Shown in pieces: positions 1-50,924 of a DNA stretch of 50,924 nt. The stretch spans positions 13,813-64,736 of the forward strand of contig CAVKFY010000029.1 of assembly GCA_963655775.1 (NCBI GenBank), in the 5' to 3' direction. Numbering within the stretch: the first letter of the stretch is position 1; each line of letters starts with the position of its first letter. The notes below the pieces were generated by a model. That model was not told the origin of the DNA. It saw only the letters and a program-made list of their open reading frames with translations, and searched no databases. The DNA comes from Alistipes communis (GTDB lineage: Bacteria > Bacillota_I > Bacilli_A > RFN20 > CAG-826). The position numbers were made by a program, and so were the translations under genes.

Positions 1-96
1 ACTGTAAAGCTAAAAACAGGAACAGGAGATACTGACGATGACTATACGACTCTTGTTCTTGATGTTACTCAAAAGATAAGTGGGGTAACGGCTTAA
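1..96 (+). CDS. 3' end of an unidentified CDS entering the window
   Basis: Frame 1 is open from base 1 to TAA at 94-96 (...TLVLDVTQKISGVTA*). Too short to assign. Confidence 0.3.
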   Translation, partial: TVKLKTGTGDTDDDYTTLVLDVTQKISGVTA

Positions 97-145
97 TAAA
101 AATTTTAAAAGAATTCTCATGTATGATTTAGCCTCAAGGTTAACT

Positions 146-164
146 ATTTAGTTAACAGGTTAAC
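146..164. promoter_or_regulatory. Candidate LacI-family operator, copy 1
   Basis: ATTTAGTTAACAGGTTAAC matches 1339-1357 at 17/19 positions. Contains the inverted repeat GTTAA-N4-TTAAC. Lies 88 bp upstream of the regulator start. Confidence 0.4.
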
Positions 165-251
165 AAAAAGCATATTTATTTCGTTAATATTCCCCATAGT
201 TACTAATTTTTCGTTTGTTAATCTATTAACTTTAACGTTATACTCATAGAA

Positions 252-1289
252 ATGAAGAAGCCAAGTATTTACGACATAGCCAAGCATGTTAATGTTTCTA
301 GTGCGGCAGTTTCCTATGTACTTAATGGCAAAGAAGGAAAAGTGTCTGAAGCAACAAAGAAACGTATCTATAAAGCCATGGACGAATTAGGCTACACACG
401 TGATCATGCGGCCGTTTCTTTATCAACTGGCAAGAGTCATCTAATTGGTATCGCTCTTCCACTTAATGCGACAAGTGAAGCGTTTTTCAATAACCCATTC
501 TATGGTGAATTCCTCGGTTCTTTTGAGGAGGTTCTTCAAGAGAAAGGATATGACGTCATCATGTGTTCGAATCAAACCGTATCAGGATTTGAACGTTGGT
601 ATAAATCACGTGCTTTGGATGGAATAGTTGTTTTAGGCTCTCTTTCAAAAGATATGGAAAAAGCTTTGACGGAGATGAACGCTCCAACGGTATTGGTTGA
701 TGTTTATGAAGAATATTCCGCACCATTTACTAATATTCGTATCGATGATGAAAGAGGAGAATATCTTGCCGTTCGTCATTTAATTGAACTCGGTCATACA
801 AAAATAGGTTTTGTTGGTGGACCTAGCGCCTCAATTGTTAACTACAAACGTTATTGTGGTTATGAAAAAGCCCTATTAGAAAGCAATATTCCAATCAATA
901 AAGAATTGGTTTTCCACACTCTTACGACCTTAGAAGGCGGATATTCAATGGGGGAAACGATCAAAAATAAGCTTCCTTTAATCACGGCTGTAGCAGTAGA
1001 CGCAGATATCGTTGCCATTGGACTAATAAGGCGCTTACTTGAACTAGGCGTTAATTTACCAAACGATCTTTCTATTATTGGATTTGATGATATCCAACCT
1101 GCGCAATATATTCACCCAACATTAACAACAGTTCATCAGGACATTAGAGAAAAAGGTAGGCTAAGCGCTACAACGATTCTTGAAGAGATTAATAACAAAT
1201 CAACAAGCAAGAAAAACTACGTCATTGAGTCCAGCATATTGGTCAGAAATAGCACTATTAAGCATGAGAATAAGAAAGGGCTTTCATAA
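252..1289 (+). CDS. LacI-family transcriptional regulator
   Basis: N-terminal HTH (MKKPSIYDIAKHVNVSSAAVSYVLNGK) followed by a periplasmic-binding-fold sugar sensor domain (IGFVGG..., IIGFDD..., TTVHQD). 345 aa. Confidence 0.9.
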   Translation: MKKPSIYDIAKHVNVSSAAVSYVLNGKEGKVSEATKKRIYKAMDELGYTRDHAAVSLSTGKSHLIGIALPLNATSEAFFNNPFYGEFLGSFEEVLQEKGYDVIMCSNQTVSGFERWYKSRALDGIVVLGSLSKDMEKALTEMNAPTVLVDVYEEYSAPFTNIRIDDERGEYLAVRHLIELGHTKIGFVGGPSASIVNYKRYCGYEKALLESNIPINKELVFHTLTTLEGGYSMGETIKNKLPLITAVAVDADIVAIGLIRRLLELGVNLPNDLSIIGFDDIQPAQYIHPTLTTVHQDIREKGRLSATTILEEINNKSTSKKNYVIESSILVRNSTIKHENKKGLS

Positions 1290-1338
1290 AAATAAATAAA
1301 TTTTTAAAAAAGTATATCCTAAAGGATATAACCACATA

Positions 1339-1357
1339 ATTTAGTTAAGCGGTTAAC
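1339..1357. promoter_or_regulatory. Candidate LacI-family operator, copy 2
   Basis: ATTTAGTTAAGCGGTTAAC with GTTAA-N4-TTAAC. Lies 58 bp upstream of the first structural gene of the glycan locus. Confidence 0.4.
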
Positions 1358-1414
1358 GATTTTTCTTTCATTTTGTCTGCCTAAGTGAAATAATTTAGTC
1401 AGAAGGAAAACACT

Positions 1415-4075
1415 ATGAAGAAATCATTTTTGAGTAAAACATTTCGTGAAGTAAGCGCTTTCATACTTTTTGGTGCCATTGGATTAACCGCATGCCAAGA
1501 AGTTGTTAATTCATCAAGCGAATCCAAATCCTCCGAGTCTTCGATCAGTAATGATTATTACGATCCTGAAGCTTTCATTACTCCAACCAACGAAGTAAAA
1601 ACGACAAAACTTGTCACATATGAAGGACCATCTTTGCTAGAAAGTTCCAAAACAGTAAGTGTTAAGGTTAACGATGTTGATTTATTTGTTTATGAAACAC
1701 TGGTGAATCACGGTCGTGTTTTCTCTTGGGCCGCGCCAACGACGATGACCCAAGCAGTCATATTTGATTTTGAAGGAACGGTTCATTTAGATGTAACGAT
1801 CAAAGAAACTCCTATAACAAGCGCAATTCTTCGTCCAAGCGTTTATGGAATTTCACCGACATTTACCGAGAATACGATTTCTTTCGATTTAACGCATAGT
1901 GGAAACTACGTTCTTGAATATAACGACAATAGCGAGGCCGCCATACAAATATTTGCAAATCCAATAGAAAAGAACCCTAAAACCGAAGAAGATGCTAAAA
2001 AAGATGACAACATCATCTATGTTGGGCCTGGAATCTATGATGCAGGCGTTTTCCCAATTAAAAACAATACGACAGTGTATTTAGCTGGAGGGGCATATGT
2101 TTATGGCCAATTCTCTGCGGAAGGAGTTAGCAATGTTACCATTCGTGGAAGAGGTATTGTTTCTGGAAGTATCTATAGTAGAAATAGTTCTAACGAATAC
2201 ACCATTCCGGTGGTAATGAGAAACGTTAAGAACTTAACAATTGAAGATGTAGCCTTCTTTGATCCAGCTGGTTGGACTCTTCATCTTTGGAAATGTGAGA
2301 ATGTAAAGGTAAATAACGTAAAAATCATTACTGCTAGAAGCAACGGAGATGGTATTTCCATTCAAAGCTGCTCTGAGGTTGAAGTTAATGGAGGATACGT
2401 TCGCACGTGGGACGACTCTCTTGTTGTCAAAAACTCTGACATGGGTTCGACAAATAATATTCACATACACGATGTCGTTGTGTGGACTGATTTAGCTCAA
2501 TCAATGGAAGTTGGATATGAGACATATGGTCCAACAATGAGTAACATCAAATTTGAAAATATCACTGTCGTTCATGCGATGCATAAAGCGGTCATTTCTC
2601 TTCATAATTGCGATCAAGCAAAGATAAGTAATGTTACATATAAGAATATCACCGTCGAGGATGCGGAGTGTCTTGGAGATGATCGTGGAGACAAAGAAAA
2701 CGATTTCTTAATTGATTTCACCATTGCTTATAACGCTGACTGGACAAAGAGTGGAGATAAACGTGGATCGGTTGATGGCATCCATATTGAAAACATCAAA
2801 GTCTATAAAATGGCTGATAGCGTTTCTGCTAGAATGCGTGGAGAAGATTCCGATAGCGTATTAAAAAACATTGAAATCAAAGGTTTGGAAATAGAAGGAA
2901 AGCAAATCACAAGTGCCGCAGAACTTGGATTAGCAACAAATGAATTTGTGTCTAATTTAACTTTCGCAAAGATGGAAAAGGTTCATGGCGCATATATCAC
3001 TTTGCCATACAAATCCGCATTAACTGATAATAATGTAGCCAAAACAAATATAAAAACCTCAACTCAAGATGGACTTATCGTTCCAGAGTTTGCTTATTAC
3101 AAAGGGGAAGCGAGCTTCATTGGTGTTAAAGCAGAAGTTGGAGGAAAGGCTTCTGCAACACATGGCGCAGGAACAAAAACAACAACGCCAGGCGATGATG
3201 GCAGTGGAGATTTCCTTGCCGAAGGCAGTCAAGCAAACTTCGCATTCGATGGAGATAAAGAAACAAAATACATTTCTGGCAAATGGAAAGGTGAGGATAA
3301 TGAATTTGCAACACTCACTCTTGATTTCTCCTCCGTTACCAATGTTGGTGTCATTCGTCTATACGGCGATTTAGAAAACGAATATAGCCTCACTTATAGC
3401 GTTCAAATATGGGCTAGAAAAAAGAAAACAGGTTCAAGCGAGATGAGCGAAAAATATACTCGTTTGGTCACGACGAAGTCTTATACGATGTCTCCTGCAA
3501 ATGGAAATGTTGTTGATATAAACTTACCAACTCAAGATTTCGCAGGCTTGCAACTTCGCTTCGTGAAAGCAGATGGAATTCGCTCACCAAAGCAATACGT
3601 CGTTAGTGAAATTGAATTCTATCCTCCATCTTTAACTTACATGAAATCTGTTGTCGATGCCTCTGAACATAATGATGTATATCCAGTCGGAAAAGTTGTC
3701 GATGGTGATCCAACGGGAACAAGCTATTACGAAAGTAAATCTCTCCCTGCTTATCTTGTTATTGATTTAGCTGATGTGTATACGTTACAAAAAGTAGTTC
3801 TTTGCTTACCTCCAATTCTTACTTGGGGCGCAAGAACGCAAAATATCGAAATTCTTGTTAGCGACAGCAATCTTCAATACAACAGTTCAAGCACAAATTT
3901 CACAACCGTAAAAGAAAGAAAAGACTATTTATTTGATCCTCAAACTGGAAATCGCGTTCTCATTGATATGGGAAATGTTAAGTGTCGTTATTTAAAAATC
4001 GTTATTTACTCCAATGATGCGTCTGGCGGATATGGCGCGCAATTATCCGAAGTAAGCGCTTATGGAGTTAAATAA
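1415..4075 (+). CDS. Secreted lipoprotein: right-handed beta-helix glycoside hydrolase (GH28/GH49-type motifs) with two C-terminal F5/8 type C (CBM32-like) domains
   Basis: Lipobox GLTAC. Beta-helix coil repeats with SNGDGISIQ, WDDSLVVKN and SMEVGYE (NTDG / GDD / GHG-like arrangement). Two discoidin-like segments (FDGDKETKYISGKW...VSEIEFY and VVDGDPTGTSYYES...LSEVSAYG). Confidence 0.7.
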   Translation: MKKSFLSKTFREVSAFILFGAIGLTACQEVVNSSSESKSSESSISNDYYDPEAFITPTNEVKTTKLVTYEGPSLLESSKTVSVKVNDVDLFVYETLVNHGRVFSWAAPTTMTQAVIFDFEGTVHLDVTIKETPITSAILRPSVYGISPTFTENTISFDLTHSGNYVLEYNDNSEAAIQIFANPIEKNPKTEEDAKKDDNIIYVGPGIYDAGVFPIKNNTTVYLAGGAYVYGQFSAEGVSNVTIRGRGIVSGSIYSRNSSNEYTIPVVMRNVKNLTIEDVAFFDPAGWTLHLWKCENVKVNNVKIITARSNGDGISIQSCSEVEVNGGYVRTWDDSLVVKNSDMGSTNNIHIHDVVVWTDLAQSMEVGYETYGPTMSNIKFENITVVHAMHKAVISLHNCDQAKISNVTYKNITVEDAECLGDDRGDKENDFLIDFTIAYNADWTKSGDKRGSVDGIHIENIKVYKMADSVSARMRGEDSDSVLKNIEIKGLEIEGKQITSAAELGLATNEFVSNLTFAKMEKVHGAYITLPYKSALTDNNVAKTNIKTSTQDGLIVPEFAYYKGEASFIGVKAEVGGKASATHGAGTKTTTPGDDGSGDFLAEGSQANFAFDGDKETKYISGKWKGEDNEFATLTLDFSSVTNVGVIRLYGDLENEYSLTYSVQIWARKKKTGSSEMSEKYTRLVTTKSYTMSPANGNVVDINLPTQDFAGLQLRFVKADGIRSPKQYVVSEIEFYPPSLTYMKSVVDASEHNDVYPVGKVVDGDPTGTSYYESKSLPAYLVIDLADVYTLQKVVLCLPPILTWGARTQNIEILVSDSNLQYNSSSTNFTTVKERKDYLFDPQTGNRVLIDMGNVKCRYLKIVIYSNDASGGYGAQLSEVSAYGVK

Positions 4076-4100
4076 ATAACTTTCAGAAAGGAAAAATAAA

Positions 4101-6695
4101 ATGAAAGGGAAAAAATTATTCTTGGTCATGTTGCCACTTAGTGTTGGTGCGATCCTTGCTGCTTGTAGCCCGGAAAACAAACCTGACCAATCTTCTTCAT
4201 CAAGTTCTCCATCCTCATCTGTAATTTCATCATCAACTTCAACTTCTTCGAGTTCATCTTCGAGCAGCTCCAAAACTGATCCAGTCACTCATAGAGCAGG
4301 GCTTAATAAGACTTTAGCAGAAGGAGCAGTTACTCGTAATTACGACGAACGTTTCGATACGATAATCGAGGATTTCTCTGGTGAAACTATGCTTGGAAGT
4401 AGCGATGGAGTTGCTCACAAAGCATATTTAAGAGAAGTAGTTGATAGTAACCTAGAAAGCTTCCAAACGACACCTGACTCAGCCATATACAAGATGGCAA
4501 GTGCTACATTTGGCGGAGATAAGACACTTATCGGGCAATCATCTATCAACTTCAAGATGCGTGTTGCTAGTGGGAAACTTTCTATCAAAGACCTTATTCT
4601 TGGTATCCGTCCAAGCGATGATAATAGCGGACACGTATATCCAATTAGTCTTGCAGATGCTCTTGATAGTGAGCAAGAGGCTCTCCCAGAACTCACAAAT
4701 GAATTCCAAACCATCTCTGTTTCGGTTTCTGAATCTGTCGGAGATGAAGGCACTCTCTTCCCAGGAACTCAATTAAAGGTTCTTTCAGAAGCTACTGGTT
4801 TCCATTTATACGTTAAGAGTGACATTGAAGTGTCTGCAGTTGTCGAGATTGCTGAAGTATCTTATAGCAAAGGCGATACAAGCGTTATTATTGATGATTT
4901 CAATCGTGCAACTGTTACAGGAAATCCAAATGTATATTGGGGTCCAACGGACTGCGCAGATGCGGTTTTAATCCGTAAAGGCGTAGAAATCTCGAATGGC
5001 AAGAAATACACCACACCAGTTTTAAGCGAAAAACAAAGAGGATATTCACACATTGTTTTTGAGGCACTTGGTGATATGAGTGGAAGTAGTGTTGAAGTTG
5101 CATATGACGATACTGCTAACACGGTAAAAACTTTAGCCTTTAAAGATCTTAAAGCGGATACTGATAAAGTCGTCGTTAACACGGTTGATGGTATTTTTGC
5201 TCCTATTGCAATCGATCTTTCAACGTTTGCTGGCCCAACTGGCGCAAACATTAAGACCGTTACAATCAAGAATGATGGCAAGAATGAATTAATGATTGCA
5301 AATGTCTTTGGAACAAGTTTCGAAGAACCAGTCCTTGATAAGAAATATCCAAATATCAACACTGAAACCGCAGTAACTTTTGATAACTTTGAACGTGATA
5401 TTGCTTCTTTGAACGACAATTGGGATGAATCAGCCGCTAACGAAAAGAATGTTGCTGCAGGCATTAACGGATTTGTTTCCTATTCTAATGGCGCAAATAT
5501 TTCTACAAGTGGAGGAGCTCTCCATCTTCCTGGTGTAAGCGATGGCTATGACGAAGTTACTATTGGCTCAACACATACCTTTGCAGGAGCTCAATACATC
5601 GTTTTCTCAATCAAAGGAGAAGAAGATGTAGATTTATCTACTTTCCGTTTCTCGATGGGAAGTGCAGAAGCAATTTGGTTTAACTCCGCTATGGCAATGG
5701 AAGGAGTTAAGACTTATGGCGATAGCAGTTTCACAAGCCCATATGTAACAAGCGATGGATATACATGGTATGTAGTAGATTTGAATTACCATAATGTTCA
5801 AGCTGGTGATTTAATTAACATCTACTATTCGGGTGCGAAAAACATTTCCATTTCATCAATCTTCTACGCCAATTCATTTAGCGCTACAAAAGCACTTGAT
5901 GGATGGGCCGATACAACCGCTGATGTTGATTTAGCTGATTACAAGTATGCTGGTAACGTAGGAAAGGCTCTTGGAACCAAATACATTGGTTTCACTGTAA
6001 AAGGAGATGGAAAAGATGCGACATTGGCAACCTTCCGTTTCCAACTTAATAACGAAACGAGATGGATTAATAAAGGTGAGGTCGTTGTTTATGATGCAAA
6101 AGGTAGCAAAGTAGACAAAGACACCGTTATCCCTGAAGAAGGTGCGACATATTATGTTGATGTCAGCAGCTTCCCAACAGAAGGAGATGGCATGGCACAC
6201 GTACATGTTGGTGGTGATGGTGCAGGTAAGGTTACATTTACAAACATCTTTGCTGCGACTTCAGGCATCTCATTTGATGCTATGGGCGCTAACAAGGTTG
6301 AAGCTCAAGCTGGCTATGGATATTGTGGAGGTTGGGATGCAACTGCCCATACTGATAAAATCTACCTTGCTATGTCTAGCGAAGATTCTTCATGTGATCT
6401 TTCACAATTCCGTATTGAAGTGGCAGGTAAACTTGTTTGGGCGAAAGATAATGCAGAACTTCTTAAGAATGTCGATGGAAGTTCAGTTAACCTAGCTAAC
6501 AAACTAACTTCAACTCCAACAACGGTTGTTATTGATCTAAAAGCAGCAGGCATTGCAGCCGAAAAAGGCGGTGCAGTCCATTTCCATAATTCTCAAGATG
6601 CAGCATGGAAACTCACTCTTGGAGCGGCAACCGCTTATAGTGAAGAAATTCCTTATTCAACTGCTTTAGCTAGTTATGTTGAAACTTGGGCTTGA
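4101..6695 (+). CDS. Surface lipoprotein with a Ser-rich linker and tandem beta-sandwich/CBM-like modules; function unknown
   Basis: Lipobox ILAAC, then the SSSSSSPSSSVISSSTSTSSSSSSSSS tract. Recurring module signature (hydrophobic-x-F-x-hydrophobic-K-G...L-S/A-x-F-R-F/I...W...hydrophobic-D-L). No catalytic motif recognised. Confidence 0.6.
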   Translation: MKGKKLFLVMLPLSVGAILAACSPENKPDQSSSSSSPSSSVISSSTSTSSSSSSSSSKTDPVTHRAGLNKTLAEGAVTRNYDERFDTIIEDFSGETMLGSSDGVAHKAYLREVVDSNLESFQTTPDSAIYKMASATFGGDKTLIGQSSINFKMRVASGKLSIKDLILGIRPSDDNSGHVYPISLADALDSEQEALPELTNEFQTISVSVSESVGDEGTLFPGTQLKVLSEATGFHLYVKSDIEVSAVVEIAEVSYSKGDTSVIIDDFNRATVTGNPNVYWGPTDCADAVLIRKGVEISNGKKYTTPVLSEKQRGYSHIVFEALGDMSGSSVEVAYDDTANTVKTLAFKDLKADTDKVVVNTVDGIFAPIAIDLSTFAGPTGANIKTVTIKNDGKNELMIANVFGTSFEEPVLDKKYPNINTETAVTFDNFERDIASLNDNWDESAANEKNVAAGINGFVSYSNGANISTSGGALHLPGVSDGYDEVTIGSTHTFAGAQYIVFSIKGEEDVDLSTFRFSMGSAEAIWFNSAMAMEGVKTYGDSSFTSPYVTSDGYTWYVVDLNYHNVQAGDLINIYYSGAKNISISSIFYANSFSATKALDGWADTTADVDLADYKYAGNVGKALGTKYIGFTVKGDGKDATLATFRFQLNNETRWINKGEVVVYDAKGSKVDKDTVIPEEGATYYVDVSSFPTEGDGMAHVHVGGDGAGKVTFTNIFAATSGISFDAMGANKVEAQAGYGYCGGWDATAHTDKIYLAMSSEDSSCDLSQFRIEVAGKLVWAKDNAELLKNVDGSSVNLANKLTSTPTTVVIDLKAAGIAAEKGGAVHFHNSQDAAWKLTLGAATAYSEEIPYSTALASYVETWA

Positions 6696-6738
6696 TTAAA
6701 ACTCATTAATTAATTTAGCGTTAATTATACAAATGTAA

Positions 6739-6765
6739 TGAGGGGGAGGAAATCTCTCCCCCTCA
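6739..6765 (+). terminator. GC-rich stem-loop between the lipoprotein gene and the ABC genes (partial terminator or stabiliser)
   Basis: TGAGGGGGAG-gaaatct-CTCCCCCTCA: perfect 10-bp stem, 7-nt loop. Followed by cTTTGGAGG (the RBS of the next gene) rather than a long U-run. Confidence 0.4.
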
Positions 6766-6781
6766 CTTTGGAGGATTCAAT

Positions 6782-8194
6782 ATGAAAAAAACCATAAACT
6801 TAAAAATCTTATCAGCATTGTCTTGTATTTTGCTTGCTTCATGTGATGGAGGAGGCAATGGCGATAAAATTGTTTTGAAGATTGGTTTTTGGCCAGAGAG
6901 CGCATCGAAACAAGATGTAGCGATGTACGAAGCCTGGGCAAAACGTTTTGAAGAAGAAAATCCAAAATACACGATAAAAGGCATGCCATATACCTATAGC
7001 ACGGAAACTGTTAATCAAAAAGCCAGTACTGGCAGTCTTCCTGATGTTTGGCAAACATGGTTTACCGAGCCAGAAAAGTTAATGCAAAAGAAAATAATTC
7101 GCCCAATAACAACTCAGCTTAAAGATATTGGTTGGGATGTAAAAATGGATGATGAGATGAAATCTACTTTAACATTTGATAACGAAATTTATGGAGTTCC
7201 ACGTGATGGATATGGTCTTGGACTATTGATCAACAAGCGAATTCTTGGTGAGAACGGATTATTACCAGAAAACGAAGACGGAACTTATAGTATTTATAAC
7301 AAAGATGGAACGCCTGCTTATCCTACAACGTGGGAACAAGTTTATGATTTCAGCAACACAATTGTTAACGAAAACGAAGATTCAGCAAAAGGATTTTTGA
7401 TGTATAGTGCTAACAAAAATGGTGGCTGGGTTTTTAGCAATATCGCATGGAATTTTGGAGCAGAGCTAGAAATTCAAAAAAACGGAAAATGGACCGCAAA
7501 TCTTGACTCAAATGAAGCTGTTAAGGCTCTTGAATGGATAAAAAAGATGAAAATTGAAGGCCTAACACAAGATGCAGTTGGCACAGTATATAACGATTGG
7601 TATGGCAATATAGGCGATAAGGTTGCTATGGCAGTTGTTGGAAGTGACGTCCTTCAACAAGCAAAACTACAAGGAAGCGTGGAAATGAGTGATTTAGCCT
7701 TCCTTCCAATGCCTACTGGAAATGGTAAGAATCATTACTCTTTATATGGTGGAACTCCTTATGTTTTCACTAAGAACATTTCTGATGAAAAGGTTGAAGG
7801 AATTCTAAAATTCTTTGATTATATCGGCCGCTCTCCTTCAACAAGCGAAAATAATATGAAAGCAAAAAAAGAAGGATATGAAGTGGCTAAAACAAAAAAT
7901 CAGCCTATTTTGCCTTCGATCATGCCCTGGAAAGATGAAGCGTATTTAGCTGAAGCTAATAAGTTAGAAAAAGAATATATAACTGTTGATATGAAAGATT
8001 ATTCTCCTTTCTTTGATTCAATTCAAACAAACAAAAAGAGCGAAGAACCATATGCCGCACAAGAAATGTATGAAGCTTTAGATACTGCAATTCAAAGTGT
8101 TTTCGTTAACCTTGAAAACGCTAATTGTAAGGCTCTTTTACAGACCGCTTCTTCGCAACTTCAAAAAGAGCTTGACAAGACAGTGAACAAATAA
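6782..8194 (+). CDS. ABC transporter extracellular sugar-binding lipoprotein
   Basis: Lipobox LLASC. 470 aa family-1 solute-binding protein features. First gene of an SBP-permease-permease set. Confidence 0.85.
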   Translation: MKKTINLKILSALSCILLASCDGGGNGDKIVLKIGFWPESASKQDVAMYEAWAKRFEEENPKYTIKGMPYTYSTETVNQKASTGSLPDVWQTWFTEPEKLMQKKIIRPITTQLKDIGWDVKMDDEMKSTLTFDNEIYGVPRDGYGLGLLINKRILGENGLLPENEDGTYSIYNKDGTPAYPTTWEQVYDFSNTIVNENEDSAKGFLMYSANKNGGWVFSNIAWNFGAELEIQKNGKWTANLDSNEAVKALEWIKKMKIEGLTQDAVGTVYNDWYGNIGDKVAMAVVGSDVLQQAKLQGSVEMSDLAFLPMPTGNGKNHYSLYGGTPYVFTKNISDEKVEGILKFFDYIGRSPSTSENNMKAKKEGYEVAKTKNQPILPSIMPWKDEAYLAEANKLEKEYITVDMKDYSPFFDSIQTNKKSEEPYAAQEMYEALDTAIQSVFVNLENANCKALLQTASSQLQKELDKTVNK

Positions 8195-8208
8195 GAAACG
8201 AAATTGCC

Positions 8209-9126
8209 ATGAAAAAGAAAGCATTCTCTAAACGAAAAAAGAATTGGAAATCAACCCTTAAAAAGAATTTGGTTGGATGGGCTTTTATGATTGTCCCTCT
8301 AGCTTTATTTGCGTTTTTCGTTTGGTATCCTATGGGTCGAAACATAATTCTTTCTTTCCAGGATGGATATGAGGATGCAAGCTTTGTGGGATTTGCCAAT
8401 TTTCAAGCGATATTTGAAGATCCAACTTTTCTTAGCGCTTTAAAGAATACCTTCCTTTATATACTTTGGTCTCTTGTTATTGGATATCTTGTTCCGGTTA
8501 TTCTGGGATTCCTTCTTAGCGAAGTTATCCACGCGAAAGGTTTCTTCCGTATTGTTCTTTATCTTCCATGCATGATAAGTGGAATGGCTGTCGTCTTTCT
8601 TTTTAATTCAATGTATGGAGATTCTAGTACTGATTTATTTAACGTCATCATCACTAAATTGGGTTTTGAATCCCACCCTTGGAAAGGCTCGACATCATTA
8701 ATTATTCCTCTAATTGTTTTAGCTATGACTTGGAAGGGGGCTGGAAGTACTGCTCTTATTTACCTTAGTGCTTTCCAGTCTATCGATGATTCAATGTATG
8801 AAGCGGCTAGAAGTGATGGGGCTAGCTCATGGCAGAGATTTTGGAGAATAACAATTCCTGCATTACGTGGAACAATGCTTACATTGCTAGTTCTTCAAAT
8901 AATTAGTGTTTTCCAAGTTTTCTATGAACCATTAATTATTGGACCAAAAGGTGGTCCTTTGGATAGTTCGATGTCTTTAATGTTGCTTTCATATTTGTAT
9001 GCGTTTGAAGACTTTGAATACGGAAAGAGTGCGGCATGTGCGATGGTTTTAGGTGGAATTATCATCATGTTCACCATTGGATACACGATTCTTGATCGTT
9101 TCTTAAAGAAAAAGGAGGGGAAATAG
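8209..9126 (+). CDS. Sugar ABC transporter permease (MalF/UgpA-like)
   Basis: Six predicted TM segments. EAA loop EAARSDGASSWQRFWRITIPAL. Confidence 0.85.
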   Translation: MKKKAFSKRKKNWKSTLKKNLVGWAFMIVPLALFAFFVWYPMGRNIILSFQDGYEDASFVGFANFQAIFEDPTFLSALKNTFLYILWSLVIGYLVPVILGFLLSEVIHAKGFFRIVLYLPCMISGMAVVFLFNSMYGDSSTDLFNVIITKLGFESHPWKGSTSLIIPLIVLAMTWKGAGSTALIYLSAFQSIDDSMYEAARSDGASSWQRFWRITIPALRGTMLTLLVLQIISVFQVFYEPLIIGPKGGPLDSSMSLMLLSYLYAFEDFEYGKSAACAMVLGGIIIMFTIGYTILDRFLKKKEGK

Positions 9127-9127
9127 T

Positions 9128-10051
9128 ATGGAAAAACGTAAATTTACTATTCCTCACCTAAAGGACAAAAGAGGGGGTTTCCTCAACTTTGCCGATTATC
9201 GTAATCCTTGGCATAAAGCGGGCTATGGCATGATCGTTTTCTTCCTTTGTTTGTTCTCGTTTATCGCTCTTTTCCCTATTGTCTATCTTATTGCCTCAGC
9301 TTTGAAAAGTTCTGGTGAGATTTATAGCTCGACATATACTTTTTGGCCTAAAGTATGGGATTGGGGAAAGGTTGCAACCATTTGGGGAAAGATTGATTTC
9401 ACTCGTTATTATTTGAATACTTTTGTCTATGTGATTGGTGCGGTTATATGTGCCGTATTCTTCAATAGTTTGCTTGCTTATGCGATTGCTGTAATAAAAC
9501 CTGTTGGCTATAAAATCATTGATAAGCTTGTTTTCCTTGGATATATGATTCCAGCCGTGTTGAATATTTTTCCTCTCATCAAGGAAATTAATGCCATAGG
9601 TCTTTTACAAGCTGATAGTGAATCTTATTTGATGTTCCTCTCTCTTTGGCTTTCTTTTGGGGCGAACGCATATTATTACACGTTATTCAAAGATTACTTC
9701 TCAAGACTTCCAAAATCTCTTGTTGAAGCGGCCAATATGGATGGAGCAGATCGTTTCCAAATCTTTATTAGAATAATTTTACCTTTATCAAAACCAATCA
9801 TTGGTATCGTTGCTATCTTTGCTATGACCGCATCTTATAGCGATTTCCTCTTGCCGTATTTGGTTTTGCAAAACAACAAACTCAAAACTTTGATGGTGGG
9901 TATATATGACATCGGTAACGCTGGAGATATTTTAAAACCTGAAGAATTCTTAATGTTATTGGTTCTATCAATCATCCCTCAAGTAATCATTTTCCTCATT
10001 TTCCAACACCAAATCATGGGTGTGGGAGCCAATAAAGGTAGTAAGGAGTAA
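9128..10051 (+). CDS. Sugar ABC transporter permease (MalG/UgpE-like)
   Basis: EAA loop EAANMDGADRFQIFIRIILPLS. Starts 2 nt after the upstream stop. Confidence 0.85.
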   Translation: MEKRKFTIPHLKDKRGGFLNFADYRNPWHKAGYGMIVFFLCLFSFIALFPIVYLIASALKSSGEIYSSTYTFWPKVWDWGKVATIWGKIDFTRYYLNTFVYVIGAVICAVFFNSLLAYAIAVIKPVGYKIIDKLVFLGYMIPAVLNIFPLIKEINAIGLLQADSESYLMFLSLWLSFGANAYYYTLFKDYFSRLPKSLVEAANMDGADRFQIFIRIILPLSKPIIGIVAIFAMTASYSDFLLPYLVLQNNKLKTLMVGIYDIGNAGDILKPEEFLMLLVLSIIPQVIIFLIFQHQIMGVGANKGSKE

Positions 10052-10054
10052 ATT

Positions 10055-12316
10055 ATGGCTAAAATTCGTAACAAATATTTAGAAGTAGAATCATGGAGAG
10101 TTGTTGAAAAAGGCTTCCACAAAGACCGTAACCAGGTTAGCGAATCTATATTTTCTTTAGGAAATGAATATAGTGGAGTTCGTGGTTTTCTTGAAGAAGG
10201 AACAAGTTTGCCTTCTTTGATTGGCACATACTATAACGGAATTTTTGAATACTCTCTTGAAGAAATTCCTAATGCATATAAAGGGATTGCCAAAAAAAGC
10301 CATTTTACGATCAACTCTCCAAATTATTTGAAATGTGAGATTGTAATCGATGGAGAGAAATTAGATTTAGCTATTACATCTATATCTGATTTTGAAAGAT
10401 CGCTCGATTTTCGTAATGGCTTATTAAAAAGAAATTTTGTTTGGAACACGAAAAACGGAAAGAAGGTAGAAATGACCTTTGAAAGACTTCTAGGAATGAA
10501 GTCACCAGAGAATGCCATTCAAAGAGTCTCTTTTAAAGCGGATAAGAAAGCAGAAGTTCATCTTTCATTAACGATTGATGGAGGAATTCTTCACTGGGGA
10601 AATCATTGTTATTGGAATTTAGGCAAGATTATCGATAGTAAGGATGAATATGGTCTATTCATGAAGACAATTTCTACTCATCAGGCGATCGTTAGCATGA
10701 TGATGGTTGATTCGCCATTTACTCCTACATCGAAAAAGATCGAAGATAAATCGATAACATTAAATTACGATTTCTCTTTAAGCGAAGAAGAAATTACTTT
10801 CACCCGTTATGTTGAAAATCTTGTCGATAAGAAGAGCGATGCAAATGAAAGAGAAATGATTGATACTGCATCAAAGAATCTCTTGCTCTTAAAAGAGAAG
10901 GGTTTTGCAGGCCTTTTTGAAGAAAATAGTTCTTTTTTCTCTGATAGAATCAAAGAAAGCGATATTGAAATTGATGGAGATGATGAAGATCAACAAGGTA
11001 TCCGTTTTTGCCTTTTCAATCTTCAACAAGCCTATAACGGACTTGCGCCTGATAACAACATTGGCGCAAAAGGACTAACTGGCGAAGCCTATAGCGGGCA
11101 TGCATTCTGGGACAGTGAAACGTATTGCCTTCCTTATTATCTTTTTACAAATCAAAAAGCGGCCAAAGACCTTTTGTTATTCCGTTTCAATACCTTAGAG
11201 AAAGCAAAAGAAAGAGCAAAGGATCTTGATTGTGAAGGAGCTTGTTTCCCTATTGCAACAAGAAATGGCGAAGAAGCGTGCACTCTTTGGCAACACGCCT
11301 CAACACAAATTCAACCAACAACCGCTGTGGCATATGCTATTTTCCATTACATGAATCTTTATCAAGACTGGGACTTCATGAATAAATATGGGCTTAAGAT
11401 GTTATTAGAGATTGATAAGTTTTTACTTACCCGCGGGCAATGGAATCAAAAACATGAACATTTTAGCTATTATGGGGTAATGGGCCCCGATGAATTTGAA
11501 GTCATGGTAAATCACAACATGTATACGAATATCATGGCCAAGAAGACCTTTGAATATACTTTGTCTGTGTTGAATGACAAACGCATAGAAAAAGAAGAAA
11601 CAATGAAAGAGACTGGCTTTGATTCAGCAAAGCTTCAAGAAATGATTGAAGCAATGAATAAGATGCTAATCCTTTATGATCAAAAAACAAAACTATACGA
11701 ACAACATGCAGGATTCTATGATCTTCCACATATTAATGTAGATAAAATTCCTGTCACCGATTTCCCTTTGTATAGTCATTGGTCCTATGACCGAATTTAT
11801 CGTAATGACATGATTAAACAACCAGATGTTTTGATGTTCATCTTCCTTTATAACCAAGATTTTTCTTTAGAGGAAAAGAAAGCAAATTATGAATATTACG
11901 AGCCACGTTGTATCCATGAATCTTCTCTTTCTCCGAGCGTTCATAGCATACTTGCTCAAGAGTTAGGGAAAGAAAAAGAAGCACTTGATTTCTTTGGCTT
12001 TGCAACGCGCTTGGATTTAGATGATTATAACCGCAACACCTCAGAAGGACTTCATATGACAAGCATTGCAGCCGCATGGATGAATATCGTTTATGGCTAT
12101 CTTGGCTTAAGAAGCGATCGTGAAAAACTTTTAATCAATCCTACATTGCCAAGTCGTTGGAAACATTATTCAGTGAAACTAAATTACCATAACAGTCCTT
12201 TACGTTTAGATGTCTATCCATCTTTGCTCTCTATTGAAAATTCAGGTGAGCCAGTTTCCATAAAGATATACGGCAAAGATGTGATTGTTTCTGGAAAAAT
12301 GGAGATAAAAAGATGA
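10055..12316 (+). CDS. GH65 glycoside phosphorylase (kojibiose/nigerose/maltose phosphorylase family), paralogue 1
   Basis: 753 aa. GH65 hallmarks: GEAYSGHAFWDSE, catalytic-acid region GPDEFEVMVNHNMYTN, phosphate-site HESSLSPSVH. Confidence 0.85.
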   Translation: MAKIRNKYLEVESWRVVEKGFHKDRNQVSESIFSLGNEYSGVRGFLEEGTSLPSLIGTYYNGIFEYSLEEIPNAYKGIAKKSHFTINSPNYLKCEIVIDGEKLDLAITSISDFERSLDFRNGLLKRNFVWNTKNGKKVEMTFERLLGMKSPENAIQRVSFKADKKAEVHLSLTIDGGILHWGNHCYWNLGKIIDSKDEYGLFMKTISTHQAIVSMMMVDSPFTPTSKKIEDKSITLNYDFSLSEEEITFTRYVENLVDKKSDANEREMIDTASKNLLLLKEKGFAGLFEENSSFFSDRIKESDIEIDGDDEDQQGIRFCLFNLQQAYNGLAPDNNIGAKGLTGEAYSGHAFWDSETYCLPYYLFTNQKAAKDLLLFRFNTLEKAKERAKDLDCEGACFPIATRNGEEACTLWQHASTQIQPTTAVAYAIFHYMNLYQDWDFMNKYGLKMLLEIDKFLLTRGQWNQKHEHFSYYGVMGPDEFEVMVNHNMYTNIMAKKTFEYTLSVLNDKRIEKEETMKETGFDSAKLQEMIEAMNKMLILYDQKTKLYEQHAGFYDLPHINVDKIPVTDFPLYSHWSYDRIYRNDMIKQPDVLMFIFLYNQDFSLEEKKANYEYYEPRCIHESSLSPSVHSILAQELGKEKEALDFFGFATRLDLDDYNRNTSEGLHMTSIAAAWMNIVYGYLGLRSDREKLLINPTLPSRWKHYSVKLNYHNSPLRLDVYPSLLSIENSGEPVSIKIYGKDVIVSGKMEIKR

Positions 12317-14421
12317 ATGATTCTTTGATTGTCCATGAATTTAATCGTTCAAGTAGAATCGAAGAAGGAAATCGTTTTCTTATCGGTAACGGTCACCTTG
12401 GGTATCGTGGGCTACTAGAGGAAGAAAACAAAGCTTCCATGAAAGGATTCAATCTTGTTGGAGTCTATGATCGTTATCAAGACAAATGGAGAGAATCTCT
12501 TAATCTTCCAGATCCAATCCTTTTTAGAACGTTTGTGGATGATAAAGAAGAAACCGTTAATTCAACTGATCCGATAAAACATGAATTAGCATTAATCATT
12601 GAAGAAGGGTTATTGAGAAGAAAAAGTGAATTTCCTTCTTATTACGTCGAAAGTGAGCGTTTCCTTTCCAAAAAGCAAGACAATCTTCTTGCTGCAAAAA
12701 TAGAAATAAAAGCGAAAGAATCTAAGAAATATCATTTTGTCTTTGGCCTCGATTTAGATATTTACGAAATCAATGGTCCTCATTTCAAAGAAAAGAAGAT
12801 CACAAAAGAAGATGGTTTCCTTTTATTCGAAGGAAAGACAAATGAAAATAAAACGATCTTTGAAACGGTGAATTATTCTTTCAATAAAGGCAATGCAGCA
12901 TTTAATGAAGGTTTCTATGAAATAGATGCTTTCTTAAACAAAGACGAATCTTTCCAATTGGTTATTTATTCGCTGGTGTTTGAAGAAAAAACTGATTTTA
13001 AAAAAGAAATCAACGAAGTAATAAAAGATGGATACTTAGCCAAAAAAGAAGAACATGTTAAAGTGTTTTCATCTTTATATCATCAAGCAAAAGTTGAATT
13101 AATCGGTGATAAAGATGGAGAAAAAGAACTTTCATATTCAATATATGAACTATTGATTTTGGGTGATGAAAATAGAGAACGCAGTATTCCTGCGCGTGGA
13201 GTTTCAGGACAAACTTATAAAGGAGCGATTTTTTGGGATACCGAAATATTCTTGCTGCCGTTTTTTGCCTTAAATGAGCCAAAGGTTGCTCGTAACTTGA
13301 TTATGTATCGTGTAAATACTTTACCAGGAGCAAAAGCTAAAGCGAAAGAATTTGGCTATGAAGGAGCCTTCTACTCTTGGGAAAGTCAAGAAAGTGGTCT
13401 TGAAGCATGCTCAAAATACAATGTCACAGATTACAAAACTGGTAAACCAATTAGAACTTATTTCAATGAAAAACAGATCCATATAAGTGCGGATATTCCA
13501 TATGCGATAGAAAAATACCTAACTATTACGGGGGATAATTCTATTTTTCGTGATGGAGCACTAAATGTTTTATGCCAATGTTCATTGTTCTTTTTAAGTT
13601 ATGCAAAGAAAAGAGAAGGTGGTCTTTATCATATCGATGATGTCATTGGTCCAGATGAATATCACGAAAGAGTGAATGATAATGCATTTACAAATTACAT
13701 GGTCGCACATGCTTTACGTTTTACAATCAAGACATTAAAAAACAATATGCATCTAATAGAAGAATCCGATGAAGTCCTCTCTAAATTAGAAGACTTCTTA
13801 GCAAATCTTTATCTACCTAAGCCAAATAAAAATGGGGTTATAGAACAATTCGAGGGATATTTCCAAAAAGAAGATTGCTCTTTAGAAACGGTTAAATCTC
13901 GTTTAAAAGATCCAAGACAATATTGGGGAGGAAAAGATGGACCTGCATCTGGAACACAAATAATCAAACAAGCAGATGTAGTGGCAATGCTTTCGCTCTT
14001 AGGTGATGAATTCCCTCTATCAATAAAAGAAACAAATTATAATTATTACTTCCCCCGCACAGAGCACGGCTCAAGCTTATCTAGCAGCATGTATTCATTG
14101 CTTGCTACCGAAATAGGAGAAAAAGAATACGCCTATTCGATGTTCAGGAAAAGTGCATCGATCGATCTATACGGCCCTCAAAAGTTATATGCCGGAGGAA
14201 TCTATATTGGTGGAACTCATCCAGCGAGTGCAGGAGGGGCATATCTTTCTGCTATATATGGATTTTCAGGTTTGAAAATATCAGATAATGGCGAAATATC
14301 TTGTTCTAATCAATTACCAAAAGAAATTTCTTCTTTGACCTACAAAATCAAGGTAAGAAATAAACTATATAGTATTCATATCAGCCAAAAAGAAAATAAA
14401 GTGGAGGAAATAAAACAATGA
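12313..14421 (+). CDS. GH65 glycoside phosphorylase family, divergent paralogue 2
   Basis: 702 aa. GQTYKGAIFWDTE, GPDEYHERVNDNAFTN, EHGSSLSSSMY. The ATGA overlap with the upstream gene indicates translational coupling. Confidence 0.8.
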   Translation: MNDSLIVHEFNRSSRIEEGNRFLIGNGHLGYRGLLEEENKASMKGFNLVGVYDRYQDKWRESLNLPDPILFRTFVDDKEETVNSTDPIKHELALIIEEGLLRRKSEFPSYYVESERFLSKKQDNLLAAKIEIKAKESKKYHFVFGLDLDIYEINGPHFKEKKITKEDGFLLFEGKTNENKTIFETVNYSFNKGNAAFNEGFYEIDAFLNKDESFQLVIYSLVFEEKTDFKKEINEVIKDGYLAKKEEHVKVFSSLYHQAKVELIGDKDGEKELSYSIYELLILGDENRERSIPARGVSGQTYKGAIFWDTEIFLLPFFALNEPKVARNLIMYRVNTLPGAKAKAKEFGYEGAFYSWESQESGLEACSKYNVTDYKTGKPIRTYFNEKQIHISADIPYAIEKYLTITGDNSIFRDGALNVLCQCSLFFLSYAKKREGGLYHIDDVIGPDEYHERVNDNAFTNYMVAHALRFTIKTLKNNMHLIEESDEVLSKLEDFLANLYLPKPNKNGVIEQFEGYFQKEDCSLETVKSRLKDPRQYWGGKDGPASGTQIIKQADVVAMLSLLGDEFPLSIKETNYNYYFPRTEHGSSLSSSMYSLLATEIGEKEYAYSMFRKSASIDLYGPQKLYAGGIYIGGTHPASAGGAYLSAIYGFSGLKISDNGEISCSNQLPKEISSLTYKIKVRNKLYSIHISQKENKVEEIKQ

Positions 14422-16202
14422 TTAAAGGATTGATCTTCGATTTAGATGGAGTGATTATCTCCACGGACAAATTTCATTATGCCGCTTGGAAAAAGATGGC
14501 CGATCAAGAAAACATTCCTTTTGATGAAAAGGTGAACAATCGTTTACGTGGGGTTTCTAGAATGGCATCTTTAGAAATCATTTTAGAGAAGGCCGCCAAA
14601 GAATACTCAAAAGAAGAAAAAGAAACTCTTTGTGAAAGGAAAAATGAGATATATCGTGAATCCTTGAATTCATTAACACCAAACGATTTAGATAAAGACG
14701 TTTTGTCTACATTAAATTCTTTAAGACAAAAAGGCATTAAACTCGCTTTAGGAAGTGGCAGTAAGAACGCCCCATTTATTCTTGAAAGAATTGGATTAGC
14801 TAATTTCTTCGATGAAGTAGTTGATGGAAGCATGATAACTCATTCAAAACCTGATCCAGAAGTTTTCCTTTTAGCTGCTAAAAAAATTGGGTTAGATCCA
14901 AGTGAATGTGGAGTTGTTGAAGATGCTAAAGCAGGCGTTGAAGCTGCTAAGAAAGGTGGTTTCACCTCTTTTGGGATATGTGATGCCTATGATAGCGAGT
15001 TCACGGATCATCCCTTAAATAAATTTTCTGATCTTTTAAAATATTTTACTAATGAACCACGTTTAAGAATTCAATCAATTTACAAGACATATCCAAACGG
15101 AGTAACGGCCGTAAAGGATTTCAATCTTGATATATATGATGAGGAATTTGTCGTTTTTGTCGGACCATCCGGTTGCGGGAAAAGCACGGTTCTTAGGATG
15201 ATTGGGGGCTTAGAAGACGTCACTGAAGGATCTATTTATCTTGATGGAAAAGATGTCACAGATGAAGAAGCTAAGAATCGTAATATAGCAATGGTTTTCC
15301 AAAATTACGCTTTGTATCCTCATTTAACCGTTTTTAAAAACATTGCTTTCCCTCTCGAAGTGGAAAAAATACCTTTCAAACATTTCTTTGATTTCAAATA
15401 TCGTAAGCAAAGAAAAGAAGAAATCAAAAAGAAAGTCGAGGCAGCTGCAGAGAAGATTGGTTTAAGCGATTATCTCGACAGAAAGCCTGCTAACTTATCT
15501 GGTGGCCAAAGACAGAGAGTTGCTTTAGGAAGAGCAATTGTTCGTGATCCAGAAGTCTTCTTACTAGATGAGCCTCTTTCTAATCTTGATGCAAAGATGC
15601 GTGTTGCGATGCGAAGCGAGATAACCCGTCTTCATGACAAATTAAAAACAATCTTCATTTATGTTACCCACGACCAAGTTGAAGCAATGACGATGGGCAG
15701 CAAAATCGTTGTTTTGAAAGATGGAATAATTCAACAAATAGGCACACCAGAAGATATTTTCTTAAACCCTAAGAATCAATTTGTCGCTGGCTTTATTGGA
15801 ACTCCTCAAATGAATTTCTTTGATGCCAAAGTAAGTAAGAAAGATGATAGATATTTTATTTCTTTCTTAGGCAAAGAAGAAATGGAACTTCCAAAAGAAA
15901 GAATGAAGAATTTCAATGAAAGTTATTTAGATAAAGCAATCACCATGGGTATTCGTCCTAAAGCGATATCTGTCAATGGCGATTTACGTTACGAAGAACA
16001 AAACTTCAAAGCAAAGATCAATCTTTTTGAGCAATTAGGTGAGGAAACTTTAGTGTATGCCTCGATCGCTGGCAAAGAGGACGATCTAATCATTTCAACC
16101 GAAGGATTAGGACGATTCAAAAAAGCTGAGGAAATAAGCGTTTCATTCCGTTTGGACAATGTGTGTTTCTTCTCTAAGGAAAATGGCAAATCATTGCTTT
16201 AG
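14418..16202 (+). CDS. Fusion protein: beta-phosphoglucomutase (HAD) N-domain plus MsmK/MalK/UgpC-type sugar ABC ATPase
   Basis: Residues 1-~210 carry beta-PGM motifs (FDLDGVI, GSGSKNA, VEDAKAGVEAAKKGG). From ~215: Walker A GPSGCGKST, signature LSGGQRQRVALGRA, Walker B FLLDEPLSNLD, and a MalK-like C-terminal regulatory domain. No stop or restart at the junction (~15048-15062). Confidence 0.85.
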   Translation: MIKGLIFDLDGVIISTDKFHYAAWKKMADQENIPFDEKVNNRLRGVSRMASLEIILEKAAKEYSKEEKETLCERKNEIYRESLNSLTPNDLDKDVLSTLNSLRQKGIKLALGSGSKNAPFILERIGLANFFDEVVDGSMITHSKPDPEVFLLAAKKIGLDPSECGVVEDAKAGVEAAKKGGFTSFGICDAYDSEFTDHPLNKFSDLLKYFTNEPRLRIQSIYKTYPNGVTAVKDFNLDIYDEEFVVFVGPSGCGKSTVLRMIGGLEDVTEGSIYLDGKDVTDEEAKNRNIAMVFQNYALYPHLTVFKNIAFPLEVEKIPFKHFFDFKYRKQRKEEIKKKVEAAAEKIGLSDYLDRKPANLSGGQRQRVALGRAIVRDPEVFLLDEPLSNLDAKMRVAMRSEITRLHDKLKTIFIYVTHDQVEAMTMGSKIVVLKDGIIQQIGTPEDIFLNPKNQFVAGFIGTPQMNFFDAKVSKKDDRYFISFLGKEEMELPKERMKNFNESYLDKAITMGIRPKAISVNGDLRYEEQNFKAKINLFEQLGEETLVYASIAGKEDDLIISTEGLGRFKKAEEISVSFRLDNVCFFSKENGKSLL

Positions 16203-16275
16203 TTAAACAACGTTTTGAAGAGTGTTCTTCATCTCTTTGATGCTATACAAAAAGATAATTATCAATAATTAAAAC

Positions 16276-16773
16276 CTATTTTTGACACTTAATTGAAACT
16301 TTGTTTTTATAGAAACAAACACCAAAAAGAAGAATATTCTTTATTCCAAGTTTGGTTAATTCGTCTTCATATCCTTGGGATTTTATTTGCTTTATCGCCG
16401 ATTCTGCAAAAACGTCCATTCTTTCTTTTGTAGTTCTTGTTTTTAAATGCTTAACCTCAATGACAAACCCTAATTCTTTTTGACTATTCGGTATTACTAC
16501 GATATCTGCTCTGCCTAATCCTGCGTTGAATTCGTTTTTAACGTATGCATCTTCAAAAATAACAGCTAGAGTAGTTGATAATAATATCTGATAATTCTTT
16601 TCTGCATTCATTTCAAAAGAAGAAAACACAGAAAGCAAATAATCTTCTAATAGTTTTTCTAAATCCGCTGAGTTGCCATCTTGAAAGGCTTTCTTAAGTT
16701 TATAAACAAGTGGGATTTGTTTGTTTTTGAGGTATCTAGAACGAATCTCTTTTCTAAATACAGTTTTTATTAT
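16276..16773 (-). pseudogene. PD-(D/E)XK nuclease-family (PDDEXK_9-like) gene separated from its start codon by an IS200-type insertion
   Basis: Nuclease motif GRADIVVI...FVIEVKHLK (D...ExK). The frame stays open upstream of the listed TTG start as far as 16791. A candidate RBS (AAGAGG) plus ATG sits at 17489-17502 on the far side of the IS. Confidence 0.55.
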
Positions 16774-17488
16774 GTGGACCGAAGGGACAACCTAAAACCG
16801 CCTGCTATGCGGGCGAGACTTGAATAAGCCGTGGCGGTGATGAAATAAAAGTCCTCCGAGGGCACAATTGCATTGTTCAGTTGCCCTTGGCCCAAGGAGG
16901 ACCTTTAAATTATGCCACATAAAACCGATGAAGTGTCTAGTTTGTCGCACACGAGATGGGACTGCAAGTACCATATTGTGCTCGCGCCGAAGTACAGGAG
17001 GAAGGCGATATACGCCAAGCTCAGGAGCGACATCGGCAAATGCATAAGGAGATGCTGCATGTACAAGGGCGTCGAGATAATCGAGGCGCATGCCATGCCG
17101 GATCACATACACATGCTTGTACGCATGCCCCCGAAGCTCTCCGTTTCGAGCTTCATGGGGTATCTGAAAGGCAAGACGAGCCTGATGATATTCGACGAGC
17201 ACGCCAACCTCAAATACAACTATGGGGCCAGGCATTTCTGGTCCGAGGGGCATTACGTCAGCACCGTCGGTCTCAACAAGCAGACCGTCGCCAATTACAT
17301 CAAGAACCAAGAGCTCGAGGACCAGATAGAGGATCGTCGAAGCCTGAAGGAGTACAAGGACCCGTTCACGGGTAAGTAAGGGTGACAAGGGCAATTGGGC
17401 TATTTAAGAGGGCTAAGATTGGCCCTGCCAGTAATCGGCTTTATAGGCCAGATCGAAAAACCGCGCCTTGAAGACGCGGATTTTTATT
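16774..17488 (+). mobile_element. IS200/IS605-family insertion sequence (tnpA only); boundaries approximate
   Basis: A block of about 715 bp that is visibly G+C-rich within AT-rich DNA. Encodes a Y1/HUH transposase. Subterminal hairpins CGCCTGC-tat-GCGGGCG (left) and CCGCG-ccttgaaga-CGCGG (right, 17461-17479). No inverted terminal repeats, as expected for this family. Confidence 0.8.
16912..17379 (+). CDS. tnpA: IS200-type Y1 (HUH) transposase TnpA
   Basis: 155 aa: WDCKYHIVLAPKYRRK, HUH motif MPDHIHMLV, catalytic-Tyr region GHYVSTVG. Confidence 0.9.
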   Translation: MPHKTDEVSSLSHTRWDCKYHIVLAPKYRRKAIYAKLRSDIGKCIRRCCMYKGVEIIEAHAMPDHIHMLVRMPPKLSVSSFMGYLKGKTSLMIFDEHANLKYNYGARHFWSEGHYVSTVGLNKQTVANYIKNQELEDQIEDRRSLKEYKDPFTGK

Positions 17489-17514
17489 CATAAAAACCTC
17501 TTTTTAGTATTCTA

Positions 17515-17600
17515 CAACACAAAACAACACTAAACAACAAAATGGCAATCCCTGCAACACTCTGCAACATTCAACAACATCTTGCAACATCAAACAACAA
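17515..17600. repeat. Nine exactly 10-bp-phased CAACA(C/T/A) units (TGTTG on the gene strand) upstream of the interrupted PD-(D/E)XK gene
   Basis: CAACAY starts at 17515, 17525, 17535, (degenerate at 17545), 17555, 17565, 17575, 17585 and 17595. A -10-like TAGAAT (complement of 17509-17514) abuts the array. Confidence 0.8.
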
Positions 17601-17756
17601 ATTGTAAAGATTTCGATTTTAATGGTTTTAAACCATAATAAATATAGACTTTATCAAATGTTTTTTAGAATTCTGCTGTTTAATTCCGTTGCTTATGTCT
17701 AAAATTAACGACCTTTTTGTTATCATTAAGAACGTATTGATATTGGAGAGACGATA

Positions 17757-18293
17757 ATGAATATTGCGGTGTATTTGGGTGCAAATAAAGGAAATGATCC
17801 TATATTTGAAGAGAAAATAGTTGAACTAGGAACTTGGATCGGCAAGAGTGGACACACGCTTATTTATGGTGGTTCAAAAACTGGATTAATGGGATTAATT
17901 GCTAAAAGTGTTCTTTCTAATGGTGGCAAGGCTATAGGGGTAGAGCCTTTATTCTTTATGGAGAAAGAAGTGCAATACGAAGGACTAACTAAGCTTTATG
18001 TTACCAAGGATATGGCTGAAAGAAAGAGCAAGATGATTGAATTATCTGATATCTTTATTGCTTTTCCGGGTGGAAGTGGAACGTTAGAAGAAATTTCTGA
18101 AGTAATTAGCAAGGTAAGCTTAGGCCAACTAGACTCACCGTGCATTATCTACAACTTAAATGGTTATTACGATGGCTTAAAAACATTCTTTGAGACAATG
18201 CTTAATTATGGGTTTTCAACGGAAGAAAGATTGAAGAACCTTCATTTTGTAACTGGTCTTGATGAGATAGAAACTATTATTAACATTGACTAA
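17757..18293 (+). CDS. LOG-family (TIGR00730) nucleotide phosphoribohydrolase-like protein
   Basis: 178 aa with GGSKTGLMG and PGGSGTLEE (PGGxGTxxE) motifs. Confidence 0.8.
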   Translation: MNIAVYLGANKGNDPIFEEKIVELGTWIGKSGHTLIYGGSKTGLMGLIAKSVLSNGGKAIGVEPLFFMEKEVQYEGLTKLYVTKDMAERKSKMIELSDIFIAFPGGSGTLEEISEVISKVSLGQLDSPCIIYNLNGYYDGLKTFFETMLNYGFSTEERLKNLHFVTGLDEIETIINID

Positions 18294-18444
18294 AATATAA
18301 TAGATAAGCAAAAATAGAAGATAAAAATTATTAAATTATTTCTTTGTCTCTCTTTGATATTTAAATTCATAAAACAAGCAAAAATATAGATATTAACGTA
18401 ATCATATTGAAGATAATTGATTTGGTTGCATTTTTAAAAAGCAA

Positions 18445-18531
18445 AAACTCGCTCCGAATTTCTTAAGAAACTACTGAAAACTCGCTCCGAATTTCTTATA
18501 ATATCGCTAGAAACTCGCTCCGAATTTCTTA
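18445..18531. repeat. Three perfect 21-bp direct repeats at 33-bp spacing upstream of the AAA+/DUF4143 gene
   Basis: AAACTCGCTCCGAATTTCTTA at 18445-18465, 18478-18498 and 18511-18531. A TATAAT hexamer (18497-18502) overlaps the end of copy 2. Copy 3 lies between it and the RBS. Confidence 0.9.
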
Positions 18532-18543
18532 AATAAAGGTGCA

Positions 18544-19905
18544 ATGCATATGTATTTTAAAAGAAAGATTGACTTAAAACTTGATTATTGGCTAAAACAA
18601 AAAGAAAAGAGCCCTGCTTTAGTTATTGGTATACGCCAATGTGGTAAAACAGAAACCATTGAAGAATTTGCCAAAAGAAATGAGCTTGATTTATTCAAGA
18701 TTAATTTTTGGACAAATCCTGAATGCAGCTCTGACTTTGACGGCTCTTTAGATGTGGATAAAATAATTTCTAATATTTCTTTTAGATTTCCTGAACGTAA
18801 GATTAATCCAAAGAATGCTCTTATTTTTTTCGACGAAATACAAGATTGTCCAAGAGCGAGGCTCTCATTCAAAAATTTTAAAGCGGATGGTCGCTATAAC
18901 GTTATTGGAAGTGGTTCATATTTAGGAATTAATGGATACGTGATCGGGGATGCGACTCCAGCGCCTACAGGTTATGAAGATGTTTTTCAAATGAAGACAA
19001 TGGATTTTGAAGAATTTTCTTGGGCCAATGGATATGGCGAAGAACAAATTGCCGTTTTAATTGATTGTTTCAACGAAAGAAAGCAAATTCCTGAAAACAT
19101 TAATGAAATATATAAAGATCTTTTTTTGAAATACGCATGTATTGGAGGGTTTCCTAAAGTCGTAAAGGATTATTTGAAAACGAAAAAGGTTGTTGATGCA
19201 TATAGGACGCTCAACAATACGGTTTTTGATATGAAAACAGATTTTGGTAGAAGAAAGGATAAGAGCGGTAACTCAGTATTCAAACCTGCAGAAGTTGCCA
19301 AAATTCAAAGTGTTTTTGATTTAATCCCAACCTTCTTATCTAAAGAAAGCAAGCGTTTTATCGTTTCTAAAATTATTGGCGGAACTCAATACGATAAGAA
19401 TGCAGCAATAGTATATTTAGAACAAGCGCATATTGTTTCGAAAGTCTATAATTTAGAGACGCCTTCTTTACCTTTAGCCGGCCAAAAAATAGACAACCAA
19501 TTTAAATTGTTTCCTGAGGATATAGGCATTGTTACTTCTATGTATGGAATAGACACTGTGGCTGCAATTAATAAAGGAAACCTTGGCCAAGGGAAGGGCG
19601 CTATCTATGAAGCGTTGGTATTTGATTCTTTAAATAAGGCTGGAATAGATACATATTATTTTTCAAAAGAGAGTGGACTAGAAATAGACTTCGTGATTTC
19701 TTATAACGGAGTTGCGACTCTTGTTGAAGCTAAGGCCAAAACGGGCAACACTAAATCGAGTAAAACAATCATGAAACATCCAGAGCATTATGGCCAGACC
19801 AAATTGATAAAGATTGGTGACTATAATGTAAGTGAGGAAGGCGATATTATAACTATCCCTCACTATTTAACATTTGCGCTTGGAAAGCTAAATTACGATT
19901 TTTAA
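18544..19905 (+). CDS. AAA+ ATPase (AAA_14-like) with C-terminal DUF4143 / PD-(D/E)XK-like domain
   Basis: Walker A GIRQCGKT, Walker B LIFFDEIQ. C-terminal GLEIDFVI...LVEAKAK (D...ExK). The start could instead be the ATG at 18550. Confidence 0.75.
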   Translation: MHMYFKRKIDLKLDYWLKQKEKSPALVIGIRQCGKTETIEEFAKRNELDLFKINFWTNPECSSDFDGSLDVDKIISNISFRFPERKINPKNALIFFDEIQDCPRARLSFKNFKADGRYNVIGSGSYLGINGYVIGDATPAPTGYEDVFQMKTMDFEEFSWANGYGEEQIAVLIDCFNERKQIPENINEIYKDLFLKYACIGGFPKVVKDYLKTKKVVDAYRTLNNTVFDMKTDFGRRKDKSGNSVFKPAEVAKIQSVFDLIPTFLSKESKRFIVSKIIGGTQYDKNAAIVYLEQAHIVSKVYNLETPSLPLAGQKIDNQFKLFPEDIGIVTSMYGIDTVAAINKGNLGQGKGAIYEALVFDSLNKAGIDTYYFSKESGLEIDFVISYNGVATLVEAKAKTGNTKSSKTIMKHPEHYGQTKLIKIGDYNVSEEGDIITIPHYLTFALGKLNYDF

Positions 19906-19915
19906 TGGTATGTTT

Positions 19916-19963
19916 TAAACTTTTCCAACCATAAAAAGGGTAAAAAACTAAACTTTTCCAACC
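19916..19963. repeat. Two 15-bp direct repeats at 33-bp spacing just downstream of the AAA+/DUF4143 gene
   Basis: TAAACTTTTCCAACC at 19916-19930 and 19949-19963. Confidence 0.8.
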
Positions 19964-19971
19964 TTACATAA

Positions 19972-19997
19972 AAAACATCAGATCTCATCGATGTTTT
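19972..19997 (+). terminator. Possible intrinsic terminator
   Basis: AAAACATC-agatctcatc-GATGTTTT: 8-bp stem, 10-nt loop, T-rich tail. Confidence 0.45.
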
Positions 19998-20210
19998 ATT
20001 GGTTTTCCATAATTTCCTCTTCGGCAAGAAGAAAAATCCATAATTCAATAATTCAACTGCAAAACCGCCTTATTTTCTTTTCATCATTCTTTTCTAGCCG
20101 CAGCCATTTATTGGATTTTATTAACATTTTGCCATTTAACGGCTCTTACAATATCACTCACGTTCACTTGTGTTTTAACAATATTTTTTAACCCACTTAA
20201 AAAACTACTA

Positions 20211-20224
20211 GGAAAGCGCTTCCA
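20211..20224. promoter_or_regulatory. cre-like / LacI-family-type palindromic site upstream of the GPH operon
   Basis: GGAAAGCGCTTCCA fits the CcpA cre consensus TGWAANCGNTNWCA at most constrained positions (central AAGCGCTT palindrome). Lies 57 bp upstream of the ATG at 20281. Confidence 0.3.
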
Positions 20225-20280
20225 AAAGTATTATTATGTTTTAGAAGGAACGTTTCATTTTTACGAAACGGTGCAAATAT

Positions 20281-21783
20281 ATGGCAGAAGAAAAAACTAC
20301 TGGGGTGGAGAACCAACGTTCTTACATTTCTCAAACATCAGGTCTACAAGGAAAAGACTACATCGGCTATGCGTTAGGAGATTTCGCTGGATGCCTTTGC
20401 TTTTCTACAGTAACAACAATCCTACAAAAATATTACACAGACATTTTGGGATTAACCCCATTATTCATCATGATCATGTTTATCCTCGCCCGTGTGTGGG
20501 ATGCGATAAACGATCCTATCATGGGACGTATTGTTGATATTCGTCGTCCAGGAAAGGATGGACGTTACCGTGTATGGATGAAGTGGGTTGCAATACCTCT
20601 TGCCATCGCCACAGTCTTAATGTTCTTGCCATGGCCAGATCTTGCTAACAAGATGGGACAAGTTGGCATTTCTATTTATGCGGCTGTTACCTATGTTCTC
20701 TTTGGTATGATCTATACCGTTCACCAAATTCCTTACGGATCGCTTGCTTCAGTCGTTACAACAGATGCAAAAGAAAGAAACAAATTATCAGTCTTCCGTT
20801 CTGCTGGTGCAGCCTTAGGCTCAATTCCTGTTCTTATCATTACATTATTCTATTCAAAGAAAGTTACCGATGCAGATGGCAATACCGTTAGCAAGGTTCA
20901 ATATCTTCCTATCATTATTGGTGTAACTGTTATGGCTGTTGCCGCTTGTATCTTGCTCTTTGTCGCTTACAAGAACAACAAAGAAAGAGTTGTTGCCACA
21001 AACGTTGAACACAAGAAAGGCGAAACAGTTACGATTGCAAAAACATTATTAAAGAATCGTAGCTTTGTTGCAGTTTGCCTTACTGGTCTTCTTCTCTTAG
21101 CAGGGCAAATGTTCACCCAATCCTTCTATACATACTTATTTAACGATTTATTCGGAGCAAACTGGATGAACCTTGCTTCACAAGCTTGCTCTTATGGACC
21201 AATGGTCATCTTAATGCTCTTTGCTGGTAAATTAGTTCGTAAATACGGGAAGAAAGAATTATGTGCTTTAGGTGGCATTGTCGCGGCCGTTCCTAACTTC
21301 ATCTTAATCTTTCTTAAGGATGCTATCATCCAATTCCCGGTTATCTTCCTTGTTTTCTGCTTAATTAGCGGTATTGGACTTTCTATCATCACTCTAGAAA
21401 TTTGGGCTCTTGCAACAGATGCAATCGATGACGTTGAAGTTAAGACTGGTGTCCGTAATGATGGCTCCGCATATTCCATCTTCATGTTCTTCCGTAAACT
21501 TGGACAAGTTCTTGCTGCTGTTTGTGTTAACGGCGCTCTTATGGGAATGGGATATATCCCTGGCTCAGACGCTGTTCAATCACAAAGCACACTTGTTGCA
21601 GAATACTATATGGCCACCGCAATTCCAGCCGCACTCTTCCTTGGAATGGGCTTAGTATTATTCTTCCTCTATGGTTTAAATAAGAAAAAGACAGAAGAAC
21701 TACAAGTCGAAAAAGAAGCGTTGCTTGCCAAACAAGTTGCCAATAACGAAATCAGCATTGGTGCAGACCAAAGTGCAAACTAA
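20281..21783 (+). CDS. Glycoside-pentoside-hexuronide (GPH):cation symporter family transporter (YihO/MelB-like)
   Basis: 500 aa, about 12 TM segments. GPH signature region WDAINDPIMGRIVDIRR. Confidence 0.8.
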   Translation: MAEEKTTGVENQRSYISQTSGLQGKDYIGYALGDFAGCLCFSTVTTILQKYYTDILGLTPLFIMIMFILARVWDAINDPIMGRIVDIRRPGKDGRYRVWMKWVAIPLAIATVLMFLPWPDLANKMGQVGISIYAAVTYVLFGMIYTVHQIPYGSLASVVTTDAKERNKLSVFRSAGAALGSIPVLIITLFYSKKVTDADGNTVSKVQYLPIIIGVTVMAVAACILLFVAYKNNKERVVATNVEHKKGETVTIAKTLLKNRSFVAVCLTGLLLLAGQMFTQSFYTYLFNDLFGANWMNLASQACSYGPMVILMLFAGKLVRKYGKKELCALGGIVAAVPNFILIFLKDAIIQFPVIFLVFCLISGIGLSIITLEIWALATDAIDDVEVKTGVRNDGSAYSIFMFFRKLGQVLAAVCVNGALMGMGYIPGSDAVQSQSTLVAEYYMATAIPAALFLGMGLVLFFLYGLNKKKTEELQVEKEALLAKQVANNEISIGADQSAN

Positions 21784-21784
21784 A

Positions 21785-23104
21785 ATGGTATCGATTAATT
21801 CATCATTAGGACTTATTAAAGGCGTAGAAGAGGAGAACTCCTATGCCTTTTTGGGCATTCCATATGCCAAAGCAGAAAGGTTTTCCTATGCCAAAGAAAT
21901 AGATAATCTTGGCGAAAGTTTTGATGCAACACATTTTGGAGATGCCTGTATTCAAAAAAGATGTTGGTATGCTCACCTGGAGGTTCCTGAGAGGATGTTT
22001 TATCACAAGGAATTTAGACAAGGGCTTGAATTCAAATATTCTGAAGATTGTTTGAATTTAAATATCTATACGCCAAAAGAAAAAGGCAAATATCCAGTTA
22101 TAGTTTTTATTCATGGCGGAGGATTTGATTCTGGGGCGAATTCTGAGAGCGCTTTCGATGGAGATGCTTTAGCAAAAAGAGGAATTGTCACTGTCTTTAT
22201 CCAGTATCGTGTTGGAGTTTTTGGCTATTTCACTCACGAAGATTTAACAAAAGAATTTGGTCATGAAGGCAATTTTGGCTTTGATGATCAAATAACATCT
22301 CTAAAATGGGTTAAGAAACATATAAGTGATTTTAATGGCGATCCAGATAATGTGACAATTATGGGACAAAGTGCTGGTGCAATGTCCATTCAATGTATCT
22401 TGCTTTCAAAGAAATGTGATGGCTTATATAACAAAGCAATCATGATGTCTGGGGGAGGAAAATTCCCATCAATGGCTACACCAAAACCAGTAGAAGAAAG
22501 AAGAGAATATTGGCTTGATGTCATGAAAGAATGTGGTTGTTCATCACTAGATGAATTCAAAAAACTTGATGCAAAGAAAATTTTCGACGCGTTAGAAATA
22601 GTTAAGCCAAGAAGAAAAGACAACCAAATATCCACAATGACAATGGTTGATCATTATTACTTAGAAAAATCACAAGAAGAATTGTTTGAAAAGAAACTAA
22701 ATGTTCCTACAATAATTGGTTTTACTAATAACGATATGTACACGTTAATTCTTGCTATCATGGCTCTTTCTTATGCAAAGAAGAATAACGCATATTGTTA
22801 TTATTTCGATGTAGATGCAAAAGGAGACAACAACAAAGCCTTCCATTCTTCTGATCTCCGCTACGTTTTTGGAACATTAAAAGAATCATGGAGACCATAT
22901 GATAAGAAAGATGAAGAGATTTCTGAATCGATGATGGATTACATTGCAAACTTTGCAAAAACTTCAAATCCAAATGGCAATAATCTTCCTGTTTGGGAGA
23001 AAAAGAATGGAGAGGCTCTCCATATCTCTTCAAAAGGAATTAAAATGGGTCGTCCAAATAAATGGAAACTATTTAAAAATACGTTCCTAGGAGACCCTAA
23101 ATGA
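21785..23104 (+). CDS. Type-B carboxylesterase (para-nitrobenzyl esterase-like), cytoplasmic
   Basis: Start re-set to the ATG at 21785, 1 nt after the transporter stop. FLGIPYA, oxyanion hole IHGGGF, nucleophile elbow GQSAGA. No signal peptide. Confidence 0.85.
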   Translation: MVSINSSLGLIKGVEEENSYAFLGIPYAKAERFSYAKEIDNLGESFDATHFGDACIQKRCWYAHLEVPERMFYHKEFRQGLEFKYSEDCLNLNIYTPKEKGKYPVIVFIHGGGFDSGANSESAFDGDALAKRGIVTVFIQYRVGVFGYFTHEDLTKEFGHEGNFGFDDQITSLKWVKKHISDFNGDPDNVTIMGQSAGAMSIQCILLSKKCDGLYNKAIMMSGGGKFPSMATPKPVEERREYWLDVMKECGCSSLDEFKKLDAKKIFDALEIVKPRRKDNQISTMTMVDHYYLEKSQEELFEKKLNVPTIIGFTNNDMYTLILAIMALSYAKKNNAYCYYFDVDAKGDNNKAFHSSDLRYVFGTLKESWRPYDKKDEEISESMMDYIANFAKTSNPNGNNLPVWEKKNGEALHISSKGIKMGRPNKWKLFKNTFLGDPK

Positions 23105-25293
23105 AATACCAACATCGATTCATCCTTAAAGAAAAAACACCAACAAGCAGGCTTTATTATTCTGATGGCAAATACGTCCAGTTAGATTTCTTTAAGCATA
23201 TCCTCCGTGTCGCAGTATATGAAAATAAAGATAATCTTTTTCCTACCTTTTCCATTTGTCCAGGTACATCCTCAATGCCTAAAAAAGGAAGAGACCGTCT
23301 TTCAAATGAAGGATTAGAAGAAATAAAAGAAGAAAAAGATAACGAATTTGTAATTGATGATGTAAGAATCACTCTCGATTTAGATAACTTTGCTCTTCAT
23401 TACTTCAAAGATAATAAGAAATTCTTTTCTGATAGAGAAATTATTGCTTACAACCTCGAAGGAGAAATGGGCAAAGGAAGTTACCATTACTTATCTAGAG
23501 AAAAGGATGAACATATTTATGGTTTAGGAGACAAGACTGGACCAGTAAATAAGAATCTATGTTCTTTTAAATTAGAGACATTTGATGCGTTAGGATTCAA
23601 TGCAAATAAGAGCGACCCTCTTTATAAACAAATCCCTTTCTATATTTGCAAGAATTCCGTTGGAAGCTATGGCATTTTCTATGATACATATTCGAATGGA
23701 GAAATAAATTTTGGTCGCGAACATAACAATTACTATGAACCATACAAATATTGTCATTCTGAAGAAGAATCACTTGTTTATTATGTCATCTTTGGAGATG
23801 TTGAAGAGATTATAGAAAGATTCACCTATCTTACTGGCAAATCGTTCTTGCCTCCAAAATGGAGTTTTAAATATTGCGGTTCAACAATGGCTTATACCGA
23901 TTCTCCTAATCCAATAAAATCGTTTGAAGAATTTAAAAACAAATGCAATGAGTATAACATCGATTGTGGTGGATTCTATTTATCTAGCGGCTACACCCAG
24001 ATAGGAGATAAACGTTGCGTTTTCCATTGGAATCGTGATAAATTTCCAAATCCTAAGGGTTTTGCCGATGATTTTTTGAAAATTGGAATTAATTTCTTGC
24101 CAAATATTAAACCTGCGTTTTTAACGACCCATCCTTTATATGATTACATTAAAGAACATGGTTGGTTTTTGCATTACAAAGATGGCTCTCCATATGTTTT
24201 CCCTTTCTGGGGTGGTATGGGAAGCTATCTAGATTTTACGAACGAAGAAGCATACGATTTCTGGAGCAAATGTGTTAAAGAAAATCTTGTTGACCTTGGC
24301 TATATGTCCATTTGGAATGATAACAATGAATATGACATCCATGATGAAGGAGTCTTAGCGAATGGCTTTGGCCATCCAATACAAGCCAAGCTTATTAGGC
24401 CCCTTTTTTCTCTTTTAATGATTGCTTCATCTAATGCGGCAGTAGACAAAACCAAACGCCATATGGCTGTCACTAGATCTGCAGCCGCAGGTTTTCAAAG
24501 AATCGCAGAAACCTGGACGGGAGATAACAATACCTCCTTTGAGGATTTCCGTGGTAACCACAAAATGGCTATGACATCTGCATTAACTGGCTTTACCTTT
24601 ATTGGACAAGACATAGGTGGGTTTGCTGGAGAAAAACCGAGTGAAGAATTGTTCCTACGTTGGATTGCATACGGAATTTTCACCCCAAGATTTACTCTAC
24701 ATTCATGGAATCCAGATGGCTCATCAACGATGCCTTGGTTATATCCAGAAGTTAAGGATAAAGTCGTAAATCTTTTTGAACTAAGAAAGACTCTTTTACC
24801 ATATCTCTATTCTGAAGCAATGAATGCAGTGGAAACCTACCATCCAATGATCTACCCTGTTTTCTTGAAATATCCTAACTATGATGAAGAGAGTGATCTT
24901 TTCTTCTGTGGAAATAATATTTTAAGTGCACCTATTTTCGATGAAGGAGCAAAAGAAGCAGCTGTAAATCTTCCAGACGGACATTGGTATCTAGGTGAAA
25001 AACGTGTTTCGGGAAAATTGAAAATTCAAAATAACCCTGGTGATTTGCCTGTGTTTTTCGTAAAAGAAGGATCTGTTATCCCTCTATTTAAAGAAAACAA
25101 GACAATCTTTAACATTTATCCATTAGAAAAGGGAGAATTCTCATATCGTTTTTATGAAGACGATTCTTCTTTAGAAAACCCATATCGCTTAATAAAAGTC
25201 ACCTGTAACGAAAAAGAAGTCATCGTTGAAGGAATTCCTAACGAAGAAATTAAGCTCGTTGATTTTAAAAATAGAACGCTTAAGGCCATATAA
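23101..25293 (+). CDS. GH31 alpha-glycosidase
   Basis: 730 aa. Nucleophile region SIWNDNNEY, acid/base region TWTGDNNTSF and GQDIGGF. ATGA overlap with the esterase gene. Confidence 0.85.
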   Translation: MKYQHRFILKEKTPTSRLYYSDGKYVQLDFFKHILRVAVYENKDNLFPTFSICPGTSSMPKKGRDRLSNEGLEEIKEEKDNEFVIDDVRITLDLDNFALHYFKDNKKFFSDREIIAYNLEGEMGKGSYHYLSREKDEHIYGLGDKTGPVNKNLCSFKLETFDALGFNANKSDPLYKQIPFYICKNSVGSYGIFYDTYSNGEINFGREHNNYYEPYKYCHSEEESLVYYVIFGDVEEIIERFTYLTGKSFLPPKWSFKYCGSTMAYTDSPNPIKSFEEFKNKCNEYNIDCGGFYLSSGYTQIGDKRCVFHWNRDKFPNPKGFADDFLKIGINFLPNIKPAFLTTHPLYDYIKEHGWFLHYKDGSPYVFPFWGGMGSYLDFTNEEAYDFWSKCVKENLVDLGYMSIWNDNNEYDIHDEGVLANGFGHPIQAKLIRPLFSLLMIASSNAAVDKTKRHMAVTRSAAAGFQRIAETWTGDNNTSFEDFRGNHKMAMTSALTGFTFIGQDIGGFAGEKPSEELFLRWIAYGIFTPRFTLHSWNPDGSSTMPWLYPEVKDKVVNLFELRKTLLPYLYSEAMNAVETYHPMIYPVFLKYPNYDEESDLFFCGNNILSAPIFDEGAKEAAVNLPDGHWYLGEKRVSGKLKIQNNPGDLPVFFVKEGSVIPLFKENKTIFNIYPLEKGEFSYRFYEDDSSLENPYRLIKVTCNEKEVIVEGIPNEEIKLVDFKNRTLKAI

Positions 25294-25294
25294 A

Positions 25295-25318
25295 AAACGC
25301 CAAATCGAATTGGCGTTT
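25295..25318. terminator. Bidirectional intrinsic terminator between convergent operons
   Basis: AAACGCCAA-atcgaa-TTGGCGTTT: 9-bp stem, flanked by A-run and T-run. Confidence 0.6.
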
Positions 25319-25327
25319 AGATTTTAA

Positions 25328-26302
25328 TTACTTGCTTTCGTTATATGTTTTTATGAACGCGCCTATACAGCTCTTTTTCTCGCTAAATGTCGCATAGTCT
25401 TCATATAGACAAATTTTTGTTAAGTCGAAGTTTTGTTCTATTGAACGTAACTCTTTTTCTAACTTACGAATTACTTCTTCTGAGGTTAAGAGTTCGCCAG
25501 AGAGGATAATACTTTGTAAGGAAAGAAGAGAGTTTGCATTACATAAGGCAAACGACAAAACATGGATCACTTTGTTTAACAACTCTTCGTTTGATGTAAT
25601 AAGCTTCGTTCCTTCTTTTTCTTCTAAATCTTTACCTAGAATTGCCGAATAAGAAATAGTATCTTCAACAGTTTTATCTTGGTAATATGTATGCCCTAAT
25701 TCTGAAGAATATCCTAAAGGTTTGCCATTAACGTATATTGATGATCCAACGCCAGGTCCATATTTAACGAGCAAGAAATTCTTCTCCTCTGGATGATTTT
25801 CCGCATAGATGTTTGCTAAGCAATTAACGTTGTTAATGATGTAATAGGGAAGATTCAAAGAAACGATATCTTCTAATAACTTTGGATAGCGTTCTTGCAT
25901 GCTTTCGATAGATGAATCTCCTCTTACCGTAACACCAATAGAAATAACGTGTTCAGGACATTCGTTAGAGAAATCTTTAAACGATATTCTTGAAGAGTCA
26001 TCTTGCTTAAGGATGTTGCCTGCGAAATCCATTTGATAAAAATATTCATGATGACGTCTGATATCAATTCCAAGGAAGGAACCATACTCCGCATTTAAAG
26101 AAAGGGTTAATTCCTTTCTTCCAACTTTTTGGGTATTTTCCTTTCTCTTTTCGGAGATCATTTTTTCTTCTAAAAGGGGCTTAAGAGCAAGCGTTAAAGC
26201 AGCATTGGTCAAAGATAGAGTGTTCGCTAAAATAGACCTAGAGCTTTCTTTCTCTACAAATAGAATACGAAGGATTGATTTTTGAGTCTCTGTTAAATTC
26301 AT
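25328..26302 (-). CDS. ROK-like transcriptional regulator (wHTH plus sugar-kinase-fold sensor), lacking the Cys-rich zinc motif
   Basis: Start re-set to MNLTETQKSILRIL... at 26302, 4 nt after the upstream stop. wHTH, then the ROK-like VKYGPGVGSSIYVNGKPLGYSSELGH. No CxCGxxGC after GH. Confidence 0.65.
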   Translation of the reverse strand: MNLTETQKSILRILFVEKESSRSILANTLSLTNAALTLALKPLLEEKMISEKRKENTQKVGRKELTLSLNAEYGSFLGIDIRRHHEYFYQMDFAGNILKQDDSSRISFKDFSNECPEHVISIGVTVRGDSSIESMQERYPKLLEDIVSLNLPYYIINNVNCLANIYAENHPEEKNFLLVKYGPGVGSSIYVNGKPLGYSSELGHTYYQDKTVEDTISYSAILGKDLEEKEGTKLITSNEELLNKVIHVLSFALCNANSLLSLQSIILSGELLTSEEVIRKLEKELRSIEQNFDLTKICLYEDYATFSEKKSCIGAFIKTYNESK

Positions 26303-26306
26303 ATTT

Positions 26307-27023
26307 TTATACCAATAGTGTAACACCAGAAATAAGGAGAAGAACACACGTTATCTTCATAAATAGATTCTTTGATAGCTTAGGAGCAATTAATGAACCA
26401 ATAATTAGGGAGATTACGGTTACTCCTGCGCCTATCCCAAATAAGATCCAAACATTTGAATTGAACATTCCTTCAACTACTTGAGTCGTAAACATCATTG
26501 AGTTAAGAATCACCCAAAGAAGAGATAATGTCGATCTGAATTTGTTCTTATCTTTCAATTCATGGAGACCATATATAACAACAAAAGGTCCACCAGAAAC
26601 AAAGAGTTTATGCATGATTCCTCCTAGGAAAAGGAAGATAATCATCAACCATTTAGGAAGATTTACTTTTTCAAAGTCAATAAAGAAGAAAGCAATGCTA
26701 ATAAGGATAATCAATGCAGCATAGACATATAGAATTATCTTATGGTTGATAGGAATTAATTCAACCGCATATCCTGTTCCAAAACCTGCGCCAACAGTAA
26801 TAAGAATAATCAAAAAATGTTTCCAATCGATATCTTTTATGTGGCGAATAACAATATAAACGCTAACGAAAAGAGCAACTAGATTTAGCACTGGTTTTGC
26901 AACATCTTCACCAACCAGTTTTAAAGATAAGGGCATTGCTAGAACCGTTCCAGCAAAGCCCGTTATCGTTTGGATGATATTGCTAATGAAAATTATGAGT
27001 ATAAATAGAACGTCTTCAACCAT
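26307..27023 (-). CDS. TauE/SafE-family (DUF81) anion exporter-like membrane protein
   Basis: 238 aa, 7-8 TM segments, two-fold internal architecture with G-rich TM motifs (ITGFAGTVLAMPL; GGIMHKLFVSGGP). Its start ATG overlaps the upstream stop (TAATG). Confidence 0.6.
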   Translation of the reverse strand: MVEDVLFILIIFISNIIQTITGFAGTVLAMPLSLKLVGEDVAKPVLNLVALFVSVYIVIRHIKDIDWKHFLIILITVGAGFGTGYAVELIPINHKIILYVYAALIILISIAFFFIDFEKVNLPKWLMIIFLFLGGIMHKLFVSGGPFVVIYGLHELKDKNKFRSTLSLLWVILNSMMFTTQVVEGMFNSNVWILFGIGAGVTVISLIIGSLIAPKLSKNLFMKITCVLLLISGVTLLV

Positions 27024-27643
27024 TAGAAATCAACTTTTGTGTTTTCTCCGACTATACCAACGTATGCACCAAGAGAGGCTTGGTTACTGTCTTTATGTGC
27101 TAACAACCATTTATTAACTTTCCAAAGCTTTTTATCCTTTGGAGCCTCTTCTAGATCCATGTTTGTTTCATCGCCAAGGACAATCACACATCTAAATCCA
27201 TCTTCACTAAGTTTGCATGGAGAGAAATGTAAGGTATATGGTCTTAAGATCACTGCTTGTCCTTTTTTGAGTAAGAAAGCCTTTAGATCTTTAGAATCAA
27301 GGATGCCGTCTTTGATGTCGGTTTGTAAGCCGAGTAGAAGAACTAAATCATCTCCAGCGATATCTACCTCAGGACAAGTGTGATATTCCATGCAATTCAA
27401 AAGAGAGTTGTAGCCATTGCAATATCCAACCTCGATATCAGCTAAACCATAAACGCTTTCTTTTATTTCTTTAACGCCAGCTAATTTTTCCATCTCTTCA
27501 TCCTTACGGACATAGAGGTTTTTGCCTTTTTCAGGCATTTTAGCCTTTGAACGGAGATAAGTAACGAGTTCTTCTGTTGGAATATCAATTAATTCGCCAT
27601 AAGGCAAGAATTCAGGATCAGTAACACTTATGAGTTTCATCAA
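27023..27643 (-). CDS. DUF4867-like small cupin-type protein (candidate sulfosugar isomerase/accessory protein)
   Basis: 206 aa soluble protein. Assignment is by recollection of the DUF4867 family and its co-occurrence in sulfo-TAL clusters. Overlaps the upstream gene by ~26 nt. Confidence 0.5.
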   Translation of the reverse strand: MMKLISVTDPEFLPYGELIDIPTEELVTYLRSKAKMPEKGKNLYVRKDEEMEKLAGVKEIKESVYGLADIEVGYCNGYNSLLNCMEYHTCPEVDIAGDDLVLLLGLQTDIKDGILDSKDLKAFLLKKGQAVILRPYTLHFSPCKLSEDGFRCVIVLGDETNMDLEEAPKDKKLWKVNKWLLAHKDSNQASLGAYVGIVGENTKVDF

Positions 27644-28949
27644 GAATCTCCCAATTCATTAATTTAGCTAGATAACGCATAGCTTTCTTATATTGGACGT
27701 AGCCCATAATAACGTGGTGAGCAACGCCAGTGTATGTAACCGTATCAACAACTTCATTGATTGGTCTATCAAAGACTACTTTCGCATATGTTCCAGATAA
27801 ATCCTTTGTCATTTCAAAGGCTTCGCCTTCTTCATAATAGATTCTTGTCTTTCCTCTTGCCGTATCAATACGTAAGATAGACATCTTTCCTGGCTTTAAG
27901 ACAAAGTCTGCGGTAACGCCTTTTCCACCAGCGAAATATGTTTCAAGCGAACGGTTGCAACGTCCATCCCAAAGGTTACATGGAGCAACTCCATCATGCC
28001 AAAGAAGAGCATAGTTTTCTTGATAGTTAACTTGAGAAAGATCGGCCATAAATGGTGTTTCTTCTCCTGCTGCACGGACTGCGACCATGCTTAATGCCGC
28101 TTCGATATCGCCTTCACAAGCAAGTAACATTCCTCTTGATTGAAGAACCGACATCATCGCACACGGTGAAACGCCATAGTTTTTAGCAAACTCTGGCCAA
28201 CAACGAATTGCTACGACATCAAGGCCTTTTTCTTTCATGAATTTAGAACAAACGACCACTAAACGGGAAACTTGTCTAACTTGATAATCATTAAGTTTCT
28301 TGCAATCGAAGGTTTCTCTAAGATTCTTTTCTTCAACATCAATTTCTTCTTCGCTTGCTTCTCCACCAAAGAAATCGCTTAATTCATAATGGCTAATAAG
28401 AATTCCAAGTTCTTTGTAGAGATGAAGCTCATCTACTCCAACGTTATAGAATCCTTGGGCATGGAAACCGATTAAACCAACGTTTGAGTTTTCTAATGCA
28501 ACCTTCATCTTGATTGCCTTGACCCAATCGTGATCAATGTCATCTCCAACATAAACGATATAGTCATCAACTCCGCCTTTATAGAGGTTTGAGGCGTTTA
28601 AATTAACCCCGCAAACTGCATTGAGTCTAATCTTTCCTCCATCGTATGGAAGTTCGTTATAACCTTGTAAAAGGAATGGGCGCTTGACAATATCGTGAAG
28701 AATTAAAGCAAGTCCACCTAAGTGGAAGGTAGCAGAGACTACAACGACCGCATCAACGTGTTTTTCGACGAAATATTCGCCTGCTTTCTTTGCTTCGGAA
28801 TGTTCGATAACCATTTCTGGGTAATAAACCCAATCAATGGAAGTATCTTCCATGACTTTCTTACATCTTTCTTGATAAAGCTTAAAGGCTGTTTCGTAGT
28901 CAAAAGTCTTTCTGACTAGGCAAACTAACCCAATAATTGGTTTTCTCAT
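27618..28949 (-). CDS. L-fucose/L-arabinose isomerase-like aldose-ketose isomerase family protein
   Basis: 443 aa with the FucI-like N-terminal Rossmann-like region (IGLVCLVRKTFD...AVVVVSATFHLGG) and a C-terminal barrel. Confidence 0.6.
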   Translation of the reverse strand: MRKPIIGLVCLVRKTFDYETAFKLYQERCKKVMEDTSIDWVYYPEMVIEHSEAKKAGEYFVEKHVDAVVVVSATFHLGGLALILHDIVKRPFLLQGYNELPYDGGKIRLNAVCGVNLNASNLYKGGVDDYIVYVGDDIDHDWVKAIKMKVALENSNVGLIGFHAQGFYNVGVDELHLYKELGILISHYELSDFFGGEASEEEIDVEEKNLRETFDCKKLNDYQVRQVSRLVVVCSKFMKEKGLDVVAIRCWPEFAKNYGVSPCAMMSVLQSRGMLLACEGDIEAALSMVAVRAAGEETPFMADLSQVNYQENYALLWHDGVAPCNLWDGRCNRSLETYFAGGKGVTADFVLKPGKMSILRIDTARGKTRIYYEEGEAFEMTKDLSGTYAKVVFDRPINEVVDTVTYTGVAHHVIMGYVQYKKAMRYLAKLMNWEILDETHKCY

Positions 28950-28950
28950 A

Positions 28951-29787
28951 TTATTTGACCTCGTTAACGATTTTATATGAAGCAGAGAAGTCTTCTTTAG
29001 CTAAGCCTTCTGCCATGGCTTTTTCGTATATGCCAACAACGCGTTCTAATGTTGGGCATTCTTTATTTACGTCTTTTGCCATTTCAAGAGCAAAATGAAC
29101 GTCTTTATTCATGTTTTCAACGGAGAATGCAGTTGGATAAGTATTGGAGATGATGTTCTTTGCCTTGGTATCAAGATAGAAACATTGTCCTCCGCCATAG
29201 CTTATAGCAGTAACGACTTCTTCTTGGTTTAAGCCTACTTCTTTTGCTAAGCCAAGAATTTCATTAACGCCATTTTGGATTTCACCAACCAAGGCGTTAT
29301 GAATAACTTTCATCTTTAATCCTGCGCCATGATCACCCATATAGATGATGTTCTTACCCATGCATTCAAGGATTGGCTTTACTTTTTCATAGACTTCTTT
29401 ATTACCGCCTACGTAAATGCCAAGTTCTCCCTTAACGGCTGCTGGTTGAGATTTAACAACCGGACAGTCAAGGATTTCAACTCCGCTTCCTTCTAATTCT
29501 TTTGCAACTTTTTGATTTGTTGCGGGGAAAATAGTGGACATATCAATCCAGATTTGTCCTGGGCGGAAGTATTTCTTTAATTCGGCAAAGAGCGAAAGCA
29601 TATGCTCATTCTTTGGAACCATGGAAATAATAACATCAGCGAATTTAGCACATTCTTCATAGGAAGAAGCAAATGGGAAAGACGTGTCTTTTTTGAAAAT
29701 ATCGTAGCCAATTAAGTCGTACTTTTTGGCAACGTTTGTAGCCATTGGCATTCCCATGATGCCAAGACCAATAAAGGCGACTTTCAT
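28951..29787 (-). CDS. Beta-hydroxyacid dehydrogenase family reductase, YihU (sulfolactaldehyde reductase)-like
   Basis: Start re-set to MKVAFIGLGIMG (NAD-binding GxGxxG). Catalytic Lys region GAGLKMKVIHN. Substrate loop DCPVVKSQ aligns with E. coli YihU DVPVGRTS. Confidence 0.8.
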   Translation of the reverse strand: MKVAFIGLGIMGMPMATNVAKKYDLIGYDIFKKDTSFPFASSYEECAKFADVIISMVPKNEHMLSLFAELKKYFRPGQIWIDMSTIFPATNQKVAKELEGSGVEILDCPVVKSQPAAVKGELGIYVGGNKEVYEKVKPILECMGKNIIYMGDHGAGLKMKVIHNALVGEIQNGVNEILGLAKEVGLNQEEVVTAISYGGGQCFYLDTKAKNIISNTYPTAFSVENMNKDVHFALEMAKDVNKECPTLERVVGIYEKAMAEGLAKEDFSASYKIVNEVK

Positions 29788-29788
29788 C

Positions 29789-30469
29789 TTAGTTTCCTTT
29801 CGTATGATCCCAAGCATCTTGGAACACGCCTAAGCCATAAGTGGTAAATGGATGATTGAAACTATCTTCGTAGACGGCTAATCCTGCTGTGACAATATCT
29901 GCACCAAGTTCTGCTGCATCAGCAATTTGTTTACCATTTCTAACGGCTGCGACAATGATTTCAGTCTTATAGCCTTTTTCTTTATAGATGGCAACAAGTT
30001 GAGACATATATGGATATGTGTCTTCGCCGTTATTTTCTTTCCAACCGACGAATGGTGAGACGAATTTAGCGCCAATTCTTCCTGCTTGGATGGCTTGGGA
30101 AGGAGAGAAGACAAGAGTAACGTTAGTTCTTACTCCTTCTTTTTCTAATTGATATGCGGCTTTGACACCTTCTGTCGTGCAAGGAATTTTAATGACAAAG
30201 TTTGGAGATAATTTAGCAATCTTCTTTGCTTCGGTAATCATTTCTTCTGCGGTTGCTAAATGTGGATTGATTTCGACGGAGACTGGGAATTTATCCATTC
30301 CTTCGAGATCGTTTTCTTTTAACCAATTGGCAATATCTGTGATTGCAACTAAGAATGGCTTTCCTGAGGCCATGATATGTTTTGGGTTTGTTGTAACACC
30401 GTCGATTTTGTAGTTTTTGTAAGCGAAGTCGATTTCGTTTAATTTTGCTGAATCAAGAAAATATTTCAT
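29789..30469 (-). CDS. Short-type transaldolase / fructose-6-phosphate aldolase family (candidate 6-deoxy-6-sulfofructose transaldolase)
   Basis: 226 aa. MKYFLDSA, GVTTNP, Schiff-base Lys in FVIKIP, NVTLVFS, SPFVGW. Strong RBS AGGAGG. Confidence 0.85.
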   Translation of the reverse strand: MKYFLDSAKLNEIDFAYKNYKIDGVTTNPKHIMASGKPFLVAITDIANWLKENDLEGMDKFPVSVEINPHLATAEEMITEAKKIAKLSPNFVIKIPCTTEGVKAAYQLEKEGVRTNVTLVFSPSQAIQAGRIGAKFVSPFVGWKENNGEDTYPYMSQLVAIYKEKGYKTEIIVAAVRNGKQIADAAELGADIVTAGLAVYEDSFNHPFTTYGLGVFQDAWDHTKGN

Positions 30470-30470
30470 T

Positions 30471-32450
30471 TTAATTTCCTCCTTTTTCTTGTTTTAAGCT
30501 TGCGAATAAATCTTTGAATTTAGAATCCTTTTTATAGAAGGCAATAGGTAAGCCGACAGGTGAATCTATTTCTCCTTCTCCAGAAGGTATTTCTTTGTTT
30601 GTGAAGAATTGAATCCATTCCCCTTTTGGTAAATAGTAATGATGTTTTGTTTCATTTGGTCTAATGACTGGTGAAACAAGAATGTCCTCGCCAAATAGGT
30701 ATTCCTTTTTGTTTGTATATGCTTCCTTTTCATCGTAATGGAAGAATAGTGGTCTAATCATTGGAGTGTTGTTTTTGTAATATTCTTCATAGAGATGTTT
30801 ACGATATGGGGCGAGATCTACATAGGATTTTGTGTTTTTTACAAATTCATCATATGTATTTGGATCATCATATTGGACATTATTTTTTGGTTGGTTTCCT
30901 TCGTGAGTACGATAGACTGGGCTAAAGATATTCATCTCTGACCAACGATTAAACAATTCTGCGTTTCTCTTCATTGGATATAGAGCAGTGATTGTTGTAT
31001 ATCCTCCAATATCCGAATGGATGACACCTGCGCCAGAACATGCTAAAGATAGGCATGCTGGGATAACACTTCCAAGACCATATTCATCTGAGAAGTCGAC
31101 GTGTTGGTCGCCATTCCACATTGAGTGAGTGAATTGGAAAGTATGACCATAAGCAGCACGGGAGAAGAAGAAACATTCATCAAGTTTTCCTTCTTCGACA
31201 ACTGCATCATAATTACATTTTGCCCACATTGTAGGCCAACGATTATGAAGCTTCTCGCTTTCTCCACCATAACATACTGAGTCTGTTGGGAGATACTCAC
31301 CAAAGTCTGCCATCCAACCAGAAAGACCATATTCAATCATGTTCTTTTTGATAATTTCCATATACCAGTTACGAGCGGTTGGATTTGTTAAATCAACGAT
31401 GCCTGCATTAAATGTTGTTGATTTAATGTGATAGACTGAACCATCTTTATGACGGATAAGGAAGCCTTTCTTCTTTGCTTCGTTATACATTGGCGCATCT
31501 TCTTTTAAGAAGGTGTTGATGTATCCTAGGAAACGGACTCCTTCGGAATTTAGCTGTTTGATAATTTCTTTAAGATTTGGGTAAAGTTTTTCATCTGCTT
31601 CCCAATTCCAGTAAACTTGATAACCGAAACTCGTGACGACATTTCCGCACCAGTCTTGGCACCAAATACCAGCAACCTTTAAGCCTTTCTTTTTTGCTTC
31701 TTCGTATTTTTTAAGAAGAACTTCACTTCCACCCTGTACAGCAAGAATGACACCATCATTCACCCAGGAAGGAACTCTTGGTTGGAGACCTACAAGTTTA
31801 GAAATATCTTGTGACAACTCTAAGAGAGAATCTGCACAAAGCAACGATATTGATTGAGGAATTTGTCTGAATTTAATAAGCAATTCATCTTTCTTGAACG
31901 ATAAGAATCCATATGTATCTTCATGACAATAGAAAGCGTATCCTTTCGAAGACATGAAAGATGGAGTGGAGCAATAAGTTTGATGATCTTTATACGGCGC
32001 TTCATAATCTGGGTTTGCACCATGGAGACGTTCTCTTAATTGCTTCTTAACAATCTTCATGACTTGTTGGTGTTCGCTTACCCAAATTGGAACGTCTTTT
32101 CCTTTTAAATCAAGGGTTGAGTATTGCTCACCACATCCATATATATATTCATCAGGGAATGTTTTGAAACGCAATGTAAAACGGTTATATCCAGGATCAA
32201 CGTGGAAATGGAATTTAATCCATGGATCCTTATCGACGATTATTTCCGCTTGAACTTTTCCATCGGAGAAAATATAACGGTTGCCATCTTGGAAAGAGAA
32301 AGTAAGTTTTCTTCTATCAAAGATATTGTCTCTTGTTTTAAAAGAGCCTCTCTTCATTTTGTATTTCGCTTTTCCTTTGCCGATAGTTAAATAACACTCG
32401 CCGTTTGTTAATTGGTTTAAAAAGTAATTATAAAGGTCTTCTTTTTTCAT
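30471..32450 (-). CDS. GH31 glycosidase of the YihQ (sulfoquinovosidase) subfamily, non-canonical sulfonate pocket
   Basis: 659 aa, collinear with E. coli YihQ: AVQGG, CQDW, SFGYQVYWNW, nucleophile GWMADFGEYLPTD, acid/base MWNGDQHVDF, HSDIGGYTT, RTHEGN. Confidence 0.85.
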   Translation of the reverse strand: MKKEDLYNYFLNQLTNGECYLTIGKGKAKYKMKRGSFKTRDNIFDRRKLTFSFQDGNRYIFSDGKVQAEIIVDKDPWIKFHFHVDPGYNRFTLRFKTFPDEYIYGCGEQYSTLDLKGKDVPIWVSEHQQVMKIVKKQLRERLHGANPDYEAPYKDHQTYCSTPSFMSSKGYAFYCHEDTYGFLSFKKDELLIKFRQIPQSISLLCADSLLELSQDISKLVGLQPRVPSWVNDGVILAVQGGSEVLLKKYEEAKKKGLKVAGIWCQDWCGNVVTSFGYQVYWNWEADEKLYPNLKEIIKQLNSEGVRFLGYINTFLKEDAPMYNEAKKKGFLIRHKDGSVYHIKSTTFNAGIVDLTNPTARNWYMEIIKKNMIEYGLSGWMADFGEYLPTDSVCYGGESEKLHNRWPTMWAKCNYDAVVEEGKLDECFFFSRAAYGHTFQFTHSMWNGDQHVDFSDEYGLGSVIPACLSLACSGAGVIHSDIGGYTTITALYPMKRNAELFNRWSEMNIFSPVYRTHEGNQPKNNVQYDDPNTYDEFVKNTKSYVDLAPYRKHLYEEYYKNNTPMIRPLFFHYDEKEAYTNKKEYLFGEDILVSPVIRPNETKHHYYLPKGEWIQFFTNKEIPSGEGEIDSPVGLPIAFYKKDSKFKDLFASLKQEKGGN

Positions 32451-32662
32451 TCGAATCCTCTCTAGCTGATCGCTATTATTTAAGTGACTTAAAAATTATA
32501 AGATGTGATTCAAATAATATCAATATCTAAACATTAAGTTGTGGTTGTTTTTATAGAAAATGGTTATTTTTAACCAACATTTAAATATAAAACGTGAAAT
32601 GGTCAATAAAAGTGATAAGATTTGTGAGTTATCAAAATGATAAGCATTAGGGAGGGATAAAT

Positions 32663-35644
32663 ATGTTAGAAGTCAAACATTTAAAAAGAATTTATAAATT
32701 AAAAAATGCTGACCCTGTGTATGCATTAAATGACGTATCAATTAAGTTTCCTAAGAAAGGCCTTGTTTTTATATTAGGTAAATCTGGTTCTGGCAAATCC
32801 ACATTGCTCAATGTTATTGGTGGACTTGATGTTGCAGATGAAGGAGAAATCATCATCGATGGAAAATCCAGTAAGGAATTTAGCAAAGGAGAATTAGATT
32901 CCTATAGAAATACTTATTTGGGTTTCATCTTCCAAGAATACAACATTCTTTCTGACTATACGGTCAAAGAGAATATCGCTCTTGCCTTGCAATTGCAGCA
33001 TAAGAAGGCGACTGATGAAATTATCGATTCCATTCTTAAGGAAGTGGATCTTGAAGGTTTTGGTAAGAGAAAGCCAAACGAGCTCTCTGGCGGTCAGAAA
33101 CAAAGAGTCGCAATTGCTAGAGCCTTAGTCAAAGAGCCAAAGATCATCTTCGGTGATGAGCCAACAGGTGCCTTAGATAGCAATACCGGCAAGCAAGTCT
33201 TTGAGACATTGAAGAAACTATCCAAAGACAAGCTTGTTGTCGTTGTCTCTCACGATAGAGAATTTGCAGAATCTTTTGGCGATCGTGTCATTGAATTAAA
33301 AGATGGCGTCATCATCTCTGACGTAGAAAAGAATTTGATGGAAATGGTCACTCCATCAAAAGGTCTTTCTGTTCTCGGTGATAATGTTATTCGTATTAGC
33401 AAAGATCATCCATTAACAAAAGATGATTTGCCAGTTCTTAACGAGGCAATAAGCAAGGCCAAAGATGATATCTACTTTGTTGCAGATCAAAGCGTTAATA
33501 AAGCCATTCGTCAAGCCGCAAAGATCAATGAGAATGGTGAAAGAACAGAATTTTGCAAAACCGATGAGAGCAAAATCAAAGAAAAGAACGAAGAATTCAA
33601 AACCATTAAGAGTAAATATTCTCTTGGCCAAGCGTTTAGGATGGGTGCAAAATCCTTACGCGTTAAGCCTTTCCGTTTGGTGATGACAATTATTCTTTCC
33701 ACAGTTTCCTTCTCTTTATTTGGTGCAAGTTTAACTTTGTCGATGTTCAATAAAGAAAATGCTGTTATTTCCACGATGGAAAGAAATGAAATCACTAGCC
33801 TCAAGGCAGGTTTATCTGAAGCAGGAACTGGTTACGGATTTAGCAAAGAAAGAATCGCTCAAATCGAATCTGGCGGTGCGAAAGTCTATCCTATTTATGG
33901 CTATACTTCCGAAATCTCAATGAATGCTGGAGAATCCAAGACAACAAACGATTTCTATCATGCAAGAAAATGGGACGGAATAATAGACGTTACGGATAAT
34001 CTTTTGGGTGATTTCGGTTTTAGCGTTGCATATGGTGAGATGCCTAAGAACGAATACGAATGTGCTATATCTTTATATTCTTATTACACATACAAAGACT
34101 TAGGATATTACATTAATAAGAGTCTTATCGATAAGACTTATGTAAGCCCTGAAAATGTTACTCCAGAAACAATTATTGGTAGAACTATCGACGTTAGCGA
34201 TACTAGAGAATCTTTTATCAGTGGAGGAGCAACAACCACAGCTTATAAGATCACAGGCATTATTGATACTAAGCTTCCTAGCAAATTCGATAAATATCGT
34301 AATGGGACCACAAAATTAACCGATGATGATCCTGATTATAAAGAAGTGGCTAATTTAGTAGGTGGCCAAACGATACATTCTCAGTTGTTTGCGAAAAGAC
34401 ATTCTGATGAAGATTCCAGCATTATTGTCACAACACGTTATAGTGAAAATATGCCAAATATCCTTGCCTATATGCCGAACGTTAAGAATGTCTATCTCTT
34501 TGATAAGAGCAAGAAAGAATTAGGTAATGGGGAATGCATGATGACATTCTTGGATATCTATAATTATCTTCTTGTTTACGAAAATGCAGATACTGCCACA
34601 GATTTCAAAGAAAAGGCAAAAACTATTACTGATAGAAGAAGTGAAGAAGTTGATGAGTTTATCGATAACAACTACGAAGCCTTCTATGAAAAATATCACA
34701 CACTGTATGAATTCCATGACAAAATGGATGAAGCTGCAGCAAGCGTTGAAGTAAAGAAAGAACTTTGTAAGAATTACTTTACTTCTAAGAGTGCTGAAAA
34801 TACGGAAGAATACATCAACTTCTATTCCAACTTCCTTAAAGAAGAAATTGCCATTCTCGATACGATGAAAAAGGTGCCTAATTTCTCCTTGGATAGCAGT
34901 TTAAAAATCGGAACTGGAGATAACGTTTCTCAATCTGTTTCATTAAAGGTCGCAGGTATTGATTTAGATTCCTTCTATTTCTCTAGCTTAATCAAAATTT
35001 CAAAAAACTACGCTGAAACCCTTGTGGATCAATTAAAATCCAACAATGCATATGCTTTAGGCAATAATAATATGGCATTTATTGCTTTCAAAAATGCACG
35101 TAATTCTTTTGTTAAATCGTATTTAACTCAAAGGGATGCATATCAAAGTACAGACGAACATGCAAAAGGTGATTGGTGCTTATCTTTATATAATTCAACC
35201 ATCAGCCAAGTTGAAGCGATTGCCACTATAGTTCTTGTTTTAACGCATGTCTTTGTTTGGATTGGTGTTGCATTAGCCGTTTTCTCGATTCTTCTCTTCT
35301 ATAATTTCATCTCCGTTTCTATTAACAATAAGAAGAGAGAGATTGGTATCCTTAGAGCGGTTGGTGCCAAACGTAGCGATGTCTTTAAGATCTTCTATTC
35401 TGAAGCATTCATTATCGCCTTTGTTAACTTCATCTTATCCACGGTTGCGGTATTCGTTATTTCTAATTCCGTTAACGCATCGGCAATAAAGAATGATGGA
35501 TTTGACTTTAATTTGATGAATCCAAACTTCTTAGTTGTCTTGGCCTTGTTTGGAATTTCTCTTGGTGCAAGTATTATTTCATCCTTGTTACCGGTTTGGA
35601 AAATTGCTAGCAAGAAACCAATTGACGCAATACAAAATAGATAA
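32663..35644 (+). CDS. MacB/FtsX-type ABC transporter, ATPase and permease fused in one 993-aa polypeptide
   Basis: N-terminal ATPase (GKSGSGKSTLL, LSGGQKQRVAIARA, IIFGDEPTGALD). One TM at ~aa 340, an extracytoplasmic domain of about 480 aa, and a C-terminal FtsX-like 3-TM bundle (ILRAVGAKRSDVFKIF...). Confidence 0.8.
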   Translation: MLEVKHLKRIYKLKNADPVYALNDVSIKFPKKGLVFILGKSGSGKSTLLNVIGGLDVADEGEIIIDGKSSKEFSKGELDSYRNTYLGFIFQEYNILSDYTVKENIALALQLQHKKATDEIIDSILKEVDLEGFGKRKPNELSGGQKQRVAIARALVKEPKIIFGDEPTGALDSNTGKQVFETLKKLSKDKLVVVVSHDREFAESFGDRVIELKDGVIISDVEKNLMEMVTPSKGLSVLGDNVIRISKDHPLTKDDLPVLNEAISKAKDDIYFVADQSVNKAIRQAAKINENGERTEFCKTDESKIKEKNEEFKTIKSKYSLGQAFRMGAKSLRVKPFRLVMTIILSTVSFSLFGASLTLSMFNKENAVISTMERNEITSLKAGLSEAGTGYGFSKERIAQIESGGAKVYPIYGYTSEISMNAGESKTTNDFYHARKWDGIIDVTDNLLGDFGFSVAYGEMPKNEYECAISLYSYYTYKDLGYYINKSLIDKTYVSPENVTPETIIGRTIDVSDTRESFISGGATTTAYKITGIIDTKLPSKFDKYRNGTTKLTDDDPDYKEVANLVGGQTIHSQLFAKRHSDEDSSIIVTTRYSENMPNILAYMPNVKNVYLFDKSKKELGNGECMMTFLDIYNYLLVYENADTATDFKEKAKTITDRRSEEVDEFIDNNYEAFYEKYHTLYEFHDKMDEAAASVEVKKELCKNYFTSKSAENTEEYINFYSNFLKEEIAILDTMKKVPNFSLDSSLKIGTGDNVSQSVSLKVAGIDLDSFYFSSLIKISKNYAETLVDQLKSNNAYALGNNNMAFIAFKNARNSFVKSYLTQRDAYQSTDEHAKGDWCLSLYNSTISQVEAIATIVLVLTHVFVWIGVALAVFSILLFYNFISVSINNKKREIGILRAVGAKRSDVFKIFYSEAFIIAFVNFILSTVAVFVISNSVNASAIKNDGFDFNLMNPNFLVVLALFGISLGASIISSLLPVWKIASKKPIDAIQNR

Positions 35645-35658
35645 TCACTTATTTCAAA

Positions 35659-35691
35659 AAATGTTGTTTGCTATAAATGCAGGCAACATTT
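35659..35691. terminator. Bidirectional intrinsic terminator
   Basis: AAATGTTGTTTGC-tataaat-GCAGGCAACATTT: 13-bp stem including 2 G-U pairs, followed by TTTTATTTT. Lies between convergent genes. Confidence 0.6.
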
Positions 35692-36873
35692 TTATTTTGT
35701 CTTTTTCTTAAATAAGAAAAGACTTATTAACATCAAGCAAGGAAAGATGATTGCAAAAAGAATTCCCATACGAAGGTTATTATCAAATAAGCCCGAAATA
35801 AAACCAGCAAGCGTTGGTCCACCTGAACATCCTACGTCTCCTGCTAAAGCAAGCATCGCAAATAAAACGGTTCCTCCGTTTTTAATCGTAGAAGACGCTT
35901 TAGAAAATGTTCCGGGCCAAAGGATGCCTACAGAGAAGCCGCATATTGCACAGCCAATCAAACTTATTGCGGGAATTGGAACAAGAGCAATTACTAAATA
36001 TGAAGCAACACATAAGATTGTGCTTATCTTCATAAATATATCTAGGTTCATCTTGTGACCAAATTTTCCATAGATTAATCTTGCAGTCCCCATCAACAAT
36101 GCAAAAGCCATAGGACCAGTTAAATCACCAATTGTTTTCGAAACGCCCAATCCTTGTTCGGCAAATGTTGATGCCCATTGGCTTACTGCTTGCTCACTTG
36201 CTCCTGAGCATAACATCATCAACATCAAAATCCAAAACATTGGCATTTTGATTAAATCCAAAAGAGAGCATCCTTTCCCTTCTTCACTAACTAAAGGATA
36301 TATAGGTGTTAAGGCGAAAAGAATTAAGTTTGCTAGAGGTAATGCAGCCCAAATCAAAGCGAGTATTTTCCAGTTTGCTGTGCCAAATATCGAAAAGAAA
36401 ACAGTTGATAGCAAGACGACTCCAACATGTCCCCAGCAATAAAAGGAGTGGAGAAGAGACATTGCTTTTTCTTTGTTTTCAGAAGGACATGCTTCCATGA
36501 TTGGACTAATAAGAACTTCGATTAGCCCTCCACCAATCGCATAAACTATTACGGATATAAGAATTCCTATGAAAGGATTTGGCATTAAATCTGGAAGGAA
36601 GGTCAGCATTGATAAACCAAGGGCTGCACACACGTGAGCAATAATTATTGAAGCGCGGTAACCAATCTTATCAATGAACCATGCTGAAAACATATCAATT
36701 AGAAGCTGGATTACAAAATTGATTGTTATTAACAATGTAATATTTGCTAAAGGTATATCGTAGGTCGTTTGAAATGTGACAAATAATAAAGGAACAAAAT
36801 TATTAATGATGGCCTGAACGATATAACCCACGAAACAGGCAAACATTGTTGTTTTAGCACTTAGCTTCTTCAT
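35692..36873 (-). CDS. MFS transporter
   Basis: 393 aa, about 12 TM segments, MFS-type loop D-K-I-G-Y-R after TM2. Confidence 0.75.
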   Translation of the reverse strand: MKKLSAKTTMFACFVGYIVQAIINNFVPLLFVTFQTTYDIPLANITLLITINFVIQLLIDMFSAWFIDKIGYRASIIIAHVCAALGLSMLTFLPDLMPNPFIGILISVIVYAIGGGLIEVLISPIMEACPSENKEKAMSLLHSFYCWGHVGVVLLSTVFFSIFGTANWKILALIWAALPLANLILFALTPIYPLVSEEGKGCSLLDLIKMPMFWILMLMMLCSGASEQAVSQWASTFAEQGLGVSKTIGDLTGPMAFALLMGTARLIYGKFGHKMNLDIFMKISTILCVASYLVIALVPIPAISLIGCAICGFSVGILWPGTFSKASSTIKNGGTVLFAMLALAGDVGCSGGPTLAGFISGLFDNNLRMGILFAIIFPCLMLISLFLFKKKTK

Positions 36874-36974
36874 AAACCCGAATAAGGATAAAACGTTGCC
36901 TAGAAAAACTCAACAAATTGAGTTTTGATAGAACTAAATGATAATTAATGCAAAACGAATAACGGTTTTTCAAA

Positions 36975-38012
36975 CTATATTTTTGTTTTTAAGAAATATG
37001 CGAAACGTGGTAAAGCAAAATCTAAATATGCGTATTTGGGTGAGCAAAGGATCCCTTTCTTAATAAGCCTATCTCTATAAACACTTAATGTTTTAATATC
37101 AAAGCCAGTTTTCTCACGCAAATCCTCATTTTTGATTGGAGAATTTTCTATCATGGCAATAACTAAATCTTGTTCTTTTGAACTCAATTTTGAGAACAAT
37201 TTGTCATAGACGTAATCCGCCAAATATTGATCGAATTCGCCTAATACATCCTTGTTGACTTCTTTCAATTTGTAAACGTACATTAAATATCCAAGAACTT
37301 GATAAGCGTAGGCATAGCCTTTAGTGAGTTTTGCTAGACTAAAACTATTTTCTTCATCGACGTCTAAGTATTTTTGATATGCAAGTGCGATAGAAGATAG
37401 ATTGAGTGGTCCGAGGTATATTTTCGGAGCTCTATATAAGAAAGTTAAGCTTTTATCGTCTTGTAACTTAGAGATGTTTTCATATAGACCAGTCATTAAT
37501 AACAAAACTTTATAGCCTTGCCTTATTAATGTTTGATAGGCTTCAATAAAGGTTTTCATTTGGCTGCTATTATCAACTTCATCAATGGTGATTAGAACTC
37601 TTTTTCCTTTGTCGTTAATATGACCAATCATCTTCTTTAGAAGACTGATTACGGTGGTGGTAGGTTCTTTGCCTTTCAACGAAAAGGTTAATCCATTAAA
37701 AGAAAAACTAAATTCGCCTTTTAAGAAGAGTCTTTTTAGCCTGCATGTTTCATAAATTTCGGAGGCGAAATTCTCTAAAATGTTGTCTTTTGGTCCCGGA
37801 TCAACTACAACCCAGTTGTCATCTTCTTTTAAAGCGTTTGCAATTGTTGACATTAAAACGGTTTTACCGCTTCCACGCAACCCTGTAATTATGTAGACGT
37901 AGTTTGAGATGTTTTCACTTGTAAAATCGGAAATTATTTTTTCAGTCTCGTTATTTCTTTTGATTAAGTTCATCGGTTCTATCCCGAATGTTGTCGAAAA
38001 TGGATTTGTCAT
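36975..38012 (-). CDS. Orphan AAA+ ATPase (Arch_ATPase/ATPase_2-like) with C-terminal winged-helix domain
   Basis: Walker A GLRGSGKT, Walker B VLITIDEVD. C-terminal wHTH-like LSSKEQDLVIAMIENSPIKNEDLREKTGFDIKTLSVYRDRLIKKGIL. Confidence 0.7.
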   Translation of the reverse strand: MTNPFSTTFGIEPMNLIKRNNETEKIISDFTSENISNYVYIITGLRGSGKTVLMSTIANALKEDDNWVVVDPGPKDNILENFASEIYETCRLKRLFLKGEFSFSFNGLTFSLKGKEPTTTVISLLKKMIGHINDKGKRVLITIDEVDNSSQMKTFIEAYQTLIRQGYKVLLLMTGLYENISKLQDDKSLTFLYRAPKIYLGPLNLSSIALAYQKYLDVDEENSFSLAKLTKGYAYAYQVLGYLMYVYKLKEVNKDVLGEFDQYLADYVYDKLFSKLSSKEQDLVIAMIENSPIKNEDLREKTGFDIKTLSVYRDRLIKKGILCSPKYAYLDFALPRFAYFLKTKI

Positions 38013-38022
38013 ACAATTCTCC

Positions 38023-38079
38023 TTTAGAACATTTTAGAACTCTTTAGATGTTTTTAAAATTTTTAGAACTCTTTAGAAC
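38023..38079. repeat. Six ~10-bp-phased TTTAGAAC units (GTTCTAAA on the gene strand) immediately upstream of the AAA+ ATPase gene
   Basis: TTTAGAAC at 38023, 38033, 38062 and 38072. Variants TTTAGAT at 38043 and TTTAAAAT at 38053. The proximal unit abuts the RBS AAGGAG. Confidence 0.8.
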
Positions 38080-38151
38080 TTCGAAAATTATTCGATTTTT
38101 ACGAAATAAAATGAAGTAGTTTCCCATTGTATGTAATAAAATCTTGCTTGT

Positions 38152-38829
38152 ATGAAACTTATCTTAATCGACATTGACAACACGTTACTTGATTATGATG
38201 CGTATACTGAACATGCATTAAGAGAAGGATTTAAACGTTTTGGTTTAGGTGATTTCAATGAAAATGTAATAGAAGTGTTTCATCACGAAAACATTCTTTT
38301 GTGGAGAGAAATAGAGAATGGGACTTTGACCTTTGAAGAATTACAGAAAATAAGATTCAACAAAGTGTTTAATGCCTTGAATATTAATTTCGATGGCGTT
38401 GTTTTCGAAGCGTATTACCGTGATGAATTGTTTGAGAGTGCAATTCCGGTGAAGAATGCTTATAAGATGTTAGACTATCTAAAAGATAAATATGTTTTAG
38501 CTGTAGCTAGTAATGGCCCATATAATCAACAGCTTCATCGTTTAGAAATAGCTGATATGAAGAAATACTTTTCTTATTTTTTCATCTCAGAGAAATTAGG
38601 ATATTCAAAACCTGCAAAAGAATTTTTTGATAAAGCCTTTCTTGAATTAAAAGATGATATATCGAAAGATGAAATATGTATCATCGGTGACTCTCTTACT
38701 TCGGATATGGCTGGAGGAAACAATGCTGGAATTAAGACCTGTTTCTTTAATAAGAGAGGCATCGAATTAAACGATCCTAAAGTCGATTATGTAATTAACG
38801 ACTTAGCGGATGTTTCCTTGTATTTTTAG
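38152..38829 (+). CDS. HAD-superfamily hydrolase (YjjG-like nucleotidase subfamily)
   Basis: Motif I LIDIDNTL, motif II VASNG, motif IV IGDSLTSDMAGG. Confidence 0.8.
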   Translation: MKLILIDIDNTLLDYDAYTEHALREGFKRFGLGDFNENVIEVFHHENILLWREIENGTLTFEELQKIRFNKVFNALNINFDGVVFEAYYRDELFESAIPVKNAYKMLDYLKDKYVLAVASNGPYNQQLHRLEIADMKKYFSYFFISEKLGYSKPAKEFFDKAFLELKDDISKDEICIIGDSLTSDMAGGNNAGIKTCFFNKRGIELNDPKVDYVINDLADVSLYF

Positions 38830-38831
38830 TT

Positions 38832-40172
38832 ATGCGTTCTACATTCTTTTTGGATCGAATAAATAAACCTGAAACTGCCAAAGCGCAGATTTATTACGCT
38901 TGCATATGCTTGTTTGAAGGCATGGTTATTTCCTTTCTTACGATCTTCTTAAATGAATGCCGTAAACAACTGTGTTGGAATTCTACGATGTCTTCGTTTA
39001 GTTTGTTTCTTCCTTCTTTTGGCGCAGCTATTGGCATATTTATTTGTTCATTCTTTGTCTCTCATCAAAAACAAAATCTAAAAATCATGAGAATTCTCCT
39101 TATAATTTCTTTCTTTAGCATTGTTTTGATGTCATTGCTTGGGATATTTATGCCAAATGGGCTTGATTCTAAGGGCAATATTATAAATTCAGGCCAGTTT
39201 TACGCTTTATTTTTTGTTTTCTTGATTTTTCCAGCCATATTGATGGGCTTACATTGGGCGTTTCTTTCTTACCATGCTTCATGTGCGGCAGATATTACAT
39301 TTGCAGAGAAAAGTAGATACGGACATATATGTTTATATGGAACATTGGTTCCTGCTCTAGCATCACCCTTAGCAGGTTATATCGCAGAATGTTATTTGAC
39401 TGGTTACAAAGGATATCTGTTTCTGTTTTTAGTCGCTTCGCCTTTGCTATTTCTTCTTTTTGGATTCACCTTTATTTTTAAGCCATTCCCATCCTCTTTG
39501 TACCATTCAGATTCGGATGAACATGTACCAACAAAGCTTTTGTTCAAGAATAGAACTTACGTGTTTTATTTATTCCTAGCATCTTTATGGATTCCACTTA
39601 TTTGGGCTAGCGATTCTTTATCTTCAAGTCTGTGGTCATCTTATGAATCTAGCTCTTCGGTGATGAATTCGTTTAATTCGCTCACTTGGGGTATTTATTT
39701 AGGAGTTTCCTATATTTTTGAGTTCACGATTATTTTTATCAACACTCATTTTGGCATCGGAAAAAAGATACGTTTTTCCCTTAGCTTGGCTTTGATTTTT
39801 ATCTTTCTAGAAACCTTAGGCTTAGGATTGCTTGCTTATTATTTTGTTGGCGAAGATTCAACAAGCATTGCCTTGGTTGTCGGAATAATTCTCATACATT
39901 CATTAAAAGGTATGGCTAGCGGTCTTTATGTGACAAGCAACCTTTTGATTCTTAATCATATTCTTGGACCTAAACTTAGAAGAAAGGCTGTTTTTATTGC
40001 TCCATTGATATTTCAATTAGTAAACTCAGTCCTACAGCTTATATATCCTTATTTATATGAAAAAATATATTTAGCGTTCTTTATTATTGCAACGTTGGCG
40101 TTTATAGGTTTGATATTGTCTACTTTCCTAGATGTTCATTTTCTTCATCATCCTGAAGAAATAGAAGACTAG
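38832..40172 (+). CDS. Polytopic membrane protein, MFS-like; function unknown
   Basis: 446 aa with about 12 hydrophobic segments. No obvious RBS at the listed start, so the start is uncertain. Confidence 0.5.
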   Translation: MRSTFFLDRINKPETAKAQIYYACICLFEGMVISFLTIFLNECRKQLCWNSTMSSFSLFLPSFGAAIGIFICSFFVSHQKQNLKIMRILLIISFFSIVLMSLLGIFMPNGLDSKGNIINSGQFYALFFVFLIFPAILMGLHWAFLSYHASCAADITFAEKSRYGHICLYGTLVPALASPLAGYIAECYLTGYKGYLFLFLVASPLLFLLFGFTFIFKPFPSSLYHSDSDEHVPTKLLFKNRTYVFYLFLASLWIPLIWASDSLSSSLWSSYESSSSVMNSFNSLTWGIYLGVSYIFEFTIIFINTHFGIGKKIRFSLSLALIFIFLETLGLGLLAYYFVGEDSTSIALVVGIILIHSLKGMASGLYVTSNLLILNHILGPKLRRKAVFIAPLIFQLVNSVLQLIYPYLYEKIYLAFFIIATLAFIGLILSTFLDVHFLHHPEEIED

Positions 40173-40769
40173 CTATTCAACAATAGGTAAAGACAATCTT
40201 ATTAAATCACGGGCGATTTCTTTCTCGCCGATGTTTAAATCGTTTGTATAGGCAAAATAGATTGTGCTTGCAAATGCGCCAGCATAGAAATGAGAAGTAA
40301 TCACGCTATTAATTTTTTTAGTTAAGAACTTCTCATAATTCTTTTCTAACCTTTTAAACACATCCTGAATAAACACATCTAATGTATAGAAAAGAACCTT
40401 AGAAGAATCGTGCTTAATTATTTCTTTTATAGGAAGGTCTGTGGTATAGAAGAAATGAACGATAGATTCAACGGCTTTTTTAAAGCTAAAAATTCTTGTC
40501 GCATAGAACGCTTTATCTAAGATAGGTTTTATTTCCTTAATTAAAGCGGCTTCATACCTCTCAAATAAGAAGATAAGCAATTCGTTCTTATCATTGAAAT
40601 TATTATAGAAAGTGTTTTTAGAAATGAGCGCACGATCAGTGATGTCTTTTACAGATATTTGATCAATTCCTTTTTCTATTAATAAATCTTCTAATGCATT
40701 AGCTAGATCTCTTTTTGTACGTACTATACGCGCGTCTTCTTTTATAGTTACTTGTTCGTTTTTTTCCAT
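40173..40769 (-). CDS. TetR-family transcriptional regulator
   Basis: N-terminal HTH IDQISVKDITDRALISKNTFYNNFNDKNELL. Divergent from the ABC operon. Confidence 0.85.
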   Translation of the reverse strand: MEKNEQVTIKEDARIVRTKRDLANALEDLLIEKGIDQISVKDITDRALISKNTFYNNFNDKNELLIFLFERYEAALIKEIKPILDKAFYATRIFSFKKAVESIVHFFYTTDLPIKEIIKHDSSKVLFYTLDVFIQDVFKRLEKNYEKFLTKKINSVITSHFYAGAFASTIYFAYTNDLNIGEKEIARDLIRLSLPIVE

Positions 40770-40900
40770 GATTTTTTGCCTTCTTATTGGACGACTTTCA
40801 AAATATTATCACAAAAGTGTTGTAAATGGAATAGAGTAGTAATAATATACTGCACGGAAGATATTGTACTAATGTCCAATAACTTCTAAGGAGACTAAAT

Positions 40901-41830
40901 ATGGCGGATATAATTGAAATCAAAAATCTAACAAAGGACTATGGGGAAGGCCGTGGAGTTTTTGACGTTTCATTTTCTGTTAGAGAAGGGGAATGTTTTG
41001 GATTCTTAGGTCCTAATGGTGCTGGTAAATCAACAACAATTAGACATTTAATGGGATTTAGTGTTCCTGACTCTGGTGAAACGTTACTAAGAGGAGAGAA
41101 TTCTCTTAAGAACAGAGAAAAAATCATGCAAGGTGTTTCTTATATTCCAGGGGAGGTTGCTCTTCCTCTTGCCTTAAAAGGAAAAGAAGTTATCGAAGAA
41201 CAAATGAAGCTTAAAGGCATGACTGATAGAGGAATGCTTGATTGGCTAATGAAAGAGTTTGAATACGATCCAAATCTTCGTTGCAAAGAAATGTCCTTGG
41301 GTATGAAAAGAAAAACGGCAATTATTTGTGCCTTCATGTCTGACCCAGACATCATCATCATGGATGAACCATCTTCTGGTCTTGATCCTGAAATGCAAGA
41401 AAGATTTGTTGCCTTAGTTGAGAAAGAAAAGCAAAGAGGAAAAACGATTCTTCTTTCTAGTCACATCTTCCAAGAAGTTGATTCTTGTTGCGATAGAATT
41501 GCAGTCATAAAAGACGGAAAGATCGTTTCTAATTTCGTTGCAAGCGATCTTAAACACAAAAGCATCAAGCAATATCACATCACCTATGCAACGTTTAAAG
41601 ATAAAAATGCAGCAAAGAAATACTTCACCACACATAAATATAAGACTGCAGACAGTTCAATAAATCCTAATAGGCTTTCTGTTTATATCGATGAGAAAAA
41701 CATCAATAAGTTCATCAAAGATATGCCACGAACAGGATTTGTTGATTTCTCAGAAAAGAAAGAAACCTTGGAAGATTACTTCATGTCCTTCTATAAGGAA
41801 GATAGAACATACGGAGGGGTAAAAAGATGA
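40901..41830 (+). CDS. ABC transporter ATP-binding protein (ABC-2 subfamily), subunit 1
   Basis: GPNGAGKSTT, signature variant MSLGMKRK, Walker B IIIMDEPSSGLD. Confidence 0.85.
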   Translation: MADIIEIKNLTKDYGEGRGVFDVSFSVREGECFGFLGPNGAGKSTTIRHLMGFSVPDSGETLLRGENSLKNREKIMQGVSYIPGEVALPLALKGKEVIEEQMKLKGMTDRGMLDWLMKEFEYDPNLRCKEMSLGMKRKTAIICAFMSDPDIIIMDEPSSGLDPEMQERFVALVEKEKQRGKTILLSSHIFQEVDSCCDRIAVIKDGKIVSNFVASDLKHKSIKQYHITYATFKDKNAAKKYFTTHKYKTADSSINPNRLSVYIDEKNINKFIKDMPRTGFVDFSEKKETLEDYFMSFYKEDRTYGGVKR

Positions 41831-42750
41831 ATGAGAAAAAGACAGTAATCAAAGTTGATAATGTTACTAAAGATTATGGCCAAGGAAGAGGAAACTTCGA
41901 TGTCTCCTTCCAAATAAAAGAAGGAGAAACGTTGGGTATCGTTGGTGAGAATGGTGCTGGAAAAACAACTCTTATCCGCCAACTGATGGGCTTCATCAAA
42001 TCTGATCAAGGTAATATCAAAATCTATAGTTATGACGCTTATAAAGATTCAGCTCTAACGAAATCCTATATTGGTTACATTCCAGGTGAAATCAACTTCC
42101 CTGACGTTAAATCAGGAAATGAATTCCTTCATAACTATGGCAGAAGCCTTGGAATGAAAGAAGAAGACTTCGACTACGCCAATGAAATAATCTCAAGAAT
42201 GCAGCTCGATATTCGGGCCTATCCAAAAAGAATGAGTAAGGGCATGAAGCAAAAGACAAGCATTGTTGCAGCCATGATGTTAAAGGCCCCGATCCTCATC
42301 CTAGACGAACCTTCAATCGGTCTTGATCCATTGATGAGAGAAGAACTTCTCAAACTCATCTTAGAACAAAAAGAAAGAGGGGCGACAATCATCATGTCTT
42401 CTAATACGATCGAAGAATTAGAAAGAGTTTGTGACAAGGTTGCCTACATGTCTCAAGGAAAGATTCTTGATGTAGCAGACGTTCATGAAATTAAGAATCG
42501 AAAAGAAAGAGATTTGAAGATCGAGTTCAAAAACAAAAAGGAATTCGATTCCTTCATCAAAGGAAGAAAAGACATCCTTAGAAAACAACCTCAATATAAC
42601 CAAGTGACTCTAAGAATCAAAAAAACTGAAATACCAAAGTTATTCAATGAATTAGAAAAATACGACATCAAATTTATATCTGAGGCGAAATACAATCTCA
42701 CGACTTATTTCAACGAAAGAAGAAAAAACATCATTACGGAGGGAAAGTAA
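41827..42750 (+). CDS. ABC transporter ATP-binding protein (ABC-2 subfamily), subunit 2
   Basis: GENGAGKTTL, MSKGMKQK, ILILDEPSIGLD. ATGA overlap with subunit 1. Confidence 0.85.
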   Translation: MNEKKTVIKVDNVTKDYGQGRGNFDVSFQIKEGETLGIVGENGAGKTTLIRQLMGFIKSDQGNIKIYSYDAYKDSALTKSYIGYIPGEINFPDVKSGNEFLHNYGRSLGMKEEDFDYANEIISRMQLDIRAYPKRMSKGMKQKTSIVAAMMLKAPILILDEPSIGLDPLMREELLKLILEQKERGATIIMSSNTIEELERVCDKVAYMSQGKILDVADVHEIKNRKERDLKIEFKNKKEFDSFIKGRKDILRKQPQYNQVTLRIKKTEIPKLFNELEKYDIKFISEAKYNLTTYFNERRKNIITEGK

Positions 42751-42751
42751 G

Positions 42752-45280
42752 ATGAATAAGAAAGTTAGTAAAAAAGAAATAGTTGCAGACGAAAAAACAA
42801 CTGAAAATCCAGAAATCACTGCTAAAACTAAGGTTTCTTCCAAAAAAGCTGCTCCAAAAAAAGCCGCCAAAAAAGAAGAAATAGTTAAGGAAGTAAAAGC
42901 AGAAAAGAAAGAAGAAACAGTTGAAAAAGAAACCATCAACGTCAACCCAAAAGAAGATGTAACCATGGCTCAAGCACCAGAGCTTAAGAATTCAAAAGGC
43001 AAAAAGAGAACAAAGAAAGCACATCTATTCTCTTCCGCCCTTTTCAAAGAATCTCTTCATTCCAATCGTTTAGGCTTAAGTGTTGTTTCTATCGGTAACG
43101 CCATAATCATGGTTATCATCATTTCGATTCTTTCGACGTTACACATCAATTCAACCGCGACTGCTCTTGCTGATTTGTTTAGCAATGCTGATTACGAGAA
43201 TACCGTAAAGAGTGGTGCAATCTCCCTTTATTCTGGCTATAAGAATACTGCCGAATCATATGAATCATTTATCGCAGGAGATGATGCCGCACAATCAGTT
43301 TTTGCCCAAGAGGTTGCTGAAGTAGAAGATACAACTTTAAATTCCAGCATTGAAACGGCCAAAAAACTATATGATGTCACCTATACCGCCACTCCAGGGG
43401 ATAGTGCAACAAAGAAATCGGTTGCTAAATCCACAACGATGGAATTAGTTAACAAGACAATTGATAACTCTTCCTCATATTCAGATTCTGAGAAAGTCGT
43501 TGCAAAGAGCATCATCACTTATTTCTTCGATATTTACGCAAATGATACATCTAAGACGACCAAAGATATTCTTAAGATGGCAATTCCTGAGGCCTTCACT
43601 GACACAATAGTTACCACCTATAGCTTAAACGATGCTCAAAAGGAAACGACTTCAACTCTTCTTAGCTCCGCTATCACTCGTGTTTATGATTCTTCCGAAG
43701 ACGTTAAATACGTTAAGGTTGATTCATCCTTACAACTCCTTCCAATACTTGCTGGAGAAAATAGCTCACTTATTGCTAAAGTTTGCGATGGTTTGACCGA
43801 AACCTTCGAAGAAGATAAAGATGCCTATATCAACGATGACAGCATCAGACAAAATTATGTCTCTAGCGCTTGCCAAGAATTGGTCATGGAAACTCTTGCT
43901 TCATTTGCGTATTTCCAATATCTTCCAGACTTCACTGTTGAATATAAGACAAACGATCTTGGCTATCCAATTAGATTAGTCGGAACAGGAAGATATGCTG
44001 AAAACGGCAATGAAATAAAAGAAGAAATTCCTGTTACAACCTATAATCCAGACGTCTACATCAAAGAAAGCGAAAAGATGGGCAAAACCTCTAACATGCT
44101 TCAAAAGATGAGAAAAGAAATCTTAACTGGTGAAGCATATACAGATGAGGAAATTGATGCTGCAAAAGAAGAAGCGCAAGAAAGCCTCGACACAATCGCT
44201 TTAAATCTAAAGAACTTCATGAACATCTACCTTAACAGAGAAAATGGTGTTAATGCCTATTTCGATGGAAAGGATGTTAACGAAGATAGCATTGCAAACT
44301 TAGCCGTTAATCAAGTTTCTGAAATGGCTAAAGCAACATTAATTAGTTCTTATAACGAAAAGAACGATCCTAAAATTTCTAGCATTGAAGAAATCACAGT
44401 TGAAAACTCTTCAATGTCGGGATCTGAAATGATGACTCTTGTTAGAGGATATGCAGCAAGTGGCATCTCTTCTTACGAAACTTACTATGATGAATTTGCT
44501 AAGAAAGGCTATTCCACGACAGATTGCAACCTTCTTGCAATGAATAAAGGCAGCCAAGGTGTTATGGCTCAATTGCCTACAAGCGTCGATGATTCCCTTA
44601 AGGAGATGGGTGATATGAACACTTACGGAATTATCGTTGGTGTCGTTGCATTCGGCATTGCCGCTCTTCTTATCCCAATGGTCTACACCATCCTTCTCTC
44701 TAAGAGCCTTGTTGCAGAAAAAGTCGAAACAGGTTCTCTTGCCTTCACTCTTTCTACTCCAACAACAAGAAACTCCTTCATCTTCACTCAAGGCTGTTAC
44801 CTTGTCTTCTCTGAGGTGATTATGGCTGCAACATTATTGCTTGCTAGCATCGTTACTAGAGAAATCGGTATTATGGCTGGTTCAACCGACTTGAGCACGT
44901 CCTTACCAGTTGTTGATCTTTGCCTCTATGCTCTTGGTAACTTCATGGTCGCCTTAGCAGTCTCAGGTATTAACTTCCTTGCCTCTTGCCACTTCAACAA
45001 GACAAGCGAATCCATTGGTGTTGGTGGAGGACTTACAATCTTCTTCTTCATCTGCTCAATTCTTGGCTTATTTGCCACAAAAGCAATTCCAGGAACAATC
45101 CGTATCACGATGATGTCAATCTTCAACTACATGACTATCGACTCGCTCTTTGATGCCTTAGCGGTCATGAATCAAGATTACTCAATCTACTGGTTCAAAC
45201 TTATGTTCTTGTTAATCATCGCCTTTGTGACCTACATCCTTGGTGGATTTGACTTCAAGAAGAAAGACTTACCACTCTAA
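42752..45280 (+). CDS. Giant ABC-2-type permease with Lys/Glu-rich N-terminal tail and a large extracytoplasmic domain
   Basis: 842 aa. A charged tail of about 95 aa (KKAAPKKAAKKEE...), one TM, an extracytoplasmic region of about 500 aa, and five C-terminal TM segments. RBS GGAGGG 8 nt upstream supports the long start. Confidence 0.65.
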   Translation: MNKKVSKKEIVADEKTTENPEITAKTKVSSKKAAPKKAAKKEEIVKEVKAEKKEETVEKETINVNPKEDVTMAQAPELKNSKGKKRTKKAHLFSSALFKESLHSNRLGLSVVSIGNAIIMVIIISILSTLHINSTATALADLFSNADYENTVKSGAISLYSGYKNTAESYESFIAGDDAAQSVFAQEVAEVEDTTLNSSIETAKKLYDVTYTATPGDSATKKSVAKSTTMELVNKTIDNSSSYSDSEKVVAKSIITYFFDIYANDTSKTTKDILKMAIPEAFTDTIVTTYSLNDAQKETTSTLLSSAITRVYDSSEDVKYVKVDSSLQLLPILAGENSSLIAKVCDGLTETFEEDKDAYINDDSIRQNYVSSACQELVMETLASFAYFQYLPDFTVEYKTNDLGYPIRLVGTGRYAENGNEIKEEIPVTTYNPDVYIKESEKMGKTSNMLQKMRKEILTGEAYTDEEIDAAKEEAQESLDTIALNLKNFMNIYLNRENGVNAYFDGKDVNEDSIANLAVNQVSEMAKATLISSYNEKNDPKISSIEEITVENSSMSGSEMMTLVRGYAASGISSYETYYDEFAKKGYSTTDCNLLAMNKGSQGVMAQLPTSVDDSLKEMGDMNTYGIIVGVVAFGIAALLIPMVYTILLSKSLVAEKVETGSLAFTLSTPTTRNSFIFTQGCYLVFSEVIMAATLLLASIVTREIGIMAGSTDLSTSLPVVDLCLYALGNFMVALAVSGINFLASCHFNKTSESIGVGGGLTIFFFICSILGLFATKAIPGTIRITMMSIFNYMTIDSLFDALAVMNQDYSIYWFKLMFLLIIAFVTYILGGFDFKKKDLPL

Positions 45281-45290
45281 TAAATTCCTA

Positions 45291-45322
45291 AAACCATTAA
45301 GAAACAAAACTCTTAGTGGTTT
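45291..45322 (+). terminator. Possible intrinsic terminator after the ABC operon
   Basis: AAACCATTAAG-aaacaaaact-CTTAGTGGTTT: 11-bp stem with one G-U pair, followed by a T-rich tail. Confidence 0.5.
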
Positions 45323-45398
45323 TTCTTTTACAAAAGAACGCTTACATAGAAACGAAAAAGAGTGTCTAAATTCTTCATACGTGATTAAATTATTTGGT

Positions 45399-46934
45399 AT
45401 GGAAAAAATAATTGTTTTGGATTTTGGCGGGCAATATAACCAATTGATCGCCAGAAGGGTTAGACAAACCCATGTTTATAGTGAGGTCCTTCCTTATACG
45501 ACTTCGCTAGATGTTCTTTCCTCTCCCGATGTTAAAGGAATCATTTTCACTGGTGGACCAAATAGTGTCTATGATGAAAAATCTCCTCATATCAGCAAAG
45601 AGATATTCTCATTAGGCAAACCTATTATGGGAATATGTTATGGCGCCCAACTTATGGCTTATACGTTGGGTGGTGAAGTTGCAAATCGTGGCAACACCGA
45701 GTATGGAAATATTGAAATTTCTATAGTCGAAGAAAACGTGTTAACAAAAGGAGTTCCGACAGTTAATAACGTCTTTATGTCACACAATGATGAAGTAATT
45801 AAGCTTCCAGGAGGATTTAAGACGATTGCAAGTAGCAAGCATTGTCATAACGCTGCCTTTGCAAACGAAGAGAGAAAACTTTATGCGACTCAATTCCATC
45901 CTGAAGTTGAACATAGTGAGTATGGGCAAAAGATGTTAGAGAATTTTGTCCTTGATGTTTGCAAATGCTCTCCATCTTGGAAACCATCTTCATTCATCGA
46001 TGATAAGATTGCGGAAATTCGTGAACAAGTAGGAGATAAGAAGGTCATTTGCGCCTTATCTGGCGGAGTGGATTCTTCTGTTGTTGCAGCTTTAATTGGT
46101 AAAGCCGTTGGCCCTCAACTTACATGCGTATTCGTTGATCATGGCCTACTTAGAAAAGATGAAGCAAAGCAAGTCATTGCAACATTTAGCAACAAAGAAA
46201 AATTCTCTTTCAATTTCATTCCAGTTGATGCTTCTGATTTATTCTTAGAAAGACTTTCTGGCGTTACCGATCCTGAGCAAAAGAGAAAAATCATTGGTAA
46301 ATCCTTCATTGATGTCTTTAAAAAAACAAAAGAAAGTATTCCAACATGCGAATATCTTGCTCAAGGAACAATCTATCCAGACCGTATTGAATCTGGCTTA
46401 GGAATTTCTCAAACTATCAAATCTCACCATAACGTTGGTGGCCTTCCAAAGGATATTGGTTTTGAAGACATTGTTGAGCCTTTAAAAGATTTATTTAAAG
46501 ATGAGGTCAGAGAACTTGGCCTTCTTCTTGGATTACCTTATGAACTCATATATCGCCAACCATTCCCAGGACCTGGCTTAGGAATTCGTATTATTGGTGA
46601 TATCACCAAAGACAAGATTAGAATTGTTCAAGACGCGGACGCAATCTTTAGAGAAGAAATCAAAAATGCAGGATACGATAAAAAGATAAATCAATATTTT
46701 GCCGCTTTATCGAATATGCGTTCAGTCGGAGTTATGGGCGATGGAAGAACGTATGATTATGCGATTGTTCTTCGTGCCGTTACCACGGATGACTTTATGA
46801 CTGCAAAACCCGCAAACATTCCTTACGAAATAATCACAAATATATCCAATAGAATTGTTAACGAGGTTAAAGGAGTAAATCGTGTTGTTTACGATTTTAC
46901 TTCTAAACCACCGAGCACAATTGAACTTGAATAA
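45399..46934 (+). CDS. guaA: GMP synthase (glutamine-hydrolysing)
   Basis: Start re-set to MEKIIVLDFGGQYNQLIARRVR. GATase Cys in GICYGAQL. ATP-PPase P-loop SGGVDSSV. C-terminus KPPSTIELE. Confidence 0.95.
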   Translation: MEKIIVLDFGGQYNQLIARRVRQTHVYSEVLPYTTSLDVLSSPDVKGIIFTGGPNSVYDEKSPHISKEIFSLGKPIMGICYGAQLMAYTLGGEVANRGNTEYGNIEISIVEENVLTKGVPTVNNVFMSHNDEVIKLPGGFKTIASSKHCHNAAFANEERKLYATQFHPEVEHSEYGQKMLENFVLDVCKCSPSWKPSSFIDDKIAEIREQVGDKKVICALSGGVDSSVVAALIGKAVGPQLTCVFVDHGLLRKDEAKQVIATFSNKEKFSFNFIPVDASDLFLERLSGVTDPEQKRKIIGKSFIDVFKKTKESIPTCEYLAQGTIYPDRIESGLGISQTIKSHHNVGGLPKDIGFEDIVEPLKDLFKDEVRELGLLLGLPYELIYRQPFPGPGLGIRIIGDITKDKIRIVQDADAIFREEIKNAGYDKKINQYFAALSNMRSVGVMGDGRTYDYAIVLRAVTTDDFMTAKPANIPYEIITNISNRIVNEVKGVNRVVYDFTSKPPSTIELE

Positions 46935-47033
46935 GAAAATGGGCATCGATTGATGCCCATTCTTTAGTTGTTGGCGCAATAATTAGGCGCGTCTTTTAGT
47001 ATTTTCACATCATATGGATGGATTTCTCTTAAA
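46935..47033. repeat. Direct repeat copy 1: displaced duplicate of the guaB 3' end plus terminator (attL-like)
   Basis: 46935-47013 is identical over 79 bp to 48069-48147. The next 20 bp match at 16/20. Encodes a pseudo C-terminus ...[18 protein letters not shown]. Confidence 0.9.
46938..46961. terminator. Intrinsic terminator (duplicated copy, now serving guaA)
   Basis: AATGGGCATC-gatt-GATGCCCATT: perfect 10-bp stem, flanked by A-run and T-run. Confidence 0.7.
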
Positions 47034-47034
47034 T

Positions 47035-47825
47035 CTTCCTTGAAAGCCTCATTCATTTTGACCGAAACTTCAAAAGCATTCTGTTCTGATGTTAAAATGT
47101 TCATTTTTGCCACCAATGAGAAACTTACTATCCTTGATATGAAAATGTTTGAAGATAATATTTGTAACTTGCTGGCTACGGCTGAAGAATACATTTTAAA
47201 AAAACATTAGATGGAAAAGCGAAATTACAGAGGTATTGAACGAGAAGAAATCCCAGAAATACCTGCAGCAGTTATCAGAGAGGTTTTGGCCAACAGCTTT
47301 GCTCATGCCGCTTATAATGGCAGAACGAATCATGAAATCTGTATCCATCCAGGAATGATTACGATTTACAGCCCTGGGGAGTACGCAAGTAAACATAGCC
47401 CTGAAGAATATATCAAAGGAAACTTTGAATCAGAGATCAGAAATGCTACTATATCGAAAATTTTATATTTAAGAAGATCTATCGAACAATTTGGAAGCGG
47501 ATTTAAACGTGTAGATAGTCTCTGTAAAGATGCTGGGGTGAAGTATTCTTATGAAAATACATTTAATGGATTTAAATTTATTATCTACCGTCCTCAAATT
47601 CAAAGTGACATTCCAAGCGTCACTTTGGATGTCACTTTGAATGGCACAGAGATGTCTGTGCTTGCATTGTTAAAACAAAAACCAGATTCTTGCCGCGATG
47701 AAATAGCTGAAAAAATATCGAAAACAGTGAGAACGGTTCAAAGAGCACTTGATTCATTGAAAGACAAAGGATATATAGAAAGAATAGGCTCTAAGCAGAA
47801 TCCAAAATGGAAAACACTAAAATAA
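47035..47825 (+). pseudogene. 5'-truncated, nonsense-interrupted gene for a Schlafen/AlbA_2-HATPase_c_4-type putative regulator (COG2865-like)
   Basis: The listed ORF 47211-47825 has the HATPase_c_4-like region (AVIREVLANSFAHAAY...ITIYSPGEY...FGSGFKRV) plus a C-terminal wHTH. The same frame is open upstream to the repeat boundary but is broken by TAG at 47208-47210. The N-terminal AlbA_2 domain is absent. Confidence 0.6.
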
Positions 47826-48068
47826 TAGGATCTATTTGATGTTCATTCGGAGAGAGTACTTCGTAATATAATTTTTGCTTTCTTAAGCAAGGCGGCTTTA
47901 CAAATCGAACCGAAATATATTTCTATTATCTATGGTAATGTAGCGAGTGTTGTCAACCCCAGCAATAGAATAACAACATTAGTCCACGCAGGCAGGATGA
48001 TATGGATAAATTAAAGAATTAAAAGAAAGCCGAACACGACAGAAAATAATTTATAAACAAAACCGATT

Positions 48069-48167
48069 GAAAATGGGCATCGATTGATGCCCATTCTTTA
48101 GTTGTTGGCGCAATAATTAGGCGCGTCTTTTAGTATTTTCACATCATGCGGATGACTTTCTCTTAAA
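48069..48167. repeat. Direct repeat copy 2 (attR-like): functional guaB 3' end plus terminator
   Basis: See copy 1. The two copies are offset by exactly 1134 bp. Confidence 0.9.
48072..48095. terminator. Intrinsic terminator of guaB
   Basis: Same 10-bp-stem hairpin as 46938-46961. Confidence 0.7.
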
Positions 48168-49237
48168 CCGTTATTTGTGACTCTGATAAAACACGCTTTG
48201 TCTTTTAGTTCATTAAAATCATGTGCTCCACAGTAACCCATTCCGCTTCTTAAACCACCGAGTAATTGATAAACGACATCTTGCACGCTTCCTTTAAATG
48301 GAGCAAGTCCTTCAATGCCTTCTGGAACAAGCTTTTCTTGTTTAACGTCTTTGGATTGGAAATATCTATCTGCAGAGCCACGTTTCATGGCAACGAGCGA
48401 ACCCATTCCAACATATGATTTATATTTTTTACCATCTTTTTCGATGATTTCGCCTGGTGCTTCAAGAGTGCCTGCAAGCATTGATCCAAGCATTACGGAA
48501 TCTGCACCAAGAGCCATTGCTTTTACGATGTCTCCAGAATGCTTAATTCCTCCATCGGCAATGACTGTAACACCCTTGCCTTTACAATAAGAAACAACTT
48601 CATCAACAGCACTAGCTTGAGGGCAACCAACACCTGCAACGACTCTTGTTGTGCAAATTGATCCAGGTCCTATACCCACTTTAACGCCATCCGCACCAGC
48701 CTCAATTAAATCTCTAGCTGCTTCTTTTGTAACAATGTTTCCAACAATTAATTGGACATTTGCATAGGATTTTTTGATTTTTCTTGTTGCTTCGATGACA
48801 TTTTTGGAATGCCCATGAGCAGAATCTAAGACTAGTAAGTCTGCACCAGCTTCTATTAAAGAAGATGCTCTTTCTAATAATTCGGAATTAGTTCCAATAG
48901 CTGCACCGCATAGAAGACGTCCATTTGAATCTAATGCAGCATTAGGATAACCTTCAAAGGTTGCTTCTTTTACAAGTCTTACTTCTTTACATTGTTCTTC
49001 AATGCTTAGATTTTTATGGATAATTGAAATTCCACCAAGTCTTGCTAAGGCGATAGCCATTTCGTGTTCACTTACAGTATCCATAGCCGCGGATAGTAAG
49101 GGGATGTTGAGTTTGATTTTCTTTGTTAAGCAGGTATCAAGTTTGACTTCTTTTGGGAGAACGTTTGATTCCTGGGGGATGAGGAGTAAGTCATCATAGG
49201 TGAGACCTAATTTGATGTTTTCTAATTTCATTTTCAC
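48098..49237 (-). CDS. guaB: IMP dehydrogenase lacking the Bateman (CBS) subdomain
   Basis: 379 aa. [18 protein letters not shown], active-site loop [17 protein letters not shown]-terminal [16 protein letters not shown]. About 12 residues ([12 protein letters not shown]) replace the ~120-aa CBS pair. Confidence 0.85.
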
Positions 49238-49396
49238 TCCTTTTTGAAAATATTGCGGTTAATTTACTCTTTTGGAATAGAGAAAACTATCTATTTTTAT
49301 CAAAAGCGCTTTCTACTATATATTGAGAGAAAATGGTGTTACTATTTTATCTTGGGCGTGCTCAAATATTGAAAATTTTGACAGGTATTTTGTGTT

Positions 49397-50143
49397 ATGG
49401 AAAAGAAAAAGAAACGTAAGAAGCTAATAATCATTTTTAGTTCAATTGGCGCTTTTATTGCTGCTGTTGTGGCAGCATTCTTCATATATGTTGGCATTTA
49501 TAATCATGCGACAAATGAAGCGTTAACATATTTAAAAGACTCTGAAACAGTTAAAGTAGAAGACAAAGATTCTTATGTTACATTTTCTCCAAAAAAGACT
49601 GACAACAAAATAGGATTTATTTTTTATCCAGGTGGTAAGGTTGAATATAAAGCTTATGCGCCAATTCTAAACGATCTATCTTCTGAAGCGGGAATTACAT
49701 CCATCTTAGTAAAGATGCCATTTAATCTAGCGGTCTTTAATATGAATGGCGCGGATAAGAAGCAAAGCCTTTATCCAGAAATATCTAACTGGTATATTGG
49801 CGGACATTCTCTTGGAGGAGCAATGGCGTCTTCTTATTTAGAAAGTCATCTTTCTGAATATAAAGGAGCAATTCTTTTTGCCGCATATTCAACTGCAGAT
49901 TTAACAAGTAAAAGTGATCTAAGAATTCTTTCCCTTTTAGCAAGCAACGATAAAGTTTTAAAGAAAGACAAATATGAATCAAACAAGAAAAACCTTCCTA
50001 ACCTTGTTGAGAAAACAATCGAAGGAGGAATCCATTCTTATTTCGGTGACTATGGCATTCAAAGGGGTGACGGAACTCCAACGATTACTGTAACCGAGCA
50101 AAGAAAACAAATCGTTTCCTGTATAAGTAGTTTTGTTTCGTAA
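49397..50143 (+). CDS. Membrane-anchored alpha/beta-fold hydrolase
   Basis: N-terminal TM (LIIIFSSIGAFIAAVVAAFFIYVGIY). Nucleophile elbow GGHSLGG. Confidence 0.7.
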   Translation: MEKKKKRKKLIIIFSSIGAFIAAVVAAFFIYVGIYNHATNEALTYLKDSETVKVEDKDSYVTFSPKKTDNKIGFIFYPGGKVEYKAYAPILNDLSSEAGITSILVKMPFNLAVFNMNGADKKQSLYPEISNWYIGGHSLGGAMASSYLESHLSEYKGAILFAAYSTADLTSKSDLRILSLLASNDKVLKKDKYESNKKNLPNLVEKTIEGGIHSYFGDYGIQRGDGTPTITVTEQRKQIVSCISSFVS

Positions 50144-50189
50144 TAGAAATAAACTAAAATAATGTCAATCTAAGAATGCTTTTACTTAA

Positions 50190-50924
50190 ATGAATCAGAA
50201 TGCGATTGCCAAAGAAATATCTCTTTCCATCAAAGAAGGAAAATGGCTGTCTGTCGTTTATGATTCATCCAAAGAAAAAAGAGATACGTGTTTTTGGTGT
50301 TTCATAAAGGACATTAATCCAGAAAAACAAATATTTCGTGTACTTGCGTTTAATGATTTCAAAGGCATTGAAGTCATTGAATGCAATTTAGCATTTAACA
50401 AAATCAAATCAGCAAAAGTCATTAATTTCACGACAGGAAAATATAACGAAAACCTTGTTAAGAAAATCAATGACAACATCCAAGACTATGGTTGGTTAAA
50501 ATATGAGAATTTCTCTAACAACATTCTTCGTTATCTTGAAGCGTGTGCTAATGCGGATTCCGATCCCTATGTTTTAGATTATTCCATGGTTGAAGGAATT
50601 GACGCGGATAAGTTAAAAGAAGATGGTGAATTTGTTTTATCCAAAGCTCAGATTCATACCTTAGTCAGAAAAGTAATCAAGTTAGATTTAGATGAATGGA
50701 ACAAGAAACAATCGGAATTAGCAATTTCTCGACTAGCAATCGATGATGGAAATAAGAAATACATTGTTGGATATCACAAAATATATTTCTCTCCAGAAGA
50801 TAGAAAGATGAAAATTGTTGGAGAAATCAAAGTAAATCCAACATTCTTAATCAATGGAAAGAAACATTCCTTGAGCGTATATACCGAATTAAGTGCAATT
50901 GAATTCAAGAACCTTCTAAGACAT
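50190..50924 (+). CDS. Hypothetical protein, 5' part only (runs off the window)
   Basis: ATG at 50190, then 245 codons open to the last base (MNQNAIAKEISLSIKEGKWLSVVYDSSKEKRDTCFW...). Not in the ORF track, presumably because no stop is reached. No family recognised. Confidence 0.55.
   Translation, partial: MNQNAIAKEISLSIKEGKWLSVVYDSSKEKRDTCFWCFIKDINPEKQIFRVLAFNDFKGIEVIECNLAFNKIKSAKVINFTTGKYNENLVKKINDNIQDYGWLKYENFSNNILRYLEACANADSDPYVLDYSMVEGIDADKLKEDGEFVLSKAQIHTLVRKVIKLDLDEWNKKQSELAISRLAIDDGNKKYIVGYHKIYFSPEDRKMKIVGEIKVNPTFLINGKKHSLSVYTELSAIEFKNLLRH

Follow-up and report, generated by a model that had tools for sequence, protein, structure and literature searches.

Described sulfo-TAL clusters combine a GPH/MFS importer, a GH31 glycosidase, a FucI-like isomerase, a short transaldolase, a DUF4867 protein and a TauE-type exporter, and the Eubacterium rectale cluster includes a reductase, as does the operon discussed here (PMC7491151, PMC11968277). 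Sulfoquinovosidases are defined by a Q/E-RWY motif, and Arg301 touches the sulfonate (PMC12780224, PMC8006165). For Acholeplasma sp., Chu et al. 2023 described a sulfo-TK variant made up of SqwGH, SqwI, SqwD and SqwKL (summarised in PMC11659671 and PMC12890257).

The window analysed here (the whole stretch of 50,924 nt) contains an operon that very probably serves an uncultured Bacilli bacterium of the gut in degrading the plant sulfosugar sulfoquinovose by the known transaldolase route. Judged from sequence, it is likely that this is a reductive sulfo-TAL (sulfo-SFT) regulon under ROK repression, with a GH31 enzyme that would hold the sulfonate without the canonical arginine. The pathway is already known and its variant parts are what is new. 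The departures from described systems are (i) a glycosidase with a Gln/Thr pair (Q/T type), (ii) an isomerase of a separate lineage (lineage B) and (iii) a Cys-less ROK regulator with a palindromic operator.

Organization of the locus

Seven co-directional ORFs occupy positions 25328–32450 of the minus strand (Table 1), in agreement with the seven-gene operon proposed in the initial annotation. As listed, the DUF4867, reductase and ROK ORFs span 27023–27643, 28951–29817 and 25328–26347; the likely true start is 29787 for the reductase, as in relatives whose proteins open with MKIGFIGLG, and 26302 for the regulator. Once these starts are adopted, the genes are separated by 1, 1, 1 and 4 nt at four junctions and overlap at the other two, by 1 nt and about 23 nt, much as the annotation's spacing of 1–4 nt or overlap had implied.

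The seven genes make up a single unit that has a strong promoter and shares its terminator with the convergent unit. The promoter is the top sigma-70-like match in the 13 kb scanned (20000–33000), agrees at 11 of 12 positions and closely precedes the GH31 gene. Its -35 TTG and -10 TATAA are at least 90% conserved across 37 aligned upstream regions with a mean identity of 51%. At the other end, a scan found a hairpin with a 9-pair stem on both strands, between the stop codons of the second GH31 gene (25293) and the ROK gene (25328); of the two T-rich tails, that on the minus strand (TTTATATGGC) is more distinct than that on the plus strand (AGATTTTAAT). The operon anatomy, promoter and hairpin are far beyond chance expectation.

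Table 1. Features of the operon and the convergent importer unit (window coordinates)
Feature	Position	Strand	Remarks
Degenerate operator copy, TTTAACCCACTTAAA	20187..20201	.	2 mismatches; about 80 nt upstream of importer gene
GPH-family (MFS_2) symporter, YihO-like	20281..21783	+	putative importer of sulfoquinovose glycosides
Type-B carboxylesterase, no signal peptide	21785..23104	+	co-transcribed with importer
Second GH31 (GH31b), MalA/alpha-glucosidase-like	23101..25293	+	accessory
Terminator-like hairpin, AAACGCCAAATCGAATTGGCGTTT	25295..25318	.	common to both convergent units
ROK-family regulator, N-terminal winged helix, no zinc Cys motif	25328..26302	-	putative operon repressor
TauE/SafE-family membrane protein	26307..27023	-	putative DHPS exporter
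DUF4867/SftX cupin	27023..27640	-	metal site conserved
FucI-like aldose-ketose isomerase, lineage B	27618..28949	-	predicted sulfoquinovose to sulfofructose
NAD-type beta-hydroxyacid dehydrogenase-family reductase	28951..29787	-	predicted sulfolactaldehyde reductase, product DHPS
Sulfofructose transaldolase, SftT/SqvA type, 226 aa	29789..30469	-	
YihQ-like GH31 glycosidase, Q/T type, 659 aa	30471..32450	-	predicted sulfoquinovosidase
Candidate operator, perfect palindrome TTTAAGT-N-ACTTAAA	32479..32493	.	directly downstream of -10
Operon promoter: -35 TTGATA (32523-32518), 17-nt spacer, -10 TATAAT (32500-32495)	32495..32523	-	

The part list of the initial annotation gave the seven genes correctly, each in the family named as judged by Pfam, NCBIfam and PDB matches, but omitted the operon's conserved partner, the YihO-like symporter. 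This protein scores 269 bits against TIGR00792 (cutoff 231) and is 26% identical to E. coli YihO (E 2e-47); in most related loci its gene adjoins the operon, where it follows the ROK gene or immediately precedes the GH31 gene. The esterase gene follows after a 1-nt gap (Pfam COesterase, 312 bits; pNB-esterase-like PDB matches) and is overlapped by 4 nt by GH31b, which matches Pfam GH31 at 253 bits, falls under all NCBIfam cutoffs and has 6jr6 and 2g3m as its top PDB matches.

Of 78 related genome loci, about 60 keep the order GH31, transaldolase, reductase, isomerase, DUF4867, TauE and, in part, ROK. The gene set and order, ROK gene included, recur in a Lachnospiraceae locus that is widespread in the gut, and neither the order nor the ROK regulator is peculiar to the taxon studied here.

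The Q/T-type glycosidase

The first enzyme of the operon is YihQ-like. It scores 695 bits against the NCBIfam YihQ model PRK10426 (cutoff 553), shares 41% identity with E. coli YihQ across 652 aa and matches PDB 5aed with E 1e-156. Nucleophile and acid/base are kept (D382 and D448), as are W281, Y484 and H516, and residue mapping finds the equivalents of YihQ W304, Y508, Q262, Q288 and H537 all retained. Two pocket positions differ: Q278 (codon 31617–31619) stands in place of R301 and T345 (codon 31416–31418) in place of G368. Arg301 is present in all four solved YihQ-type enzymes. In 2016, Speciale and colleagues reportedly found that mutation of Arg301 cripples the activity of E. coli YihQ.

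The missing arginine and the reported effect of its mutation could be taken to mean that the enzyme is a relic, either catalytically compromised or non-sulfonate, and that the operon uses free sulfoquinovose released by community members. We regard this as extremely unlikely. The gene is intact and stands first in the operon, the catalytic residues are all conserved, and the Q/T pairing is found in 315 of 315 close relatives. The two positions also covary family-wide: among representatives at 50% identity, Gln at 301 goes with Thr or Ser at 368 in 66 of 75 and Arg goes with Gly in 46 of 55, with zero cases of Arg301 with Thr368. Such fixation and covariation are the signature of selection on a coupled pocket rather than of decay.

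In a neighbour-joining tree the Q/T enzymes fall outside the clade that holds E. coli YihQ, and they form a large sister clade apart from every characterised sulfoquinovosidase; the searchable literature yielded no assay of any member. In the operon's enzyme the sulfonate would be held in a pocket that combines Gln278 and Thr345 with Trp281 and Tyr484, the latter two conserved. A sulfonate pocket free of arginine has a precedent in YihU, whose sulfonate contacts are Asn174, Ser178 and a main-chain amide (PMC8006165). The Q/T clade may also correspond to the long Mollicutes-like branch that holds 47–64% of rumen yihQ amplicon variants (PMC13219744).

Many clade-specific substitutions lie at YihQ positions 146–163 and 368–369, and genes for hydrolases are found repeatedly in the neighbourhood of Q/T GH31 genes. 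A COesterase gene adjoins the operon here and in 14 further loci; in one locus (L051) it is part of the operon and separates the importer gene from the GH31 gene, and in another (L084) a PETase/PAF-AH-like hydrolase gene follows the GH31 gene. It is conceivable that the downstream route is a true sulfo-TAL pathway and the GH31 has shifted in specificity, for example toward acylated sulfoquinovosyl glycerols or lyso-sulfolipid with the linked esterase, and the esterase is a speculative candidate for an acyl-sulfoquinovosylglycerol esterase. We consider such a shift improbable: most Q/T loci have no esterase, the esterase travels with GH31b, which resembles ordinary alpha-glucosidases, and may act on a different substrate, and no structure places the substituted loop at the aglycone site. 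Whichever substrate it takes, the glycosidase without arginine is the part of the operon most deserving of testing.

Pathway enzymes and the nature of the substrate

The transaldolase, the signature enzyme, supports the sulfo-TAL reading put forward in the initial annotation. It matches Pfam TAL_FSA at 155 bits and groups with the solved B. megaterium enzyme (BmSF-TAL, PDB 8bc3; E 6.3e-91 over residues 1–223), whereas the second-best PDB match, a classical transaldolase, reaches only E 6.5e-44. Identity to the B. megaterium enzyme, read by eye, is about two-thirds, and to the Lachnospiraceae, Oscillospiraceae and Treponema loci 56–65%. D6, E66, the Schiff-base K94 and R177 are present, as is W143 in an SPFVGW motif; all transaldolase-bearing loci but one (L063, ASIRES) retain both SPF[VIL]GWKE and AA[VIL]R. 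Classical transaldolases have a phosphate-binding Arg where the SF-type enzyme has this Trp.

The remaining assignments hold at the level of families. The reductase contains NAD_binding_2 and NAD_binding_11 domains, an invariant Asp at the end of strand beta-2 and a PVVKS motif corresponding to PVGRT of YihU, but is only 28% identical to E. coli YihU, and comparison with PMC8006165 places His and Val at N174 and S178. The isomerase matches the NCBIfam SftI model over its full length (E 6e-52), at 177 bits against a cutoff of 700. It is 53% identical to an Oscillospiraceae sft isomerase, 39% to an Athalassotoga-like one and 24–26% to SftI-type isomerases, and a PDB relative was not found by sequence; it belongs to a second FucI-like lineage. 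The annotation's YihU-like reductase and FucI-like isomerase are correct as families, but these proteins are not close orthologues of the characterised YihU and SftI. Its YihQ-subfamily GH31 passes the model cutoff but, with Gln for Arg301, lacks one defining mark of sulfoquinovosidases; the annotation had flagged atypical residues separately.

The DUF4867 protein (Pfam, 215 bits) matches PDB 9gyy, a B. megaterium sft-cluster protein (E 2e-40), and its EYHTCPE Glu/His/Glu and LHFSPC His fall on the 2His-2Glu site that PMC11968277 describes. The TauE protein scores 70 bits (cutoff 32.6), and its gene keeps its operon position in nearly all related loci. The larger ORFs of the whole window gave no Pfam match to a sugar kinase, class I/II aldolase, dehydratase or aldehyde dehydrogenase.

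We propose that the YihO-like symporter would take up a sulfoquinovose glycoside, probably sulfoquinovosyl glycerol, from which the cytoplasmic esterase may, speculatively, first strip an acyl group. The GH31 would free sulfoquinovose and the isomerase would convert it to sulfofructose, whose C1–C3 unit the transaldolase would move onto glyceraldehyde-3-phosphate, giving fructose-6-phosphate and sulfolactaldehyde. The NADH-type reductase would then yield 2,3-dihydroxypropanesulfonate (DHPS), which may leave the cell via TauE, with the DUF4867 cupin as a conserved accessory.

We counted as points against the sulfo-TAL reading the Gln for Arg301, the isomerase's SftI score of 177/700 and its low identity to the SftI type, the missing YihU Asn174/Ser178 residues and the lack of DHPS in sulfoquinovose-amended rumen microcosms, although 47–64% of rumen yihQ variants lie on the branch that may be this clade (PMC13219744).

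It is also possible in principle that Q/T clusters process another 6-modified or 6-deoxy alpha-glucoside, such as a quinovoside, in a paralogous pathway resembling sulfo-TAL, where an isomerase is followed by a transaldolase that gives fructose-6-phosphate and lactaldehyde or a comparable aldehyde, and finally by a reductase. The clade-wide loss of Arg301, the separation of the clade from that of E. coli YihQ, the reductase without YihU Asn174 and Ser178 and the divergent isomerase would all fit, and sulfoquinovose-amended rumen microcosms formed isethionate only, with no DHPS or sulfolactate (PMC13219744). We nevertheless hold this to be unlikely. The transaldolase is equally close to the proven B. 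megaterium enzyme and to other Q-context transaldolases, and has Trp rather than the Arg of classical enzymes. Conservation of TauE in the operon speaks against a neutral product, because a neutral diol needs no anion exporter, and DUF4867/SftX marks sulfoglycolytic clusters (PMC11968277). Finally, Q/T GH31 genes also occur in clusters that encode an isomerase, a split transketolase, RpiB, an aldehyde dehydrogenase and an ADP-forming CoA ligase; these genes are the set found in the Acholeplasma sulfo-TK variant, with validated, sulfoacetate-forming enzymes (PMC11659671, PMC12890257). The initial annotation had looked to clustering with non-sulfosugar pathways as evidence against the sulfo-TAL assignment; the recurring gene order and the sulfo-TK context of this clade point the other way.

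Regulation and comparison with described systems

The regulator combines a Pfam ROK match (39 bits) with a MarR/NagC-like N-terminus, and its ELGHTYYQDKTVEDTISYS corresponds to CSCGRRGC in the Lachnospiraceae homologue. The exact operator core TTAAGTNACTTAA occurs in 33 of 86 loci. With up to two mismatches allowed, it precedes the GH31 gene in about 40 loci, mostly by 11–44 nt, and the importer gene in about 20, by 27–90 nt; it is also the longest block at least 90% conserved in the upstream alignment. ROK gene and operator occur together in 37 loci and are both absent from 12; no locus has the site alone, and the five with ROK alone bear a different ROK orthologue. The degenerate copy before the importer gene here is not significant alone (1.1 such matches expected by chance), but its position agrees with the better-conserved sites of other loci. 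The ROK protein would repress the operon through the palindrome, which in related genomes also stands before the importer gene, with repression lifted by a sugar effector.

ROK sugar repressors of the NagC, Mlc and XylR type likewise have an N-terminal winged helix, a ROK sugar-binding domain and a palindrome at a catabolic operon promoter, and in related genomes the palindrome is also at the transporter promoter; the zinc-binding CxCGxxGC motif is missing from the clade here.

The glycosidase shares domain order, catalytic Asp pair and pocket equivalents with EcYihQ (5aed), AtSQase (5ohs) and ErSftG (6pnr), and differs in the Q/T pair, the changes at 146–163 and its position on the tree. Acholeplasmataceae sulfo-TK loci resemble the operon in their Q/T-type GH31, MFS_2 importer and FucI-like isomerase, but use a transketolase leading to sulfoacetate and a GntR regulator, where the operon here has a transaldolase and would lead to DHPS. 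E. coli sulfo-EMP (yihO–yihW) has in common the YihO-like importer, YihQ-like glycosidase, YihU-family reductase and DHPS as end product; the operon here is without a YihS-type isomerase, YihV kinase, YihT aldolase and YihR mutarotase, and has TauE for the YihP exporter and ROK for the DeoR-type CsqR.

The closest match in part list is the sulfo-TAL system of Bacillus aryabhattai/B. megaterium (SftATXGI..., SqvA-D) and E. rectale (EUBREC_2585-2596). Relative to these, the present locus has Gln/Thr in place of Arg301/Gly368 (E. rectale SftG has the Arg), a lineage-B isomerase for the SftI type, a Cys-less ROK for the B. aryabhattai GntR regulator (PMC7491151), and an importer whose gene stands apart, in a convergent unit that also encodes the esterase and GH31b.

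An operon of probable sulfo-transaldolase type

ORF listing recovers seven contiguous minus-strand genes in the order proposed by the initial annotation, and the close packing that it described is also found: with start codons refined against relatives, four gaps measure 1, 1, 1 and 4 nt and two overlaps measure 1 nt and about 23 nt. Profile searches returned the same family for each of the seven products, namely a YihQ-subfamily GH31, a transaldolase, a reductase, a FucI-like isomerase, a DUF4867 protein, a TauE/SafE protein and a ROK protein. The statement that the set is free of kinase, aldolase and dehydratase held as well, since no sugar kinase (sulfofructose (SF) kinase included), aldolase (SFP aldolase included), dehydratase or aldehyde dehydrogenase came up when the larger ORFs of the window were scanned with Pfam. 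Within the 13 kb scanned, the best sigma-70-like match is TTGATA-17-TATAAT, located 45 nt 5′ of the GH31 start.

Coordinates of the features discussed, in the window or in a related locus (L number)
Feature	Sequence	Coordinates	Strand or position	Basis
Seven-gene operon	window	25328–32450	minus	ORF listing
TauE/SafE membrane protein, predicted sulfonate exporter	window	within operon	minus	Pfam family match
Hairpin, 9 pairs	window	25295–25318	between operon and convergent unit	hairpin scan
Palindrome TTTAAGT-N-ACTTAAA	window	32479–32493	directly after the -10	
Predicted importer gene	window	20281–21783	plus	
Type-B carboxylesterase, cytoplasmic	window	21785–23104	plus	
MalA-like GH31	window	23101–25293	plus	
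ABC ATPase–FtsX-type permease fusion (MacB-like), 993 aa	window	32663–35644	divergent from operon promoter region	
Two GH65 phosphorylase genes and ABC permease pair	window	8209–14421		
HAD–MalK fusion, single ORF	window	14418–16202	directly after the GH65 and permease genes	
Long ORFs, 864 and 470 aa	window	4101–8194		
Long ORF, 446 aa	window	38832–40172		
Carboxylesterase	L051 (Bacilli MAG)	8787–9989	inside operon, between importer and GH31 genes	
Lipase-like, PETase/PAF-AH-like hydrolase	L084 (Athalassotoga-like)	9942–11312	after GH31 gene	
Transketolase-containing cluster	L080	1–11956		
Transketolase-containing cluster	L081	1–11941		

The signature enzyme points to the sulfo-transaldolase (sulfo-TAL) pathway, in which sulfoquinovose (SQ) is converted by way of SF to F6P and sulfolactaldehyde, the latter yielding DHPS. 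By its sequence the transaldolase belongs in the SftT/SqvA clade: it matches the Bacillus megaterium SF transaldolase (8bc2-4) over its whole length (PDB 8bc3, E = 6.3e-91) and is by eye about two-thirds identical to it, and its best match to a classical transaldolase in the PDB has E = 6.5e-44. An SPFVGW motif places a Trp at the position where classical short transaldolases carry a phosphate-binding Arg (SPFVGR); the SF transaldolase has an ‘Arg-Trp-Arg triad’. The catalytic Asp-Lys-Glu set is kept as D6, K94 and E66, and the B. megaterium counterpart of K94, Lys89, is the Schiff-base lysine (PMC12890257). Lys30 (TTNPKH, compared with TTNPRH in B. megaterium) was also considered as an atypical sulfonate residue and was dropped because R, K and N all occur at this position in loci that are conserved in other respects.

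The DUF4867 protein (215 bits in Pfam) resembles the cupin of the B. megaterium sft cluster (9gyy, E = 2e-40), and its Glu/His/Glu and His residues align with the 2His-2Glu metal ligands described for this family (PMC11968277). The subgroup to which it belongs marks sulfoglycolytic neighborhoods (PMC11968277).

For the isomerase, the only NCBIfam match is the SQ isomerase (SftI) model, which is covered at full length with E = 6e-52 and scores 177 bits against a cutoff of 700; a PDB sequence search returned no relative. Two lineages of FucI-like isomerase, 24–26% identical to each other, are found beside GH31 genes of this kind. Lineage A comprises Lachnospiraceae and Treponema members, which score 382–415 bits against the SftI model, and the gene of the Virgibacillus sulfo-EMP2 cluster. 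Lineage B comprises the window isomerase, an Oscillospiraceae homologue that is 53% identical to it and another from an Athalassotoga-like locus at 39%, and it recurs in other sulfoglycolytic clusters.

The reductase contains NAD_binding_2/11 domains, scores 134 bits against the YihU model (cutoff 348) and is 28% identical to YihU, with the catalytic Lys and the NAD-type Asp retained. [quoted passage not shown] The Lys was at one point taken as evidence for an anion pocket; this was downgraded because Arg123 of YihU contributes its backbone amide alone and the other two contacts are changed here. Operon position suggests that the protein is a sulfolactaldehyde reductase.

The SF-transaldolase match, the DUF4867 marker and the recurrence of this gene order in related loci support the sulfo-TAL interpretation put forward earlier, and we regard it as highly probable for this operon on the sequence comparisons made. 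In the one set of related field data, free SQ in rumen fluid gave no visible DHPS (PMC13219744).

Related loci, taxa and the ROK protein

A scan of species-representative genomes yielded 78 related loci. The order GH31, transaldolase, reductase, isomerase, DUF4867 and TauE, mostly followed by ROK, is shared by about 60 of these. The part list of the initial annotation included no importer; a GPH-family symporter almost always adjoins the operon in related loci, where it lies past ROK in convergent orientation or just ahead of GH31, and the copy in the window is homologous to the Escherichia coli SQ transporter YihO (26% identity, E = 2e-47). The taxon and the ROK-type regulator had been singled out as points of interest, beside atypical active-site residues. 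A very common gut Lachnospiraceae protein (157 index blocks) is encoded in a locus containing the same set (GH31, transaldolase, reductase, DUF4867, TauE, isomerase and ROK, with MFS_2 nearby), so both the architecture and the ROK regulator extend beyond the taxon of the window. The pathway type is already known and the architecture is widespread; the new elements are an arginine-less Gln/Thr glycosidase clade, a second isomerase lineage and a putative ROK repressor with its candidate operator.

The organism itself belongs to an uncultured lineage of Bacilli from the guts of herbivores or other animals. A search for exact copies of the window GH31 had no hit. Relatives of the operon GH31 come from rumen, deer, goat and horse MAGs labeled Bacilli or uncultured Erysipelotrichaceae, and the named relatives of the housekeeping protein GuaA are all ‘MAG: Bacilli bacterium’ (67–70% identity). 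Proteins of the contigs nearest to the window are 85–99% identical to its own, but the organism names of these contigs were not trusted because they contradict one another. ENA assemblies of the form ‘Hxxxxx-L1_cleanbin’ (L001–L034, L048 and L057–L060) contain operon copies that are 80–99% identical under names as different as Faecalibacterium prausnitzii, Alistipes, Bacteroides uniformis and Parasutterella, among others. The ‘cleanbin’ names look like mislabeling.

A perfect palindrome of 15 bp lies directly after the -10 of the operon promoter, and its exact core is present in 33 of 86 loci. With up to two mismatches allowed, about 40 loci have it ahead of the GH31 gene, mostly at a distance of 11–44 nt, and about 20 have it 27–90 nt before the importer gene, which in those loci stands as a unit of its own or comes first in the operon. 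The window copy ahead of the importer gene, at 20187–20201, is degenerate and not significant alone. When 37 upstream regions are aligned (mean identity 51%), the only segments conserved at 90% or more are the -35 TTG, the -10 and the palindrome. ROK gene and palindrome occur together in 37 loci, both are missing from 12, the palindrome is never found without ROK and ROK is found alone in five, counts that do not represent independent events because the loci are related. All five ROK-alone loci encode a different, Cys-containing orthologue.

This distribution fits a ROK protein that would act as a repressor bound at the operon promoter. The window protein contains a ROK domain (39 bits, cutoff 22.9) and, at residues 14–117, weak MarR, NagC and AdcR-like matches. 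The zinc-binding CxCGxxGC that follows ExGH is absent; the segment reads ELGHTYYQDKTVEDTISYS and has no Cys. The motif is missing from the ROK clade of the window and L002–L064, whereas the Lachnospiraceae ROK protein of L070 keeps it as CSCGRRGC. The conserved putative operator and its presumed repressor would provide a way to find the inducer.

Several other features of the window were recorded. The MacB-like fusion is probably unrelated to the operon because its homologues lie beside the operon only in L003. Further away, a HAD/beta-phosphoglucomutase-like domain (residues 2–186) is joined to a MalK-type ABC ATPase (ABC_tran and OB_MalK), an unusual enzyme–transporter ATPase fusion in an alpha-glucoside phosphorylase locus. 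Pfam returned nothing for three long ORFs of 864, 470 and 446 aa. The two larger ones belong to a LacI-regulated glycan locus and neighbor a GH28-like protein that carries F5/8 type C domains.

The glycosidase pocket

The operon GH31, encoded at 30471–32450, falls within the YihQ subfamily (NCBIfam PRK10426, 695 bits, cutoff 553) and aligns with E. coli YihQ at 41% identity. Its nucleophile D382 and acid/base D448 correspond to D405 and D472 of YihQ, and it keeps W304 (W281), Y508 (Y484), Q262/Q288 (the QQ pair) and H537. The sulfonate-binding Arg301 is replaced by Gln278 (TSFGYQVYWNW, compared with TSFGKRVMWNW in YihQ). Sulfoquinovosidases are defined by a Q/E-RWY motif and a pocket made up of Arg301, Trp304 and Tyr508 with its water (PMC12780224, PMC8006165, bioRxiv 10.64898/2026.02.11.705467). 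Arg occupies position 301 in all four solved YihQ-type enzymes, E. rectale SftG (6pnr) among them.

The replacement is uniform among close homologues. Gln is found at 301 in all of the best 120 homologues of the window enzyme, down to 46% identity, and in all of the best 120 homologues of the Lachnospiraceae representative, cultured Butyrivibrio strains included (240 of 240 in total). Genes of the Gln/Thr type are present in Butyrivibrio sp. VCB2006 and FCS014. It is likewise present in each of the 75 full-length proteins encoded at the related loci, which extend to Lachnospiraceae, Oscillospiraceae and Treponema. Together with a Thr at YihQ position G368 (T345 in the window), the Gln/Thr pair is present in 315 of 315 close relatives. 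A distant 746-aa protein of the same type is encoded in L083, where gene context is uninformative.

Across the wider YihQ subfamily, sampled as 50%-identity representatives, Arg and Gln are both common at 301, and this position covaries with 368: of the 75 Gln representatives 66 have Thr or Ser at 368, of the 55 Arg representatives 46 have Gly, and Arg with Thr does not occur. On a neighbor-joining tree the window enzyme groups with a large clade in which nearly all members have Gln, whereas E. coli YihQ and the Agrobacterium-type KERWY enzymes fall in a distinct Arg clade. The Gln/Thr switch is seen again in a third, mixed clade and is thus not a single inherited accident. In our reading, selection has maintained Arg/Gly and Gln/Thr as two alternatives for building the pocket, with the geometry of the Gln/Thr form read from covariation only. 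A search for compensating basic residues gave K136, R139 and H127, in a clade-specific loop, as candidates. YihU sets a precedent for holding a sulfonate in an arginine-free pocket (PMC8006165). The operon GH31 is most likely a YihQ-like enzyme working as a sulfoquinovosidase, and it is not listed as a proven one because the defining Arg301 is absent.

Substrates and comparison with known sulfoglycolytic clusters

SQ is made on a gigatonne scale, and its breakdown in the gut feeds DHPS to sulfite-respiring bacteria that produce hydrogen sulfide. In surveys yihQ serves as the marker gene, and in reviews an Arg-Trp-Tyr sulfonate pocket is what defines the enzyme. A large clade breaks this rule yet sits in textbook sulfoglycolysis operons, in uncultured herbivore-gut Bacilli, Lachnospiraceae, Oscillospiraceae, Acholeplasmataceae and cultured Butyrivibrio strains. 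We consider the chances evenly balanced that the Q301/T368 clade embodies either a second, arginine-free mode of sulfoquinovoside recognition or a specificity shifted to acylated sulfoquinovosyl glycerols. If so, the ‘RWY’ rule is incomplete, much of the gut and rumen ‘yihQ’ diversity lies outside what enzymology has so far covered, and the linked cytoplasmic carboxylesterase becomes a candidate for the long-missing sulfolipid deacylase.

This carboxylesterase is encoded between the importer gene (1-nt gap) and the MalA-like GH31 gene (4-nt overlap), and 14 other loci have the three-gene unit beside the operon, with identities as low as 62–70%. Cytoplasmic alpha/beta-hydrolases recur beside GH31 genes of the Gln/Thr type in the window, L051 and L084. 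The linkage suggests, as a lead, that lyso-sulfolipids are deacylated after uptake, and the linked hydrolases are candidates for a sulfolipid or lyso-sulfolipid deacylase. The esterase in particular would offer an entry to the sulfolipid deacylation step.

On the same reading, Q301/T368 is the form found in many Firmicutes, Bacilli and Mollicutes-like bacteria of rumen and gut. Rumen microcosms fed free SQ gave isethionate only, and a long Mollicutes-like branch took up most of the yihQ amplicon variants from rumen (PMC13219744). The amplicon spans only codons of about 401–509 and so does not reach residue 301. Should the branch correspond to the Gln/Thr clade, these operons would need a glycoside rather than the free sugar, or would do something else.

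Gene context indicates that the Gln/Thr GH31 probably acts on sulfoquinovosides. Its gene stands at the head of sft-type operons in dozens of species, and the Arg-type enzyme of Virgibacillus lies in a sulfo-EMP2 cluster, so both pocket types are embedded in sulfoglycolysis. Members of the same Gln/Thr clade also occur in Acholeplasmataceae and related clusters, together with a FucI-like isomerase, a split transketolase, an RpiB-type isomerase, an aldehyde dehydrogenase, an ADP-forming CoA ligase, GntR and MFS_2. In L080 and L081 the order is FucI-like isomerase, split transketolase, RpiB, CitMHS transporter, aldehyde dehydrogenase, two-subunit ADP-forming CoA ligase, two GntR/UTRA genes, MFS_2 and the Gln/Thr GH31. 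This is a sulfoacetate-forming context of the sulfo-transketolase (sulfo-TK) type, with the CitMHS-family protein as the likely exporter in place of TauE. The Acholeplasmataceae clusters have the gene set of the sulfo-TK variant whose enzymes have been validated for an Acholeplasma sp. (PMC11659671, PMC12890257). [quoted passage not shown]

Follow-up and report, generated by a model that had tools for sequence, protein, structure and literature searches.

A YihQ-lineage GH31 glycosidase with glutamine at the sulfonate-binding arginine position, encoded in a sulfo-transaldolase-type operon

The glycosidase gene and its operon

The window analyzed here, a 50,924-nucleotide stretch of contig CAVKFY010000029.1, carries on its minus strand (30471–32450) a complete open reading frame of 659 amino acids for a GH31 glycosidase of the YihQ clade. 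The frame lies in an operon with overlapping neighbors, all read from the same strand. Adjoining it is an SF transaldolase orthologue (SftT/SqvA; 29789–30469) that is 64% identical to BmSF-TAL and matches its PDB entries 8BC2-4 at an E value of 6e-91; the next transaldolase in the PDB search reaches only 6.5e-44. There follow a HIBADH-family reductase, presumed to act on sulfolactaldehyde (28951–29817; 28% identical to EcYihU); a fucose-isomerase-like, "type 2" relative of the SQ isomerase SftI/SqvD (27618–28949), which scores 177 bits against the NCBIfam SftI model with its cut-off of 700; a DUF4867 protein (SftX/SqvB; 27023–27643; Pfam PF16161, E 7e-64; PDB 9GYY, E 2e-40); and a TauE/SafE-family exporter, presumably for DHPS (26307–27023; PF01925). 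A ROK-family or winged-helix regulator, assigned from profile matches, stands at the operon end (25328–26347). On the plus strand, the window also encodes a GPH/MFS_2 glycoside symporter (20281–21783), whose family adjoins related GH31 genes in most of their loci, and a type-B carboxylesterase that lacks an evident signal peptide (21725–23104), a homologue of which sits directly upstream of such a GH31 gene in locus L001. A second GH31 protein (23101–25293) is just 24% identical to YihQ and falls outside its clade. The sequence-only reading had denied it the arginine–tryptophan–tyrosine (R-W-Y) sulfonate pocket, which is essentially correct: Phe takes the place of both W304 and Y508, with the qualification that BLAST sets an Arg opposite R301.

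Sequence comparison marks the 659-residue protein as a retaining GH31 alpha-glycosidase from the YihQ lineage (GH31_13). Its best PDB sequence matches are four sulfoquinovosidases (SQases), at E values of 1e-134 to 1e-157: E. coli YihQ (1e-156), BmSQase (8R56), ErSftG (6PNR) and AtSQase (5OHS). The next GH31 protein follows at 1e-36. The NCBIfam model PRK10426 is matched at 695 bits, its cut-off being 553, the Pfam GH31 domains are present, and both the Asp nucleophile of the WxADFGE type and the Asp acid/base are kept. The hydroxyl-recognition pair Q262/Q288, for which K/E is the known alternative, is retained as Q239/Q265. An AF2 model (pLDDT 87.9) matches 5OHT with a TM score of 0.90; its Tyr484 loop is of low confidence (pLDDT below 50 for residues 483–494), and the segment after Tyr484 is three residues longer than in YihQ (487–489, ITA).

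A glutamine signature shared by a whole clade

In the literature, the SQase sulfonate pocket is given as Arg301-Trp304-Tyr508(H2O), in YihQ numbering. At the Arg301 position (R283 in SmoI) the window protein bears Gln278, encoded by CAA at 31617–31619 on the minus strand (TTG on the plus strand); the interval 31608–31619 spells Q278-V279-Y280-W281. This substitution, first proposed from the sequence alone, is borne out against the characterized SQases. In HMMER alignments to PDB sequences, the window segment TSFGYQVYWNW lies without gaps against TSFGKRVMWNW of E. coli YihQ, and equally against TSFGKRLMWNW of the B. megaterium SQase, TSFGKRLQWDW of E. rectale SftG and TSFGARLFWDW of the A. tumefaciens SQase. 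Two MAFFT alignments likewise place Q278 in the R301 column. The other residue correspondences claimed earlier also hold, at an offset of 23 and then 24: besides Q239 and Q265, these are Trp281 for Trp304 (31608–31610), Asp382 for the nucleophile D405 (31305–31307), Asp448 for the acid/base D472 (31107–31109) and Tyr484 for Tyr508 (30999–31001, by both PDB-sequence and MAFFT alignment), all on the minus strand.

No neighboring arginine can be shifted into the pocket position: alignment shows that residue 277 is Tyr where YihQ has K300, and residue 271 is Val where YihQ has R294. Three clade-specific basic residues, K316, K136 and R195, were considered as cationic replacements for the Arg. K316 occurs only in the sub-clade of the window protein and is missing from the Gln-type enzymes of Lachnospiraceae, and therefore is no general substitute.

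The sequence-only reading treated the glutamine as an oddity of one protein, which did not survive a survey of homologues: it is the signature of an entire monophyletic clade. Since Gln occupies this position in 120/120 nearest homologues, down to 46% identity, neither chance nor a sequencing error accounts for it. In a neighbor-joining tree of 115 sampled sequences, the only type of tree computed, the window protein falls in a clade that is sister to the Arg-type enzymes, and the Gln forms (78 of the 115) make up one clade with 71% bootstrap support (100% for the window sub-clade). A search of protein cluster representatives matched only distant ones, the best at 47% identity. The same search showed that R and Q also switch at this position in more distant GH31 proteins. 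Members of the Gln clade are frequent in genomes from gut and rumen and in those of Acholeplasmatales, and the sampled Acholeplasmatales homologues are Gln-type. Orthologues also occur in cultured strains, Pseudobutyrivibrio ruminis DSM 9787 (L058) and Butyrivibrio sp. MB2005 (L048). It is very improbable that the glutamine is an artefact of alignment or that the protein is an inactive relic. Nothing apart from the missing Arg speaks for either; against them, three independent alignments agree over an ungapped motif, neither catalytic Asp has been lost, the frame is complete and embedded in an operon, and the motif is invariant throughout a large conserved clade.

The glutamine does not change by itself. 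Position 301 is most tightly coupled to position 369 (normalized mutual information of 1.00), where Arg goes with Glu, Gly or Gln, and Gln with Thr or Ser; strong covariation extends to positions 367, 368, 474 and 153. In the window protein, Ser344-Thr345-Thr346 (31413–31421, minus) stand for Phe367-Gly368-Glu369 of YihQ, Thr346 being position 369. His450 (31101–31103, minus), two residues past the acid/base, stands for Asn474 and is invariant in the Gln clade, and the clade-specific His127 stands for Gln153. His127 directly follows Glu126 (32070–32075 for the pair, minus), the equivalent of Glu135 in SmoI, where this residue contacts the glyceryl aglycone; Arg438 of SmoI, which serves the glyceryl aglycone and stereo-selectivity (PMC8795539), is kept as Arg431 (31158–31160, minus). 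Both aglycone residues are invariant across the Gln clade; the N-domain loop that bears the aglycone-binding Glu (YihQ 146–183) differs between the Gln and Arg classes. The coupled substitutions, as read from alignments, indicate a pocket that has been remodeled rather than one that has decayed. Judging from the covariation and from neighbors of known role, Gln278, Thr345/Thr346, His450 and His127 would line the C6 pocket.

The rule that the R-W-Y triad defines SQases covers no more than the enzymes already characterized. All four SQases from the PDB sequence search, solved and assayed, are Arg-type. The activity that characterizes an SQase is hydrolysis of pNP-SQ or SQGro but not of pNP-alpha-Glc, and for YihQ, SmoI and SftG kcat/KM on SQ substrates is near 1e5 M-1 s-1. 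The PDB and the literature searched yielded no Gln-type member with an assay, and none of the papers found in the literature search mentions a Gln class. Since more distant GH31 relatives also keep W304 and Y508, retention of these two residues is weak evidence for a sulfonate.

Operon context and the probable substrate

The Gln-type genes (the "Q-HH" class) recur in sulfoglycolytic surroundings. In GTDB loci, 47 of 69 stand beside an SF-TAL and 7 of 69 beside a sulfo-TK set; the proportions of R and Q in these loci over-represent the query's relatives and should not be read as a global frequency. BmSF-TAL, whose own partner BmSQase (8R56) is Arg-type, is 55–68% identical to every transaldolase found beside a Gln-type GH31. 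In the sulfo-TK loci of the clade, the best match of the dehydrogenase is SauS, which is an acylating sulfoacetaldehyde dehydrogenase (515 bits), and ligase genes resembling SqwKL are found as well; these loci represent the Acholeplasma variant, which according to the literature has been characterized with recombinant enzymes. Either isomerase type and the TK set occur with both Gln-type and Arg-type GH31 proteins, as in the sulfo-TK loci L069 and L075, where the type 2 isomerase accompanies Arg-type SQases. Such free mixing is what would be expected of interchangeable modules that give the same product. Among the sampled loci, TAL is seen only beside Gln-type genes and sulfo-EMP only beside Arg-type genes.

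Taken with the pocket residues, this context favors the view that the window protein is a real sulfoquinovosidase with an Arg-free pocket of Gln, Thr and His residues, to which we assign a probability of roughly two in three. The substrate is most likely an SQ glycoside, and the Gln clade as a whole probably binds the sulfonate without arginine. In the mechanism envisaged, the enzyme would cleave sulfoquinovosyl glycerol and release sulfoquinovose into the adjoining sulfo-transaldolase pathway, where isomerase, SF-transaldolase and reductase would act in turn and DHPS would leave through the TauE exporter. Within the pocket, Gln278 and Thr345-Thr346 would take over from the canonical Arg301/Glu369 pair, with two clade-specific histidines added, His450 beside the acid/base and His127 beside the aglycone-binding Glu126. 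Trp281 and Tyr484 would stay, and the sulfonate would be gripped by neutral or His hydrogen-bond donors in place of a salt bridge.

The sequence-only reading had left two routes open, namely that the sulfonate is recognized differently or that the substrate is an alpha-glucoside with another substitution at position 6 (neutral or 6-deoxy). The former accords well with the operon and its SF-TAL orthologue, DUF4867 protein and TauE exporter, the SauS- and SqwKL-like neighbors of related genes, and the gain of two Thr and His; the same operon context disfavors the latter. It is unlikely that the enzyme hydrolyzes a non-sulfonated alpha-glucoside modified at position 6 (6-deoxy, uronic or neutral) and that the neighboring genes process the analogue by the same chemistry. 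Such a substrate would account for the loss of the sulfonate-binding Arg and for a reductase that scores higher with tartronate-semialdehyde and HIBADH models than with the SLA-reductase model and has H173/V177 at the positions of the YihU pocket residues N174/S178, a comparison made at only 28% identity. The isomerase is also of a divergent type, and DUF4867 proteins are known from non-sulfo ketose clusters. However, the divergent isomerase accompanies canonical Arg-type SQases as well, the validated SF-TAL is as near to the window transaldolase as the clade transaldolases are to one another, and sister loci carry the SauS-like dehydrogenase. The TauE-family exporter implies a dead-end anion, which likewise counts against a non-sulfonated substrate, and the residues swapped into the pocket are polar hydrogen-bond donors rather than a hydrophobic lining for a 6-deoxy group.

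Less improbable, yet still a minority view, is that the Gln clade is a specialized paralogue acting on some other SQ glycoside: a lyso- or acylated sulfolipid, another aglycone or stereoisomer, or intact SQDG. The altered N-domain loop and pocket would then mirror that difference in substrate. One Lachnospiraceae operon (L040) has the two classes side by side, the Arg-type gene adjoining an ABC importer and the Gln-type gene overlapping an MFS_2 symporter, which hints that their roles are not identical. Gln-type genes nearly always adjoin a GPH symporter, both in L001 and in the window they are flanked by genes for cytoplasmic carboxylesterases or lipases, and the N-domain loop differs between the classes over its whole length. 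Against specialization, the two glyceryl-aglycone residues of SmoI do not vary within the Gln clade, the Gln-type enzyme is the sole GH31 in most loci, and GPH transporters pair with the Arg-type YihQ of E. coli too.

Returning to the sulfoquinovosidase reading, its broader form is that GH31_13 possesses a second, Arg-independent mode of sulfonate recognition, built from Gln, Thr-Thr and two His, and that this type, rather than the R-W-Y one, may be the predominant "yihQ" of rumen and gut Firmicutes and of Acholeplasmatales. This broader form is somewhat more likely than not. In a stronger version, the two classes may differ in substrate range among sulfolipid-derived glycosides, which would explain the operons that hold both.

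Within the sulfur cycle, sulfoquinovose turnover forms a major branch, and in guts it provides a route to H2S; YihQ serves as its marker gene, with the R-W-Y triad as signature. A rumen amplicon study placed most yihQ variants on a long Acholeplasmatales (Mariniplasma) branch. Should the Gln class dominate, surveys based on the motif have missed it, or those based on homology have annotated it without a biochemical basis. If it acts on SQ glycosides, the R-W-Y signature needs to be changed, prevalence estimates derived from it may be too low, and structural work gains a new design of sulfonate-binding site. If it is inactive on them, a large share of environmental "yihQ" has been wrongly assigned.

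Comparison with known sulfonate-binding systems

The closest known relatives of the window enzyme are alike in fold (TM 0.90) and 36–41% identical: YihQ, BmSQase (8R56), SftG (6PNR) and SmoI. Common to all are the nucleophile, the acid/base, Q262/Q288, Trp304, Tyr508, His537 and the aglycone Glu and Arg, together with an operon of the sulfoglycolysis type. Relative to YihQ, in contrast, the window enzyme has Arg301 changed to Gln, Lys300 to Tyr, Arg294 to Val, Phe367-Gly368-Glu369 to Ser-Thr-Thr, Asn474 to His and Gln153 to His, as well as a different N-domain loop (YihQ 146–183) and three additional residues after Tyr508.

A GH31 SQase that departs from the motif has a precedent in Alteromonas SqgH, which hydrolyzes SQGro without a Q/E-RWY motif (Ma et al., 2025; PMC12780224). 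SqgH, however, is no member of the YihQ clade, and the different residue set predicted for it contains Arg and Lys (R302, T377, K412 and F513; PMC12780224), whereas the window enzyme belongs to the YihQ lineage and shows no identified substitute Arg. By analogy, Arg-free sulfonate pockets are already present in this metabolism. SmoF binds the sulfonate through the Thr220 hydroxyl, backbone NH groups and a His13/Gln46-bound water, and YihU through Asn174, Ser178 and one backbone NH. The residue types resemble those of the Gln clade; the folds are unrelated, so the likeness is one of binding chemistry only. At the level of the operon, the nearest counterparts are the sulfo-TAL (SFT) operons of Priestia megaterium and E. 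rectale, which share with the window the TAL, DUF4867 protein, exporter and GH31, along with what are in the window a presumed isomerase and a presumed reductase. These operons carry an Arg-type SQase, while the window combines the Gln type with the type 2 isomerase.

Glutamine in the arginine column

The window GH31 (30471-32450, minus strand) is a 659-aa ORF whose top PDB matches are the four solved GH31 sulfoquinovosidases (SQases). In a HMMER search of all PDB sequences, E. coli YihQ ranks first (E 1e-156), followed by B. megaterium BmSQase (8R56; 2e-152), E. rectale SftG (6PNR; 1e-151) and A. tumefaciens SmoI (5OHS/5OHY; 1e-133), while the next GH31 appears at 1e-36. In the literature, the sulfonate pocket of these enzymes is Arg301-Trp304-Tyr508(H2O). 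The sequence-only reading had placed a glutamine at the Arg301 position, and this placement holds. TSFGYQVYWNW of the window protein aligns pairwise without a gap to TSFGKRVMWNW (YihQ), TSFGKRLMWNW (BmSQase), TSFGKRLQWDW (SftG) and TSFGARLFWDW (SmoI), so that Gln278 occupies the place of Arg301 (Arg283 in SmoI); two MAFFT alignments assign it to the same column. The codon is plus-strand TTG at 31617-31619, CAA on the coding strand, within the 31608-31619 stretch that encodes Q278-V279-Y280-W281. The alignment offers no nearby arginine that could shift into the pocket, as YihQ K300 and R294 correspond to Tyr277 and Val271. The other equivalences drawn from sequence alone are equally correct (Q239/Q265 with Q262/Q288, W281 with W304, D382 with D405, D448 with D472, Y484 with Y508), and H516 matches YihQ H537.

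A clade character with coupled changes

The missing arginine, initially taken as the peculiarity of one protein, reaches well beyond it. The motif FG-x-Q-V-[YFNH]-WNW recurs in 120/120 best homologues, down to 46% identity, from a collection of 5.8 billion proteins. A GTDB scan with one genome per species yielded 80 loci, in which Gln-type enzymes occur in Lachnospiraceae (Butyrivibrio, Pseudobutyrivibrio, Roseburia, Acetatifactor), Oscillospiraceae/Acutalibacteraceae, Erysipelotrichaceae, Treponema and Acholeplasmatales, and Arg-type enzymes in Enterobacteria, Clostridium frigoris and some spirochaetes. By neighbour-joining on a 115-sequence alignment, the Q-HH class (Gln301 with His at 153 and 474; 78 sequences) is exactly one clade, with 71% bootstrap; the window sub-clade of 26 sequences, bearing Lys316 and mostly Tyr457 and lacking Arg294, has 100% support. 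That Gln278 is an artefact, or the enzyme dead, is extremely improbable, since the alignments agree, the catalytic residues are intact and the glutamine is conserved across the whole clade. A small number of GH31 proteins, spirochaetal or more distant, combine Gln and Thr-Thr with Leu or Met at 474. Such a third class, with Gln at 153, is found in L084 (a Treponemataceae MAG), L072 and L089; the L084 protein is the sole GH31 in a sulfo-transketolase (sulfo-TK) locus.

The substitution does not come alone. In the 115-sequence alignment (YihQ numbering), validated Arg-type enzymes carry Gln or Pro at 153, Arg at 301, Phe-Gly-Glu at 367-369 and Asn or Ser at 474, where Gln-type enzymes carry His (window H127), Gln (Q278), [Ser/Ile]-Thr-Thr (S344-T345-T346) and His (H450). 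Position 369 is fully associated with 301 (R with E/G/Q, Q with T/S; normalised MI 1.00), followed by 367, 146, 366, 158, 368, 474 and 153. Indeed, the entire N-domain loop (YihQ 146-183) differs between the two types.

Operon context and the likely substrate

The window GH31 opens a minus-strand operon that also comprises a transaldolase (29789-30469) matching B. megaterium sulfofructose transaldolase (SF-TAL), a HIBADH-family reductase (28951-29817), a fucose-isomerase-like isomerase (27618-28949), a DUF4867 protein (27023-27643) matching the SqvB/SftX structure 9GYY, a TauE exporter (26307-27023) and a ROK-type regulator (25328-26347). Converging on it from the plus strand are genes for a GPH symporter, a type-B carboxylesterase of cytoplasmic type and another GH31, unrelated to the first. 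This second GH31 (23101-25293), a general alpha-glucosidase type with best PDB matches 6JR6 and 2G3M, is 24% identical to YihQ; in BLAST it has an Arg ('GDKRCVFHW') opposite R301, yet Phe opposite both W304 and Y508. Elsewhere, two ABC permeases and two GH65 phosphorylases (10055-12316, 12313-14421) precede an unusual 594-aa fusion (14418-16202, plus strand) of a HAD/beta-phosphoglucomutase-like domain to a MalK-type ABC ATPase (ABC_tran + OB_MalK). Window ORFs 4101-6695 (864 aa), 6782-8194 (470 aa) and 38832-40172 (446 aa) have no Pfam match; the second, upstream of two ABC permeases, may be a divergent solute-binding protein. The nearest loci (L012-L017, L022, L060; 80-87% identity) have the same operon. 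Their bins are named Alistipes, Parabacteroides, Bacteroidales, Roseburia and Lachnospiraceae, labels that look unreliable given the 36% GC of the window and the fact that the next relatives are 'Bacilli bacterium' MAGs. In another locus, L001, a single strand carries, in this order, MFS_2, carboxylesterase, the Gln-type GH31, TAL, reductase, isomerase, DUF4867, TauE, a lipase-like hydrolase and a further MFS_2, an arrangement compatible with uptake and de-acylation of a sulfolipid fragment.

The transaldolase is 64% identical to B. megaterium SF-TAL (PDB 8BC2-4; E 6e-91, next transaldolase 6.5e-44). Every transaldolase adjoining a Gln-type GH31 shares 55-68% identity with this validated enzyme, about as much as these transaldolases share with one another. 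Since the SQase of B. megaterium itself (8R56) is Arg-type, the same pathway is served by either type. The sequence-only reading had proposed surveying position 301 and its gene neighbourhoods, and the Q-HH class proves to be one clade, mostly beside SF-TAL. Among 88 YihQ-like proteins in GTDB loci, a sample biased to relatives of the query, 69 are Q-HH (47 beside SF-TAL, 7 sulfo-TK, no sulfo-EMP seen) and 16 Arg-type (none seen beside SF-TAL, 3 sulfo-TK, 10 sulfo-EMP). In Acholeplasmatales and related genomes, Gln-type GH31 adjoin a split transketolase, RpiB, a two-subunit ADP-forming CoA ligase and an acylating aldehyde dehydrogenase whose best NCBIfam match is SauS, acylating sulfoacetaldehyde dehydrogenase (515 bits). 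These loci represent the sulfo-TK variant that yields sulfoacetate, which has been reported for Acholeplasma sp. using the recombinant enzymes SqwD and SqwKL.

A non-sulfonated substrate, the second option raised from sequence alone as a differently 6-substituted glucoside, is quite improbable. It draws on a divergent isomerase and on a reductase without YihU Asn174/Ser178, and is countered by the orthology of the transaldolase to SF-TAL, by the TauE exporter, by a SauS-like dehydrogenase in sister loci and by the occurrence of this isomerase type next to canonical SQases. At those two YihU sulfonate-pocket sites the presumed SLA reductase carries His173/Val177, so Firmicute SLA reductases may also bind sulfonate differently. 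The isomerase is a 'type 2' relative of the sulfoquinovose (SQ) isomerase SftI/SqvD, scoring 177 bits on the SftI model (cut-off 700; type 1, 384-411 bits) and ~24% identical to type 1; in L069 and L075, both spirochaete sulfo-TK loci, type 2 stands next to Arg-type SQases. Each GH31 type is found with both isomerase types and in TK contexts, a mixing of modules expected if both yield the same product, SQ.

Specialisation of the Gln clade for another SQ glycoside is unlikely, though somewhat favoured by constant pairing with GPH symporters and esterases, and by L040 (a Lachnospiraceae MAG), whose single operon holds both types (5845-7854 and 10031-12055). Its order downstream of an ABC importer, GH31(R), SftI, TauE, GH31(Q), MFS_2, suggests that the two are not fully redundant. 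What weakens this specialisation is the aglycone site. SmoI binds the glyceryl aglycone of 2'R-SQGro, the SQ glycerol glycoside, through Glu135 and Arg438 (PMC8795539); the aligned Glu126 and Arg431 are invariant in the Gln clade, so the site looks unchanged.

Probable sulfonate recognition without arginine

Best supported, at a probability of about 0.65, is the first option raised from sequence, that the window enzyme recognises sulfonate differently. In canonical enzymes, R301 and E369 would form a salt-bridged unit. Gln278 and the Thr345/Thr346 hydroxyls may replace it in the Gln clade, with His450, two residues past the acid/base, and His127, immediate neighbour of active-site Glu126, probably added. 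Together with Trp281 and Tyr484, these would form a pocket of neutral or His hydrogen-bond donors. The AF2 model, of good overall confidence (pLDDT 87.9, TM 0.90 to 5OHT), is weakest in the class-distinguishing segments and the Tyr484 loop (483-494, pLDDT <50). The loop after Tyr484 (30984-31001, residues 484-489) exceeds its YihQ counterpart by three residues (GGYTTITALYPMKR vs GGYTT---LFEMKR).

By lineage the window protein belongs to the YihQ/GH31_13 group, but it fails one defining feature of the published functional signature and is thus classed as a variant, not a confirmed SQase, predicted to work probably like one. The literature treats the entire orthologous group as SQases, and in public pipelines members of the clade are annotated as 'sulfoquinovosidase' (IMG) or 'alpha-glucosidase' (NCBI). 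A full-text literature search turned up no report of a Gln-type variant among GH31 SQases; the primary structural papers, Speciale 2016 and Abayakoon 2018, might note it. The Gln class bears on how SQ degraders are counted. A human-gut survey, which screened GH31 proteins by a motif derived from the signature residues of Speciale, detected the pathway in only 23/4,930 species bins. In a rumen study, most yihQ amplicon variants fell on the long branch of an Acholeplasmatales (Mariniplasma) YihQ; the Acholeplasmatales homologues in our sample are Gln-type.

What the Gln class exposes is a specific gap within an enzyme family that is already well studied, and the system itself is of no new kind. 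Precedents for binding sulfonate without arginine exist in the same metabolism: SmoF binds it through the Thr220 OH, a pair of backbone NH groups and a water that His13/Gln46 hold in place, and YihU uses Asn174, Ser178 and one backbone NH. SqgH, which represents a distinct GH31 clade, also lacks the Q/E-RWY motif and cleaves SQGro (PMC12780224).
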